A stretch of 62,934 nt of DNA, counting the filler, from Stramenopiles sp. TOSAG23-2 (lineage: Eukaryota), in assembly GCA_900128395.1 (NCBI GenBank). It is 17 parts of 17 records of this genome, joined end to end, with 100 filler letters (N's around TTAATTAATTAA, not from the genome) between each part and the next. Parts side by side here need not be neighbours in the genome. Positions count along the whole stretch, not along the records: positions 42,600 to 46,348 come from LT651112.1; 16 more parts are not named here. One strand, 5' to 3'. Under the pieces are notes generated by a model. That model had not been told where the DNA came from. It searched no databases and worked only from the letters and a program-made list of their open reading frames with translations. Both the position numbers and the translations under genes were made by a program. Positions 1-62,934 of the stretch are shown here, piece by piece. Positions within the stretch are counted from its first letter, which is position 1. Each line of letters starts with the position of its first letter.

Positions 1-732
1 TTCTTCCCACCATGGTTCATTATATAATATATCAATCAATGAATTCATACCATCGATGAGATATTGATATTTACGTTGCACTTGTATCGTTTCATGTTGT
101 TCATGTTCATTGTTATCATTATAATATGGTATATATTCCATTTGATTTAAATTTGTATTGATTAAATGTTGTGTTGTTATGTTTTCATTATTATTCAATG
201 ATGTTTTTAAATTTGTAATTGTCTTTGTACGATTGTTTTGTATTGTATTATTATTATTATTATTATTAGTCGGTTGTTGTTGATTTATTTGCATATTGTG
301 GATATTATTATGATTATTATTATTACTGGAAGCAATAATTAATGATAATGGTATTTCTAAAAAATTTAATGTACAATATAACTTCAATAATGAATCATTT
401 TGTACAATTTCATTTAAAAATTGTTCTAATAAAATTTGTCTTTCTTGTAAAAAATTTGGATCCATATTTGCAAAATATTTTTTACCAGGTAATTTCGGTG
501 GTTTTTTTATTTTCTTTATTTGTTGTGTATTATTATCATTATTGTTGTTGTTGGACAATGTATACTTTCGTATTTCTTTAATCGATTCTTTTAAAAATTG
601 ATAATATTGATAAAATTCTTGATATCGTCTTAAAATTGGTTTTTGTTGTATATTATTAATAATGGTAATAATTTTATATTTGACATGGTTCGATACACGT
701 ATGTATTTTTCAATCGTGATGGTAATAATCAT
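1..732 (-). CDS. PX (phox homology) domain protein, 3'-truncated
   Basis: Not in the ORF track because it runs off the edge. Open frame from ATG at 732: MIITITIEKYIRVSNHVKYKI...ILRRYQEFYQYYQFLK...PPKLPGKKYFANMDPNFLQERQILLEQFLNEIVQNDSLL...NFLE. The RRY.EF, PxLPxK and ER..LE.FL PX signatures are present, followed by Asn-rich sequence. Confidence 0.8.
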   Translation of the reverse strand, partial: MIITITIEKYIRVSNHVKYKIITIINNIQQKPILRRYQEFYQYYQFLKESIKEIRKYTLSNNNNNDNNTQQIKKIKKPPKLPGKKYFANMDPNFLQERQILLEQFLNEIVQNDSLLKLYCTLNFLEIPLSLIIASSNNNNHNNIHNMQINQQQPTNNNNNNNTIQNNRTKTITNLKTSLNNNENITTQHLINTNLNQMEYIPYYNDNNEHEQHETIQVQRKYQYLIDGMNSLIDILYNEPWWEE

Positions 733-2329
733 GGTTTGTTTGTTTGTTTTTGTCTGTCGTATTATCTATTAGCAATCTGAATGTCTCTTATATGATTTAA
801 TATTGATTCTACCATTTTACTATTTCACCATTCACACCTCCAACTCCCTAAGAAGTATTATTACTTAAAATATTAACTGTTTTTTTTGTCGTATTGAAAG
901 AATATTTTTTTATTTTTTTTTGTATTATTGGTGCTATTTTTATTTTGGTATACTCGATCCAACTTGTAAATTTAACTTTACAAGTTCCTTAAATATATTC
1001 AGAGATGAGTAGGGGCAACCCTTTTTCACACCAACTATATAGGTTTCCCTTTGCCCATAACAACAATTAACATTTAACATTTACTTTCTCTCAATCCGTT
1101 TAATTTTAGTTGCTGCATCGAACGCAGATAATGCTATACACATGCGATTTTAAAAATAATAGTGTATCGTCTTAAATAGTGACTTTACAAAAATCCACAA
1201 CATTTTGTCAAATGTGAAGGTTATATTATTATATGTGAAATAGATCATTTTATGGTTAGCGTGAAGAATAAAGAAGAAAATGAAGCAAGCAATTGGCAAA
1301 ATATTATTACATCTATATTTCATGATTTATCCATACAAATTATACGACGACATAAATTTTTCATACGTAAACCAGTATTGGAAAATGTCAATAATGAGAA
1401 TAATGGCGATGAAGAGCAGGATGATGATAATAAGTCATCATCATCTAGAAAAATTGATATATATAGGGAATCACAACGAATACAAAAGTTTATCTCGATT
1501 CCATGTGTGGTTATTATTGGTAAAATGCCAATAAAAGTGAAGAAAAAGAAGAAGAAACGGTGAAAAATGAACCAAGAATTCATGGAACATGAACGGACTA
1601 ACATGTACCGTTTGACAAAATATAATACAATAATATGATTACGTACGTTACACAGTATTTAAAGTATTTTTAGAGTACGATGAAAAAAACATGAGATGTT
1701 TTTTTCAAACCACATGTATAAAATATAACGTAGAAGTGAGAAATACTTAGCACTTTAACCGGACACAGGAAAGAAATATTGAGAGATGAGAGATCACGCG
1801 ACGAGCGAGTGGTTTTTCCGGGTTGTTGTTTTTAAATTTTTTTTAAATATTTTTTTACGCGAAACCTCCGTAATTTTTAATTTATTTTTTATAAAAATTG
1901 CTCGTATTTTAAAATTTTTAAAATATTGTTTTTAAATTTTAAATATTGCGTTTGTGTGTGTGTAATGCGTTGTACGCTTCTCGCTTCTCGGTAGAAAAAA
2001 TGTTTTGTATAAAATTCAGATTGTCAAGATTGCCAGGATGCCAGGATTGCACACAAAAAAATAAAAAATATTTTTTTTTGAAATTTTAATTTTTTATAAA
2101 TGAAGTTCACAACAAACGAAAACCTCATCATCTCCACTCTCTCTCTCTGCTCATTTTAAACATTTTTTTAAAAATTTTATATTTTCTGTGTGTGTGTTGA
2201 TCCACGAAATCATATACACCACCTTCTTTATTCGTTAATTTAATATTTTAAATTGGTGTAATGTATACGTAATGGTGTAATGTATATACGTAATACGTAC
2301 GTACATATATATATATATTTAGTCCCAAC

Positions 2330-3342
2330 TTATTCATCTTCACCTTCTTCAACAACTTTTTCTTCTTCTTTCATTTCAATTGGTGCATTTGTTTTTTCAA
2401 TCGCTGCTAATTCATTTGGATTTACACTAGCTTTTTCCAAATTTCTAAAAAGAATTATTATTATTATTAGTAGTAGTAGTAGACGTATATAATGTTAGAA
2501 GAAATGTACAATATATATACGATAGAAAGATAAAACTTACAATCCTTGCCATACTAAATCAGTTGCATCTTCTTCTTCTGCATCTTCTTTTACGATTTCA
2601 ACATATTCACCTTTTTGTTGATTACCATTTTTAAAATAATACATACCTTTACCAAATGGATTGCCATTTTTAAAATTACCATGCCATGATGAACCATCTT
2701 TATAAATCCAACGTCCGGTTTTTAAATTATTCATATCCCATGTACCAACTAATTGCGAATCATTTGCAGCAAATAAATATGTACCATTACCATTTTTTTT
2801 ACCATTGGTCCATTGTCCAGAATAAATATCACCATTTTTATATTTATAACTACCATCGCCATTTGATTTGTTATTTTTAAATTGTCCATAATATGCATCA
2901 CCATTTGCATATATCATTGCACCTGTTCCACTCTGTTATTGTATTTTGTTCGGGGAATATGATTATTATTATTATTGTTTTTGTTTTTGTTGTTGTTAGT
3001 TTGTGTTTTGTTTTTTTTTTAATGTATAGATAGATAGATAGATATGTTGTTAATAACTATATTGCATACTTTTTTACCATTTAACCATTGACCTTCATAA
3101 ACAGTACGTGGTGCATCTTCTGCACCTTCTTCTTCATCATCGCCATCTTCTTTTGGTTCTGATGGATATGTATATTTACCTAAACCATGTTTTTCTTTTA
3201 AATCATTGACTTGGCCTTCATATATTGCACCAGATGGATATGTAATTTTACATTTTCCAGCACGTTTTAACCATGTAGTTGTTTCTTGTTCGCCATCCAT
3301 ATATTCATATGTTATTGCTGGTGTTTCCTCATCGTCTGCCAT
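2330..3342 (-). CDS. RSPH1: MORN-repeat protein, radial spoke head 1-like; exons 3070-3342, 2541-2932, 2330-2444
   Basis: Repeated YxGxWxNGKxxGxGxYxY MORN units. Two GT-AG introns (GTATGC...CAG at 2933-3069; GTAAGT...TAG at 2445-2540) join ORF-track pieces 3019..3342 and 2537..2917 in frame to an acidic tail and TAA. Confidence 0.75.
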
Positions 3343-3788
3343 TGTTTGTTATAATAAAGTTTTAGTTTTGTTATGAAATGATGTATTACTATATATATAT
3401 ATATCTTGTATTGTATATATTTAATCGTTGTCTGTCTGTCTTTATCTTTCCGTCTGTGTAAATGTATAAATGTGTACAATATATATATATATATATATAT
3501 ATTTACATGTGCTGATAAAACTGTTGATGATGGTGTGTCTATGCTATTGTTGCAAGATAGTCCGTTGCATATTTTATTGTAATGTGGATAAATAATATGA
3601 TGTGATGTAACGATCATCTCATGATAGGATCTGTCATTATTTATTGATCATGGTGTGGTGGTGTGGTGGTGTAATTGATGGTGGTGCTGTGATGCTAGTA
3701 ATTGATGGTGATGATGTGATGGTAGTAAATGATGGTGAATGCTGATGATTATTATGATGATGATGTGACAAACCAACAAACGAAAAGA

Positions 3789-3888
3789 NNNNNNNNNNNN
3801 NNNNNNNNNNNNNNNNNNNNNNNNNNNNNNNNTTAATTAATTAANNNNNNNNNNNNNNNNNNNNNNNNNNNNNNNNNNNNNNNNNNNN
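3789..3888. other. Artificial contig spacer N44-TTAATTAATTAA-N44 (first of 16)
   Basis: Identical 100-nt spacer with stops in all six frames, starting at 3789, 7674, 11557, 15439, 19317, 23191, 27065, 30937, 34797, 38649, 42500, 46349, 50195, 54038, 57881 and 61721. Intervening contigs decrease in length from 3785 to 3740 nt. Confidence 0.98.
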
Positions 3889-4265
3889 AAATTTAATGCC
3901 AGAAATTCTGCTATCCCTAATTTCTGAAAACAAGAAATGTCAAAATTATTTTGCCAATTGATAGGAAAAATGGTATACTAGTGGAGCCTAAGTTTAAAAA
4001 GGTATTTTCAATATTTTTCCTCTGTTTTCTTGTAATGAAATGAAAAATCCATCATCATAACAATGAAATTGAAGAATTTAGGTTGAAAATGTTGAAAATG
4101 ATGAAATATGATGAAAAATATGCGAGTTGTAATGGTACATAATTTATATTAGTATTATACTATTATATGTATTGTATGTCATGCTTGCTTGTATAACTTT
4201 TTGTTACAAATATATTATAAATATATATACTAAAATATAATTTAATAAATTACTACCCCACAACT

Positions 4266-7154
4266 TCATTTTATATTATTCTTCACATGAAACTCGCGAT
4301 AACTCTCTTCTATACTCGTATACCCAGCGCCAAAGACTGAAGTGGCTATTCGCGAGAAACCAATATAATTATCAGCAGATAAAACGATCAAAACAAAAAT
4401 AGTCAAGGTAAAAAAACCAACAGTAGGATTGTGTGCAATTCCTGCTAAACTGTTTGCACCATTTGCTACTTTCTGTAATTTAGCATTTATTTTGTCAAGG
4501 TTCAATAATTGATTACCATATGTCTGGCTTAAAACATCATAGACAGCATCGTTATGATGAACACCATCTAAGGACAATCGCTTTCCGGCTGCATTATTTG
4601 TTATTTGATCAGCTTGTAAAACAAAATCGACTCCATTCATCACAGTAGATGCTTTTGTGGCATCCAATACACGTTGATAGCGAGCTGCTGTCATATTCTC
4701 CTTTCGTTCAGGATTTAAATGTAGTGGTTCAATTTTCGGAGGGAGCATCCAACCAATAACAGCCTGAGGACAACGCATCCTGAAATCTCGAATAGTAGAT
4801 TTTAAACCATCCAACCCATATTTTAGGGAATATTTACGATCTTCAGGATCCCAACGTACGTGCCATGCACCTATAGACACTAAAAGATAGTGTTTTTTAT
4901 TTTTTGAACATTTTATTTTGCTATTTTCAAAAAACCATTTATGAACATTGCTTGCCATCGGACGCCAATAAAAATTAATATCGATCCCTTCATGTGAATG
5001 TCCTTTAAGACTTGTTAATTTATCTTTGTGCCTATCAGCTTCAGAGAAAGGAATTTCATGACCCACTAATCTTCCAACACCTTGCGTCATTTTACGAGCA
5101 AGAGAATCTCCAACAATTGAAATGACTGATTCTTCAAAATACTTATGCCAAAATTTATTTGGTTTTGGTGCATAATGTGTAATGGGACGCATAGCTGGAC
5201 ATGCTTCCAAAACTTTTGGATAATGTGTATTTTTCCTTGCAAATTGAAAGTGATATTGATTTGCATCAATCTTGAAACACATATTACCATGATATTCATC
5301 TATAGCCTTTTCACAGTCCTCCGTCGATGCCGCAAACGTCCATGCACCTGTACCCATGGCAGTCGTACAATCTCTCAGCTTTGATTTATGATGTGCAGAG
5401 TAAAGATCAAATCCATTATTATGTTCGTTACTATTTGCTAAGTAAAAAAGAAACATTCCAAATACATATGTTCCAGCGCTTAAACCTATCATCTTTCCTC
5501 CAAACACATTAGATATCCTCTCATTACCTTCATTCTGTAATTCAACACTCGTTGAAATCGTCGAATCTACTGCTTCTAATTGATTGCTGATCCCATCTTT
5601 ATTGGCTTCTTTTGCTTTTTGTATCGAAGCTTGAAAATAATTATACACAACACTTGCTCCTGCCATACTTGTCCATATAATCATAAGTATTTTTGTCGTC
5701 ATTGCGTGGCGATTAAGACTCATAATGCAAAATGCTATCATGTAACAAATTCCAAAACCAACGAAAAGGTAAAGCAAGTTTTTAAATGCTTCATTTTTAT
5801 TATTTGGTATCAACATAGCACGCAAACCAATAGTTATACGAAACATTCTAAATGATATATATATGTAAATAGCTGTAGTAATAACCATATTAATTAATGG
5901 ATAACCAGGTATTAAAATAAATCTGGATTTTGCATTATCAGCGAGCCATACATGATGCTGCAGTAAATATGTCTCCAATGTTATCTTTCCCATTTGAGCT
6001 AATAAATTTGAATGATACATCCGTCCATAGCTCGATATGTTACGTAACAAAATATAAAACAGCAACGGAATCCAAAAGAAATATGGATGCATTTGATTAT
6101 ATTGCAATTTAGGCAAAAAAAAGATATTTTTCACCCACATTACAAAGCCGATAAGCAAAGGTATCAACAAAAAACATTTAATTAACATATTTGTCGATTT
6201 TTGAAGTTTCTCAACACGTGCCGTCCATGTAACAAGCAATGGAAAATTGATAGCAAATATCATACCAAACATCGCACTATAATGGTCTAAACCAGATCTA
6301 AAATGCCATTCATGCCTAGTACCAGATTGAGCACCAACAATTTGTTCCGTCGAAAGAAATGACCATACCAAATTGAAAATAGCTGGAAATTCCCAAATGA
6401 CATATACCAAAAGTCCAAAGCAAATCAATTTTAATCGTAATATAAATTGTGACGTATGGTTTGATTCTTTCTGTATACGCATAACTACGAAAGTTGTAAG
6501 GAAATAAAACGTATGCAAAGGACATATATAATATAATATATATGTGTTATCTAATATTACGCAAAGCAAAAAGACAAAAAAATTCAGTCTCCACATCATT
6601 TGTAAAAATCGAATAATTCCAAAATCTTGCTTAATGTAAAAAAAAGAAACGTTCCCAAATCCAGTCATCCATACATAACAACTTATGAATATACGAATGG
6701 CATTATAAACTTCCTTTTCATGGAAATAGTGATATGCTAAAAATAAATATTGCATCCACCCTTTCCATTCTTCGGTCTGGTCACGATTCAGCACGGTGTT
6801 AATATCATTTTTATTACGTTTAAAAGTAAGTAATGCACATATTGTAAATATTGCAAATAATGTCCAAAATAACGTTTTCGTACCAAAACGTTGTTCATGT
6901 GGCGTATATGGCATATTTTCACACCACCATATGTACAACATAATAAATCCACATTCAACTAACATCTGCAACAATTGTCGCACGGATTCTGTTGTCATAC
7001 TAAGTTTCGCTACATGTTTACTTTTATTCTTTTTTGGAGACCCATTTTTTCTTTTTTTCTCTTTATTATTACTGTCGTATACAAATAATAAATGTACAAG
7101 CAAAGAGATGGAAAAAAATATTAATGAGGCTACACTTCCAACTTGTTTCATCAT
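4266..7154 (-). CDS. CAS1/RWA-family (Cas1_AcylT) O-acetyltransferase with C-terminal SGNH/PC-esterase-like domain
   Basis: LNRDQTEEWKGWMQYLFLAYHYF, YNAIRIFISCYVWMTGFGN, YYICPLHT, EWHFRSGLD and GKITLETYLLQHHVW match the RWA/CASD1 transmembrane domain. The later IVGDSLARK...SLDGVH is a GDS/DxxH esterase motif. Confidence 0.9.
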   Translation of the reverse strand: MMKQVGSVASLIFFSISLLVHLLFVYDSNNKEKKRKNGSPKKNKSKHVAKLSMTTESVRQLLQMLVECGFIMLYIWWCENMPYTPHEQRFGTKTLFWTLFAIFTICALLTFKRNKNDINTVLNRDQTEEWKGWMQYLFLAYHYFHEKEVYNAIRIFISCYVWMTGFGNVSFFYIKQDFGIIRFLQMMWRLNFFVFLLCVILDNTYILYYICPLHTFYFLTTFVVMRIQKESNHTSQFILRLKLICFGLLVYVIWEFPAIFNLVWSFLSTEQIVGAQSGTRHEWHFRSGLDHYSAMFGMIFAINFPLLVTWTARVEKLQKSTNMLIKCFLLIPLLIGFVMWVKNIFFLPKLQYNQMHPYFFWIPLLFYILLRNISSYGRMYHSNLLAQMGKITLETYLLQHHVWLADNAKSRFILIPGYPLINMVITTAIYIYISFRMFRITIGLRAMLIPNNKNEAFKNLLYLFVGFGICYMIAFCIMSLNRHAMTTKILMIIWTSMAGASVVYNYFQASIQKAKEANKDGISNQLEAVDSTISTSVELQNEGNERISNVFGGKMIGLSAGTYVFGMFLFYLANSNEHNNGFDLYSAHHKSKLRDCTTAMGTGAWTFAASTEDCEKAIDEYHGNMCFKIDANQYHFQFARKNTHYPKVLEACPAMRPITHYAPKPNKFWHKYFEESVISIVGDSLARKMTQGVGRLVGHEIPFSEADRHKDKLTSLKGHSHEGIDINFYWRPMASNVHKWFFENSKIKCSKNKKHYLLVSIGAWHVRWDPEDRKYSLKYGLDGLKSTIRDFRMRCPQAVIGWMLPPKIEPLHLNPERKENMTAARYQRVLDATKASTVMNGVDFVLQADQITNNAAGKRLSLDGVHHNDAVYDVLSQTYGNQLLNLDKINAKLQKVANGANSLAGIAHNPTVGFFTLTIFVLIVLSADNYIGFSRIATSVFGAGYTSIEESYREFHVKNNIK

Positions 7155-7773
7155 GACAATAAGTATGATAATGAGTGTTTATGATATGATATATTCATAT
7201 ACTTACGTATATATTGATGTATATATAAATATATTATATTCCATTAACGATAAATATGAAAGGAGTTTCTTTTATCGTTTGATATTTTCCTATGGTATTA
7301 TATATTTACCTCATCATATATACATGTATATGAATACCTGGAATACATTTATTTCTTCTTAAATTATTGGTGGTGGTGGTGGTGTGTTAGTCTGCGTCGT
7401 CCGTAGTGGTGTGTGTGTGGTGTGCACGTGTGGCCGGTGGGCATTCTTTAAGGTATTATACTATTAATACTGTAAAAAAGGAATAAGGGAATACCTCCTG
7501 TGTGTGTGTGGCCTGTTGTCAACAACAAAGCACAAATGTAAATGATACAATAAATATAAAGAAAGAGAAAGAGAGAATATATATCTATACAAAAAGATAC
7601 ATAATTCATACCAAAAAAAACCATAATAAACACAAATGGTATCAATAATAAAGGTACTGCGAACAAATAATGTNNNNNNNNNNNNNNNNNNNNNNNNNNN
7701 NNNNNNNNNNNNNNNNNTTAATTAATTAANNNNNNNNNNNNNNNNNNNNNNNNNNNNNNNNNNNNNNNNNNNN

Positions 7774-7910
7774 AGAGCAAAAATTTCCTAGCGTATCGAC
7801 TGCGAATGGAACTATTGATGCATTAGAGCGAGAACCGTTAGCACGTGCATTTTCATGGCTTCTTTTGTACTTTTGTAATTTTAATTTTGAAGCTTGGAAA
7901 ATGCACCATA
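7774..7910 (-). mobile_element. Possible fragment of a restriction-like endonuclease from a non-LTR retrotransposon
   Basis: Minus frame reads FQASKLKLQKYKRSHENARANGSRSNASIVPFAVDTLGNFCS up to the contig end, resembling the A...K..KY....PF.vE/Dt.G motif of CRE/R2-type RLE domains. Short and unverified. Confidence 0.3.
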
Positions 7911-8078
7911 ATAATTTATTTTTTTAATTTAGATCTCCACCATAAATTAAAACCAAATATTGGCGGTTGGCTATATTAAAATATATATGCATCCATGTTA
8001 TTTTTTCTCTCTCTCTCGTCTCTCCCAGCTCTCTGCTGAGTGTCGACTTTTTTCTCCCTCTGTTATTCGCCCTGTGGT

Positions 8079-10112
8079 TCATAAAGATATGACACCTAAC
8101 ACTTCCGGTTTACGACTTTGTACATTATATATTTGCAATGTTTTATGCCCCTCGTTTCTAGGATCAATTTTATATTTCTGATAAAAAAATCCATCTGGAT
8201 TAAATGCAGTTACAGGCCTTGTATGTATCATCGGTGTTTTATCTATTACAGCAACACCATTATAATTCAATAAATGTGGCCATACTAAATCTAAACACCA
8301 ACCAGATTTGATACGATCGGCATCTAAGGTTTTCCATACATGTTGCAGTGCATCTACGTGTAAACATGGCGCCATGATTTCTACAAAATTCGTAAATCTT
8401 AAGATATTACTTGGACGTTGTATTAAAATTTTATGTTCAACATTTAAATCCACAAGACTTGGTTGGCATAAATTCAATTTATATTTTTTTGCAATATGAA
8501 AAAACTCATTGATCGAATCTACACGAATTGACAAATCATCATCTGGCATCCATATATATTCATACTTTTTCCATGGTAAAATTTCATTTGATGATTTCAA
8601 TGCATGTCGTATTAATTGCCATTTTGGTCCTTGTCGTTTGATGAAATATGTCGATTCTGTTTTATACCTATTTTCTACAGTTTGATCATTTCCATAATAA
8701 ATAACACATACATCAAATTCACGGGATGTTGTTGTATACCAATTATGATCATGGTGCAATGAATTATCACCAGCACATACAATTATTAAATTATTCCTTT
8801 TTTTATTATTTAATACGTTATTGTTATTATTATTATTATTATTATTGATTGTAGTTGTAGTAGCAGTACTGTCAACGACACTGCTTCGCGTCGTCGTCGT
8901 AGTGGTAGTGGTAGTGCTACTCTCCTCAATATCGGCTTCTACTGCTTGAACATCTTCTATTGTTAATTTGATACCATCATTACAAAATGTTAACCATGTT
9001 TTCAAATCAACCGTACCTTCTTTAAATTTTCTAGCAAATATCGCTTTTCCTTCAATATAACCTTTATCAATCACATCTTGTGTCAAACTTGTAAATGCTT
9101 TTGGGTGTGCACCACCTTCACTCCAATCAACATATGTCACTTTTCTACGAATAATTCCATCACCACCATTCTCTGGTTCTTTTTCTGAATCAATTGCCCC
9201 AATAATAGCCATTAATGTTGGTAAGCATATTTCATCTGCCACTTTGACTTTGGAAAAATGTGGCCATACAGGACTTTTTAATAAATTTGGCAAATCAATA
9301 ATACATGCTTGTGCATGTTTACGTGTTAACATAACCCATGTATCGCATTTATATACACATTCTTTAGGAATCGCATTTCGATTTACAGCATTCATCATCA
9401 TTGTATCATATCCATCAACAGGCGTTTGATATGCTTTTAGCCAACTTTTTTCAGTTTCAAATAATAATTTAGATGCATTTTCAAAGGAACAAATTGGTAT
9501 ACAACTTTCAGATACATAACATAGTCGTTCCACGTCTATATCTATTAAAGCGATTTCAAATAATTTCAATAATGCACGTGTCACTTCAATTGCACCCCAA
9601 TTTGGTTTAAAATTTATAATTTGACCATTGTTATCCCTTATTAAATGTCTTTTTGCCCACTTTGTCTTCAATTTTTCTGGAAATTTTGCATGTATATAAA
9701 CATTTACGTTGTATTTGCTATTATTATTATTACTTTGTCGTATCCATTCTCTCCATATTTTTTCATGTGGTATATCTTCAACAACTAAAAAACACAATGC
9801 AATAGTAGGCTTTGAATTTTTGCTGGAAGATGAAGATGATGATATGCTTGATTGCAATAGTAACGTCTTTTCTTTTCGTAACTGACGTAATTGCTTCACT
9901 TGTGGCGTTGCGTATTTTTCTTCATCGTTATTATTTTGTTTTCGTTGTTCTTTTTCTAACATTTTCTTTCTTTGTTTTGGATCACGTCTTCTACGTTTGT
10001 GTTTTGAATGTTTTGCTAATAATCCAGAAAATAAATCATTGGATTTGTTGTTGTTGTTGTTGTTGCTATTTCCACCATTTCTATTGGGTCCATCATATCT
10101 TCTTTTTGGCAT
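8079..10112 (-). CDS. Core-2/I-branching (GT14-like, DUF266) glycosyltransferase fused to DUF707
   Basis: N-half IALCFLV..IPHEKIWREW..VYIHAK..WGAIEV..A...L...AL..VSESCIPICSF..ADE..TYVDW..HPK..FARKF. C-half FDVCVIYYG..GPKW..YEYIWMPDDDL..LCQPSL..FVEIMAP..GWCLDLVW..VAVID.TPMIHT. Confidence 0.85.
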   Translation of the reverse strand: MPKRRYDGPNRNGGNSNNNNNNKSNDLFSGLLAKHSKHKRRRRDPKQRKKMLEKEQRKQNNNDEEKYATPQVKQLRQLRKEKTLLLQSSISSSSSSSKNSKPTIALCFLVVEDIPHEKIWREWIRQSNNNNSKYNVNVYIHAKFPEKLKTKWAKRHLIRDNNGQIINFKPNWGAIEVTRALLKLFEIALIDIDVERLCYVSESCIPICSFENASKLLFETEKSWLKAYQTPVDGYDTMMMNAVNRNAIPKECVYKCDTWVMLTRKHAQACIIDLPNLLKSPVWPHFSKVKVADEICLPTLMAIIGAIDSEKEPENGGDGIIRRKVTYVDWSEGGAHPKAFTSLTQDVIDKGYIEGKAIFARKFKEGTVDLKTWLTFCNDGIKLTIEDVQAVEADIEESSTTTTTTTTTRSSVVDSTATTTTINNNNNNNNNNVLNNKKRNNLIIVCAGDNSLHHDHNWYTTTSREFDVCVIYYGNDQTVENRYKTESTYFIKRQGPKWQLIRHALKSSNEILPWKKYEYIWMPDDDLSIRVDSINEFFHIAKKYKLNLCQPSLVDLNVEHKILIQRPSNILRFTNFVEIMAPCLHVDALQHVWKTLDADRIKSGWCLDLVWPHLLNYNGVAVIDKTPMIHTRPVTAFNPDGFFYQKYKIDPRNEGHKTLQIYNVQSRKPEVLGVISL

Positions 10113-13100
10113 GTTGAGAGATTTTGTTATCTTAATATTTATTTTACTTCTTTTTATATTTCTTCTTCTTTCTTGTTGTTTTACTTTTGTTTATTCATTA
10201 ATTCATTCATAAATAATGTATATGTTGTTTCGTAATATAAGCTTTATATATAAGTACCTGGTAATGTTAGTTAATGGTTAATGGTGTAATAATCTTTTCG
10301 CTGTTTTCTGTTGATATATATGATATAGGAAGAAAATATTTTAGACTATGTCTGGTATGCACGTATGGTATACTATTGAGTTAGATAAGCTAGTACGTAA
10401 AAATTTATTATCCATCTCTTATGTATAAATATAATGACTCTTTTTTTTTACACAGGAATGATTCTTGTTTTCTTGTAACCCGACCTGTCAGTTTCCATTA
10501 AATTCTTACCTGGTCTTCTAACAGGTTTAGGAGGTGGTACACCAAAATTATTTTTATTATTAGCTGTTGCCGCTCGTAATAATAACTCTGATGTTCTTCT
10601 TTTTTCTTGGTGTTTTGATTTTGTGTCATACTTTTTAAAAAATATTTTAAGTATGCATTTTGGTATACTAACATTCCAATCAATGTGATTTTTGGTCAAA
10701 TAGGAATATTAGTATACAGAATTCATATTTATAATAAGAAGAAGATGACGAAAAGTTGAAAACTTATTATTTTTTGGCCATTATTGTTTATTGTTTTCAA
10801 AAAAACATGTATATGGTGCATATATCATATTCTTAATGTTATAAAATAATACTGTTGATAGTATGCTATTCACATTTTTACAAAGTAGAAATTATAGAAA
10901 CAGTATCCTTGTCAATTCATAACAATGGATTTGCCAACGGGGACACCGGTTTCCATTACGGATTCCAAGCAACCTTATGTAAAAATAAATGAAATATCAA
11001 CAGTTTTTACATTTGGTATATATCCCTTTGGATAATTCTACTAATCAATTATATATATTAGTGCATGAATATAATGATTTACATACATATAGATATCTGT
11101 CAACATTAAAACTTAACGGCCTTGCCGCAACAAAAATGTGCGTGTGAAAAAATAATGATGTACAACAGTAAAGCTTTTTTTCGCACCATTTTTCCAAACT
11201 AAGGTGATTTTGGTATAAAGTGACATAATCGAAGAATATTATTTTTGGAGTATTCTAATTTTCCCTTTCAAGTATAATACAAGTATATAAATTATGTGTC
11301 ATTTGATAGGGTGTATCCGGATATTTTTTCTGATTTTCATTCATTTTCAAGTATAAATTTAGATTATTTGTCATTTGATTACATTGGATAGGAAGGAACA
11401 TAAAATCCCACAGAACTCCTTCACAAAAGTCGTTGCTTCTTTCTTCTTTCTCGTCTTCTATTTATTTATTTATTATTATTATTTAAAAATGACAAGTATA
11501 CATCACAACTGTCGTCTACCAATCAATGACAATCTTCTTCAAATGTATATATATATNNNNNNNNNNNNNNNNNNNNNNNNNNNNNNNNNNNNNNNNNNNN
11601 TTAATTAATTAANNNNNNNNNNNNNNNNNNNNNNNNNNNNNNNNNNNNNNNNNNNNTGAAAGTGCTGCGTTGTTTGGCATATTGTTATAATAATAATATA
11701 AATATATTGATGTTGTTGTTGATAATTTGTGCTACGTTTATAATGTTGTTTTGTTTTTGTTGTTGTATTAATGTTTCCTATGTTTCTATTATGTATACCT
11801 CTAATATATATATATATATATATATTTTCCAACTCCCTCTTTTTATTGTGTGTGTAGTGTGTAGATGTGTGGCTCTCTCTGCTCCGGTTTTTGGGAACCC
11901 TAATAAGAACATTAAAGAATGCTGTGTAGTGGTAGCTATAAGCAGCTATAGCTACATGTGTACATTTGTTTATTATTTCTTATTGGAAAAGGAAAAGAAC
12001 ACATTTCGTTTCCTTTTCAACATATGTAGCAGCGCAATATTGCACCGATCATTGGTCAACGACCCCACTGAACTTGAAAATGCCGACATTGTTGCATTTT
12101 CTAGACGACGCGATGTTCTTTAGGAATTTAATTATGTTAATCGCTGATTTATTATTTCCTAAATATGTATCAAAGCCTATAACTAGTCTGACATACATCA
12201 GTTGCTGTTTATCAATTATCTGGCTGGTATTTGTCAATTACTTGATGGTTATACAGGTCTCGTCCCCAGTACTCGTTGTAACACTTGGCATACGCATCGT
12301 ACGACATGTTTTTGCTTGCTATTAATTTCAAAACATCATTTAAAAATTTACGCAATTTCTGGTTAAAGATGTCATTACACAATGACGACTTCTTCATTCT
12401 TTTTCTGATAATACAACATGAACACCCATTTCTTTTGCAGTAGAATCCGCTTTCATCGTCATCGTTCCACTTTTCGTTTGAACTTTTGATCGAACCAGAA
12501 AGAAAGTATAATCGCTTTATCCAAGTTAGTATCCTGTATGGTTGAACCTAACATCCATTTGATAATTGCACCTTCAGTTGGTTTCTTTTTTTTAGACACT
12601 AATTCAATTTATCCATATGGATTCAATTTGAGATATAATGGACAACGCTGTAGCATGGAAAAATTGGTGAAATACATGAGGACTTTTGGTACCAATTTCA
12701 AAAAGGAAATTGGTATTCGAAAAAAAAACGATAAATTTCAATTATCATTTTATTGTTTGTCTGGTAAAATAAAATACAAAACGTTAAAAAGAAGAGAAGA
12801 CCTAGTAGTATTAAAAAAAAAATGGGCACAAGAGTCAATTGTAAAATTTAAAAGGGAAAACAATAGGCTAGTGGAAATGTCAATTCGTTATTTTGGGCTA
12901 ATAGTGCTGCGTGCCTGCTCTTCTAACACTTGATGTTAATGCTATTTTCATACTACAATCCTCGATTTGCAAAGTGCAGAAGAATAGAAGAATCCAACAC
13001 AAGATCGGCGTTGCACAACAACTATTATTATACTGTAAAAATAACTAAAACAATATATATAACCATCATGATGTAGTAGTAGATATAAACATACAACACA

Positions 13101-14200
13101 GACGAACAAACAGTTTAACATACCTAACCATTTAAAATAAAAGAAAAGAAAGAATAAGATACATCTCGTCAGTGGGTGGTTTGTGTCTATCTATACATAC
13201 ATATATATATATATATACCCAACTTTAGAAGTGAAAAAGTTTCATTTGTGAAATTATAACAACAACAAAAAAGAGGGGGACTAAAAACATGTCAGGAAAT
13301 AATAATAATAACGAAGAAGTAGCTAGTTGTAGTGTAGAAGAAACGCCACAACAAGGCCCAATCACAACGGCACAAGCATCTAGTCAACAAGCAAGATCAC
13401 ACGAAGTATTTGGTGATAGCAACTTAACATTTTTAATGATGGTTTTGATCTTGTTGCACTTGTTGCAATATTCTATGAGAGACCCTTGTACATGTTAAAA
13501 ACATAACATTCCCAGGACTAAACTTTTAGAACAATGTAAATAACAAAACAACCGTCGTCTTCTACATATCATAATAAGAGTGACAAACTTTTTTTTTTCG
13601 TGAGAAACATGAAGACGTCGACCATTAGAATCTATAAAAATGAGTGGCATGCACAAATAATACCATCTCAATTTATGTGTAGGTGTATATATAAATTTAT
13701 AAAAATATAAAGTATCACGATAATGAAAACATATATTATTATTTTTTACTAAAAAATACTAAAAGCTCTATATGCACACTTCGTATAAATACATATACAA
13801 GGAATTATCTCTACCACGCCACACGCGATTAAATCCCCTTCGGTCTTTAATAGCTCATCTTAACTAGCAAAGGTATATTAAAGTTGTGGCAATCAACTTG
13901 TCCGACGTTCTAAAATTTTGTGAAAAGGGGAAATATTGAAAAAGAGGAAAAGGTTACCGGGACCGTCTATAACTGATATTCAAATTTAAATAAAAATATA
14001 ATATAAAAAATATTATGAACGTAGACATTTACATTTTATCTAAAAAAATGAAAGACTCTACTCAACAACACTACACAGTATCATTACGACTCTTCAATAT
14101 TTTTTTCTTTTTTACGTATCTACATACGATTTTAAAATAATAACATATTACGTTTCTTATTCAACCATGTTATTAAAAAAAATGTTTTGTTTTAATTAAT

Positions 14201-15195
14201 TTATTGACCTAACCGTTTAATCTTTTCTGCTTTTTCAAGTTCATCATTATCCAAATCACCTACACGTATACCTTTATGACGATTAAATGTTCTTTCATCA
14301 ATTTCCGTTTGGCTGACTTGAGTATATGTAACATCACCAGCTTCTTCTTTATGGAAGATAACACCTGTAGTTGTTGTTGTAAGAAATCATTATATAATAT
14401 GTTAGTATGTTTGTATGTTGTAAGATATACGGTATGTGCATGATAGAAAATATGTATATACGTACCTGGTCTATCATCAAAGTAATTAATGGTTGGATTT
14501 TGTATTGAATCACGTCCAAGTTTTTCTTTCAATTCTTTAAACTTAGCACGTTCTTCCATGATTTGAGAAAATGATTTAGATGATTCTTCTGCATGCATAG
14601 ATGCAAGTTCACTTAAATCATCAGCATTTGATGTTAATATATTCATCTCCTCTGGGCTAACATCACGTAAATATTGTGCAGGGTTACCACTCCACAATTG
14701 ACCAGCTGGAACTTTTGTTCCAGGTTCTAAATTAGAGTTGGCTGACAATACGGATCCTTTCCCAATGGTACTACCGTCTACGATACTGTTTGTTCCTACC
14801 ATGCAGCCATCTTCTAGCGTGCTGCCATTTGTAACAGTTGCGCATGGCCCAACGGTTACACTATTACCAATGCTTACTGCTTTGTCGGTTGCATGTAGCA
14901 CCGCTCCATCTTGTATGTTTGCTTTCATACCGATGGTAATTTTTGCACCTTCCGCACGTGCACTTGCACTGTACCATACACTAGCACGGTCTGCAACAGC
15001 AACATCCCCAACTAAACGTGCACTTGGTGCAACAAAACATATATTGGATACAGTTGGTGATTTATCATTATGTGCTACGTATTGCGTTTGCGGCACAAGC
15101 GTTTCTACGTACACGGCACTACCTTGAAAACTTTGTCCAAATTTATCTAAACTTCGTCCCCATATACGTGCAAAAGTACCTAATGTTTTTAACAT
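14201..15195 (-). CDS. Gamma carbonic anhydrase-like protein (mitochondrial complex I-type, left-handed beta-helix); intron 14365-14465
   Basis: FVAPSARLVGDV.V...SVWY, ITIG.KANIQDG and hexapeptide repeats, VPAGQLWSGNPA. Basic amphipathic N-terminus. The GTACGT...CAG intron restores the frame to TAA at 14201. Confidence 0.88.
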
Positions 15196-15538
15196 GATGA
15201 TGGTTCAAATATTTATATTTATTTATATTTATATATTCCAGTAAATCAACTATTTGTGTCCACTATATATAAATGTTTACACACACGCAAAAATAAAAAG
15301 AGAGTTTGTAAAAAAACAAGATTGGGAGTAGGTTAAATAACACGCACACACAAACACCAATCACAGAGACGTACACAAAAAATTCGAAATGTCGGGGGGG
15401 AGAAAAATAAAAACGTGATTAATCTAATAATGTTTCCANNNNNNNNNNNNNNNNNNNNNNNNNNNNNNNNNNNNNNNNNNNNTTAATTAATTAANNNNNN
15501 NNNNNNNNNNNNNNNNNNNNNNNNNNNNNNNNNNNNNN

Positions 15539-18500
15539 ATTTTCATTTTGAACTATTTTAGTAATAGTAATTATATCTTTATCAATGTTACCAACATAAA
15601 AGCTTCCGCCGCGCAATGCATTATAATATGCATTACGGATATCCTCTTTCATCGCGATGACTATATCCTTGCAAGAAGTTGTTGTTGAATTGTCACTGTC
15701 TTTTTTTTCGTTGTAAAATTTAAATGTAATTTGCAACATGTGTTTCAAATATTCTGTAGAATCGTTGCTTTTTTTATTACTTCTCCCTTCTTTCAATGGA
15801 TATACTAGCATAGGTGTTTTTTGGGCCCAAATTGGCCACCAACTCAGACTATTATTACTATTTCGGTGCCGATGCGTATTGGTTGCCTGTCTTAATTTAG
15901 CACATTGTAATTCATTCAATACTAATCGTCTAACTTCGATAGGACATTTGCCTTGACGATCCCATAGCGCCTGACCTCGGTCGACGATAACTTCTCTTTC
16001 AATGCGCTTTGAAGCAGATCTAGGATTACCACCAACCGCCATAGGTGTACCAAAGTACAAACTACCTGACGGAATGCTTATCTTATAAATTACACCAGAC
16101 ATTGTAAATACATGTCGATCAAAAAAAACGGTCATAACATTATTACCAAATCCAATAGAGGATTTAGCTAATACAACATTTTCTGATACAATAGGAATTT
16201 TAGTTATCATAGAGGTAGAGTAAATACTACCTTTCGTAACAAATATAGGAGCGACCTTGATGTATGCGGACTTCCGTCGGTTCTTAAAAATAGGAAAGGC
16301 CTTTCCGTCATGTGATTGGAATTCAAATGAAATCGCTGTCGTACCACGTGGAATTTGAATTCTTTGATTTGATATTGCTGGTACATTTGATTTACTATTT
16401 TTTCGCTTTACAATAAACCTGCAGGTTTGAGATCCCAAAAAACCAGTTCCGGTTTTAATATGAAAGTCACTATCGTGTTTATACTCTTTTCTTTCCATTT
16501 GCGATTTATAAGCTACACCAGACAACAATTGGTATACCTTTCCATCTTCCAATCGTTTATACGCTTCCCCCTCCAGCAATTGTCTAGAAGACAATTCAAT
16601 TTCTCTTTCAAAAAGGCGCAAATCACTTCTGCATGGTGGAGAAAACCCCCTCTTTCGCCAATTTGATATATTTTGCATATCTAAGCGTAAAAGACGTTCA
16701 TTTCTAGCTTTTTCAAACCTTTTTTTATCAAGATACTCCCGGGCACCGTAGTCCTTTTTTTTTTTAATTCTTTAAAGAAGTTTTCTGCGATTTCAATGTT
16801 ATTTGTTTTACAATATATACTGATTAGAATATTATAAGTGTCCGCGGTTCTAACAATACCTTTCTCTTCCATTTCGTTAAAAATGGTCTCTTCAAAACCC
16901 ATTTTAAAATTTTCGTGGTTTCCATACATCGCGATAATCGCATTATACATTGTGATTGATGGTTCGATTACACTCATAGAATCTTCTTCTGATGCACTAG
17001 AGCACCGACTTTGCCCATTACTGTTTTCTAAAACTACAGTGAACGTAGATTCTTTGCCAAATGCTTTGCGAGATGCCACTGTAATTAAATTACTAATTTT
17101 AATTCCAAAAATGAATGTAATATTGCTGCATTCGTTATCATCTATATCTTCTATATTTTGTTTTCGCATTTCCAAGGCAAAAAAATGCTGATTATTTTGA
17201 TCTGTTTCGACTAAATGATATTTCTCTCCATATGGATGGCAATAAAGTAAGCATCGCTTAATTTTTTTAGCCTCCATTTTATCCACTCGGAAAGTTACTT
17301 TACATAAATATGTGGTACCAGAATCATTTTCTATGACAGTCTTAATAGAGTGTAATACTTCCTTTGGTTTAGATGGGACTGGAATAATCAAAGATTTGTG
17401 AGCTATTTCGTCTTTACCGCGTAAAGGACAGTGTTTTAGGTCCTGTGTAATTGGATAATATATATTGTGCACGTTTGCAAAATCTTTATCATACCATGTA
17501 TTAACATGCCCCCGATGTAAAACACGCAACCATATAGCTTCCGCTGCTAGTAAGATCCTATGCGTCAACATATATTGGTTGCATGCAAGAAAGTCATATA
17601 TGGAATTACTAAGTAAAATTTCATCCTCGCCATCGTCTGTTTCACTTAGCGTGAATGCTATGCCTTCTAAAATCGTAATTCTCTCAATTTTGCCTTGCGT
17701 TATATCATGCAAAGATTTATATCTCGCATAGCCCGGTAGCTCTAGATTTTGATTGGACTTTTCAAGCTTTTCCAGCTCAAGCACTAAATGGGCATCACAA
17801 AGATCACGGGGGCTGAAACCCGCGTTGTTCAATTCAAACGGATCGCATACGGCATCAACCAAAATTTGAGCAATTCGATGAAAGCCTTGGCTTGCTGCAA
17901 CATGCAATGCTGTATTTCCGGTAGCACTTCTTGTATATGGTTCCCCCCCCGCATTTAATAATTGTAAAACCATTCGCTTTTGCCCTGACATAGTTGCACG
18001 TATAATGGGGGAGTGTAAGCTTTCAACTTGAGCATTTATCCCTGCATTGATAGATTTTTCAATGTAGGATAATTTCTCTTCCTCCTCTTCGGTTTCCAAA
18101 TCTCCCAATGATATTTGAAATTTTAAACTACGTTGCTTGGTGAACATAGAATCTGCTATAAATCCAAGTTCCTTGACAGGTTTTCCAACGAATGCACTTT
18201 GTGGGCTTTGATATTGATGTACATCCATGGCCCAACCTTTCAACTCGTTGAACATTGTGCCTAAAATGTAATGAAGTGGCGTGTCAATTTCCGCCATCAT
18301 CTCGATTGCAACGTTAAAAGCACCGGAGCCATTTATGACTTTATATATTGTTTTACAATTACTTTCATCAAAATGCACAGCAGATGGGTCTAAATCTATG
18401 ACATTCCCAGCAGCATCTATTCGGGGCTTCTTGTTCATCAACATTATCACCCCAATCAATTTTTTCTCGTCGTTTAAACCTATTCTTTCAGAATCTTTTT

Positions 18501-19275
18501 TCATTTGTTTTGTTGAATAAATTGGAACGCCTAGTAAATTTTTTGTTCTAAAATCCATTTCAATATCTGCACTAGCTGAAAAAAATGTATTTTCAGTTAC
18601 ATCATCTGATTTGTAAATAAAATGGCCATTTCCGACATGTATCCATTCTGGATCTTCTGTCAACGTCTTTGTGTCATTTACTGTTATACTATTGTACACC
18701 ATACCTTCTATCCCCTCATTCATGGCAATTGCAAAAGTGTGAAGTTGGCGTGTGCCACTTTCAAAATAACTGGTGTATAAACGCTGCCGTACATTGTCAA
18801 CTAAGTAAAGAACCGCTCGGCTTGCTTCAGACATTTTTGCACAAGCTCCAGTTATGAAATTTTCAACAGGTTGAGTCGCTTTTCTCCTATTCGACATTGT
18901 CATGGCGGTTTCAAACAGGAGCAGATTTACTGCCACTGTGTTTCCAACATTAGCTGCAAAGTGTAAAGGCATCCAGCCACTTTTGTTACACGCAAACTGG
19001 TTAGCGCCATTTCTAAGAAGGATAATAATTAAAGTGCCAGCATGCCCACTATGGTCTTGATTGTCCTTCTCTTGCATATTGCTATCTTTATTACGGAGGC
19101 TGTGGCACACCCAATGTAACGGAGTATTTCCAAGTTCATCCCTCGTATTGACATCTGCGCCCTTTTCCAGCAAAGTAACTACCACCGGAACTTGCTGTGC
19201 ACCTAACTCGTTACCATTGCGACAGGCGTGTAGTAAATACAGGTTATACGATTCGATCATAAGCTCGTCAGACAT
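15539..19275 (-). CDS. Large ankyrin + GAF-like + ankyrin + PPR protein, 3'-truncated; one frameshift at an A11 run (16755-16765)
   Basis: Ankyrin (GADVNTRDELGNTPLHW; GWMPLHFAA; GNTALHVAA), GAF-like (DFRTKNLLGVPI...LIGVIMLMNK...F), PPR (PSITMYNAII; DTYNILISIYCK..NIEIAENFFKEL). The frame of ORF 15491..16678 stays open upstream to the A11 run. Confidence 0.7.
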
Positions 19276-19455
19276 TGTTGAAATATAATTTTTAATTGAA
19301 AAAACAAAAGTTTATGNNNNNNNNNNNNNNNNNNNNNNNNNNNNNNNNNNNNNNNNNNNNTTAATTAATTAANNNNNNNNNNNNNNNNNNNNNNNNNNNN
19401 NNNNNNNNNNNNNNNNTTTTTTTTTTTACATTTTTTATACACAACAATGAATCAT

Positions 19456-19899
19456 TTAATCTTGTTTCGAATATGGAGATTTACCAAAAGATAATACATA
19501 ATTATCTACATAGCTTACAATTTCACTTTGTTTATGTACTGCTCTCCATTTTTGATCTTTCGCAAAATTCTCATTGCCAACTTTCCATGACCAACCAATT
19601 CTTTGTGCACCAGTCATTGGAAATTTAAATTTCTCTTGTGGTGGTCTCATGGATGCTTTCATAATTTCTTCTATTTCTGGATCTGCTGCACTATCTTGGC
19701 TTGGATCGGTGGTTCTTAATTTCTCCGCTAATGCAAATGGATCTACTTGACATGGTTTAGGTGGGATTGTTGCTCGTGATATAGCTTGTGGATTAACACG
19801 AAAATTTTCACTAAACTTTAAACATGCTTTTTCTTTTTTTAATGTTTCTGCCCAAATTTGATTGGCTTGTACCGGGTTGAAATGTGATCCTAAATCCAT
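19456..19899 (-). CDS. CFAP144: FAM183/CFAP144 ciliary microtubule inner protein
   Basis: NQIWAETLKKE, FRVNP..IPPKP, RPPQEKFKFPMTGAQRIGW, SEIVSYVDNY fit the FAM183 family pattern; 147 aa. Confidence 0.75.
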   Translation of the reverse strand: MDLGSHFNPVQANQIWAETLKKEKACLKFSENFRVNPQAISRATIPPKPCQVDPFALAEKLRTTDPSQDSAADPEIEEIMKASMRPPQEKFKFPMTGAQRIGWSWKVGNENFAKDQKWRAVHKQSEIVSYVDNYVLSFGKSPYSKQD

Positions 19900-20481
19900 C
19901 TTTGATTATATATTAATGGTGTTTATTCTATATATCTGGTTTGTTTATGTATATATATATATATATGGAGAAGATTATGTATATGTATGTATGTATGTAT
20001 GACAAAATGGTACTTTGATTATATATTAATGGTGTTTATTCTATATATCTGGTTTGTTTATGTATATGTATATGGAGAAGATTATGTCTATGTATGTGTG
20101 TATGTATGACAAAATGGTTTATATATTTTGTTTTTTTGGGGGAGTTATTAGATTTTTTGTTGTTACGTGCAAGTTGTTGTTGTTGTATGTTGTTGAGTTG
20201 TTGTGTGTGAAGATTGCAAATTAAATATAAAACGCGTTACTATGGATAAAGTATAATAAATCTAGCTGTTGCCGAAGGGAAGAAAAAAACGCCACGTGAT
20301 CTGATATCTTGTATCTTGTATAGTAAAGGTTATTTCTTAGACTATTAACAATTTCTGAATGCTATTTTATATTAATATTGCACAAAAAAACACTGTCGTC
20401 AAAAAAAGCTAGAATCTCACTTCCTATCAAATTACAGTAATTTATACTTATATTGGATATTAGAATACTCTCTTGATTTTA

Positions 20482-23190
20482 CTAAAACTCTCCAAGACCA
20501 TCAACAACCAATTCAATATCACTTGTACGCCTTGTTGTTTTTCTGCTTTCTCCACGATTGTTCCTCAATGCATTTTCTAATGGATTTGGTGCCCATGTAC
20601 GATTTATACTACTATTCGCTTCTGTTGTACTTCCACCGTCGTTACCTTTTTTCCGTTCCATATACATGTACCAAGCGGAAAAAAATATACTACCAACAAA
20701 TGGACAGAGTACTAAAATTAAAAGAAACGGGTCCATTGGATGATCATAAGTCCCATCCGTACTTTTATGTAAACTTGCTGCTCTAGAGGACGAAATTGCA
20801 GAAATAATCACCAGCAAGCTCAAGCAAATATCTTCTGCGAAATTTAAATACATATGTGGAAACGGCTTCAAATATACATGGAACGTCCGAACTACTAAAA
20901 AACCAATCGTAAGCATTACAAGTTTATTTTCATGATTCATTGGCAATGCTGCGATACTAATTAAAAATAATCGACGTCCCATATCTATTGAGGTATACCA
21001 CCAACATTCATCACGATACGATTTTGTAACTACAAGCATCCACCTATTATTCTTCACGTCCTCCTCTTCGCGTTTCAATTTTGCATAACGATATAATAAA
21101 TATGGCACCAATGCAATACCAATAATACCTATCATTGCAAATAATTGCCAGATCCAACTTGTATCTTTAAAACAAATAATTTCAGGAGCACTGTAAAGTA
21201 TTAACGTATTTCCGACTGGTCGACAATTAATAAGTTGAATTAAAAATTTTGTCGTTGATGCATATAATGATAATAAACATGTTGTTATTGCCGGTTCAAA
21301 ATTTGCACGTTTTTTTTCATTTTTACGAAAGATATAAATACATATCGGCCAACATAATAACATTAATATACCCATGGGATATATATTAAATGCTAATTTA
21401 CTAATTGGTGTTAAATTTGGTAATAAACAACTGAATGGATTTTCAGTCGTTAGTTTATCATTACTATTACTATCTGAATGATCTGCTTCATTCGTTGCTA
21501 CATTAAAACTAAAAAGCATTAATAAAGGGCCAATAACACGTTTTACTAATTGTGATGGATTTAATACTAAACCAACGACTTGGTAAAAAAACATTAAATT
21601 CTTAAATATTAATGTGAATAAAATATTTTTGGTTGCAGCCAGATAGGTTTTCTGTAATAAATACACAATGAATACCATACCAATTGGAAAGGGAATGATA
21701 AACCAAAACCAATTTGTGTGTGTACATTTACGACATATGGAACTACCTAATACTTCACTATAACCAGAGATACATGAGCCACATAATGGGGTTGATGGAT
21801 CACGATTTGTTGCACAACCTTTTCCACTACCAACACGACACCCTATTCCATTTATGTCAAACGTTTCAAGGGAAGTACCGTTAAAATGAGGACAACATTG
21901 ACCACCACTGCATTCAAATACTGATATTTCACCCTGGTGTGTATCGATATGTCCAATGTGTCCATAATATCCTGGTTGTACATAGACATCATCTCTTCCC
22001 ATACAAACTGCACCAATTGTTGGGCAATCGTGACATATTCCACCAGAAATTACATTATATTGTTGTGCTGGACATGGGTTCCCATACAAACTGCACCAAT
22101 TGTTGGGCAATCGTGACATATTCCACCTGAAATAACATTATATTGTTGTGCTGGACATGGGTTACATGTTAATACTCCATCATTACTTGTTGAGGATTGA
22201 AATCCTTTCCTGCATTGACGAAGTGTTATTGTTGCATTTACAGGTTGTAATTTTTCTTGAGTAAACTGTAATGATATTTGTTTATCTATTAAATTGGATG
22301 GTGCACTTATAATTTTCAATTCATTTAAATCTGAAATATTTGCAATGCCTGATTCGCGAATTAAAAATACGGTCGAACCTTGAAAATTAATTAGTTTATC
22401 CTTTCGCAAACGAACTGATGCGGTGTATTCATTATCTTTAATTTCAGTACAACTTCTACCAAATACATCTTGTACTTGTAAACTACCTTTTAATTGTATT
22501 CCTGGCGATATGGAAGTTGGTATTAATGTGCCTGGTTTACTGATGGTAAGTTTATATGGAGATGTAGCAATGTTGCAATTGATATTTGCGTGGTGCTTCC
22601 TGTTATCGTTTTGATTTATATATGTAATAAATTTATATTAATGTGCCTGGTTTACTGATGGTAAGTTTATATGGTGATGTAGCAATGTTGTTAATATTTG
22701 CGGGTTGTTTCTTGTTCTTATTATTATTTGTATATGTAATAAATTTATTATGAAAGCATGTTGGTGCAAAGTAAACTTTCGTAGGTGTTTGAACAGATGT
22801 TGGTTGTATAATATCAATATAAATTGAATTGCCAGCGTTATAATTTGCCTTGTTATTGGAAAATGTTGTTTTGCCCGTAAATTTGAGTGATGTACCGCAT
22901 TCACCACTGCTGGATAATGGGCCAGGGGAAAATGGAAGTCGTATGGCACCACCACCTTTGACTGCAGTATTGTTTTGAAATGTACAATTATTAAATCTTG
23001 GATTGGTATTAGAATCTGCGATATAAAGACCACCACCACGACCTTGTGCTACATTACGAATCCAAATAACATGATTAAATATAGGTTGAGCTTGGTATTT
23101 AATATATACACCACCTCCACCATAATTACTATTTAATGCTTTATTTTCTTGAAATGTACAATTATTAAATCTTGGCTTGGTATTAGAACT
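20482..23190 (-). CDS. Large surface membrane protein: GGA/FxxN beta-helix repeats, Cys-rich repeats, multi-pass C-terminal TM domain; 5'-truncated and broken by assembly duplications
   Basis: CTFQENKA..GGGVY and FQNNTAVKGGGAI repeats at 22940-23190, CxxCP repeats, PLCGSCISGYS, about 8 hydrophobic segments and YRDECWWY..DM.RRL. Frame breaks coincide with duplicated blocks near 22000-22170 and 22525-22700. Confidence 0.65.
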
Positions 23191-23290
23191 NNNNNNNNNN
23201 NNNNNNNNNNNNNNNNNNNNNNNNNNNNNNNNNNTTAATTAATTAANNNNNNNNNNNNNNNNNNNNNNNNNNNNNNNNNNNNNNNNNNNN

Positions 23291-24040
23291 GGAGTCTCTT
23301 TTGATCCAAAACGTACCCATTGATCATATTTTAAAAGAGCATCTTCGTATAGTGCATGCCTCTCTGTATTCGATGGTTTAATATTATCATAACACATTGA
23401 TAATGCTGCAATAGCAGTTCCTGTATCAGCAATATATACTTTCATGATGAAATAATATATATATATATATGATTTTGTTAGGGAAACTGTGTTTAATAAT
23501 AGGTGTGGTAGATAGATAGATACATATATATAATAGAGAGAACAGGGGAACACATGACGTACCTTCTGAATATCCCGTATCCCAATATCCACCTATAGTA
23601 TTAATGGAAGTTGTGATATCATGTTGTAAAGATACAAATGTATCACACCATTTTAATGCTTCATTTAGATATATATCTTTTCCACTTATTTTATAATTTG
23701 AAATTAACACTCGTGCTAAATTACCATTAATAAAAATTGATGTTTTTAAAGTATCTTGTATACCAGTTATGTTGTTAGACGATAGATCTAATGTTAATAT
23801 CCAATTGGATATTTTATCCAACATTTCTGTAACAATTTTGTCATTGTTTGATTCTTTAATCGTAGGTTCTCCGGAACAGACACCATCAGGTGCACAAGAA
23901 TTACAACCAGAACCACAGTCTGAAATTGTTTCACAATAACTATTGATACAATGGTCACTTGATGGAAGTGCATTAATAATAATATTATTATTACTAGAAA
24001 ATAATAATGCTATTATAAATAATATATTATAAAGTACCAT
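23291..24040 (-). CDS. Secreted protein, Cys-rich N-terminus then possible alpha/alpha-toroid (six-hairpin glycosidase-like) domain; intron 23439-23562; 3'-truncated
   Basis: Signal-peptide-like start. IFINGNLARVL..Y...G...YL.EA..WCD..V.LQ. The GTACGT...AAG intron joins GYWDTGYSE to VYIADTGTAIAAL. Confidence 0.55.
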
Positions 24041-24646
24041 CTTTTTTTGTATTGTCTTTCTTATTAAAATTTTCCAAATCTATCCCATATATATATATAT
24101 GTTTGAGATCGTATCGTCAAATGGCATGTAATTTATACCTGATATATCTATATATCCACAGCGATCAATCGAGTTGTAAACAGTCTATATATTATATATT
24201 TGTCTATTTTATCCTCCCTTTTGCCTCTTCTTGTGGCGCAATTTTTTTAGCAAAAAGGCTTGTTTTGTTAAGGATTTTATCATATGTTGGGTTGGAAGGA
24301 AGAACCCGAAATCGTTCATTAAAGGATACAATAGCGTTATTTCGCTTGTGGAGGCTAAGCCAGCTAAAACCTTCAAAACCTTAACCTTCAGCCAAAAAAT
24401 TCATTATTAAAATCTTAATAACAATAATAATTTCAATATAATAATAAATACAAAGATAAAGAGAGGTATAAATATACTCAAAATTCTATTCTAAAATGCG
24501 GAAATATATATATACATATAGATATAATAAATATAAATCAAAACATCGTATACGAGGATATCCTTACTACGTATACTAGAATAATCACTAATATAACAAT
24601 AGAACAACAATATATATAACGAAAGAAGAAAGTTTAAGATAAGGAA

Positions 24647-26095
24647 ATGGCGCAACTACTGGAAACAAATGGTACTTCCATCAGAACTTCCAATAATAAT
24701 ATGGATTATGTCAAATTATACAACCAAAGTGAAAATGAACTAATCAATGAAGTAATGCCATTTTGGTTAAATTTTGGTATTGATGAACAATATGGTGGAT
24801 TTATATGTGGGTTGAAACACAATGGTGACATTGATGATGATAGCAAATATGCATGGTATCAAGGTAGAGGTGCATGGATTATGTGTAAATATTATGAAGG
24901 ATATAAACAAGATCCAAAGTATTTAGATATTGCACGAAATAGTTTATTATTTACATTAAAACATTGTTGTAACTGGGAGGAAACAAAAGTGATTGAAAAA
25001 GAAAAATGTATTACTGCATACATTGATGGTGACGATACGAGTAGTGATTTGAAAAATTTGAAATTAAAACATTGTTTGACTATTGTAAATAGAAATGGAT
25101 CGATTATGGATGGTCGTACAGAAGTTGATAAAGTTGGATATGCCATGTGTTTTTTAGCGGAAGGATTAATTGCATATTCAACATTATGTAACAAACATGA
25201 GGCTGGAAAAGTAAATAATGAAAATGGTAATAAAATCGTAAAATTAGCAATTCAATTGATTAAATATTTTTATAAAATGGCAAATGATCCTAATCGTGAT
25301 GCACCAGAATCATATTTATTAAATACTCCATATGTTAAAGGAACGCGTACATTAGGGCATAGTATGATTCCTTTACGTTTTTGTACTCAACTTTTAAGAA
25401 ACAACGATGGTTTATTATCTGAGGAAGATCGAACGTATGCAACAAAACTTGCAAATGAATGTGTTACTAATATTTTAGATCGACATTATGATAAAAAATG
25501 GAATTTAGTCCGTGAAGAGATGAATCATGACTGGTCTCAACTGAATAATAATAGTAATTCTCCAGTATTATTTTATTTAGGACATGCCATTGAATCATTT
25601 TGGATGGTAATGGATGAAGCATTACGTGTTAATGATGAGAAATTATTCCATAAAGCATCTTTATATTTAAAACGGCATTGTGAATGTTGTTATGATGAGT
25701 TGACGGGTGGATTAGTTCGTGGTATATCAATTGGTGATGATCATAATGATAAATGTTTGAAAGATAAAGTAGCATGGGTACAGCAAGAAGCATTAGTTGG
25801 TACATTAATGGCAATACGATATTCTAAAAATCAAGCAATTATAGATTGGGCTACAAATTATTTTAATAAATTATACAAATGGACGTATCAATATTTTCCA
25901 TTGAAAAATTATGGAGAACAAAATTACAGCTTGTGGATGGTTGGAAGTGATCGACGTGTTGAATTTAAAGAAACATATAGTTATGGCAATGCGGGATTGA
26001 AAAGTAGAAAAGAAAATTATCATCATCCACGTATGTTAATGTTATTTGTGAAATTTTGTAAAGCAAAGATATCATCTACTATACATGATGAATGA
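24647..26095 (+). CDS. N-acylglucosamine 2-epimerase (AGE/RENBP family)
   Basis: VMPFWLNFGIDEQYGGF, KYAWYQGRGAW, LGHSMI, GHAIESFWMVMDEA, KVAWVQQEAL and KENYHHPRML motifs; intronless, 482 aa. Confidence 0.9.
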   Translation: MAQLLETNGTSIRTSNNNMDYVKLYNQSENELINEVMPFWLNFGIDEQYGGFICGLKHNGDIDDDSKYAWYQGRGAWIMCKYYEGYKQDPKYLDIARNSLLFTLKHCCNWEETKVIEKEKCITAYIDGDDTSSDLKNLKLKHCLTIVNRNGSIMDGRTEVDKVGYAMCFLAEGLIAYSTLCNKHEAGKVNNENGNKIVKLAIQLIKYFYKMANDPNRDAPESYLLNTPYVKGTRTLGHSMIPLRFCTQLLRNNDGLLSEEDRTYATKLANECVTNILDRHYDKKWNLVREEMNHDWSQLNNNSNSPVLFYLGHAIESFWMVMDEALRVNDEKLFHKASLYLKRHCECCYDELTGGLVRGISIGDDHNDKCLKDKVAWVQQEALVGTLMAIRYSKNQAIIDWATNYFNKLYKWTYQYFPLKNYGEQNYSLWMVGSDRRVEFKETYSYGNAGLKSRKENYHHPRMLMLFVKFCKAKISSTIHDE

Positions 26096-26248
26096 CAATT
26101 CCGAAATGTAAATGTTTTTAACTGTAATTGTTTTAATCATAAATTATTCATTGATGATGATGATGATAAGAAGAAGAAGAAGATAATAACAATTCATTTA
26201 AAAGGATTTGCTAGTAGATTAAATTTTAAACATGAAGAAACTAAAAAT

Positions 26249-26788
26249 ATGGCAGATTCATTGATTGAATTTGTCTCAAAGCAACTTGCAGCAGAAAATT
26301 TTGCCACTGTATGTATTATTTGGGATGGAGATTCATATAGTGATGATAGTTTCACTGCATTAATACCACGTATTTATAATAGTTTGTATAAAACACAAAG
26401 AAAGATCCATTTAATTGCATTTGTTCAAAATGAAGATAAATATGATACTAAGAAATCATTTTTAGAAACATGGAATAAAAAAAACAATAATATGCCCATT
26501 TCTTTATATACGACAAAAAATTTTGGTGATTATGGAGGAAATAATAATGATGACCCTTTTGCATTACTTGGACAACATGCATTAAATAAAACAGGAGCAA
26601 AACATATTGTTTGTTTTGGAGGTGGGAATTGTTTAAAAAAAGAGTATGAACTAGGAAAAGAAGATGGAAGAACACTTTGTAAATGGTATGTGTATCCAGC
26701 CATGCGATATCATGAGAAAAAGAAAAAATGGGAGACTGCATCACTTGTAGATCATTTTGCAAATGAGTCAAATGTAATTATAATGTAA
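26249..26788 (+). CDS. Hypothetical protein (alpha/beta, WDGD motif)
   Basis: 179-aa ORF with ordinary composition, IIWDGDSYSDDSFTALI and VCFGGG motifs; family not recognised. Confidence 0.55.
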   Translation: MADSLIEFVSKQLAAENFATVCIIWDGDSYSDDSFTALIPRIYNSLYKTQRKIHLIAFVQNEDKYDTKKSFLETWNKKNNNMPISLYTTKNFGDYGGNNNDDPFALLGQHALNKTGAKHIVCFGGGNCLKKEYELGKEDGRTLCKWYVYPAMRYHEKKKKWETASLVDHFANESNVIIM

Positions 26789-27600
26789 TAATAGAGAGAG
26801 GGGGAGGGAGAGAGAGTGTTTGTGTGTGCGTCTGTAAATTCTCTTTTATATATAATTATAATTTTTACATTTTTCAGTACTTTTTAAAAAAGATATATAA
26901 TATATATATATTTTACACAAAAATATATGATATTCTGCATTATATGTTGTACAAAAAAATATCTCGTATGTATCATACAAACTCTACATCTTTGAAGCTG
27001 GTGGTGTATCAATTATTGCAGGTGGCGCAACAAAATTAAATATGACATTCGCTACAACAGTAGANNNNNNNNNNNNNNNNNNNNNNNNNNNNNNNNNNNN
27101 NNNNNNNNTTAATTAATTAANNNNNNNNNNNNNNNNNNNNNNNNNNNNNNNNNNNNNNNNNNNNTTTATGGTAAAGATATGTATACCTTGGTCAATTGTC
27201 ATGTTGTTTATATATATGACATATGTATATTAAGAAAGAATGTAGAAAATGAGTATAATTTGTTTATTCTTTAAATAGTAAAGTAAAAAGGTTTGATTAA
27301 TTAAATATAATATATATATATATATATAATTAATAATAATAAAAAGGCAGAGACTATTGGTAATTGCACTATTATAGTATTATTTATTAAATAAAAAAGG
27401 CTGATGATTCTGGTGACAATGGTGTGGCCTGTTAACGGGATTACTTGACTTTGGTAAAAAATTAAATATTACCAAAGTTTTTTTGTTTGTGTTTGTGGTT
27501 TGCTGGTTTGCTGAAGAGGATTGCACGATCCTTATTTTAATGCTGTCTACCTGCTAATTTCCGCTACCTGAGTCTATACAGTACGTATAGCTATATGATA

Positions 27601-27725
27601 GAGCAGCTGACATTTAAAATGAACAAAAATCCTCCGCGCCGAATCCTCCGCGCCGAACTAAATTTTATCGAATTCTCATTTTCACCAAAATTGACCAAAA
27701 ATAAAAATATACTAAATTATTATTT
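27601..27725 (+). repeat. Left terminal inverted repeat (125 bp) with tandem 14-mer AATCCTCCGCGCCG x2
   Basis: Exact reverse complement of 30467-30591. Confidence 0.95.
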
Positions 27726-28013
27726 GAAATTATATCATCAAAAATAATCAAAATTTCAAAATTCAATATTATTATTTTTATTATTTGTATTTTTTATTAT
27801 TACCATATATACCTGTACTGTATACAAAATAAAATAACAAAAAAAGTAAAACAAACACAGAAACGTGTAAGAAAAAACAACAACATACAAACATAACGAT
27901 AGTTCATCATTTCCCAAACAACAACAACAATAACAAAAGAAAAAAAACAGTGTTAACAACAAAAATCAGTGTTTAATTATTAGAACATAACAAATCTAAT
28001 TAATTAGTACATA

Positions 28014-28753
28014 ATGAATACATTTAGTGTTTCAGAAAATGCTACGAAAGTACCAAAACGTTCTCATCGTGAAGTGCTTGACGCATGTGTAGTTACGAAG
28101 GAAACAATTGGAGAATGCTCAGCTTTTTTACAGCTACTTCTATTTGAATTTAGCATAGGTGACTTATACATGGTTTTACGTACTACAGATAAAGAAGCAT
28201 TGGTAGACAAGAGCGATAATAGCAGTACCGTTAAGTATAAACAAGTAGAGGTTCATACATCAAGGAAGCATCGGCGAAAATTATACCTGAATATAATGTG
28301 ACCGCAATATCTAATGACGACGATAAAGGCAATGAAGCTATTATGAAACTTGTGAAACACTTAACATCCGATACTAAAGCTACTGGTACTTTCCTAGACC
28401 CGTTATCATTTGTTTTGAATAATGCTAAAATGCTATTACAGCAAGCATCAAATTTGAAAAACAATCGAGATTATGATAAAGACATATGTAAAAATTTAAG
28501 AAAGACGGCAGTAGAAAACGACCGTGTAAAATTAAAAGAGTTAGCTAAGTTTTTCTTTGATAAAAACAAAACAGAGTCTGTTAAAAAGGAAGAATTTTCC
28601 AAAGTTTTTTCAAAAGCGTCTGATGTAATTTGTCAAGAAGTGCAACATTGGATTAATGATGACAACAACACAAATGTTCATCCCTTATACGATATGTTAT
28701 TAAAATATTATGATAATCATCTTGTTCAACAAGATTATGACAATATGTTTTAA
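28014..28753 (+). CDS. Transposon passenger ORF of unknown function, split by one frameshift
   Basis: 95-aa and 151-aa ORFs. The second frame is open from 28241, overlapping the first (ends 28301) in the -1 frame. Lies inside the TIRs, convergent with the transposase. Confidence 0.5.
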
Positions 28754-29158
28754 ATGTATAACTTAGATTTACACAACCACAATAAATGTATTATTGATGC
28801 TTGTACAAAAAGAAAATCAAATTATTTTTGTGCACTGTACTCGTATATAATATACCAACACGTATATATTATTAAAAGATGATGGTAAAATATAAAACAT
28901 ATATTACCCAGTATATTAAAAAAGACTTCAGCATTACAAATACAATACGGGAGGTCGTATATTATACAGACCCAGGAGTAATGCTAAATCATGATAATGT
29001 AACTAACACTAAAACGAGGATGTTCTCGAGACAAAATTAAGATAAAACCGTATCAAAAAAACAGGGGGATACGTGTACCATGGAAAATATTTTAAAACAT
29101 TGTATTTAAAAGATTTTAATATTTTATGTTTTATCTTCTACGTCGTTTTATCTCTCTA

Positions 29159-30325
29159 TCAATTAAAACCAACATCAAAACTTTTTTCAATCTCTCTCCT
29201 TCTTTTTTTTTTCCGATCTTTTATTGCTACATAATCTACTAACGCTAAATTTTTAATGCATTTAATTGATTTATAATAATTAAACATCATAGAATGATCC
29301 ACTGCATCTAATGCAAGTAAATGCTTTTCATATGCATTTGGTAATGATTCCAATCGCCTTAGTCTCGCTTTATAAACATTAAAACACTTTTCGATCGGAT
29401 TTAACCATGGTGCATAAGCTGCTGTCCATATTATTTTTGCCCCAACTCCCTCTATCATTTGCACAACCAAATCATCTTTGTGTATAGATGCATTGTCCAT
29501 CACTACCACACTATTTGGTAGTGGATATGGCTTTAAATTTGGAACCAGTTTTTCTTCGACATATGAAACAAACCTTTCCGAATCAACTGTTCCACGACTT
29601 GGATCCTGATCGGTAGCACTTCTTTTGGCAAAGACAACTTCACATGCAGGGCGTATAAATCCATCAATATTGACAGCCCCAATAAATGTGTAATTATCTC
29701 TTGACGATGCATCAAACAATACTCGTCTTATCGCTGCTGTGCCTTTTTTGCTTCTTCCTCGTCGTCTTCTGCCATCATTTCTTGATCGATGAGTTTCATC
29801 TACAAACACAAGTTGACGAGGATCGTCAACTGTCGCTAATAAACATTGACGATATACATGTTCCTCATACTCGCAAGCTTGTGATGCCCTTTCCTGTAAA
29901 ACTTTACTAGTTAACTTTTCATCTAATAAACATCTTGAAATAGCTTTGAGTGTAAATATAACGTTAGTCCTTTGATGAATATAATGTTGAAGTTCGTCTA
30001 AAAATAAGTATGGTTTTCTAGTGATTTCATCAATAATCATTCTTTTGACTATAGAATTGATTACTTTTGGTCGTCCACACCGTAAGTAATACTTCCTTGT
30101 GATTTTCGGTGGCTCCCCAAACAGATCGAAATGTTGTTTCCATCTCCATAATGTAGTATATGGAACGCTATGTGGAGCATTATTTTTATTATTACTAGCT
30201 TGCCATGGTGATAATCCAGTAACGTCTAAAAAAAGCAACATAGCTGCTTGTATTTTTAAACTCCAGTGACTTCGCTCAGCACTTAGGAAATCATCCATGT
30301 CATACGTTATATTGTTGCCATTCAT
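29159..30325 (-). CDS. IS630/Tc1-family DD34E transposase
   Basis: HTH region (VPYTTLWRWK..GRPKVI..PYLFLDELQ), FVDET, VMDNASIH, then 34 residues from that D to the E of YAPWLNPIE; intact 388 aa. Confidence 0.93.
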   Translation of the reverse strand: MNGNNITYDMDDFLSAERSHWSLKIQAAMLLFLDVTGLSPWQASNNKNNAPHSVPYTTLWRWKQHFDLFGEPPKITRKYYLRCGRPKVINSIVKRMIIDEITRKPYLFLDELQHYIHQRTNVIFTLKAISRCLLDEKLTSKVLQERASQACEYEEHVYRQCLLATVDDPRQLVFVDETHRSRNDGRRRRGRSKKGTAAIRRVLFDASSRDNYTFIGAVNIDGFIRPACEVVFAKRSATDQDPSRGTVDSERFVSYVEEKLVPNLKPYPLPNSVVVMDNASIHKDDLVVQMIEGVGAKIIWTAAYAPWLNPIEKCFNVYKARLRRLESLPNAYEKHLLALDAVDHSMMFNYYKSIKCIKNLALVDYVAIKDRKKKRRREIEKSFDVGFN

Positions 30326-30466
30326 TGTTTATTTTAAATGTACAGATCGTTATATATATGAATAGATTATTATTCTATAGACGACTAAACAGATATATAC
30401 ATATATTTAATATATATAATTATTATTTTAAATAATAATAAATATTTATACAGCAGTATGTGCTAT

Positions 30467-30591
30467 AAATAATAATTTAGTATATTTTTATTTTTGGTCA
30501 ATTTTGGTGAAAATGAGAATTCGATAAAATTTAGTTCGGCGCGGAGGATTCGGCGCGGAGGATTTTTGTTCATTTTAAATGTCAGCTGCTC
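30467..30591 (-). repeat. Right terminal inverted repeat (125 bp)
   Basis: Exact reverse complement of 27601-27725. Confidence 0.95.
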
Positions 30592-32495
30592 TAGTGCGAT
30601 ACGCTCCTTGCTCCATTTTAAAAGGGGGTAATAATCCTTCTTCTTCTTCAAAAAAAGTGGTGGCGTTATTATTGTTCATGTATGTATTATATATATGTGG
30701 TTAGTCATAATAAATAGATTGTCGTCTATATATTAGTATAGACTACAGAATGATTCTTTATATATCGATACATTAATACATTATATTAATACTACTAGCT
30801 CCTATACCAGGTGGTAGACTACAGTAGCCGCCTTCTCTTCTTCCAGCCTTCTGGCCTTCCGCCTTGTGCCCTTCTTCTTACAGCCTCATAACAATAATAA
30901 TAATTAATTAAGGTACTGGCCACAGGTATTGTTAGANNNNNNNNNNNNNNNNNNNNNNNNNNNNNNNNNNNNNNNNNNNNTTAATTAATTAANNNNNNNN
31001 NNNNNNNNNNNNNNNNNNNNNNNNNNNNNNNNNNNNACTTCGACAACCTCACCGTTTTCGAATGAACCCGGCGTCCAGCCCGTTCAACGAGCGCGCATGG
31101 AAGGATAGAAACCTACTTGTGCTTATTTATTTTTTTACCTTTCGTAATATATATATATATGACCCATATATATATTATATATAATTTTAGATCTCGAGAA
31201 CGAAAATTAGATTCTCGTGAAACTTGATGTACATTTTAATACTACTTATATTGTTTTCTGAATCGATTAATAATATATATATATATGTATAATACATCAT
31301 TGAACCAACTTCTTCAACAAATACAATGCTGACCATGATAACCATGATCGACATTCTTTCACGATATCAAACGACGGTATGTCCACTTTCTTAAATTGAA
31401 ACATGGATACTTGTGCTTATTGTTGTTGCACCTCTTCTTCCTTTCATGCAAATTTTATCCTATTAAATCTAATTCCATTTCTTCGTGTATTTTATTGCTT
31501 GAATAATATTCTTACGATATCTCCTCAACATTATTATCATTCACTAATAATTTATTTTTATTTAGCATTAAATGGGACAATGAATGCTATGTTATACAGA
31601 TTGTTCGTCCGTTTAAATAATCTTTAAAGGATACAATGGCATACTGTAATACATTTATAATAAACGATCTCCCCCAACTTGTTTCTAAAATGATTGATAA
31701 TTCCATTTTTATTGTATACCTTCTATAGGTTACAGTTATACTTTTTCGATATGTATCTATATATCTATCAATATATATATATATATAGTTCTAGAATAGT
31801 GTTTGAATGTAACTATAGATAGATGTACTTCAATATAATATCTTTACTATGGACGAAAATGACTAACATTTATAAAAAATGGTAAAAATATCGTAAGTTT
31901 GAAAAGTATGAAGGAAGCAATACTTTTTGGATCGACTTAACCCGGCTTCTTATATGGTTATATACAATCGATTTATGCATTGATTTATGAAAAATCATAA
32001 ATTTTTTCTTTGATACATATACGATATATATGAATGTATCTATATATTTATATTTATTATAATATGTATATATATAGAATAGAAATTAACACTAATGACT
32101 ATATGAAATATAAGCTAACAAAATGCGTATAAAAAAATTGAATTATTCTCACTGATGATTTTGATGATTTTTAGTTAAGGTGGTGAAAATTAGGGCCCTC
32201 TAAATTTCGGTGAACATGTGTTCCGAAGGTGTATGGTATATGACAAAAAGGAAAGATTAATGCACATTATTATAGATAGATTGATTGATGAAAGACCACT
32301 AGAGAGAGATGATAAAACATTTTCATGTTCACATTTAGTTATATATAATCGAATATAACGTTCACTGGTGAACATCCATACATTTTCATATAAATAGTCA
32401 GTTACGAACATTCATTTCTTTCCATTTTCGTATATATATATAGTAGTAGTATATTTTTTACGTTACATATATATACATTGCAAATTAAAAAAAAC

Positions 32496-33649
32496 ATGTC
32501 ATTTTCATGGACACGATGTGTTGGTTTTGATTCGACAAATAAAATGTGTCCACCTAGAAATTTTCACACAACTAATGTGGTTGGGGATAATATATTTATA
32601 ATAGGTGGTACATCCGGGCAAAAATTCTTTGCCGACGTGAAGAAAATCAAATTAAAAGATTTAAATGGTGATGCATCCACGCCACGATGGGATATACCGT
32701 CATACCATGATTTATTTTCCTGGATTAACACGTTATGTACGGCAACGAAAATATCACAAGAATAATAATAATACGAAAAAAACATCTTCTAGTAGTATTG
32801 CGGATGATTGGGAATGGACTGCAATTCCTGTACATAGAGTCTATATATTTGGTGGTAGTGATCGAAAAGCTCAATTTGGTGATTTATATTATGCTGATCT
32901 AGAACCTGCATTAAATTGGCAAATGCATTCAAAGCGCATGAAAATACCAGATACATGGCCTACGGCTAGAATTGGTTGTACATTGACCCCGTTGATACCA
33001 CGTATTGCAATGAAATCTACGGATTTAAAGAAAACAAAGAAAAACGGCGATGGTGGTAGTGGTGATGATGCTAATGCATCACCATCAAATATATTAGATG
33101 AAGAATATACTAATGCTAAATTAAAAAATGCGGAAATGGTCTTGTTATTAGGTGAATTCGTTTCTAAAATTATACCCACCATTGAAAAATTTATGCAATA
33201 GCAATACAGTACAATCACGTGTAGTTGAAAATGTAAAGAAAGGACAATTGGAATCATTCATAAGATCGATTAAAACGAATGCATTAGATGTACAATTAGA
33301 GAAAAATAATGGATTGCCATCGTTTCAACCATTTTCACGATCGAGATTTGGTGCATGTGCTCTTGGTCATGATACGATTTTAATGTTTGGTGGTCGTTTT
33401 AAAGATACATTGGAATCATCATGTCTATGGTCCCTTCGACCATGGTGGAAAGGTACAGAACATAATTCCAGATTAATTACTGGTGGTAGTAATGATGGAA
33501 TTCGTTCATTTGGAAACAATAGTAGTAATAGTAGCCATGTAGATAGTGGTAGTGATAATGCAAGAGATTCGTTTTATAGCACGGAAAGTGAAGGATATTC
33601 AACAGATGGTGGTTATTATACAAGTGGTGCGGAAGAGGATGATGATTGA
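32496..33649 (+). pseudogene. Kelch-repeat protein interrupted by two frameshifts (pseudogene or assembly error)
   Basis: PPRNFHT..VGDNIFIIGG, RHTMI..VYIFGG..FGDLY, WPTARIG.TL and SRSRFGA...ILMFGG occur across three overlapping ORFs in different frames. Confidence 0.55.
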
Positions 33650-34034
33650 GAAAGATGAACGGTGGAAGAAGTCAAATATTTGTTGAGAGAGAGTGTGTGG
33701 TGTTTTACAATAAAAATGCTTTTTTTTTTATATTTGCCAAATGGTACACATATATTTTAAGATTTTGTATGTGCTGGTGGATTTTTTTGTTTCTTTACCT
33801 CGCACCCTCTCTCTCTCTCTGTTTTAATTACGACGTAAAATATCTACAAAACACTGAAACTAGTACATTACCAGGATTACACACACTTTTTCTTTTGGAA
33901 AAATTGTATTATTTATTATTAATACGAAAGCCATATACTATACATCATATATATTATCATATATATATATACCACTTGTTTACTTTTACGGAACTATCAT
34001 TATTTTACATACACATATATACAATGCTAAAATC

Positions 34035-34340
34035 TTATTTTTTATCTCGTTTGTATAAATTTTTTATATGATATGGCATTGTGGATTTATGTTTAGTACG
34101 TGATTTCTTTTCTAAATCAAGGCATTTACTAAGTTTTAATATATGAGTATAACACGACATTTTCGTAGCATTAGGTCTATTATAACAGTCCATAAAATCC
34201 GTGAATTCCTTATTGCATGGTGCCCACTCTTTGCGAGCTTTCCTACCGTGCTTCTCTAAAATCTTCTTCGGCGGCAGATAAGTTGGCTTACTCTTTTGAA
34301 AAAAATCTACAGTATGTTTACCAAAACGTTTTCCACTCAT
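34035..34340 (-). CDS. Twin CX9C protein, mitoribosomal mS37 (CHCHD1/Mrp10)-like
   Basis: PC-x9-C...C-x9-C (CNKEFTDFMDC; CYTHILKLSKC), basic, C-terminal KSTMPYHIKNL. Confidence 0.7.
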   Translation of the reverse strand: MSGKRFGKHTVDFFQKSKPTYLPPKKILEKHGRKARKEWAPCNKEFTDFMDCYNRPNATKMSCYTHILKLSKCLDLEKKSRTKHKSTMPYHIKNLYKRDKK

Positions 34341-34896
34341 TATTTGATATTATTATTTTTATTATTATTATTATTAATAATATTTTAATTTAATTAATTA
34401 CAAAAAAAATATATAATCCTCACTAAAAATTGGTCAAAAAATATGTATATATTATAAACTATTATTTAAATATACTATATTACGTATACGTGCAACAGAC
34501 CAGTAATTACAAAGAAAGGTGATTTATATATTTACTCTCTGTTACTTGTACAATCATCTTGCATTAGATGTATATATATTTGTGTTAAATCGAATAATTA
34601 TTCATTTATTTATTTATTTTTCCCATAGTTTAAATAGTGAATCGTGTTATAATAATAAAAATGCAAATCGGTTTGTGTAAAAATCTGGCTCTGTGTGCAC
34701 GTGCACAAAGTACAAGAATAATGTACTATTTAGAATACAAAAATATGAACCATTTGATAGGTCATTCACCGTGTTTACAAATTTAAATGACAACTTNNNN
34801 NNNNNNNNNNNNNNNNNNNNNNNNNNNNNNNNNNNNNNNNTTAATTAATTAANNNNNNNNNNNNNNNNNNNNNNNNNNNNNNNNNNNNNNNNNNNN

Positions 34897-36941
34897 CCAA
34901 GAAAAAGGAGCTACTAGCTCGCAGAGAAGCATTTGAGGCAAGGAGAAGGGAGCACGAGCGAGATTTGAAAGAAAAAGAAGCTAGGATGATGAAACAACGA
35001 CATGATGACCATCAAGAAATGGCGGAGTCAGAAAAACGTCGTTTACAGATCCAATCCGAATATGATCAGAAAATAAATACACGTGAAAAAGATCGTATTA
35101 GTCGTAATGAACAAGATCGATTAAGGAGACGTGGAGACTTGGATGAGGGACCGCCTTATTTAGGTGCAGATGATGCACCAATCATGAAGCTTCGATTGAA
35201 ACGAAGTGATGGTACGGAACATAAATGTGAAATCCGTGCACTAGTCGATGGAGATAGCCAAGATGATGCGCGTGTCCGTGTAGAATACATCTTGAGCAAA
35301 GAGGGTATCAGTTTAGATCGAGCAAATAAGGTCATTAAAGCATTGTTATCGTTTTCAAAGAAAAAAACGCAATATAAAGCAGATTGGTCAGCAAAGAGGG
35401 TATCAGTTTAGATCGAGCAAATAAGGTCATTAAAGCATTGTTATCGTTTTCAAAGAAAAAAACGCAATATAAAGCAGATTGGTCCCCACAACGAAGTTCT
35501 AGAAGTAGCCGTATATCAACACCTAAAAGTAGTGGTCGAAGTACACCATCAAAAGGTGGAAGAAGTGCAGATCCAACCATGAAATTTAATAGTAATGTCC
35601 AGTTCTATGCAGCTGATACTGGTTTGACATTTGATGTGGAAAAAGATAGTGATGGGAAAAGCGTATTTACAGTGCAACATGTCGCACATAGCTCCGAAGC
35701 TGCTGCTAAAATATGGAAAGGTGATAAGTTGTTGAAACTTGGTGCAAATGATATAGAACCAGATGCAACTTTAGGAGATATACGTAAAATATTAGACGAG
35801 AGCAAACGGCCAGTAACGTTGTTCTTTCAGAAGTCCCCACCATATTTAGGTTCCACGAAAGCTGCCATTTTTTCCACATTAATTAAAGATAGTAAGCGAC
35901 AAAAAGTAAAATTGAACATACGCAGCTTAGTCGATCCAGATAATGAGTTACATGCAGAACAACGCGCTGCGTGGTTTTGCATGATTAACGATGTTTTAGA
36001 AGTAGATAAAATTAAGAGGGCACTGATTGATTTCAGTAAAAAGAATGGATATACACCTCCTCCAGCACCTCGTGTGAAAACTCCACCAAAAGTAAAAATT
36101 GATCGTAAGAAAGAACCTGGTGAATTTGATTTGTATTTCCAAGACGGGCCTTTGGGTATGTCAATTGATCATCACGATGGAAGTGAAGATGTACATGTAA
36201 TAGCTATGAGTAAAGATGGCCAAGCTGCTGGATTCAAAAAGATTAGAATAGACGATATTATTGTCATGATAGCTGACACTGTTGTATTAGGACAAACAAC
36301 AAATGAGGTGAAAAAAGTTATTGTTGCACATGAACGTCCTTTACGAATTCGATTTCGTCATGAAAACGGATTGGATGATGAAGAGGATGCCAACAAATGA
36401 GGTGAAAAAAGTTATTGTTGCACATGAACGTCCTTTACGAATTCGATTTCGTCATGAAAACGGATTGGATGATGAAGAGGATGCACAACTGAAAAATGAT
36501 CAAGCCAATGCTAAAAAGGATTCGGATGCCAAGAAAGAAGCGGATGCACAAGCTGCAAAGATTGCTGCATATAATAATACGAAGTATGAGGTAGAGACTG
36601 ATAAAGATGGCAAAGTATTGTTTAATGGAGCACCACCTCTTGTCGCGGCAATACATTCTGTAATGAAAGGATTGCAATTAATTGCATTTGGTGATGAATT
36701 AGAGCAAGAAACAATTCATGGACAAATTGAACAGGAAGATAAATATATTTTTGAAGATTTCGACAATGCAAGGACAAAGTTGTGGGGGTCAAAGTTAAAT
36801 GATGATATGATTAGTGCATTTAGTTCAGCTCAAAAAACTAAATATGATAAATTATTGGTGAAAAAAATTCAACCTGCAGCATATAAAAATTATACAAAAC
36901 GAATGGATGCTTTAGCAAAGGAAGCAAGGAAAAAGAAGTAA
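34897..36941 (+). CDS. Two-PDZ-domain protein with N-terminal coiled coil, 5'-truncated; frame breaks at two ~95-bp duplications
   Basis: TGLTF..VQHV..S.AA.KIWKGDKLL..RPVTLFF and GPLGMSI..V......GQAA...IRIDDIIV.I..RPLRIRF. The three ORFs join when the duplicated copies (35295-35484, 36297-36484) are collapsed. Confidence 0.7.
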
Positions 36942-37374
36942 AAAAGAAAAAAAATACGTAAAAATATTGAAAGAGAGGCTGTGTGTGTATATTAAATATG
37001 ATATAATATATTTTTATATATATGCTAATGCGTGTGTAGGTGTGTGTCTAATTGCATATTTGTATATATAATATTATATTTTATCATATGCTTCGTAGAG
37101 AGTGTTATGGGTGCGTCGTGTACATAATATTATTCGGATCATAATTAAAACTGAAAAGAATACCCGTATTTTTTTTTATTATTTTTTATATCATATATTT
37201 ATTTATAAATAAAAATTATATTAAAACTCATTATTACATTTTTAAGATATGTGTGATTACAAATGCTTTCTCAATAAACAGTATAATTTCGCATTTTTTT
37301 TAATACCCGAATTAATATCTCTTCTGTTACCTTCCAAACGCATTAATAAACCGCCATTTTTAAGATATGTGTGA

Positions 37375-37821
37375 TTACAAATGCTTTCTCAATAAACAGT
37401 ATAATTTCGCATTTTTTTTAATACCCGAATTAATATCTCTTCTGTTACCTTCCAAACGCATTAATAAACCGCCATATGATACATATACAGCAACATTATT
37501 TTCTTCTTTATCTTCAAAATGAAATACTTGCCCGTGCATAGCATACTCATAGTCATCCAATAAAGTTGGACCTTTTGGCGGCTCATAATAATCAGCACTT
37601 GCTTCACCATTAGGCTTTATGGTCGTATTCAACGACATTACTATTTGATCATCTGTTTTGCATCTAAAAAATTCAGAATGTACATCAATGGTCAATTTCA
37701 TGCCATACGTGTTCCCTGTGCAAACTAGCCTTGAGACGCGGTCAAACTTTTTCCCATCCGGATCTACCGCTGTCACTTTAAAGGTATCGTTGAATACTTG
37801 TCCTGCCTCATCTGTATCCAT
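37375..37821 (-). CDS. RPB8: RNA polymerase I/II/III shared subunit RPABC3 (Rpb8)
   Basis: FNDTFKVTAVDPDGKKFDRVSRL, LLDDYEYAMHG and YVSYGGLLMRLEG. Start placed at MDTDEAG because the upstream ORF-track extension comes from a duplicated block. Confidence 0.95.
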   Translation of the reverse strand: MDTDEAGQVFNDTFKVTAVDPDGKKFDRVSRLVCTGNTYGMKLTIDVHSEFFRCKTDDQIVMSLNTTIKPNGEASADYYEPPKGPTLLDDYEYAMHGQVFHFEDKEENNVAVYVSYGGLLMRLEGNRRDINSGIKKNAKLYCLLRKHL

Positions 37822-38953
37822 TATATCTATACCTCCTATTCTAGCTATATTATATACTTGTGTTAATTTTTCCATCCGGATCTACCGCTGTCACTTTAAA
37901 GGTATCGTTGAATACTTGTCCTGCCTCATCTGTATCCATTATATCTATACCTCCTATTCTAGCTATATTATATACTTGTGTTAATTTTTACTATATATAT
38001 ATATATATATATGTATATCTTTCTACTAATACAATAATAAGAAGAAGGATAATGGTAACACTAATACTATAAATATATAATTGTTCTATCTTTTGAATGT
38101 AAAGTCTATCTACAATATACTATCTATGACATATATTTAATAAATAAAAAAAATACGAGTTCATTCATCCATAATAAAAAAAATTTGTGGAGGAGCCGGC
38201 GGCGCTCGTGCGCTCGCCAGTCAGTGTTAGGTTTAGGGTGATAGTTTTGTTGTTGCGTATTATACCTTAATCCGACAAAGCCAATGCTGTGTAATGTATA
38301 CTTTGTATAGACAACAATAAGTATAATAATAATACGGTATAGCTAAGTTGAGGTCTATAGTAAAAGTTCTATAGTATCGAATAGTAAATAAAAATTCAGT
38401 GTAAGTTGAATGCCTGGAATTAGAATGCCATATGCTGGAATGATGACGTGAAGGCCTGAATGAAGGCACGCGTGATCAAAGAAATAAAGATAATGTATTT
38501 CATTAGATACAGGCAGATGATGAGAGAGATTGACTTGTACCTTCTTCATATATTATTACCATTCATATTTCATTGCATTGTTGATTAATTTTCATAATTA
38601 TGATGGTTAAAATGATAAAATTATTGATAACAATAATAACGACGTTATNNNNNNNNNNNNNNNNNNNNNNNNNNNNNNNNNNNNNNNNNNNNTTAATTAA
38701 TTAANNNNNNNNNNNNNNNNNNNNNNNNNNNNNNNNNNNNNNNNNNNNATAATATATGAGTAAGAGAACATTTTATATATGAGTAAGAGAAAAACACATA
38801 TATAATACGAAGTATATTATATATATATAAAAATAAATTTATGAGTAAATAAAATCTTTTTAAATTTTAAGTAAGAGGATTTTTTATATAAAAATAACGC
38901 TCTCTCTCGAATATTTTTCTTGAGCTATTTTCTTTCAACTCTCTCTCTCAAAG

Positions 38954-41900
38954 TTACAAAGGTGCCGGAGGTGGCCCAAGAATTTGGTATACTAAATTTG
39001 ATACAGGGTCATTGGGAACTGCTTGCACTGCAACTGTCTCATCGACATTATCTACACGATTATCAAGTATTTCTATAGGTACTGGAGGTGGTTTTCTTCG
39101 TGGTGGTGATGGAAGTACTATATTTCTAGTATGGTTGCTAGCTTGTTTCTTTGTAAAAGGTGTAGATGCAGCATTTGAAAGAAATTTGTTCTTCTTCTTC
39201 TTCAAGTTCTCCGTTTTCTTATCATTATACCCATTGCTACTCAAAGATTTGATTGGCGGGGGCGACTTGGATTGTATCTTTTTCTTGGAAGTCTTTTTCT
39301 TTACCTCGATACCATTACGTGGGCTAATACGAGGACTGCTCGAGTTCTTAATAACATCAGTTTGCATTTGATACACATACTCTAATCCATCTTGAATAGC
39401 TACTAACAGCTTCTGATCATTGCTGATATCAAAAGTTGATGATTTTGATAGCATGTTAGAATTTCTCCCATCTTCATTAAATGCACCACGCCGACCTTTT
39501 GAAGCTAGTATCGTACTACTGCGTTCTCTTGCAGCATCTGTCGCATTCTGAATTCTAGTTGCTTCAACATTTGATTTTATCCTGCTGCTGCGTGAATGCA
39601 GACTAATATTAGCCCCATTTACAGTACTACCATAATCTGTTACTTTCTTACTATTATCATTATTTTTATTATCATTATTATTATTATGTTGACCTTGGAT
39701 TGCAGCTGATTTTGTTTGTTGTAAAAATTTTGCTAAGTTACTAACATTAACATTTGTATTTGGAATATCTTTTCTGTTTATGGTAATGTTGTTGTAAAAC
39801 TGATCCGAAAAAGACAATAGAAAATCATCCATATCAACATCGGATATTAATCTCCGAGTCACACCTTTTTGTCTAAACGCTTTCTTAATTTCTGCCACTG
39901 TCATATTTAAATACTTATCGTTATTACTGTTGCTCATATTTAACCATGGCACGAGTGAAGATATTTGGTTGCTAGTTTTGGATACACGGAAACATGCTGC
40001 TCTTAATTTTTGCCCAATCTTTTTCACTACATCATCAGTTAATTTTGATGGGGCATATTGATCGTTCTTCATGAGCGTTTTAGGTATTTTTTTCAAACTC
40101 CAAGCTTTCCTTTCTAATACTTTGCTTTTCATCTCTTTAATACGAGAGATCTGTACAAACAATCCATTATTCTGCTCTGGCGCATTTAAACATCGAAAAT
40201 ATTGTACTCCTTCAACCTTTCCATTATTACGACCACCAAATACATCTTTTCCAATCAATTCAACGCCATACCATATACCTTTCGCGAAATGGGTTTTCCC
40301 AGTAAATCTAACAATCGCGTCTTTTCCTGACTTCAAAACAATACGGGATCCCACTTTCACGTTGCTTTTTAAATATCTTTCTCTACTAGACGGCGATGTT
40401 GTCGATGACGACGTTGAAATTGCAGGTGATGCAGATCTTGGAGATGCAGATCTTGGCGATCTGCGACGGACGTTGTTGGTTTTATCATTTTGATTTATTG
40501 GTGATATAAATTTGTTACCGACATAATCATTTGCTTTTGTTTTTGATGGCGAGCGCTCTTCCTTAGCTCCCTTTCTTTGTGACTTGGTTTTTCCACCACT
40601 TGGAACACGGTGATTAATATTCGAACCTGCCTTTTTCGGGGATACAGTTTTAAAAGGCGATTGCTTTCTTTTCGATGGACTGTTTTTCTTTTTTTTAGAA
40701 GGACTAAATTTATTATCACCTTGGTAATTTTTCTTGGTCAATATACTCTCCGCTTTGTATTGATTGTCTTCACCTGTTGGATCCGTAACAATTTGAGACA
40801 ATGATAAATATGATGATTGCAGTTGCTTAGTTTTTAATTTATTCGTCGTTTTGATTGATGGTGATGAAAATGGTATATTATTGTGATCATCTGGTTTATT
40901 GTTTTTGGAACGCATATAATTATTATGATACCCTATCGGAGATGTATCAGTTTCATCGTTATCGATTTTCTTGTAATTAGAATTACTATTACTATTACGA
41001 GGGCTAATCCCTATGCCTATTCCATTCGCTGTAGAAGTAATTGAATCAAATTGCTCGTTCAATTCAACCATTGTTGGCCGCGATACTGATTTTGGTTTAT
41101 CATTTTGATAATCTTTCTTCATTTTCAAGGTATTTTTGCTATTTTGATGATTATTTTTTCTACTATCATTATTTGAAAACAATGACGACATCCCTTTTGC
41201 ATTTTGGAATGGGTTCTTGTTGCTCTTGTTACCTCCTTGCTGTTGTGTTTCTGGATCAACAAATGATGACGGCTTTTTAAAATCATCCACAAAAATCGAT
41301 TGTATATTGTCTGTAGAATCATCATCCCTGTCATTATTAGAATTCAGTCCTCCACCTCGATACATAAACTTTTGTATTCTACCAATAATTTTCATCTTAC
41401 TCTTCATGCTGTTATTGTTCCTATTATTATTATAATTATTATTATAATTATTTGTATTGTTAATACTATCCAGTGAGTTATTTAGTTTACGTGCTCGCAT
41501 TTTCGAATATAATTGTTTTTCCACAACAACAAATATTTCTAATTGATGGTACAATACGGATATTGCGTTACTTAAATGATGTTTTAAATAATACAGACGT
41601 TTTGCTAACTTTTCCCTAAGTTGTACAGCATCTTCTGTATCAGAGCCGAACCAATTTATATTTGTATTTGTTATTATATTATTAATAGTTTCAAAATATC
41701 TTGCAGACACGCTAATAGCACCTTGATCACTTAACCGTTGAAATTCTTTTAAAAATATCACCAATAAATTACTAAGCTCGTCTACGTGCGAAGCTAGCCA
41801 CATCTGTATCTCAGATATAGATGACCAAGGAGGCAAAAGTCTTTTAACTTCTGCATTAATATTAGTATTATTCAATATATCAATATTATAAGTAGTAACT

Positions 41901-41989
41901 ACAGCGGACTTATCATCACCATCGTCTTCATGTTTTTCTAAATAATAAACTGACAAATTTTTATTACGATTTTCTATCTCATCTTCCAT
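38954..41989 (-). CDS. CAP-Gly domain protein, largely low-complexity
   Basis: VGSRIV....AIVRFTGKTHFAKGIWYGVEL....GRNNGKVEGVQYFRC.....GLFV; Asn/Ser/Lys-rich flanks. Confidence 0.85.
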   Translation of the reverse strand: MEDEIENRNKNLSVYYLEKHEDDGDDKSAVVTTYNIDILNNTNINAEVKRLLPPWSSISEIQMWLASHVDELSNLLVIFLKEFQRLSDQGAISVSARYFETINNIITNTNINWFGSDTEDAVQLREKLAKRLYYLKHHLSNAISVLYHQLEIFVVVEKQLYSKMRARKLNNSLDSINNTNNYNNNYNNNRNNNSMKSKMKIIGRIQKFMYRGGGLNSNNDRDDDSTDNIQSIFVDDFKKPSSFVDPETQQQGGNKSNKNPFQNAKGMSSLFSNNDSRKNNHQNSKNTLKMKKDYQNDKPKSVSRPTMVELNEQFDSITSTANGIGIGISPRNSNSNSNYKKIDNDETDTSPIGYHNNYMRSKNNKPDDHNNIPFSSPSIKTTNKLKTKQLQSSYLSLSQIVTDPTGEDNQYKAESILTKKNYQGDNKFSPSKKKKNSPSKRKQSPFKTVSPKKAGSNINHRVPSGGKTKSQRKGAKEERSPSKTKANDYVGNKFISPINQNDKTNNVRRRSPRSASPRSASPAISTSSSTTSPSSRERYLKSNVKVGSRIVLKSGKDAIVRFTGKTHFAKGIWYGVELIGKDVFGGRNNGKVEGVQYFRCLNAPEQNNGLFVQISRIKEMKSKVLERKAWSLKKIPKTLMKNDQYAPSKLTDDVVKKIGQKLRAACFRVSKTSNQISSLVPWLNMSNSNNDKYLNMTVAEIKKAFRQKGVTRRLISDVDMDDFLLSFSDQFYNNITINRKDIPNTNVNVSNLAKFLQQTKSAAIQGQHNNNNDNKNNDNSKKVTDYGSTVNGANISLHSRSSRIKSNVEATRIQNATDAARERSSTILASKGRRGAFNEDGRNSNMLSKSSTFDISNDQKLLVAIQDGLEYVYQMQTDVIKNSSSPRISPRNGIEVKKKTSKKKIQSKSPPPIKSLSSNGYNDKKTENLKKKKNKFLSNAASTPFTKKQASNHTRNIVLPSPPRRKPPPVPIEILDNRVDNVDETVAVQAVPNDPVSNLVYQILGPPPAPL

Positions 41990-42694
41990 GATGTAAACTA
42001 TATTCTTCTTCTTCTTCTTGTTCGTGTATTACTTCTAATTATTATTAATGAGTAAATGACATTGATGTATAAATATTACGGTGCGTTTGATATAACATTT
42101 TTCCATTTCTTATATACACAATTTATTATTTATTTATTCATAAGAAGTATATATTATTATTATTATTATTTTTTTACCACCTTATCACCACCACAAGTAG
42201 TATAAATTATATCATGATCTAGGATCACCACCGTGGTATGCTGGTGCTACGTGCCTACGGCCATAGGAAAAATAAAAAGAAGTGTTTAAGTTGGGGTTTT
42301 AAGGTAAATCCAATAAATTTTTCTGTACTTCTGTTTGTATTAAAATAGAGCTTATAGTGCTATTTGGAATTGGCCCTACACCACACACTATGGATAGGCG
42401 GCATAGATATTAGAAAATTTCAAAAGTCAATTTATTAATATGTGCATATAGCACAATATACTAGTATTTTATTTTTTATTTTTTTTTTCCAATATAAAAN
42501 NNNNNNNNNNNNNNNNNNNNNNNNNNNNNNNNNNNNNNNNNNNTTAATTAATTAANNNNNNNNNNNNNNNNNNNNNNNNNNNNNNNNNNNNNNNNNNNNC
42601 AACGGCACCATCGCCATCACCACCACCAACGGCACCATCGCCATCACCACCACCAACGGCACCTTGGTATATATCTGTTATCATAAATCTATGG

Positions 42695-42733
<39 letters not shown>

Positions 42734-43314
42734 GTATTGATGTTTTTCTATTTCATATATATATGTATGTATGTACATATTTTTATACTTTTTTATTTAT
42801 CTATTAGTAGAATTAGTATCTATCGATCCCTCTTTTTTTTAAATGAATAGGCACTTTGTAGTGCCTTTGCCACTCTCAGTTTGATGATTTTTGGAAGAAG
42901 AGTAATTTCACCTTAAAAAACGAGCACATTTTTACCGTTTTAACGAATTACAACATTACAACACTTTTTGTAAAATGTCATATCTCAGCCTAAATATAGA
43001 TTATATTTATACCTGGTAACAATCCAGTGACAATGATAATCCTATGCTATATAAACGAATTTCCAACATACAAATATTGATGAATATATATATATGCAAC
43101 ATATTATCATGCAAATATTATATACATGTACATATATGTATCATGCAAATACAAATAAAACACACAAATAGATAGATAAACCAATTAATAAAAAACATTT
43201 TCTATATATATATATATATATTCATAAAGATATAATAGAATCTAAAATATATACTTAAAGTATTTCAAATATTCTACACACACACACACACACAAATATA
43301 CACAAATCATCATC

Positions 43315-43629
43315 ATGTTTCGTAGAAAATCAAAACCAAAAAATGTACAACAAGGCGAAGACGATGCAAATAGTATTAGTACATCAAACATCAATGATGC
43401 GAATAGCATTTTAGATGATTCCAGTAGCATTATGAATACAGTTGGTAGTATGTCCGCTCGAAGTATTGGTGATTTATCCGATATGAATGATGAAAGTCTT
43501 CGTCATGATGATGATGGTAATAACCCAGCTATTGATGATAATGAAAGCAAAAGCCACCATGGTAATTCTAATAACATGATCATGATGAATACTAATGATA
43601 GCAATAACAATCTTTTGAATACTAAATAA
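43315..43629 (+). CDS. Short Asp/Asn/Ser-rich hypothetical protein (possibly a gene fragment)
   Basis: 104-aa ATG ORF with host-like codon usage; no recognisable domain. Confidence 0.35.
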   Translation: MFRRKSKPKNVQQGEDDANSISTSNINDANSILDDSSSIMNTVGSMSARSIGDLSDMNDESLRHDDDGNNPAIDDNESKSHHGNSNNMIMMNTNDSNNNLLNTK

Positions 43630-43703
43630 TTTTTACTAAACTTTATAAATCATTTTTGATTTGAGATGTTAATGAACGGGAGTAAAAGAAATTTATATAA
43701 TAT

Positions 43704-43760
43704 ATGTGAGTAAGAGAACATTTTATATATATATATATATATAAAGTTTCTCTTACACAT
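43704..43760. repeat. Small palindromic element built from the dispersed TGAGTAAGAGAA motif around a (TA)n core
   Basis: ATGTG(AG)TAAGAGAA..(TA)n..TTCTCTTACACAT. The 12-mer also occurs at 38757, 38780, 44311 (rc) and 57641 (rc). Confidence 0.55.
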
Positions 43761-44355
43761 AATTTAATATAAAAGTTTTTTTTATAAATTATGATTTTTA
43801 TATATATATCGATTTATATGATATCATAAAATTCTGACTTGCGTATCATATCTCAAAGTACACGTGATATCATATATCTATTATTTCTTTTACGAATTTC
43901 CGTAAAATATTCGTGTCACATTTAATAAGATTATTTACTAAAATATTTAAAATATAATACGTACATATGTATGATACCGTATTAAAACAAAAAAAAACAG
44001 GAAAAAAGTACATATTATATATACATGCCTGTGTATGATCTATATATAATTCATTTAATACACATTTTTAAAAGCATGTATAATATAATGGTCAAGTTGT
44101 GTGCGTATAAAATGCTTTTTTTTTTTTTATTATTATTATTTCCATGTTGTGTATATGCGAGAGAGAACAACACCTCCATCCCCTCTACACAAAAGGATCT
44201 TATATACTATAATAATTAAAAAAAAAAGTTTCTTTTTCATTTTATTAACTATCATTTTTCTTTTTTCGTTTTTTTTGTAATTTTTTTGTTTCAATTATAT
44301 ATATATAATTTTCTCTTACTCATTTATATATATATATATATTCGATATTCAATAT

Positions 44356-45828
44356 TTACATTTTTGCAGTTGCAACGTCCCAATTTGTACCAGGTGGTAA
44401 TTCCAATTGGCCTAATAAATTATCTTGAAATCGACCTTGTGAACCATCAAGTTTTACACCACATGCATCAGCTACACGATTAATTCCATTAAACATACCA
44501 ATGACAGCAACTGTATCTATCAATGCTTTTTCACCCAATTTCTCAACAATTTGAAGTCTTAAATTGGAAACTTGAGAATCATACAGTCCATCCCCTAATA
44601 AACCATCGCAAACATATTGAGCAAATTCAGTCAATACATGTGAATGCGCCACGGTTGAATGTGCATCGTCTCCGTTTATAGCCCCGGTAATGTCAAAGTT
44701 TCTACCATTTGTAAAACCTAATAACATTCCGTGGCTCAAGGCTCAGTATGCACATACATTCAATTGACTTACTTTCGTAGCAAGCAATTCAATTTGAGAA
44801 CGATTGATCGCTCTTCCACCCATATTATTTGTATTTAAATTCCCTAAATACATTGCAGCTAAATTTCTTGCAAATGTGGCATGTGTAAGTGGAACGGCGG
44901 ATAACATTTTAAGAATATTTGGAACTCCCATGTTTTTACCATTACTAAAATTTTCATATACTAATTTTGTTAATGGATTGGTAGCATTTGTGACGGGGAC
45001 AACTGGTACACGGCCTGCTAGATCAGCAATACATTCTTGTCCCAAGCCAATTATTTTTTCTGGAATATCTGTTGACATTGGTGCTGTTGGTATTGCTGTT
45101 AATGGCCTACCGATACCATAACTAAATGTATCAACATGCGTCATTAATGCAACAATACCAACAATTTCAACATAAGCACCTGGTTCCAACATCGACGTGA
45201 CATTTTGATAATATTCTTCAGCATTTGCCATTCTTCCAGGATCAACAACAATACGATGTATTAAATCGATTTCTACTGGTGATAACGTACAACCATTAAA
45301 GGTTGTATATCCACCCAATTGCAATTCATTCACAAATTGTTCCGAACTTGCTTTTAACTCTTTTGCTTTGTTTGATGATCTTGCAATTCTAGTCAATCTT
45401 GCAATTTGAACGCGTTCCTCTGCTGTATAAAATGTACCACATTCTACCAGTTTAGACCAAGTGTTTTCATGTGCATCCACTAAATCTTGACGAATAGCAG
45501 TTGTTTGTAAATCATATGTATTCATATTACCAGTTGGTTTTAGAAATAGATCACTAGACAACAAGGCCATTGTATCATCACAACCACCGATGAAATCGCC
45601 ATTTTCAGCGTTAAATACGAACGGCGATGACGTGTGTTTCTTTGCTCTTGCATCATTGAATTTCATACGCCCATCGTTGGAAAACAACCAAGTACGAAAT
45701 TCATCTCTTGTGCTAAAAGTCATTTCTTGTAAATTGGCTTGTTTTTGTTCCACAAAAGGTTTCAATGCATTTAATGCTTGTTGATGAAATGGGCATGTTG
45801 CAAACCCAGCCACTACGAATGTAATCAT
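44356..45828 (-). CDS. Glutaredoxin-like/AhpD-like fusion, candidate selenoprotein (490 aa, in-frame TGA at 44743-44745 = Sec362)
   Basis: AAT GTA TGT GCA TAC TGA GCC TTG AGC CAC GGA ATG reads N-V-C-A-Y-U-A-L-S-H-G-M. It is preceded by RSQIELLATKVSQLN and followed in the same frame by an AhpD/CMD-like tail (IDTVAVIGMFNGINRVADACG). The N-terminus has CPFH, SSP and FIGGCDD. Confidence 0.88.
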
Positions 45829-46448
45829 ATTTGGCTAATATATATATATTATATATATATACACTTGAACGTGTATTGATTTAAAATAGTACACAACTAT
45901 TTTACCAGTATTTAGTAAAAGTGTATTTATGCACATGTGCCATGCATGTTTTTAGTTTTTATAATTATTGAGCCGAGTTGCATGTAGTTGGACAGATTGG
46001 ACACAAAGAGGTGAGCTGGTGAGATGATATGTGCACGTACAATGTACATCGATGATGGAAAAGTGGAAATTTGATAGTATTAAATATTAATAATACCATG
46101 TATGTAATACCATATACATTCCGAATTTCTTTTCAACAAGTACAAACATTTTGTATTCATAGATGTTGCAAGTTTACCTAGTTCAATCAATCATTGATGA
46201 CATTTTTTAACATTTGAATATACGAGTGCAGTATCACTAATACTGTAAGCTATTATAATACAATAGTGCTGGAGTGTGGTGATAATACCACTGCTGGTAA
46301 TTTTTAATTTGCAGCAGAGAGGAAAAAAAGAGCACTTCTTCTTTAATANNNNNNNNNNNNNNNNNNNNNNNNNNNNNNNNNNNNNNNNNNNNTTAATTAA
46401 TTAANNNNNNNNNNNNNNNNNNNNNNNNNNNNNNNNNNNNNNNNNNNN

Positions 46449-46819
46449 CCACGTGGAAACTCTCTTTTATATCTTTCAATTAATAAATAAAGTCTTCTCG
46501 CTGGATGTGAAAGTATCAGCTCATTTATACTTCTTCTATCGTAAACCACTTGCAATGCTTCATCACGTACACGTTCAAAATCATCACACCCGAATTCTTT
46601 TCTTAATTGTTGTATCAAAGATGATTCTTTCACATTACATAATGATTTAATATCTAAAAATTGAAATATTTTGGTCAAAAAACCACATGTTGATTCAACG
46701 CCAGCTGGTAAAACTAATATACCAATTCTAATCGTTCGTGTTGGTTTTTCTTGTAACGCTTCGATTGTCGACTGTTTCAGTCTCTTTCGTGGTGGTGGTT
46801 CAGTCGTCAACGACGCCAT
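46449..46819 (-). CDS. Hypothetical protein, 3'-truncated, possible F-box-like segment
   Basis: NLS-like PPRKRLK; LTKIFQFLDIKSLCNV resembles an F-box helix. Confidence 0.4.
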
Positions 46820-47249
46820 GTTTTTGTATATCGTCTCTTTTTATACTTTCTTGATATTATATGTGTGTATATATATATTCTTACTTGTTTGTTTAATATA
46901 TTTATATTAATTCATTCTTCGACTGAAAATTTTCATCAATTTGCAATGGAAAATTATAAAATATATATAGAGGAGAGTGGGTGTGTTTTGAACACGAAAA
47001 GTAAAAAGTAAAACAAAATACAAAAAAGTATCACTAAACTATTTTATTCCTAAAAGAAAAAACATTCTTCCGTACACATATCAATTCTCACACATTGGTC
47101 ATCTGGCTTCTCACATACTCATATATAATATCTAGATCGTCTCTATTTTCTGATCTCTATACTAATACACCCACAGTTCACATTATATTTTATTTATCTC
47201 ATCATATTAATATCATAGTTGTTTTGAATCTATATATACTACCTTTTTT

Positions 47250-48539
47250 TTACAATGCAACATAACTTTCTGGTAAATATGATTGAATTTGTTTCATTGA
47301 TTCATCCCAAAGTAATGTTTGATTTCCTTCATCTAATGTTAACACTTCATCCTCAAATCTAGTTTTGATATGATCACTTGGTGGCGTTGCTTTCCCTTCC
47401 GTGATTGCTTTTGCTGCTTTTCCAACTGCAACTGGTTTTGCTCCTTCAACACCATCTTTAAATATCTGTGGTACATCCGCAGGCATTAAAAAATCACCGG
47501 AATTTATATCTTTCCCAAAGCCAGCAGTCATTAAACTCGCAGCACCATCAGCAGCACTTTGCATTCCTGGATAATTTTTTTTCATACCACCTAACATCAT
47601 TGCCATTTTTTCTGGTGGTGCGCCTCCATCTTTAATATGACCCCTTGCTAAATTGTAAGCAAGGTCCGTTCCCGCTACTCCAGGCTCAGCAACAACACTT
47701 TTTACTTTTGATCCTTTAGCAGATAATTTCTTATGCAATGCCATCATAAAAACAGAATTTGCTAATTTTGTTTGATGATATCGTTCAAAAGCACCTTTTC
47801 CTCCACCTAGGGCATCTTTTTCAGCTTTGTTGAAATATTGTGGAAGTAAATTCCCAATACCATCCGTTGCACGTTGTTTCGATCTTGCACCAGAAGAATG
47901 TTGAGAAACACGTGCTTCACCACGTGCTTCAGCAGCATTTTCTAAACTTGACATGGTTGATAATGTCAATAAAAAATGTGAAAGATGATTAGTTTGCATT
48001 TGCACATCATAACCATCTACAGTACGCGTATCTGGTACGCCCATAACTCCGGCGTTATTTAACAACACATCCAAGCCGCCATATTTCGTAGCAATTTCAT
48101 TTACCTTTGCAGAAGCAGCTTTGACACTTTCAAAACTTTGAAGATCACATTCAACGGAAACAATTTCTGTGCTATTACTACCTTCAATAGCTTTTAGTTT
48201 ATCAATGCATGTTTGTACTCTTGGTGAGGAACGGTTTAATAATATTAAACATTTTGCTTTTAAACGTACTGCACCAACAGATGCATGGAATCCAGTGCCA
48301 TTTCCAGTAGTACCAGTGATTGCAACACATTTATCACTTAAATCGTTGCAATTATTTGCAATGCAATCTTCATATACAGCTGTAGATGGATCTGCATCTA
48401 TTGCAATTAGTTCTGAAATATCTTTTTGTGCAGGTGGTGGATTTTCTTTTAAATAATTGTCAATTTCTTCTTGTGTTTTACCAGCTGCAAGTGCTTCTTC
48501 CACCGATGCAAATGGTGCTTTACTAGCTCCACCTCCCAT
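47250..48539 (-). CDS. Short-chain dehydrogenase/reductase (retinol dehydrogenase/WWOX-like), likely N-myristoylated
   Basis: AITGTTGNGTG, CDLQSFESV, LDVLLNNAGVM, QMQTNHLSHFLL, catalytic YHQTK. Probable start MGGGASK at 48539. Confidence 0.9.
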   Translation of the reverse strand: MGGGASKAPFASVEEALAAGKTQEEIDNYLKENPPPAQKDISELIAIDADPSTAVYEDCIANNCNDLSDKCVAITGTTGNGTGFHASVGAVRLKAKCLILLNRSSPRVQTCIDKLKAIEGSNSTEIVSVECDLQSFESVKAASAKVNEIATKYGGLDVLLNNAGVMGVPDTRTVDGYDVQMQTNHLSHFLLTLSTMSSLENAAEARGEARVSQHSSGARSKQRATDGIGNLLPQYFNKAEKDALGGGKGAFERYHQTKLANSVFMMALHKKLSAKGSKVKSVVAEPGVAGTDLAYNLARGHIKDGGAPPEKMAMMLGGMKKNYPGMQSAADGAASLMTAGFGKDINSGDFLMPADVPQIFKDGVEGAKPVAVGKAAKAITEGKATPPSDHIKTRFEDEVLTLDEGNQTLLWDESMKQIQSYLPESYVAL

Positions 48540-49056
48540 TATAATAATTATATTAATAGTAATAATAATAAGTTGCGTTTTGTTTGTGTGTTTTGATTGT
48601 TCTATATCTACTTTATCCAAAAGGCAGCTCGCAATGGACGTGTATAGGGATAGATATACTTTAATACGAAGCGTATTATTATTAAAAAATTGCGAATTTT
48701 TTGTTGTTTTTCCTCATTTATTTAATCAACAAAAGTTATCGTAGGGTGTGTAATTTCGTATACTAAAGAAATGGCATATAAATAACAGGTAATTATCTCT
48801 AAATAGTTTGTACTATAAGAGATATAGTTCATCCAACTTCATAACCCCCGTGCATAACTATACTTCTTGTTATTTTTTTTTACAATCCAACCTGTATTGA
48901 GGAATAAAGGTGATTGAATGAATGATAGATGGATACATTTTAAATATTATAAGGTGCCTCTATACAGGTATAGAATATAAATACAAACACTTCTCGGTGT
49001 AAAAATACAAATCGACATTTCTATATTTAAATATCTCTCTCTGATTTGTTTAGATA

Positions 49057-49971
49057 TTATAACTTGGACAACGGCGGCATACTACTACTACTACTACTAT
49101 TACTAGAATCAACATCAAACCATACATGAACTTGTCCAGTACCAGCAGCATTTTCATAATCGGATAATAAATAACCACGATTTGTAATGTTTTTACCACC
49201 ACCTAACGCACCATACATACATAAATAATGACCAAAGAAACCTTCTGGTGAAAATTTATGATAGGTTGACATACCGTCGATGACTTGTTCATGATTTCCT
49301 TGTTTCCATAATTCCAATATATTTTCATCAGCTTTTCTAGCATCAGGTGTTAATACATTTGATGCATCTTTTGATTGATGTTTTTTAAAATCATCTAATG
49401 CAGGAAATTCATGCGACATCCCGCCACTGCCAAGGTACGCAACACGTAAATCTGGTATGGAATCAATCGCTTCTTTCAGTATACAACCTAATCGTATAAA
49501 ATTATGATCCCTAGCTGCTTGACAACAACTAATCGATAATACTTTCAGATCTTCCAATCCATCTTGTAATAAATAATGGAGTACATTAACAGTTGGATAA
49601 TGTACAGGTAAAGATGGCGTCGTGACGTTTAATAATGGCACTTTTTCTCTTTTTGCAATTTCTGCTAGTTTTGTTGCTAAATCTGCACAACCATTCCAAT
49701 TATATTTATGATCTTTAATTAAATCTGGTAATTCTTCAGATGTATAAATACCATTAAATGATGAAGCGCCAGCAACAACATGGCCAGACGTTGTAAACCA
49801 ATGCGTATCAAATATTACTAAAGTATTTACATCTGCGTCTTTTAATTTTTGCCTCATTGTTTTGAATCCTTCCACTAATGAAAAATCACCACCTGGAATT
49901 CGTTCACGTACTTTATCTGGTAACATGATACCAGGTTGATGTGATACAACTGCAGCTGCAACAATCGGCAT
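49057..49971 (-). CDS. LigB-family extradiol ring-cleavage dioxygenase (homoprotocatechuate 2,3-dioxygenase HpaD-like) with PTS1
   Basis: VSHQPGI, VIFDTHW, GIYTSEELP, HYPTV, SGGMSH, PEGFFGHY and YENAAGTGQVHVWF; ends SSSSSSMPPLSKL. Confidence 0.85.
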   Translation of the reverse strand: MPIVAAAVVSHQPGIMLPDKVRERIPGGDFSLVEGFKTMRQKLKDADVNTLVIFDTHWFTTSGHVVAGASSFNGIYTSEELPDLIKDHKYNWNGCADLATKLAEIAKREKVPLLNVTTPSLPVHYPTVNVLHYLLQDGLEDLKVLSISCCQAARDHNFIRLGCILKEAIDSIPDLRVAYLGSGGMSHEFPALDDFKKHQSKDASNVLTPDARKADENILELWKQGNHEQVIDGMSTYHKFSPEGFFGHYLCMYGALGGGKNITNRGYLLSDYENAAGTGQVHVWFDVDSSNSSSSSSMPPLSKL

Positions 49972-50354
49972 GTTTCTGAATGTATTATAGCGCTCTTGAT
50001 CTTGTCATTAAATTATGATAATATAAAATTTTTATGAGCACCCTCTTGTATTAATCCAGTAATAACACATTGTGTCTAAAAATACTTTTCTTTTCCAATT
50101 TTTTGTATATAAATGTGTAATTAATAATAATCTCTCTGATTTTTTTCTCTTTTTTTTTTTTTTAAATTTACTTACCATACCATTTGGTTTTTTTNNNNNN
50201 NNNNNNNNNNNNNNNNNNNNNNNNNNNNNNNNNNNNNNTTAATTAATTAANNNNNNNNNNNNNNNNNNNNNNNNNNNNNNNNNNNNNNNNNNNNTATATA
50301 TATATTACCATAAATTATTATTATATATATGTAATATGCTCTTTTTTATCTCTA

Positions 50355-50966
50355 CTACTTCCACTTCGAAGACCAATCATAAACTCGAATTCCGGTACCA
50401 ATATTACCCATATCTTTCTTGTCTATATCATTAATAATTTCTTTCGTATCCGTCACAGTGACTGCAACCTTTGTTTTATTTACATTTATACGCTGGGTTG
50501 TCTTCTTCTTTTTCATTTGTTCTTCAATACGTCTTCTAGCTTCAAGCTGTTTTTGTGTCGGGCCATTATTGTTACTTATGATTGATGGTTTGATATTATT
50601 CATTTTATTATTGCCATTATTGTTGCTATTACTATTATTATTTTGTTCATTGTCCAATATCATCGAACGAATAACATTTGTTGTAGGTTTTTGAATTTCT
50701 GTAGTTGCCTTCGTCTCTACGAGCTTTTCTTGTTTGATTATTCCAACTTTGTTATCTTGGATTTTAATGTCATTTTCTGCTTTTCCCTCATCTAATAAAG
50801 CCAACTCTTCCGCATTTAAATCTTCCTCCGACGGCCATTCCTTTAACATTCTTCTTCTTCGTATCAATGGTACAACTCCTTCATTATAAACCGCAAGGCC
50901 ACTTGCGCATAGGATCACACCCGCAACGGCCCGTCCAATAACAATAGCAGCATCTCCCATACTCAT
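50355..50966 (-). CDS. Hypothetical protein with one N-terminal hydrophobic segment
   Basis: 203-aa ORF with host-like Asn runs. Confidence 0.55.
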   Translation of the reverse strand: MSMGDAAIVIGRAVAGVILCASGLAVYNEGVVPLIRRRRMLKEWPSEEDLNAEELALLDEGKAENDIKIQDNKVGIIKQEKLVETKATTEIQKPTTNVIRSMILDNEQNNNSNSNNNGNNKMNNIKPSIISNNNGPTQKQLEARRRIEEQMKKKKTTQRINVNKTKVAVTVTDTKEIINDIDKKDMGNIGTGIRVYDWSSKWK

Positions 50967-51289
50967 TTTGGTTGATTCGAATTCTATTCTTGTTTTTTTT
51001 TATATTTCATATATGTTTGTACATATATATTGGTACGTATGTGTATATATTATGTCATATTTTCTATTTGTTCGATTCATAATACGTACGGATTAGTTAC
51101 AGTATTATTATAGTGGTCCAATAATTAATATCATAAATTCATATATATAATAATAGCTTCTTATACTGTATATATATGTTTATAGTTGGATGATAATGTT
51201 GACATAACCAAACGGAAACATAAATAATAAAACAATATATTTAAGCTATCATTGTAAATCATTGAATGTATATATGAACAAATTAAAAA

Positions 51290-52366
51290 ATGGCAACAGT
51301 GATTGATATAAAGCAAGTTGAAATAATATCAACAGAGGAGTCAGGGACAGTGAAGAAAAAGAAGAAAACATGTTGTGAAATCTGCCATGATTATATTATA
51401 GATTTTGATAATAATAAAGAAGGTAATATCCATGTAATACAACCTTGTCAATGTAAATATTTTTGTACAGCGTGTTTAAAGCTATACGTACACAATAACG
51501 TCCAAAATCGCCTGAAAGATGGCCTATTAGCATGTCCACGTACTCCAAAATGTGACTCATATATGACTGACAATTACATATTTAGAATTGCAGATTTAAA
51601 AGATAATGAGAAATATTTAAGATGGAAAATTGAAGCAGCTGAGCTAAAGCTGGCTATAAAAAATAATACACTAAAAAAGAATAAAACCATAGAGAAAGAA
51701 GAAATATATATGTTAAATAGTCTTGGTATAAAAACGAAGAAATGCCCAAAGTGTTTTGAATCAATAGAAAAATCAGATGGCTGTGATCATGTACGATGTC
51801 CTTTTTGTAATACAGATTTTTGCTGGAGATGTGGGACTGCGAATTTAACAGGAAAATACGTAAGAAAATGCGGAACTTGCAATCGAGAATTCATTGATCA
51901 TATTCATACTTCACATCATAGAAAAGTTTTTTGTTTAACATTTATATTATGGTTTCCATTGGCAATTGCTTATTGTCTATTTTGCGTTGCTTGTTGTACA
52001 GTTTGTTTTCCAATCATGTCATTCGGTGAAATGGAGATAGAATCAAATGTTTCAACAAATGATGATAACAATAATTCTATGAAAAACAACAACAACAACA
52101 ACAATAATAATAATGATGATGAAAATATATCATCAGAATTGGAGGAGAATCAAGAAGAAGATGATATTAACAATACTAGTAATACTACTAGTAGTAAAAA
52201 GAAATTTGTCAAACACACATGTTGTAATAATTTTAAAATGATTCTCTCGGTAATTTTGTTCCCATTCATTGTTGTATGTCAATTTTCTCATATTTTTGAC
52301 TGTGATTGCCTAATGCCTAATATTCCACCCAACAATAATACCGAGCCTGGCGAGGATTTTGTATAA
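51290..52366 (+). CDS. RBR-type E3 ubiquitin ligase-like protein with C-terminal TM segments
   Basis: RING1-like CEIC..PCQCKYFCTAC..CP...C and RING2/Rcat TKKCPKC..IEKSDGCDHVRC..C...FCWRC; two hydrophobic helices. Confidence 0.8.
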   Translation: MATVIDIKQVEIISTEESGTVKKKKKTCCEICHDYIIDFDNNKEGNIHVIQPCQCKYFCTACLKLYVHNNVQNRLKDGLLACPRTPKCDSYMTDNYIFRIADLKDNEKYLRWKIEAAELKLAIKNNTLKKNKTIEKEEIYMLNSLGIKTKKCPKCFESIEKSDGCDHVRCPFCNTDFCWRCGTANLTGKYVRKCGTCNREFIDHIHTSHHRKVFCLTFILWFPLAIAYCLFCVACCTVCFPIMSFGEMEIESNVSTNDDNNNSMKNNNNNNNNNNDDENISSELEENQEEDDINNTSNTTSSKKKFVKHTCCNNFKMILSVILFPFIVVCQFSHIFDCDCLMPNIPPNNNTEPGEDFV

Positions 52367-52734
52367 TAAAATAAATAAATGTAAATGTATAAAAGATGGT
52401 TAAAATCTAAAGTTATACGAGTACTCGTAATAATTTTACACTTCTCGTGTTAAGTAATATGCTCAATACTCAATCACCAGAATAATATTTTATCCTACTA
52501 TAGTAAAGCTCTAATGCACCTCTGCAAACTAATACTTCGTACTTCACAAGCACGAGAGTAGGTTTCTATCCTTCCTTCGTAAATGTATAATATAAAATGG
52601 AATTTGTATTTGTTGTTGAGTTATCGTAAAAATATTTTAATCTAATTTTTTATCTTTAGTAACATTACACGCGCACACACAAAATTTTTATATATAAAAA
52701 AAGATTTTTACACCCGTACGAAGTACTATTTTTC

Positions 52735-53685
52735 TTAATCAGATAATGATTCATCTCCATCAAATAACATATTATCATTTAAACGGGATAAAATATCTTC
52801 CATCGGTATCGTCTCTTCTCCATTATCATTTCTTTTTGTTTTCTTATTATTACCACGACGTTTTCTATTTTTTTCTTCTTTAATTTTTTCATCTCTATAT
52901 TTTTCAATCTCATTTATAGTTTGTTCATCATGTGCCATCTCATTTTCTAAACGTAAATCACGTTCAAATTGTTCATGTATCAATTTAATAGTATCCTCTC
53001 TACGCTTTTGGTATTCAGCCTCTTCTCTCGCTTTTATTTTCTCTATTGCTCGTTGTTTCTTAGCTTTATTTCGAATTATTTTTTGCATTTGTTTTGCTTG
53101 TTTTTCTTCCATTAATACACGTTCACGTTCTTTACGTTTTTCTGCACGTTTGGCTAATTTATTCGTTTTTGCACGCATGCGTTCTTCAAAGGTACCATGT
53201 TCCTTCTTCTTCTTCTTGTTTTTCCTTCTACCATTTGTTGTTGTAGCAGCATGTGCCTTATTAGATTTTTCATTATCATCTTCACCCATTAAATAATCAA
53301 TATTTTTATTATTTGATTCAGTTTGTAAACGTTTTACTTCGTCATAATATGTACGTACAGTTGCTTTTAAAACACGTATTTCATTTTTCAATGCAACAAC
53401 ATTTGGAGTTTCATATGGTTGATCTTTTTTGCTGCTTTTGTTATTAGCTTTCCTACGACTACTACTTGATTTCGACATATTGCTATTTCCACCAGCTTGG
53501 CGTAAAGCAATTCGTAATTCACGTACTTCTTTCGTTAATTTCCATTCCGTCCGTTGTAACTCCGCAAATAATGCTTCGTTACGTTGCCTTTGTTTTCCTA
53601 ATTTGGTTTCTAATATTAATATATGTTCTACAAAATCATCCCGTGTAAAATTTAAAAATTGCGTTTCGTTTTCTTTATAGCTCAT
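52735..53685 (-). CDS. Coiled-coil hypothetical protein
   Basis: 316-aa K/E/R-rich heptad ORF. Confidence 0.6.
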   Translation of the reverse strand: MSYKENETQFLNFTRDDFVEHILILETKLGKQRQRNEALFAELQRTEWKLTKEVRELRIALRQAGGNSNMSKSSSSRRKANNKSSKKDQPYETPNVVALKNEIRVLKATVRTYYDEVKRLQTESNNKNIDYLMGEDDNEKSNKAHAATTTNGRRKNKKKKKEHGTFEERMRAKTNKLAKRAEKRKERERVLMEEKQAKQMQKIIRNKAKKQRAIEKIKAREEAEYQKRREDTIKLIHEQFERDLRLENEMAHDEQTINEIEKYRDEKIKEEKNRKRRGNNKKTKRNDNGEETIPMEDILSRLNDNMLFDGDESLSD

Positions 53686-54138
53686 GTTTTTGAATAATTG
53701 TATCTGTACATACGTTCTCCCTTTCTGTTAATACATATTATATATTATTGTTGCGCTTTTTACCTCTTTCCTATGACGATATAAATATGTATAATAAATA
53801 TAAATATCAAAAATATATATATAATAATAACGTCTATCTGCTTTTTTTTTGGTCGATCTGCTGCTGGTCGGTCCAACAACAACAACATCAGAAGAAAACT
53901 GGAAACAAAACCACCTCAAAATAGTGAGGTTTAAATATAATAAGTACAGATTTAGTATATTATAAATATTTGATAGTTATAGCCTTGTAATCCCCCCGGA
54001 TTTGCAAGTGGTAAAAAAGGTGCACTTCTCTGAAATANNNNNNNNNNNNNNNNNNNNNNNNNNNNNNNNNNNNNNNNNNNNTTAATTAATTAANNNNNNN
54101 NNNNNNNNNNNNNNNNNNNNNNNNNNNNNNNNNNNNNG

Positions 54139-57100
54139 GCTTTTAAGGGTAGGGGATTTCTACAGAGGTGCATTCGTTGGATAGCTGACCCAAAAGTGGA
54201 ACCTTCTCCCACCAAAGACAAGAAACGAGAATTATTTATTGAATGGATCAGTAAATTAGCACTATCTCAAAGTGCAGAAACATTAGCAGAAAGAATTCTC
54301 CATGCATTGACTGATCAATTGAAAAAAAGTATTGAAAAGCATCCAAAGTCTAAGGAAGTACTAGAAAAAAATTGGGAAACAATACCTGATGCACCGTTGA
54401 CAAACCTGACTTCTCGTAACGTCTGTGATCACGTTGATAATGCCGAAAATCCGGTTTTATATGCAGAAGTCAAGAGAGAAAAGCCCTCAATATATTTGGA
54501 ATCCCCAAAAGAATGCAATGTAAGTACTGGGGATGTTCTACTTGTTTGTTTGGCACCTGAAGAAAAAAGAGGAGAGATTAAAAGATGCACAATTGACCGT
54601 GTTAAAACGACAGGACAGGGAAAAAAGAACTTGATTCTTGGGGGAGACTTTCAGAAAAAATGGGAAACAGTTGTTATCTTACCTATTAAAAAATCAAATG
54701 TATTATCGTCCATTGTTCACGTGGTTGCATTACTGCAATCACTAGCTGTATGCCATTGTTTAGCTGAAAATATGATGGATCTATCATTTATTATTGGGGA
54801 CAGTTGTGCATCAAGAGCACTATGTATTCAAAAAATGATAACCAAGTACTTTCATGATTTAAGTTTAAAAGTTAAGGAGTTACACGAACATGGAATTCGG
54901 CATATCAAAGCAAATCAGTTTGCAAGATCACATCTGTTCAATACAAAAGCAGAAAAAAAATTAAAAGAAAACTCATGTAAATATGCAATTATGAAGTTTC
55001 GGCGTGATCAAAATTGTTGGGATCTACCGGAAGGTCACAAGGATTTGTTGACTCATACGAAGAACTATATTGTTGCTAATGTAAACGAAGTTTTACTTTG
55101 TTTGAATGAAGTGGAAAATCTATGCAAAAGAGAAATGCTGGAATTCCGTGCAAGAGAAGCTAATAAAATTGAAGATTTCTTGGATCTGCTCAACATTAAA
55201 GGCAAGGAGAAGAATTCTATTGAACCAAAACGTGGCATCAATTTAAATAGCAATATTAAAAAGAAGGCACCATTGGACGATGGATCAAATGCAAAAGTTA
55301 CAACGCTAAATAGTAAGAATGTTGAAATGGAGAAATATCCAAGAAGCGTTGGTACTTCGGAACAAGTTGATGCATATCTACAGAAAGTCTATGAGAACTA
55401 TACTGAAGGAACTCAAATTGATGAGTTGACACTCACTTTTTTTCGAGAACAATGTAGACAGACTGGCGATGCCCTTTTTGGGCAACAAGATGTTGAAGAA
55501 CTATTTACTAGACTAGTTGCGGGTAACGCGGATAAAGACGAAGAAAGTTCGTCTCTGCTTAAAACTTTTTTTAAGTTTGAAACCGAAGTGAAATTCCAGT
55601 GTAGTGAAGTGAAAGAAGAAGCGAAAAGTGACTGGTTGAAAAAAAGTAATAATACTTGGGAAAAACAAATAGACCCTGAATCGAATTATATTTTCCACTT
55701 TCCAATGCTTGGAATACATTCATGGGCACAAAAACAACTTCAGGACGTAATTAACGGAGAACATCGAGAAGATGACATCTCATCCTCAGATTGTGTTGAA
55801 GGTACATCTATTACAAGGGTAACTGCTTTGAAGAATTTTGGCAACGGTTTTGCAATTCATTTACGATCTATTGATTGGTATGCAGGCAAAAAAATAACAT
55901 TTACAAAAAACACGTTTGGTTTGAACATGAACATCAAATTGTCAAATGATGTTGATTATAAACTTGTGGGTGTAGTTATGCATAACGGGACTGTACAAAG
56001 TAGCGGAAGTAGTGGTCATTTCACCGCTATTATAAATACAAAAAGTGGTTGGTTTGAAATAAATGACATGGAGAGTCGGGCAACAGAAGTAAAAATGAAT
56101 GACATGTCTTTGTTTACGCCAAATGCGACACAAGGTCAGCCATACCTTTTGTTCTATATCAAAAAGAATATTTCCTTAAGCAACCTCCAACCATTTAATT
56201 TTACATATGAACAAAATTCTTGTTACATTGATTCGTTGCTTACGGTTTTAATAAACACGATGTGGACACAATTTCAAATCTTAGATACTGGTGAAGCACC
56301 GGAGGAAATATGTGATCGCGACGTCATAAGTAACAAGCTTTGTACAAAAGATAACACGGAGGAATGTGAAAACAATAGCGACGTCATAAGTAACAAGCTT
56401 TGTACAAAAGATGCCACGGAGGAATGTGAAAACAATAGTAGAGAATACAGCGTCCGTTTACTTGGAAAAAAACGTCGCATTTATTATTTACAGAAAAGCA
56501 CCTTTTGTAAACTTGTTATTAAGAGTGAGGGCATTATTGAATATGGAGAGAAGCAGATTGTTCTAGCAGAATTAAAAAATGCAACAATTATTATTAGACA
56601 CTTGATAACATATACTATACCAAAAAAAATAGAAATTCTTCAATTTGAGTTACAGCAGGAGAAAGAAAAAAATATAGTATTTGAATTTGATAGGAGAGGG
56701 GGGTTATTTGAATTCGCAGAGGCTGTCATCAGTAATATTAAAGCCAGTGGTGTAGAAATTAATTGTGACGGTTACGAGTCGCTTGAGAAAGATTGGAAGC
56801 AATTTTGCGAAGACAAAAAGAGATTGGAGAAAGAGAAAATAAAAAGGGATGAATTGGAAAAAAGCAAAAAAAAATTGGAAAAAAGCAAAAAAAATTTGGA
56901 AGATCAATTGCATGACAATGTTTTGGAAGTAAAGCGCAGATACAAAGAAAAGAGATATTCGGCATTAATTGCAGCAGTTATAGATGAAAACCTCGAAGGT
57001 GTGAATACTCTTTTGACCGACCCGGGGGTTAAAATAAATGAAACGGATAAGAATGGTAGAACGGCCGCCTTCCATGCAGCTCGTTTAGGACTTGTAGAAA

Positions 57101-57495
57101 TATTACAGAAATTGAAAAACAAGGAGGCTGACATGTCTAAATGCGATATAGTAGGTCAAACCCCACTTTTTATTGCATCGAGCCTTAGTAAAGTCAACGT
57201 ACTCAAAGTTTTAGTTAGTAAAAACGATAATACAATTAATAAAGAGTATCTAAATAGTCCAAATAGATCTCTTTGCGACAACAAGTATCATGGGTTAAGC
57301 ACTTTGCATATAGCAGCGAAAAAAGGAAACTTGGAGGTGTGTAAAAAACTGGTTGAATTGGGAGCTGATACTGAGTGCAAGAGCCCGTCCAAAAGGACTG
57401 CCCTTCAAATTACAAAATGTTACGAAACTGCCGGTCATAAACTTGTTGCAGAGTTTTTAGAAAAGCAACTGCAAAAAGTCTCCAGCTCTCCATAA
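54139..57495 (+). CDS. USP-like cysteine peptidase (permuted motif order) + coiled coil + ankyrin repeats, 5'-truncated
   Basis: Frame open from the contig start. GQQDVEELF (55480), YKLVGVVMHNG..SSGHFTA..WFEIND..PYLLFY (55957-56157), NSCYIDSLL (56215), and C-terminal ankyrins (GRTAAFHAA, GQTPLFIA, GLSTLHIAA). Confidence 0.8.
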   Translation, partial: AFKGRGFLQRCIRWIADPKVEPSPTKDKKRELFIEWISKLALSQSAETLAERILHALTDQLKKSIEKHPKSKEVLEKNWETIPDAPLTNLTSRNVCDHVDNAENPVLYAEVKREKPSIYLESPKECNVSTGDVLLVCLAPEEKRGEIKRCTIDRVKTTGQGKKNLILGGDFQKKWETVVILPIKKSNVLSSIVHVVALLQSLAVCHCLAENMMDLSFIIGDSCASRALCIQKMITKYFHDLSLKVKELHEHGIRHIKANQFARSHLFNTKAEKKLKENSCKYAIMKFRRDQNCWDLPEGHKDLLTHTKNYIVANVNEVLLCLNEVENLCKREMLEFRAREANKIEDFLDLLNIKGKEKNSIEPKRGINLNSNIKKKAPLDDGSNAKVTTLNSKNVEMEKYPRSVGTSEQVDAYLQKVYENYTEGTQIDELTLTFFREQCRQTGDALFGQQDVEELFTRLVAGNADKDEESSSLLKTFFKFETEVKFQCSEVKEEAKSDWLKKSNNTWEKQIDPESNYIFHFPMLGIHSWAQKQLQDVINGEHREDDISSSDCVEGTSITRVTALKNFGNGFAIHLRSIDWYAGKKITFTKNTFGLNMNIKLSNDVDYKLVGVVMHNGTVQSSGSSGHFTAIINTKSGWFEINDMESRATEVKMNDMSLFTPNATQGQPYLLFYIKKNISLSNLQPFNFTYEQNSCYIDSLLTVLINTMWTQFQILDTGEAPEEICDRDVISNKLCTKDNTEECENNSDVISNKLCTKDATEECENNSREYSVRLLGKKRRIYYLQKSTFCKLVIKSEGIIEYGEKQIVLAELKNATIIIRHLITYTIPKKIEILQFELQQEKEKNIVFEFDRRGGLFEFAEAVISNIKASGVEINCDGYESLEKDWKQFCEDKKRLEKEKIKRDELEKSKKKLEKSKKNLEDQLHDNVLEVKRRYKEKRYSALIAAVIDENLEGVNTLLTDPGVKINETDKNGRTAAFHAARLGLVEILQKLKNKEADMSKCDIVGQTPLFIASSLSKVNVLKVLVSKNDNTINKEYLNSPNRSLCDNKYHGLSTLHIAAKKGNLEVCKKLVELGADTECKSPSKRTALQITKCYETAGHKLVAEFLEKQLQKVSSSP
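56318..56438 (+). repeat. 60-bp in-frame tandem repeat (2 copies, DVISNKLCTKDxTEECENNS)
   Basis: Copies differ internally (AAC vs GCC), so this is more likely genuine than an assembly duplicate. Confidence 0.75.
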
Positions 57496-58217
57496 CAATT
57501 ACCAAGTGATAAAATTAACAAGCTTTTTTAAGCTGAAGTATTATATTCGTACAAAATAAAAGTTGATTAGTATCGAGACTATGTACGCGTATATATGATA
57601 GTATATATAGTGTATATGTATCATTATATAAAATATAATTTTCTCTTACTCATATATTAATAATGATGGTTAAAATCTAAGTTAAAATATGACCCACGTG
57701 CGATAAGATCCGAACGATTTTGGAAAATGGAATTAATAGGGGGTATCCCTTGATATTCCCGATATTTTCGTATACTAACTACCTGTAAATTAGTATAACA
57801 TGTGTTTTACTCCCCTTTTCCTGTACTCGAAGGCTACGGAAATTTAGTAGACACTGTAAAATGGAAATAAAAAATTTCTTNNNNNNNNNNNNNNNNNNNN
57901 NNNNNNNNNNNNNNNNNNNNNNNNTTAATTAATTAANNNNNNNNNNNNNNNNNNNNNNNNNNNNNNNNNNNNNNNNNNNNAATAAACCTAAAAGAATGCG
58001 TAGTAGGACTGGTAAAAAGAAGTAAAAGAATTATATACCATACACGAGAGTAATTAAAATATATATTTTTTAAATATATATTTTTAATTTACAAAATATT
58101 TTTATTTTTTAATTTACACATAATTTATATTGTTTTTTAAATTTACTCATGATAATTCCTACTCTTCAGAAGAATACAATACGACGTAACTGAAATAATC
58201 TATCTCACATTAGCACA

Positions 58218-58973
58218 CTATACATTTACGATCCCACTTCTATTGGAATCATCAAAATCTGTTCCACTTTCACTTTCGTCTTTATATTCTAAATTCCCAA
58301 AACCATCAAAATCATCATCTTTATGCATTAATTCTATGTTTTCAGATTCATTAATTGCACGTTCCATTTTATATTTATCTTCACTTTTATTTGTATATTT
58401 CATAAATCGACTACTATTAGTCATCCGTCTATTACCTCCTTTTTTCATATTATTATTGTTTTTGTCTTTCACTTTTGTCTTTTTTTTCTTCTTTTTATTG
58501 CCTTTTCTTTTCCTTCTACATTTCTCAAAAATACTATCTAATCTATCACCCATTCTCATTACAAATAAACTCACAGTATTATAAGTGCTAACCCATCGTT
58601 CATATATACATTTTGCGTATGTTGGACTCATCATTAAAAATTTTACGGTAATAGCACATGAGCAAAAAGCAACAGAGATCCAAAACAGGACAATGATTAT
58701 AGATACAGTCTCTTTTATGCTTTTTCTTTTATGAAATCGAAATGGTTGAAAAATGAACAAGAAAAGAAGAATCAATGTACCCCATAGACACACCGCCCAT
58801 TTGCGTTTTGAAGACCATAATATATCAAATCCAGGATGAACAGGTGTATAAAGCATGGATTGACCACCATTTAATTCAGTTAAGCTTGGATATCGAAACC
58901 CTTCATCTATCATATGCTGTACACCTAACCGGGAAGAACCAGACGACATTGAATTTCTAGAACTAAATGACAT
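58218..58973 (-). CDS. Hypothetical two-TM protein
   Basis: 251-aa ORF, two hydrophobic helices then a Lys-rich and acidic tail. Confidence 0.6.
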   Translation of the reverse strand: MSFSSRNSMSSGSSRLGVQHMIDEGFRYPSLTELNGGQSMLYTPVHPGFDILWSSKRKWAVCLWGTLILLFLFIFQPFRFHKRKSIKETVSIIIVLFWISVAFCSCAITVKFLMMSPTYAKCIYERWVSTYNTVSLFVMRMGDRLDSIFEKCRRKRKGNKKKKKKTKVKDKNNNNMKKGGNRRMTNSSRFMKYTNKSEDKYKMERAINESENIELMHKDDDFDGFGNLEYKDESESGTDFDDSNRSGIVNV

Positions 58974-59479
58974 TATTATATTGTAATTTGTAAAAAGATA
59001 GTAGAATATATCGTTATATACAAGGACAAATGTTTAATATGAAAGATGCAAGAACAAAGGCTTGAATAAGCAATATTAAATATTTAGTGATGATACAAGA
59101 GTGCAAGAGTATATATTATATTTTGTACTTTAACTTAGTGATAACCGGTTATTATACAACAGTACCTGGCAACCCTGCTGGCCTGGTAATAATAAAATAC
59201 ATATTAATAATATTTCAAAAAAAAAATGAAAAAAAACCTTCTTTAGTTCATTTAGTAGGTAAGTAGGTGCGTATTATAGTAAGGATTTATACGCCCAGAC
59301 AGGTTGAAACTGGGTTTTGTTGCTATGCCGATGCTAGTCGGAAACACGATATCCCAGTGCTGTGTGCTGCCGAACCCTTGCCCTACAAAGAACATGAAAA
59401 AGTGCCATTCGAAATCACCAACCCCCTGATAAATGTGTGCAAATAGACTATTTTATAAAATATGTGCACCTCCATACAT

Positions 59480-59700
59480 TGCTTCTCCTTTTAAACATAG
59501 CTTTGGATCTGCCCCATTTTCCATAAAAATTCAACCATATCGGAATGTCCCAACTTAACACATGATAACAATGCAGTCCAATTAGGGAAACCTTGACCAT
59601 CTCAACCATATAAATCAATATTCATTCACATTCATGAACATATGTACATGTTCCATATTTTCCATTTCTGCTGCCTTGGTAAATGGTTCTGGAATTGGGT
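59480..59700 (-). pseudogene. Decayed ankyrin-repeat fragment
   Basis: WTAL / CVKLGHSDMVEFL / MENGADPK recovered across two frameshifts, with an upstream in-frame stop. Confidence 0.5.
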
Positions 59701-60000
59701 TTGGTTCACATTGTGCGACACATTTAAAGTACATACATCAATATGCATTATGCAAATTTGATGATATTTCATTTGGATCAATAAGATTGCTGTTATCAAC
59801 ATCTTGTTCCAGTTGACATATCATTTTACATCAATTTCTTTGCACTAAAAGACCTGTTTTGGTCCAAGATACAAAAGGTGGAAGGTTTCATCAATTACGA
59901 AAATTTCAAGATATCAATGAATATTTATTACAATGTACCAATATTGAAGGTTCAAATGATGCAAGAATTTTGGCATTACAAACAAAGTTAAATAATATGG

Positions 60001-60696
60001 AAGATCAATTTTTTTCGCCATGAAATTTTTAGTCATTTAGCACCATGGTATTTAAAACCTGCAAATTATCATACCTGCATTTGTGCACATCACCTTAAAT
60101 TTGATGATGCAACAGAAGCACTTTATCATCTTGCAAATGATTGCAAACGCAGGAATTGCAAACACATGTTTGAAAGTTGGCTTCGTTTAAAGTATGCAAC
60201 AGATTCAGAATATCGTGAAAAAATACTTGAATACCATAAGGATTATAACAAAAGGCCTGGCCAAAAAGAAAAAAACCGAGAATACCAAAATGATTATTAC
60301 AAAAGGCCTGGCCGAAGAGAAAAACAACATGATCATGAGAGGAACAAAGTTGCAAATAAGAATCAAAAATTAGCCGAGGAAACGGAAAAAAATACAAAAA
60401 TTTTTAACAAATATAAAACAGGCCAAAATGCGAATTTATGTTTTGATTCCAGGAAAAACGCTTTGGCAGCCGCCATCAGTACAGGGGAAACTGTTTGCAT
60501 ATTTAACACAGATAGACCAGGAGCTTTCTGGCTTTCTGTCAGCTCAATGGAAAAAATCCAACAATTGAAGCAGTGGGTGTACAGACATTTGACTATGCTG
60601 TCCCTATGCTATTTAAAATATAATGTTGTTTCTATGTTAATATATAATTTGTGGTGTAAAAAAATAAAAAATATAATACGAGTGAGGTTAGGGTAG
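60001..60696 (+). mobile_element. Possible decayed DNA-transposase fragment (Sola-like Cys/His motif)
   Basis: IFSHLAPWYLKPANYHTCICAHH, in frame with ORF 60166..60696, resembles the F..L.P.(W/Y)V.....TC.C..H motif I recall from Sola-type transposases. Unverified. Confidence 0.3.
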
Positions 60697-60837
60697 GATA
60701 AATATATAATATATAATACCAAGTACATTGATTGATTGATTGGTAAAGTATTCTTAATTGATATATATATACATCATATCTATCCATTCATTACATTACA
60801 TAATTATATCATTGTTATTATTATCAACACCACCACC

Positions 60838-61720
60838 ATGCCACCCTCAAGCAAAAAAACAGAGAAAAAAAGTAGCGTCTTTGCATTGTACAATGTAATT
60901 GTATTATTTGCATATAATTTAACACAATTTATTGGTTGGATATTTGTATTATTGAAAGTGTTTAATTTCAACACCACCACCATGCCACCCTCAAGCAAAA
61001 AAACAGAGAAAAAAAGTAGCGTCTTTGCATTGTACAATGTAATTGTATTATTTGCATATAATTTAACACAATTTATTGGTTGGATATTTGTATTATTGAA
61101 AGTGTTTAATTTATTTTTTTTCAAATGGGATAATTCAGTTGACTTTCTAAAAGCATCGTATCGTGATACCGGCTTCTTTGTGTTGATGTTGCAGCAATTA
61201 GCACAAATGGAACTTGTATTTGCCGCCGTTGGTATATTGAAGACGCCAATAAGTAATATATTTATGCAATTATTAGCACGTAATATTGTTGTATTATTTA
61301 TTGTTCAATATACAGATTCAGAGAAAATATTGAATAGTCCTGCAATATTCATTTACACCGTAGCATGGGCATTAGCAGATGCACCACGTTATTTATGGTT
61401 AATCATTAAAAGTTTTAATTCATGCGGACCAAGATGCAAAAAACGTTTATCATCATTATTTTCTTTTTTAACGTATATACGATATACATCATTTATACTT
61501 TTATATCCATTAGGTGGTTTAGGTGAAGGATGGACAATGTACAATGCACATGGTTTAAATATAAAACGTGTTGTTGAATTACCATTTCCAATACCATCCA
61601 TTGGAATTACATCAGATCGTTTTGAATTGGACGTAGATTTTATTGTTAAATACGTTTATTTTCCATTATATATTCCAGGATTTTTATTTTTATATTTTCA
61701 CATGATGAAACAACGTAAAA
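60838..61720 (+). CDS. HACD: Very-long-chain 3-hydroxyacyl-CoA dehydratase (PTPLA/HACD/PHS1), 3'-truncated; first 144 bp duplicated
   Basis: YNLTQFIGW, Q.LA.ME....GI, AW.L.D.PRY, RYTSFILLYPLGGLGE and YIPGF.FLY.HM.KQRK. Confidence 0.9.
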
Positions 61721-61821
61721 NNNNNNNNNNNNNNNNNNNNNNNNNNNNNNNNNNNNNNNNNNNNTTAATTAATTAANNNNNNNNNNNNNNNNNNNNNNNN
61801 NNNNNNNNNNNNNNNNNNNNG

Positions 61822-62745
61822 GAGATGTACAAGCAAGAATGGTTAAAAAACGAACATGTATTTTACGACAAATATTCCAACCAAGCGAAAAAGGATTGGG
61901 GTGTTGATGTTCCACATTGTTATAAATCTCTTTTATATGATGGAACAGAACCTAGTAATACTGCGTGGGTATTATATAATACTCGTGTTGACAGGCAACA
62001 TTTGGTTATACTTGAAGATTTGAAAGACTACAAATCGCACAAAGCATTCCAACCTCGTTGCAATCAATATAAAATGGCTTTTGGTCACTATAAGGTTGGG
62101 AATGATTTAAAAAAAAAATGGATCAAAAAAAATTTGTTTGATGAGTCAAAAAAAAAGGTTGGCCAAATATTTATGGAAAGATTGGGGTATGATTTCATGA
62201 TAAACGGCAAGTATGATGCAATGTTTAAATGTCTTCATGAGAATTATGAAAAGATAAGTAGCAACTTCATAGATTGGAGCAAAAGTGAAGGATATGATGA
62301 ATGTATTGTACATGGCGACTTTCATCATTGGAACAATATGTTTCATAAAGAAGATCCTAATAAAGTTATGTTGGTTGATTGGCAAATATTTGGTACATCA
62401 ACCCCTGTCTTAGAAATTGCATATTTCACAACTTTGAGCCTTTCTCCAGATAAGGAGAAAGATTATGAAATGTTGCAATATTATTGGGATTGTCTTTTAA
62501 AACATGGTGGTACTCCAACATATGATTTTAACCGCTTCAAAACAATGTGTCAATACGCATTTTTGGAATGGCTTTCAAATCTTGGTGTCTCATTGTCGTT
62601 TTATAATAAAAAACTTTTAAATGATGTTTTAAAAAAGGAGAAAACAGCATTTTTAGTCAAAAACGCGTTTGCTCTATTTCCCCAAGCATGTAATCGCGGG
62701 TTGTATATTATGCAAGACTTAGGGTATTTGATGTCGTCTTCATAA
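61822..62745 (+). CDS. Ecdysteroid-kinase-like/choline-aminoglycoside phosphotransferase family protein, 5'-truncated
   Basis: VPHCY, LVILEDL, IVHGDFHHWNNMF, MLVDWQ..G.P..EIAYF and LQYYWD.L. Confidence 0.8.
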   Translation, partial: EMYKQEWLKNEHVFYDKYSNQAKKDWGVDVPHCYKSLLYDGTEPSNTAWVLYNTRVDRQHLVILEDLKDYKSHKAFQPRCNQYKMAFGHYKVGNDLKKKWIKKNLFDESKKKVGQIFMERLGYDFMINGKYDAMFKCLHENYEKISSNFIDWSKSEGYDECIVHGDFHHWNNMFHKEDPNKVMLVDWQIFGTSTPVLEIAYFTTLSLSPDKEKDYEMLQYYWDCLLKHGGTPTYDFNRFKTMCQYAFLEWLSNLGVSLSFYNKKLLNDVLKKEKTAFLVKNAFALFPQACNRGLYIMQDLGYLMSSS

Positions 62746-62934
62746 AAGTTAAGACATAATTTATGGAATCAAGAATGGAGAGTAAGACAGATCACAATAT
62801 AATTCGTATTATTTTATTTAGAATATCTCCATGCGCGTTCGTTGAACGGGCTGGACATAATATATTTTAATGTATTTGCTCAGTTACTATATTCTTTTGA
62901 GAAGTAGGAATTGTCATGGGTAGGAATAAAAAAA

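What the first reader, a model, noticed from the sequence alone, without database searches (positions are those of the whole stretch)
44356..45828. Hidden eukaryotic AhpD-like selenoprotein (C-A-Y-U) fused to a glutaredoxin-like domain
Seen: the 361-aa and 127-aa ORFs are in the same frame, separated only by TGA plus one Ala codon, reading QIELLATKVSQLNVCAY-TGA-ALSHG. Established: AhpD/CMD proteins use E-x-N-x-C-x-Y-C-x3-H as the redox motif, so the TGA sits exactly at the second Cys, and CxxU AhpD-like selenoproteins are known in bacteria. The downstream part keeps the family's F.N..R.AD..G signature. TGA is a normal stop in this genome (genes ending at 4266, 8079, 26095), so this is site-specific recoding, not a variant code. 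Inference: a 490-aa intronless, bacterial-type selenoenzyme with a monothiol Grx-like module (CPFH / SSP / GGCDD) that could be its built-in reductant. I do not know of this family or fusion among catalogued eukaryotic selenoproteins.
Basis: partly seen in the sequence, partly recalled or inferred. Interest (0 to 1): 0.92.

Follow-up and report, generated by a model that had tools for sequence, protein, structure and literature searches.

The report
Glutaredoxin-fused AhpD-related selenoprotein gene, eukaryotic
A marine AT-rich eukaryote carries an expressed gene in which a conserved in-frame TGA sits at the active-site cysteine position of a bacterial-type AhpD-related redox enzyme fused to a glutaredoxin domain, most likely a selenocysteine enzyme sent to the peroxisome, though its selenocysteine insertion signal was not found.

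Summary
One 490-codon frame (44356-45828, minus strand) is interrupted only by TGA at 44743-44745, which aligns with the second Cys of the AhpD CxxC motif. Residues 112-475 match NCBIfam NF041238, "alkylhydroperoxidase-related (seleno)protein" (242 bits, cutoff 175). This is a known bacterial selenoprotein family ("hypothetical protein 1", Sargasso Sea 2005). Residues 1-96 are a monothiol glutaredoxin-fold domain (CPFH). The C-terminus (AKM) fits a peroxisomal PTS1.

The TGA is unchanged in a second strain (L001) and in one independent DNA run and two RNA runs. RNA contigs cross it without a gap. Of 149 family representatives, 70 stop exactly at C-x-[YF]. Eukaryotic relatives share the stop at this position, including the choanoflagellate Acanthoeca spectabilis. 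A GC-rich contig (L002) with an intron-like insert has the TGA, an SKL end and a textbook type-2 SECIS.

Weak point: my scans found no canonical SECIS within 2.3 kb downstream in this window, and no genome was available to test for Sec machinery.

Verdict: probably a real eukaryotic selenoprotein. It is a new variant of a known kind: a bacterial family in eukaryotes, fused to Grx and peroxisome-targeted. My literature searches found no description of it in eukaryotes.

The parts
44356..45828 (-). Whole coding frame: 490 codons plus TAA stop (44356-44358), with one in-frame TGA
   Evidence: RNA contig X9 covers 44352-45885 with 0 gaps. GC 0.367 and GC3 0.224 are like neighbouring genes.
45541..45828 (-). 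Residues 1-96: monothiol glutaredoxin-fold domain (C12-P-F-H; T-S-S-P-F; F-I-G-G-C-D-D)
   Evidence: A profile of 18 domain relatives hits PDB glutaredoxins, best E 6.2e-07, with CPFH on CPFC and GGCDD on GGCDD. VIA Z 10.3, rmsd 2.0, 83 aligned to Synechocystis GrxA. Single-sequence Grx HMMs are only weak, E 0.02-0.08, below cutoffs.
45517..45540 (-). Residues 97-104: linker
   Evidence: AF2 model pLDDT <50 for 97-104.
44404..45495 (-). Residues 112-475: AhpD-related (seleno)protein region, NF041238, two AhpD-like helical lobes
   Evidence: NF041238.1 E 1.1e-71, 242 bits vs cutoff 175, profile 1-350/357. Residues 269-470 align to AhpD-type structures at Z 13-14.6. Residues 108-459 align to Sestrin2 at Z 17.4, rmsd 3.2, 235 aligned.
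44743..44754 (-). Redox motif C359-A-Y-U362. The TGA (44743-44745) is the proposed Sec codon.
   Evidence: The TGA is unchanged in L001 and in X3, X9 and X10.
44359..44367 (-). C-terminal A-K-M, PTS1-like tripeptide downstream of the TGA
   Evidence: Sequence. Eukaryotic relatives end SKL (P0105, P0153, L002) or AHL (P0121). The PTS1 consensus [SAC][KRH][LM] is recalled; no predictor was run.
44141..44197 (-). Only GC-rich island of the 3' flank: a hairpin 160-215 nt after the stop. Function unknown; not a canonical SECIS.
   Evidence: MFE -19.3 kcal/mol, z -1.68. L001 has a 4-nt insertion at its 5' arm that by my reading adds pairs. A K-turn-like alternative (UGGA 44175-44178 / GGAA 44140-44143) scores only -4.3 kcal/mol.

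Best explanation
The gene is a native nuclear gene of an AT-rich, intron-poor marine eukaryote. It encodes one 490-residue protein in which UGA362 is read as selenocysteine. The anatomy is: an N-terminal monothiol glutaredoxin domain (CPFH), a short linker, a two-lobed AhpD-related domain of family NF041238 whose second lobe carries E348...C359-A-Y-U362-x3-H366, and a C-terminal AKM that fits a peroxisomal PTS1. The proposed mechanism is inferred from the families. Sec362 is the nucleophile that reduces a peroxide or an oxidised partner. The selenenic acid is resolved by Cys359 to a selenenylsulfide. Glutathione and the fused Grx domain (Cys12) re-reduce it, much as the Grx domain serves the Sec centre in thioredoxin-glutathione reductases or the peroxidase in Prx-Grx hybrids. 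The enzyme probably works in the peroxisome. What is shown: the frame, the conserved TGA, transcription across it, family membership, the folds, and the Sec-type relatives. What is inferred: Sec insertion in this organism, the substrate, the electron path and the localisation.
For: (1) Family: NF041238 at 242 bits vs cutoff 175. The family is listed as a CxxU selenoprotein family in PMC13188914 and was first reported in PMC1088965. (2) Sec position: 70 of 149 listed representatives end at C-x-[YFHW], and at least 18 have Cys there. 58 of 88 rows in the domain tree are Sec-truncated. (3) Eukaryotic relatives with a stop or recoded residue at the same site. P0015, from Acanthoeca spectabilis (EukProt), has the same Grx+AhpD order and ends NDCAY. 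P0174 reads CAYW and P0165 reads CAYG; I read these as TGA called under tables 4 and 25. L002 reads NDCAY-TGA-ATSHGMLL, has a ~320-nt intron-like insert and ends ASKL. L002 also has AUGA(1055-1058)-helix-AAA-mini-helix-UGA(1109-1111) 188 nt after the stop, constrained E -20.9 kcal/mol, the only strong hit of my scanner on 640 nt. P0029 is a Cys form, CAYC. (4) This gene: the TGA is kept in L001 with no indel in 1473 nt. RNA contigs X9 and X10 cross the TGA. Variant sites downstream of the TGA are 2 synonymous plus V398L; variant sites upstream number 7 in the laid runs (4 synonymous, 3 nonsynonymous) and 8 in L001 (5 synonymous, 3 nonsynonymous), sets that partly overlap. (5) The downstream half is conserved at 39-45% identity to relatives, including MFNGINRVAD.CG and the PTS1 end. 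(6) The Grx link recurs. The same Grx-like domain is fused C-terminally to AhpD-like pieces ending SKL (P0049, P0059, P0060). It is also fused N-terminally to TR-like proteins ending ...GGC, to an FKBP-MsrA protein and to other reductases. (7) The AF2 model has pLDDT 92.3 and pTM 0.81, with Grx and AhpD folds. (8) The gene is native: neighbours are eukaryotic (CAP-Gly, UCH, Ank/PPR), GC3 is like its neighbours, and it is present in polyA RNA libraries.
Against: No canonical SECIS (AUGA...AA/CC...GA with a helix of 8 bp or more) was found in the 726-nt 3' intergenic region or anywhere within 2.3 kb downstream. Four home-made scans that did find the L002 control found none. Relaxed matches occur about 1.7 per kb and are noise. 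Rfam gave nothing, but it also misses the L002 SECIS, so that result is uninformative. My scanner has no AT-rich positive control. Sec machinery could not be sought, and there is no tRNA in the window. RNA contigs stop at the (TA)n repeat at 44352, so the 3'UTR is not defined. The polymorphism counts are too small to prove selection on the downstream half. The Grx single-sequence HMM hits are below cutoffs. The eukaryote labels in the tree are partly my own assignment.
Confidence: 0.72

Rival explanations
1. UGA362 is decoded by near-cognate read-through (Trp, Cys or Arg) rather than by Sec. This gives a full-length protein without a SECIS.
For: No canonical SECIS was found within 2.3 kb downstream. 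The downstream half and the PTS1 are nevertheless conserved.
Against: The site is the Sec/Cys position of a curated selenoprotein family. A eukaryotic relative with the same TGA has a textbook SECIS. The codon after the TGA is GCC, not the read-through contexts I recall (recalled knowledge). Trp or Arg at the catalytic position would kill the CxxC-type centre.
Confidence: 0.1
2. The TGA is a true stop. The cell makes only the 361-residue Grx + N-lobe protein, and the downstream 127 codons are a recently orphaned remnant.
For: Gene callers predict exactly this (P0002, 361 aa, cluster of 22 sequences). No SECIS was found.
Against: The truncated product would end one residue before the catalytic residue and lack the His, the second lobe and the PTS1. 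The downstream frame has no stop or indel in any strain seen. It is conserved at 39-45% identity to distant relatives, up to the PTS1. The same arrangement recurs in lineages only 36-51% identical.
Confidence: 0.1
3. It is an artefact: a sequencing error, an unspliced intron holding the TGA, or a bacterial contaminant in the assembly.
For: The catalytic domain belongs to a family curated for bacteria.
Against: The TGA was seen in the window, in L001 and in three independent runs from different studies. RNA contigs are colinear across it. Neighbours are eukaryotic and GC3 matches them. It is found in polyA libraries. The five eukaryote-type rows form one clade, SH-like support 99.
Confidence: 0.02

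Closest known systems
NCBIfam NF041238 AhpD_rel_CFYUT, alkylhydroperoxidase-related (seleno)protein ('hypothetical protein 1' of the Sargasso Sea selenoproteome)
   Same: Residues 112-475 score 242 bits against a cutoff of 175 and cover profile positions 1-350 of 357. The CxxU register is the same, and there is the same mix of Sec-truncated and Cys forms.
   Different: The family is described for prokaryotes, with a bacterial SECIS right after the UGA (PMC1088965 passages). This gene is eukaryotic. The motif letters are C-A-Y-U-A instead of C-F-Y-U-T. It carries an added N-terminal Grx domain and a C-terminal PTS1-like end. A eukaryotic relative has a 3'UTR SECIS.
AhpD / peroxidase-related CMD-fold proteins (e.g. 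PDB 6k40, 2oyo, 2prr; TIGR01926, PF02627)
   Same: Residues 269-470 share the fold (Z 14.0-14.6, rmsd 3.1-3.4, 183-184 aligned). The E...CxxC...H motif is shared.
   Different: Scores are below the curated cutoffs of TIGR01926 (49.7 vs 81.8), TIGR00777 (12.3 vs 192) and PF02627 (15.4 vs 23). There is a second, N-terminal AhpD-like lobe in the same chain. Sec replaces the second Cys.
Sestrin2 (PDB 5t0n, 5dj4)
   Same: It is the best structural match over the whole catalytic part: model residues 108-459, Z 17.4, rmsd 3.2, 235 aligned. Both are single chains with two AhpD-like lobes. That sestrins are AhpD-like is recalled knowledge.
   Different: Only 8% identity, and no Pfam sestrin hit at E<=1. 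The redox motif here is in the C-terminal lobe. There is no evidence of any leucine-sensing or GATOR role.
Thioredoxin-glutathione reductase (TGR) and Prx-Grx hybrid peroxidases (e.g. PDB 1nm3)
   Same: In these proteins a Grx domain is fused to a thiol/selenol redox enzyme as its electron relay. Proteins with the same Grx-like domain in front of a TR body end in ...GGC, which is the Sec-truncated look. 1nm3 and TGR chains appear among the Grx-domain fold matches.
   Different: The partner enzyme here is AhpD-related, not a flavoprotein or a peroxiredoxin. The Grx is a distinct monothiol CPFH subfamily with an insert of roughly 15-20 residues.

Membership tests
NF041238 AhpD_rel_CFYUT (seleno)protein | HMM score above NCBI's curated equivalog cutoff over nearly the whole model | tested here: met
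   242 bits vs 175; residues 112-475 on profile 1-350/357
NF041238 AhpD_rel_CFYUT (seleno)protein | C-x-[FY]-U/C redox motif with Sec or Cys at the aligned position | tested here: met
   C359-A-Y-U362. 70 of 149 relatives end at C-x-[YFHW] and at least 18 have Cys. The letters differ from C-F-Y-U-T at two places.
NF041238 AhpD_rel_CFYUT (seleno)protein | Bacterial SECIS hairpin directly after the UGA (as described for the Sargasso members) | not tested
   Not expected in a eukaryote. I did not fold the 60 nt after the TGA on their own. Scans of the coding part downstream found nothing convincing.
Eukaryotic selenoprotein gene | In-frame UGA conserved across strains and relatives, with Cys homologues at the same site | tested here: met
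Eukaryotic selenoprotein gene | SECIS element (kink-turn core UGAN/KGAW, helix II, apical AA) in the 3'UTR | tested here: inconclusive
   No canonical element in 2.3 kb downstream by my scanners, which find the L002 control. Rfam is blind to the control. The 3'UTR extent is unknown. The core consensus is from a PMC3753652 passage.
Eukaryotic selenoprotein gene | Sec machinery (tRNA-Sec, SBP2, eEFSec, PSTK, SepSecS, SPS2) in the same genome | not testable with these tools
   No genome is held for this window. There is no tRNA in the window.
Glutaredoxin (Trx-fold, GSH-dependent) | Grx fold with active-site Cys at the start of helix 1, a cis-Pro loop and a GG.DD glutathione-binding motif | tested here: met
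   Profile vs PDB Grx E 6.2e-07, with CPFH/CPFC, SSPF/SLPQ and GGCDD aligned. Z 10.3, rmsd 2.0.
Glutaredoxin (Trx-fold, GSH-dependent) | Score above curated cutoffs of the Grx HMMs | tested here: not met
   PRK10638 15 bits vs 129; TIGR02180 14.5 vs 87. It is therefore a divergent Grx-like subfamily, not a classical Grx.
PTS1-targeted peroxisomal protein | C-terminal tripeptide fitting [SAC][KRH][LM] | tested here: inconclusive
   AKM fits the recalled consensus. Relatives end SKL, SKL, SKL and AHL, and one (P0165) ends differently. No predictor or localisation data.
Sestrin (PA26) | Sequence membership | tested here: not met
   No Pfam hit at E<=1 other than CMD. Only fold likeness, Z 17.4 at 8% identity.

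The most novel reading that the evidence does not exclude
This is the first recognised peroxisome-targeted selenoprotein family of eukaryotes: a bacterial AhpD-related CxxU enzyme captured once, wired to its own glutaredoxin, and spread from choanoflagellates to algae. In this AT-rich lineage its UGA is recoded by a SECIS that departs from the AUGA...AA...GA rule. The element could be the GC-rich hairpin at 44141-44197, or one beyond a 3'UTR intron. If so, standard SECIS-based surveys would miss this organism's whole selenoproteome.
Probability: 0.25. Interest if true: 0.8.

Novelty: new variant of a known kind. Interest (0 to 1): 0.62.

Why it matters
Eukaryotic selenoprotein families are few, and most were found by SECIS-first searches in model genomes. 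This gene adds a family so far curated only for bacteria. It comes with a built-in reductant domain, and the same two domains are fused in both orders, which is a strong functional link. It also carries a peroxisomal signal, pointing to selenium-dependent peroxide chemistry in protist peroxisomes. All 20 eukaryote-type relative clusters I looked up come from environmental or transcriptome data, and none from a named reference genome in NCBI or UniRef. That may explain why the family has escaped catalogues. The missing canonical SECIS in an AT-rich genome is a concrete test case for how far SECIS rules hold.

Tried and rejected
Rfam at gathering and at E<=10 found no SECIS in the window. I rejected this as evidence because Rfam also misses the textbook SECIS of L002.

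Own SECIS scans found nothing canonical. Candidates at 43062-43142 and 42819-42911 are 1.2-1.5 kb away, AU-rich, lack the AA, and are of a kind found about 100 times per strand in the window.

A K-turn-like UGGA/GGAA reading of the GC island gives only 7 bp, no apical AA, and -4.3 kcal/mol against -19.3 for the competing hairpin. I keep it only as a weak lead. Coding-region hairpins after the TGA at 44516-44630 have no adjacent core.

The ATGA at 44323 is not kept in L001. It belongs to a repeated intergenic motif also found beside other genes.

RNA contigs give no cover of 43650-44342, and DNA contigs also break at the (TA)n repeat, so this says nothing about the UTR. Nothing was laid from run X17.

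The search for homologous proteins on residues 200-490 returned only P0002. Scans of viral contigs and genome contigs for relatives found none.

A second frame that stays open past a TGA (24647-26788) looks like two adjacent genes in one frame, not a selenoprotein.

Literature: searches found AhpD-type selenoproteins treated only as prokaryotic, and one search returned no relevant hit. 'The algal selenoproteomes' has no occurrence of AhpD, alkylhydroperoxid-, carboxymuconolactone or peroxisom- in its main text.
Full report
OBSERVATION. On the minus strand, ORFs 44743..45828 (361 aa) and 44356..44739 (127 aa) share one frame. Read with TGA=U, the stretch gives 490 residues with a single TGA at codon 362 (window 44743-44745), in the context ...ELLATKVSQLNVCAY-U-ALSHGMLL.... 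Among 26 long ORFs of the window, 6 end in TGA, 13 in TAA and 7 in TAG, so TGA is an ordinary stop here. The window is eukaryotic. It is about 30% GC. Its neighbours encode CAP-Gly, UCH/ankyrin, ankyrin/PPR and a Cas1p-type acyltransferase. The gene's GC (0.367) and GC3 (0.224) match those neighbours.

WHAT THE PROTEIN IS. Residues 112-475 match NCBIfam NF041238.1 AhpD_rel_CFYUT, "alkylhydroperoxidase-related (seleno)protein", at 242 bits (curated cutoff 175) over profile positions 1-350 of 357. Generic AhpD/CMD models score below their cutoffs: PF02627 15.4 vs 23, and TIGR01926 49.7 vs 81.8. [quoted passage not shown] The 2005 paper describes hypothetical protein 1 as four sequences with a conserved CXXU (PMC1088965, passages). 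In the alignment to PDB 6k40, residue 362 falls on the second Cys of CVYC, followed by the His, and the downstream MFNGINRVADACG falls on MFNMTNRVSSALG.

An AlphaFold2 model built on an 84-row alignment is confident (mean pLDDT 92.3, pTM 0.81). Only the linker at 97-104 and the last three residues are disordered. Residues 269-470 superpose on AhpD-type structures (6k40 Z 14.6, rmsd 3.1, 183 aligned). The whole of 108-459 superposes best on Sestrin2 (Z 17.4, rmsd 3.2, 235 aligned, 8% identity). The catalytic part is therefore a single chain with two AhpD-like lobes.

THE N-TERMINAL DOMAIN. Residues 1-96 give only weak single-sequence hits to Grx HMMs, E 0.02-0.08. A profile of 18 relatives of this domain does better. 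It hits solved glutaredoxins at E 6.2e-07, aligning CPFH with CPFC and FIGGCDD with HIGGCDD. The model also has the Grx fold (Z 10.3, rmsd 2.0, 83 aligned).

The same domain is found in several other contexts:
- in front of TR-like flavoproteins whose predicted products end ...GGC, which is the truncated look of a GCUG selenoprotein;
- in front of an FKBP-MsrA protein (P0107);
- in front of an aldo-keto reductase and a quinone oxidoreductase (P0006, P0003);
- as small stand-alone proteins ending AKL or SKL (P0039, P0052);
- behind AhpD-like C-terminal pieces in proteins ending SKL (P0049, P0059, P0060).

Fusion of the two domains in both orders is good evidence that they work together.

IS THE TGA REAL AND READ THROUGH? 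The stretch is held by 20 of 24 listed public runs from 12 studies, 9 of them RNA. I laid four runs:
- RNA contig X9 (1534 nt) covers 44352-45885 with no gap.
- PolyA-RNA run X10 covers 44352-45833 in three contigs, the first of which crosses the TGA.
- DNA run X3 covers 44352-45950.
- Nothing was laid from X17.

No difference is listed at 44743-44745 in any of the three runs that cover it. L001, a metagenome contig of a second strain (95% nt identity over 2.5 kb), has TGA at codon 362 and no indel in the 1473-nt frame. Variant sites downstream of the TGA are two synonymous and one V398L. Upstream of the TGA, the laid runs show 7 variant sites (4 synonymous, 3 nonsynonymous) and L001 shows 8 (5 synonymous, 3 nonsynonymous); the two sets partly overlap. 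These counts are compatible with selection on both halves but too small to prove it.

COMPARATIVE EVIDENCE. An exhaustive HMMER search found 550 relatives at E<=1e-3. Of the 149 listed representatives, 70 end exactly at C-x-[YFHW]. At least 18 carry Cys at that place; my regular expression undercounts, missing for example P0018 and P0021. The rest are Grx-only proteins or fragments.

Eukaryote-type relatives:
- P0015 comes from the choanoflagellate Acanthoeca spectabilis (EukProt). It has the same Grx+AhpD order, 36% identity, and ends ...NDCAY.
- P0174 reads CAYW-ATSHGMLL...TSKL, and P0165 reads CAYG-AAWHGMLL. I read the W and G as TGA called under tables 4 and 25; this is an inference.
- P0029 is a Cys form, CAYC.
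- L002 is a GC-rich metagenome contig. It reads ...KLNDCAY-TGA-ATSHGMLL..., then about 320 nt of low-complexity sequence in frame, with a further TGA, a pyrimidine-rich tract and AG at 701-702. I take this stretch for an intron, with boundaries unverified. It then reads AVIAMFNGINQVAD...ASKL-stop.

L002 also carries a SECIS. 188 nt after its stop lies AUGA (1055-1058), a 10-bp helix, AAA, a mini-helix and UGA (1109-1111). This is a type-2 SECIS by the published core rule UGAN/KGAW, although the final letter is C (PMC3753652 passage). It was the only strong hit of my scanner on 640 nt, with constrained E -20.9 kcal/mol. At family level this is therefore a eukaryotic selenoprotein.

In a FastTree of 88 domain rows, the five eukaryote-type rows with enough cover (P0001, P0019, P0015, P0074, P0094) form one clade with SH-like support 99, among rows I presume to be bacterial. 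Only P0015 and P0001 are eukaryotic on independent grounds. I dropped P0002, P0017 and P0164 as near-duplicates.

TARGETING. Full C-termini of eukaryote-type relatives end SKL (P0105 cluster, P0153, L002) or AHL (P0121). The window's protein ends AKM. P0165 ends differently and instead has a hydrophobic N-terminus. The [SAC][KRH][LM] PTS1 rule is recalled, and no predictor was run. Because this signal lies downstream of the UGA, its conservation is further evidence that translation continues.

THE GAP: NO SECIS FOUND HERE. The 3' intergenic region (43630-44355) ends at a convergent ORF (43315..43629). Four home-made scans were run over up to 2.3 kb downstream: ungapped helices, constrained folding, dynamic-programming helices with AA/CC, and relaxed cores. 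They found no canonical element, though they did find the L002 control. Relaxed matches arise about 100 times per strand in the window and are noise. Rfam is silent, but it is also silent on L002.

The only GC-rich island, at 44141-44197 and 160-215 nt after the stop, folds into a hairpin of -19.3 kcal/mol with z -1.68. L001 carries a 4-nt insertion at its 5' arm that, by my reading, adds pairs. A kink-turn-like alternative in the island (UGGA/GGAA) is weak at -4.3 kcal/mol, with 7 bp and no apical AA. RNA and DNA contigs all break at the (TA)n repeat at 44352, so the UTR is undefined. No genome is held, so Sec machinery could not be sought. My scanner has no AT-rich positive control. Lobanov 2007 notes lineage-specific SECIS features in Dictyostelium and suggests that a red alga's SECIS elements may be unusual enough to escape SECISearch (PMC2375036 passages).

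MECHANISM (inferred). The mechanism rests on three analogies. The first is AhpD, where I recall that the second Cys of CxxC is the nucleophile. The second is TGR. The third is the Prx-Grx hybrids. On this basis, Sec362 attacks the oxidant, Cys359 resolves the intermediate, and GSH with the fused monothiol Grx (Cys12) recycles the centre. The site of action is the peroxisome.

NOVELTY. The catalytic family and its Sec site are known in bacteria. New here are its presence in eukaryotes, the Grx fusion and the PTS1. Searches of the held literature found AhpD-type selenoproteins treated only as prokaryotic. One further search returned no relevant hit. The main text of 'The algal selenoproteomes' has no AhpD, CMD or peroxisome term, though it has an unnamed 'Hypo' family. 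Lobanov 2007 lists three unnamed hypothetical selenoproteins in Ostreococcus. Seblastian lists 186 candidates in a supplement. Supplements were closed and Gobler 2011 is not held, so prior listing under an uninformative name cannot be excluded. Of 20 eukaryote-type clusters looked up, one has a named organism and none comes from NCBI or UniRef.

VERDICT. I put Sec decoding in this organism at about 0.72. It is a new variant of a known kind. Interest is 0.62.

Noticed in passing
38760-38768(+), 38783-38791(+), 43710-43718(+), 43748-43756(-), 44311-44319(-), 57641-57649(-): A repeated intergenic motif, (T)ATGAGTAAGAGAA followed by AT-rich or (TA)n sequence, occurs 6 times where 0.41 are expected by chance. 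It always lies in 3' flanks of genes, in either orientation. Two copies form an inverted pair bracketing 43702-44325, which is most of this gene's 3' flank. It could be a MITE-like element or a 3'-end signal.
   Followed up: partly
24647-26788 (+): ORF 24647-26095 (GlcNAc 2-epimerase-like) ends in TGA, yet the same frame stays open for 230 more codons and includes ORF 26249-26788. The bridge is low-complexity (DDDDDKKKKK). It looks like two adjacent genes in one frame, not a Sec site.
   Followed up: partly
proteins P0007-P0013: TR-like flavoproteins with the same Grx-like N-terminal domain end at ...GGC, as expected if a GCUG selenocysteine tail was cut off by gene callers. This suggests a TGR-like selenoprotein group in marine protists (some from MMETSP/EukProt).
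   Followed up: no
proteins P0049, P0059, P0060, P0107, P0048: The Grx-like domain also occurs behind AhpD-like pieces (reverse order, ending SKL), in front of an FKBP plus MsrA (GCFWG) protein, and in tandem copies. This suggests a portable reductant module, often with a PTS1.
   Followed up: partly
model residues 1-97 vs PDB 9d2f_F and 8j07_S: The best structural matches of the Grx-like domain are the N-terminal domains of radial-spoke-3 / axonemal proteins of mouse and human cilia (Z 12.8 and 11.0, rmsd 1.9-2.1), above classical glutaredoxins (Z 10.3). The identity of those chains was not looked up.
   Followed up: no
L002 382-702: The intron-like insert of the GC-rich relative is a multiple of three in length and in frame, and holds one further TGA (589-591). 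No GT donor keeps the frame. A GC-AG intron starting at 382 would fit.
   Followed up: partly
15491-19275 (-) and 35384-36941 (+): ORF pairs 16681..19275/15491..16678 (separated by TAG plus 2 nt) and 35384..36400/36321..36941 (overlapping, different frames) look like genes split by short introns or frameshifts.
   Followed up: no
46350-46392 and about 38715-38748: Runs of N (scaffold gaps) lie close to the 5' flank of the target gene and beside the repeated motif copies at 38760.
   Followed up: no

Follow-up and report, generated by a model that had tools for sequence, protein, structure and literature searches.

The window, a 62,934-nucleotide stretch of DNA from the assembly of Stramenopiles sp. 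TOSAG23-2, is made of unrelated contigs of about 3.75 kb each chained via N spacers, and genes elsewhere in it are not neighbours of the gene described here. The assembly (32.8 Mb, 9,146 contigs, GC about 30%) contains eukaryotic genes, and the sequencing runs in which the stretch is present comprise metagenomes of marine or subsurface origin and a coded organism. The contig at 54138-57880 carries a single reading frame of 1118 codons with an open 5′ edge and an end at 57495; no neighbouring gene was found besides it on these 3.7 kb. All motifs of a USP-type deubiquitinase lie in one frame of the plus-strand ORF 54196-57495, and no stop interrupts the frame upstream as far as the contig start at 54139. 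The features are:

54139-57495, plus strand: whole reading frame, 1118 codons, residues numbered from the GTG at 54196 (aa 1), no intron seen
54139-55311, plus strand: N-terminal region without known family, no Cys box inside
55312-56157, plus strand: USP body, aa 373-654, with the thumb helices behind the Cys helix, fingers and palm (Pfam UCH positions 47-254; local profile positions 55-331)
55480-55506, plus strand: QQD box GQQDVEELF, aa 429-437
55957-56067, plus strand: His box, with catalytic H608, aromatic gatekeeper F609, W619, and N623 and D624 as third/fourth residues
56140-56157, plus strand: PYLLFY, aa 649-654, last strand of the canonical domain, within the Pfam UCH match
56158-56190, plus strand: new linker, aa 655-665, between what were formerly the C-terminal and N-terminal ends of the domain
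56191-56262, plus strand: relocated pre-Cys strand and Cys helix, aa 666-689, with C676 at 56221-56223 and Y671 at the oxyanion-Asn position
56318-56438, plus strand: in-frame 60-bp tandem repeat (20 aa, 2 copies) directly C-terminal of the permuted domain
56440-56790, plus strand: beta-rich stretch with a helix at its end, PH-like by eye only
56776-56958, plus strand: charged helical or coiled-coil segment, aa 861-921 (ERM_helical below cut-off, E 0.012)
56965-57411, plus strand: ankyrin repeats, aa 924-1072 (Ank_2, E 2.8e-18, and related models)
57569-57880, no strand assigned: dispersed host repeat at the contig end, 48 matches in the assembly, probably MITE-like

Unlike canonical USPs, the protein thus combines the domain with an orphan N-terminus, a 20-aa repeat and ankyrin repeats. 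The N-terminal region gave no Pfam match above cut-off and no substantial match in PHROG or the PDB; a paralogue was not found in the assembly, and the region did not match our 35-row USP alignment (A2). The beta-rich stretch had no Pfam, PHROG or PDB sequence match, and a PH-like reading of aa 749-865 was set aside after finding no support in the same comparisons.

USPs are the largest class of deubiquitinases, and the described members known to us all run with the Cys box first. The canonical succession is Cys box, QQD box, His box, as laid out for USP4 in the accessible part of PMC7935551. The present frame reads QQD box, His box, WFEIND, PYLLFY and only then Cys box, an order already proposed in the sequence-only reading and borne out here within a single frame. 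Within the His box, YKLVGVVMHNG starts at aa 588 (55957), SGHFTA at aa 606 (56011) and WFEIND at aa 619 (56050), and its H and W are invariant across the 35 rows of A2. The Cys box NSCYIDSLLTVL starts at aa 674 (56215) and places C676 at the catalytic position; it is the sole occurrence of N-x-C-[YFW] in the 1118-aa frame, in agreement with the earlier statement that no Cys box lies ahead of the QQD box. The short linker of that reading held as a distance, some 19 residues separating YLLFY from NSC, but eight of these (P666-Q673) are in register with the normal pre-Cys strand and loop, and the new linker is therefore aa 655-665 only, about 11 residues.

The Pfam UCH match (aa 391-654) scores 51.6 bits against a gathering cut-off of 23.9 and covers only positions 47-254 of the 254-position profile. 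With a local profile built from 16 canonical USPs, aa 373-665 matched positions 55-331 and aa 674-721 matched positions 32-78 (6.4 bits, weak alone), and no further segment of the frame was matched. Judged at the sequence level, the two parts are complementary in profile coverage and amount to one domain's worth. The query shares all boxes with canonical USPs (MEROPS C19, PF00443: USP46, USP12, USP1, USP18, USP7) and has the PF00443 hallmarks, with a score above the gathering cut-off, a Cys box, a QQD box and a G-H-aromatic His box accompanied by N623 and D624. It departs from them in that the Cys box comes last rather than first and the oxyanion Asn is replaced by Tyr. Because the order is QQD, His, Cys instead of Cys, QQD, His, we class the domain as a permuted variant of the USP fold and not as a canonical C19 member.

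The junction was compared with contigs of four runs, small-share runs being left out. One 823-nt RNA-library contig, record 13 of run X3 from another study, aligns to 55924-56413 without a gap and with 23 substitutions, and so runs through the His box, last strand, linker and Cys box; since the junction is unbroken in a contig of an independent study, the gene is no assembly chimera. Contigs from RNA libraries are taken here as evidence of presence, not of transcription. The QQD half is tiled by other contigs, and none spans the whole gene. The same X3 contig carries three copies of the 60-bp repeat against two in the window, and another RNA contig (X2, record 7) has a net loss of 11 bases in the A-rich region before the ankyrins. 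At least seven pieces of the gene, without differences, occur in a second DNA sample under the same organism label (X4), which may have fed the same assembly. Among the 40 listed of 122 differences, 35 are in frame and fall in 32 codons, 24 of them non-synonymous, a share that is no dN/dS because only those 40 of 122 were readable. Within the USP part all seven readable variant codons among the differences listed are non-synonymous, lie in loops and affect no catalytic position. The predominance of non-synonymous variants fits drift or diversifying selection.

Homologues with the same arrangement were found. A phmmer search of 1.84 billion representatives returned 25 matches, 12 of which have the Cys box shortly after the last strand in a His-box/YxLFY/Cys-box order, and this recurrence indicates that the motif order is not due to chance. 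One match (P0004) was rejected as a spurious repeat match. Word-based homologue searches with the query yielded none among 2382 and none among 723 candidates, and a search with alignment A1 gave 23 matches, one already known and the others canonical or partial. A further 17 locus rows, counted after removal of the duplicates L014, L027, L028 and L039, came from degenerate DNA patterns for the junction; these scans were noisy, with in-frame permuted matches in 2/11, 3/3, 12/13, 1/7 and 2/4 cases, and a further scan gave six loci, three on already known contigs and three out of frame. The resulting 29 permuted homologues form 22 clusters at 50% identity, and the query is a cluster of its own, with 33-43% identity to the nearest His-to-Cys segments (best 43%). 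The His-to-Cys distance is 68 aa in the query and 60-70 aa in all 30 permuted rows; from last strand to Cys it is 21 aa in the query and 20-24 aa in the homologues with a usable anchor point (25 of 29).

Two cut points occur among these proteins. Type A, which includes the query, has its cut behind the Cys helix: by pattern, 10 homologues have a QQD-like motif ahead of the His box, and eight homologues begin at local profile positions 56-64 and end with a Cys segment starting at 17-27. In type B (P0016, L016, L026 and L088, and L007 by eye) the cut lies in the fingers, and a QQD-like motif follows 108-131 aa behind the His box, giving the order His, Cys, QQD. A collagen-CBM5/12 gene is the tail-to-tail neighbour of each of L085 (type A), L088 and L026 (both type B); the C-terminal parts of these neighbours are 59% identical, and the proteases share 30% identity over a 146-aa stretch that includes the junction. 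A single junction combined with two cut points at the same locus would be the expected trace of a tandem-duplication intermediate, of the kind modelled in PMC12501173, trimmed in two ways. Permuted P0025 and canonical P0050 have N-termini that are 86% identical over 86 aa. Some relatives are nearly without fingers (P0030, L015, L024), and others carry accessory modules, OTU-like by eye in P0002, P0003 and L085 and a weak UIM (E 0.014) in L021. Five of the 17 locus rows, the only relatives with taxonomic labels, are IMG/VR viral contigs, three of them labelled GVMAG; the other locus rows stem from short contigs without a label or from bacterial MAGs, in which the contigs are probably mis-binned, and the 12 protein rows come without genomic context. 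The query belongs structurally to this wider permuted family on giant-virus and unlabelled metagenome contigs, sharing its junction, its His-to-Cys spacing and, with type A, its cut point, and differs from it in its probable nuclear location and its sequence divergence over the His-to-Cys segment.

A structural model was computed with AlphaFold2 from the 35-row alignment of permuted and canonical USP rows (pLDDT 74, pTM 0.77); a single-sequence prediction reached a pLDDT of 30 and was not used. The block containing the Cys loop (model residues 291-310) has a pLDDT of 90, with a helix at 299-320, and the linker block has 79, whereas the fingers are poorly predicted, with values below 50 at 120-136 and 183-196. 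All Foldseek matches listed from the PDB are USP-fold, and a comparison with 48,161 chains gave 35 with Z of at least 8, the top 35 rows being USP-fold entries. USP46 (residues 74-365) aligned with model residues 12-280 at Z 15.3 and rmsd 3.4 over 238 residues, USP12 at Z 15.2 and rmsd 3.3 over 238 residues, and USP18 and USPL1 at Z 14.2 and 11.1; the query body superposes on canonical USPs in general at Z 14-15, with rmsd 3.3-4.2 over 230-250 residues. The thumb-palm-fingers fold is thus recovered for model residues 12-281 against USP46 and USP12 (Z 15.2-15.3), a match that is not fully independent since the modelling alignment contained canonical USP rows. The aligned ranges start at USP12 79, USP46 74, USP7 255 and USP14 148, behind the catalytic cysteines, which we take to be at positions 48, 44, 223 and 114, respectively, and the cut is accordingly placed behind the Cys helix. 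In several alignment rows the range extends to model residue 323, matched there to C-terminal extensions of USP7, USP34 or USP9X, which speaks neither for nor against a canonical position of the Cys helix; the aligners are sequential. Foldseek on viral models recovered USPs at TM 0.2-0.5, from which motif order is not readable. Together, the pTM and the confidence at the Cys-loop block favour packing of the Cys segment in the model. The region very probably folds as one domain, and the permutation itself is almost certainly real.

The active-site residues C, H, N and D and the gatekeeper are all present in the query. H608 is followed by F609, at the position where, according to the part of PMC7391069 seen, an aromatic acts as a gatekeeper favouring Gly-Gly tails and is typical of DUBs; canonical USPs likewise have an H-aromatic gatekeeper and an N/D pair. 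N623-D624 corresponds to the Asn-Asp pair that the active enzymes USP40 and USP48 are reported to have at these two positions (PMC10867860, in part). The retained triad claimed from sequence therefore stands at the level of residues, and activity would follow from it with less force because of a feature that the sequence-only reading had overlooked: the Asn five residues before the catalytic Cys (USP7 N218, USP2 N271), described in the same portion of PMC10867860 as extremely conserved and poised for oxyanion stabilisation, is Y671 here. Among canonical rows 31 of 33 have Asn at Cys-5, among permuted rows 18 of 29. An aromatic residue at Cys-5 co-occurs with Asp at Cys+3 in six of six rows, against 2/57 others, and the six represent four independent lineages, one of them canonical (P0012); the query shares Tyr Cys-5 and Asp Cys+3 with P0009 and, in the form of Trp, with the type B cluster. 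The pairing hints at a compensated active-site variant rather than decay. On these grounds the domain is likely to be an active protease, and for ubiquitin itself as the substrate the chances appear about even.

The gene is, with good confidence, part of the nuclear genome of a low-GC marine protist. A host repeat starts 74 nt behind the stop codon and fills the rest of the contig; copies of it adjoin the genes for ribosomal protein L26, Tyr-tRNA ligase and Myb, and in L073 it has inverted arms of 160 nt at 93%. Because the contig ends in a repeat also found beside ribosomal protein L26, the gene is probably nuclear. Its GC3 of 0.30 lies within the host range, and its codon score of -1.04 falls inside the host range of -1.14 to -0.77 (27 genes), although neither measure discriminates and codon use did not separate host from virus. 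The assembly also gave two VLTF3 and three A32 matches and therefore contains viral DNA; an NCLDV capsid search had no match anywhere, controls included. Neither the USP part nor the C-terminal part had a relative among 2.9 million viral contigs, and scans of viral contigs with P0002 and P0028 returned, respectively, nothing and one weak N-terminal match. The assembly has at least 29 UCH matches on at least 23 contigs, and a script placed a Cys box behind the His box in one of 28 USP loci, the query, with the His box missed or misplaced in about ten; the query is thus the only permuted copy found among these loci.

Evidence on descent points in both directions. Body-only profile scores, from bodies cut with the canonical profile, were 65.5 bits for the permuted set against 70.8 for the host set and 75.3 for the eukaryote-like set, and the four best pairwise matches are canonical. 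FastTree on 60 of 73 rows (13 short rows dropped) left the topology unresolved. At p under 0.02 the linker resembles that of 8 of 25 permuted rows vs 1 of 9 canonical rows, a comparison with selection bias in that five of the eight rows were found by similarity to the query. Transfer from the permuted viral family and independent permutation are about equally likely.

Two of the alternatives were raised in the sequence-only reading itself as ways in which a natural permutant could be mistaken: a chimeric assembly, or a remnant of two tandem canonical USP domains, with a Cys box foreign to the His box before it. Amplified single-cell DNA can yield chimeras, and tandem USP arrangements do exist among the matches (P0005, L017). 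In P0005, though, 139 aa separate the His box from the next Cys and a full domain follows, as opposed to the short junction kept throughout the permuted rows; the query has no second His box behind its Cys box, its profile coverage is single and complementary, and the other study's contig spans the junction. Both alternatives failed, and this account is highly improbable and already largely refuted. That the contig might come from a giant virus, one that infects the sampled cells or is integrated in them, concerns location and is compatible with a permutant. The viral labels of the relatives, the Atlas feature neighbours, which where they bear taxa are Nucleocytoviricota USPs, the VLTF3 and A32 matches, and an intronless gene alone on its contig are what one might expect of it; the repeat shared with the L26, Tyr-tRNA ligase and Myb loci, the identical pieces in the second sample and the 2.9 million viral contigs without a relative speak against it, as does the missing capsid match, although that search was blank even for controls. 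We regard a viral contig as unlikely.

The remaining alternatives accept the permutation and differ on function. The domain may be catalytically weak or dead, a pseudo-DUB or drifting gene serving as a ubiquitin-binding or scaffold module beside the ankyrins. Tyr671 in place of the oxyanion Asn, the many non-synonymous codons, the variable repeat number, the contig with the 11-base loss and the lack of a close homologue in both word-based searches are in keeping with such a loss; against it, the C, H, N, D and gatekeeper positions are kept despite identities of only 33-43%, the Cys-5/Cys+3 pairing in four lineages suggests a compensated site, and the variant contig runs for 490 nt over the active-site half without a gap. 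A weak or inactive domain is accordingly unlikely. Alternatively, an active protease might process a non-ubiquitin UBL or Gly-Gly-tagged proteins, in the manner of USPL1 or viral papain-like proteases. The divergent, low-confidence fingers, the almost fingerless relatives and the fact that USPL1 and USP18 have the same fold leave room for this; yet the QQD box is intact with D432 and E435 present, the top structural matches are the ubiquitin-cleaving USP46 and USP12, and relatives carry OTU-like (by eye) or weak UIM modules, so that a different substrate seems quite unlikely.

Overall, the best explanation is a USP (C19) fold that has undergone natural circular permutation, is present as a single copy, is probably nuclear and is likely an isopeptidase, to which we assign a probability of roughly 0.6; the natural permutant proposed from sequence is supported. 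The chain would in effect have been opened in the loop behind the Cys helix, and the former last strand (YLLFY) would now lead, by way of the 11-residue linker, into what used to be the first strand and the Cys helix. Since the former termini lie near enough to be bridged by 11 residues, the relocated strand and helix can fill their canonical place; the helix would pack back into the thumb, as the model supports. C676, H608 and N623/D624 would then meet between thumb and palm in a papain-type site. By analogy with USP chemistry, fingers and palm would hold ubiquitin or a ubiquitin-like tag, acidic residues of the QQD box and F609 would select the Gly-Gly tail, and C676 would attack. The protein may thus be a ubiquitin or UBL isopeptidase whose substrate or place is chosen by the ankyrin repeats and the orphan regions.

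Permutation has precedents elsewhere among cysteine proteases. In the bacterial OTU effectors EmcB/CoxDUB the Cys helix lies at the C-terminal end of the domain, as in the query, with activity kept and an origin by duplication and deletion proposed (PMC12501173, in part); these have an OTU fold without fingers, whereas the query has the USP fold. Permutations are also described for PPPDE, NlpC/P60, LupA and the CE clan in the portions seen of PMC10318531 and PMC7391069: in PPPDE/DeSI (C97), LRAT/C92 NlpC/P60, LupA and the CE clan, His precedes Cys through a moved catalytic helix, with or without the first strand, and these families sit in other papain-superfamily clusters than the USPs. In the part of PMC10318531 available to us, cluster IV, which includes the USPs, keeps canonical structures and no permutant is named. 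The query had no EmcB-type OTU, PPPDE/C97 or CE-clan Pfam match and none among the 50 structure matches listed; membership in EmcB, PPPDE/C97 or the CE clan is unlikely given the positive match to USPs. No permuted USP was found in the largely open-access literature surveyed, while permuted OTU (EmcB) and PPPDE enzymes are known. In a more speculative picture, which we hold to be improbable as a whole, the query would be the first permuted USP of any cellular genome: an active DUB that the protist acquired from a giant-virus family in which the permutation arose, with two or more cut points seen at one syntenic position, joined to ankyrins, evolving fast in host-virus conflict and using an Asn-free oxyanion site with an aromatic at Cys-5 and Asp at Cys+3.

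As a natural permutant, the protein indicates that the USP fold admits an opening behind the catalytic helix or, in its relatives, in the fingers, which bears on USP folding and on the engineering of split or permuted DUBs. For annotation, permuted USP genes score as truncated and Cys-less, and hence as 'inactive' USPs. The syntenic relatives, with two cut points and one shared junction, offer a testable case for the duplication-and-deletion route. A nuclear copy, if true, would extend the permuted family from viruses into the cellular ubiquitin system.

The permuted USPs, in which the Cys box follows the His box, differ in what they carry alongside the catalytic domain. Two phmmer protein matches, P0002 and P0003, and the contig-encoded relative L085:3224-5623 have an OTU-like domain N-terminal to the permuted USP, recognized by eye from the pattern D-x-x-G-x-C ... 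N-H-F; the Pfam OTU family gave no match to this domain in any of the three. From these motifs, each chain would contain two DUB domains. An SH3 domain and a weak macro domain lie ahead of the fused permuted USP in L020:139-3228, and a long region occupies this position in L025:3-2348. The latter region, which had no match in Pfam, resembles by eye the end of an SF2 helicase. The match P0030 and the loci L015 and L024 encode minimal permuted USPs in which the fingers are nearly absent; their N-termini carry hydrophobic helices, and they have long coiled tails.

On contig L017 a single ORF (19-2676, minus strand) encodes two USPs in series: the first is canonical and complete, the second permuted and of type A, the type cut behind the Cys helix. 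The permuted USP P0025 and the canonical USP P0050 have a common N-terminus of 86 aa with 86% identity. Within the organism's own assembly, one canonical USP is present in two copies with equal scores and inverted orientation on the same contig (G000:C2392; L050 and L051), reflecting either duplication or an amplification artefact.

Repeats also occur on the contig carrying the permuted USP in the window. A 20-aa in-frame repeat with two cysteines per copy (56318-56438) is present in two copies, as compared with three in an environmental variant. A dispersed repeat at 57569-57880 has 48 matches; elsewhere its arms are long and inverted, and it also occurs as tandem copies of 350 bp, so that it is probably MITE-like. 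Other contigs of the window, which are unlinked, encode the following.

Other genes in the window
16684-19275, minus strand: ankyrin repeats fused to PPR repeats
29162-30325, minus strand: Tc1/mariner-type DDE_3 transposase, apparently intact
4269-7154, own contig: Cas1p-type O-acetyltransferase with a weak GDSL tail
8082-10112, own contig: branching glycosyltransferase fused to DUF707
24647-26092, own contig: N-acylglucosamine 2-epimerase
49060-49971, own contig: LigB dioxygenase
51290-52366, plus strand, contig before that of the permuted USP, unlinked: RBR-type E3 ligase-like protein with hydrophobic helices at the C-terminus

Several permuted USP genes lie on viral contigs, where their neighbours include the following.

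Neighbours of permuted USPs on viral contigs
L016:342-3302: DruA-domain protein with a NUMOD3 motif
L007:2346-4358: polycystin-type channel with EF hands
L032:7241-7837: Ras-family GTPase

On L085 and L088, contigs of 14-15 kb within two bacterial MAGs, the permuted USP genes adjoin collagen-CBM5/12 genes; both contigs are probably mis-binned viral DNA. Viral DNA is also found in the TOSAG23-2 assembly itself: L092, L093, L094 and L095 comprise VLTF3 genes together with contigs of polinton-like or small-virus type, and the latter encode A32 ATPases and an origin-binding helicase.
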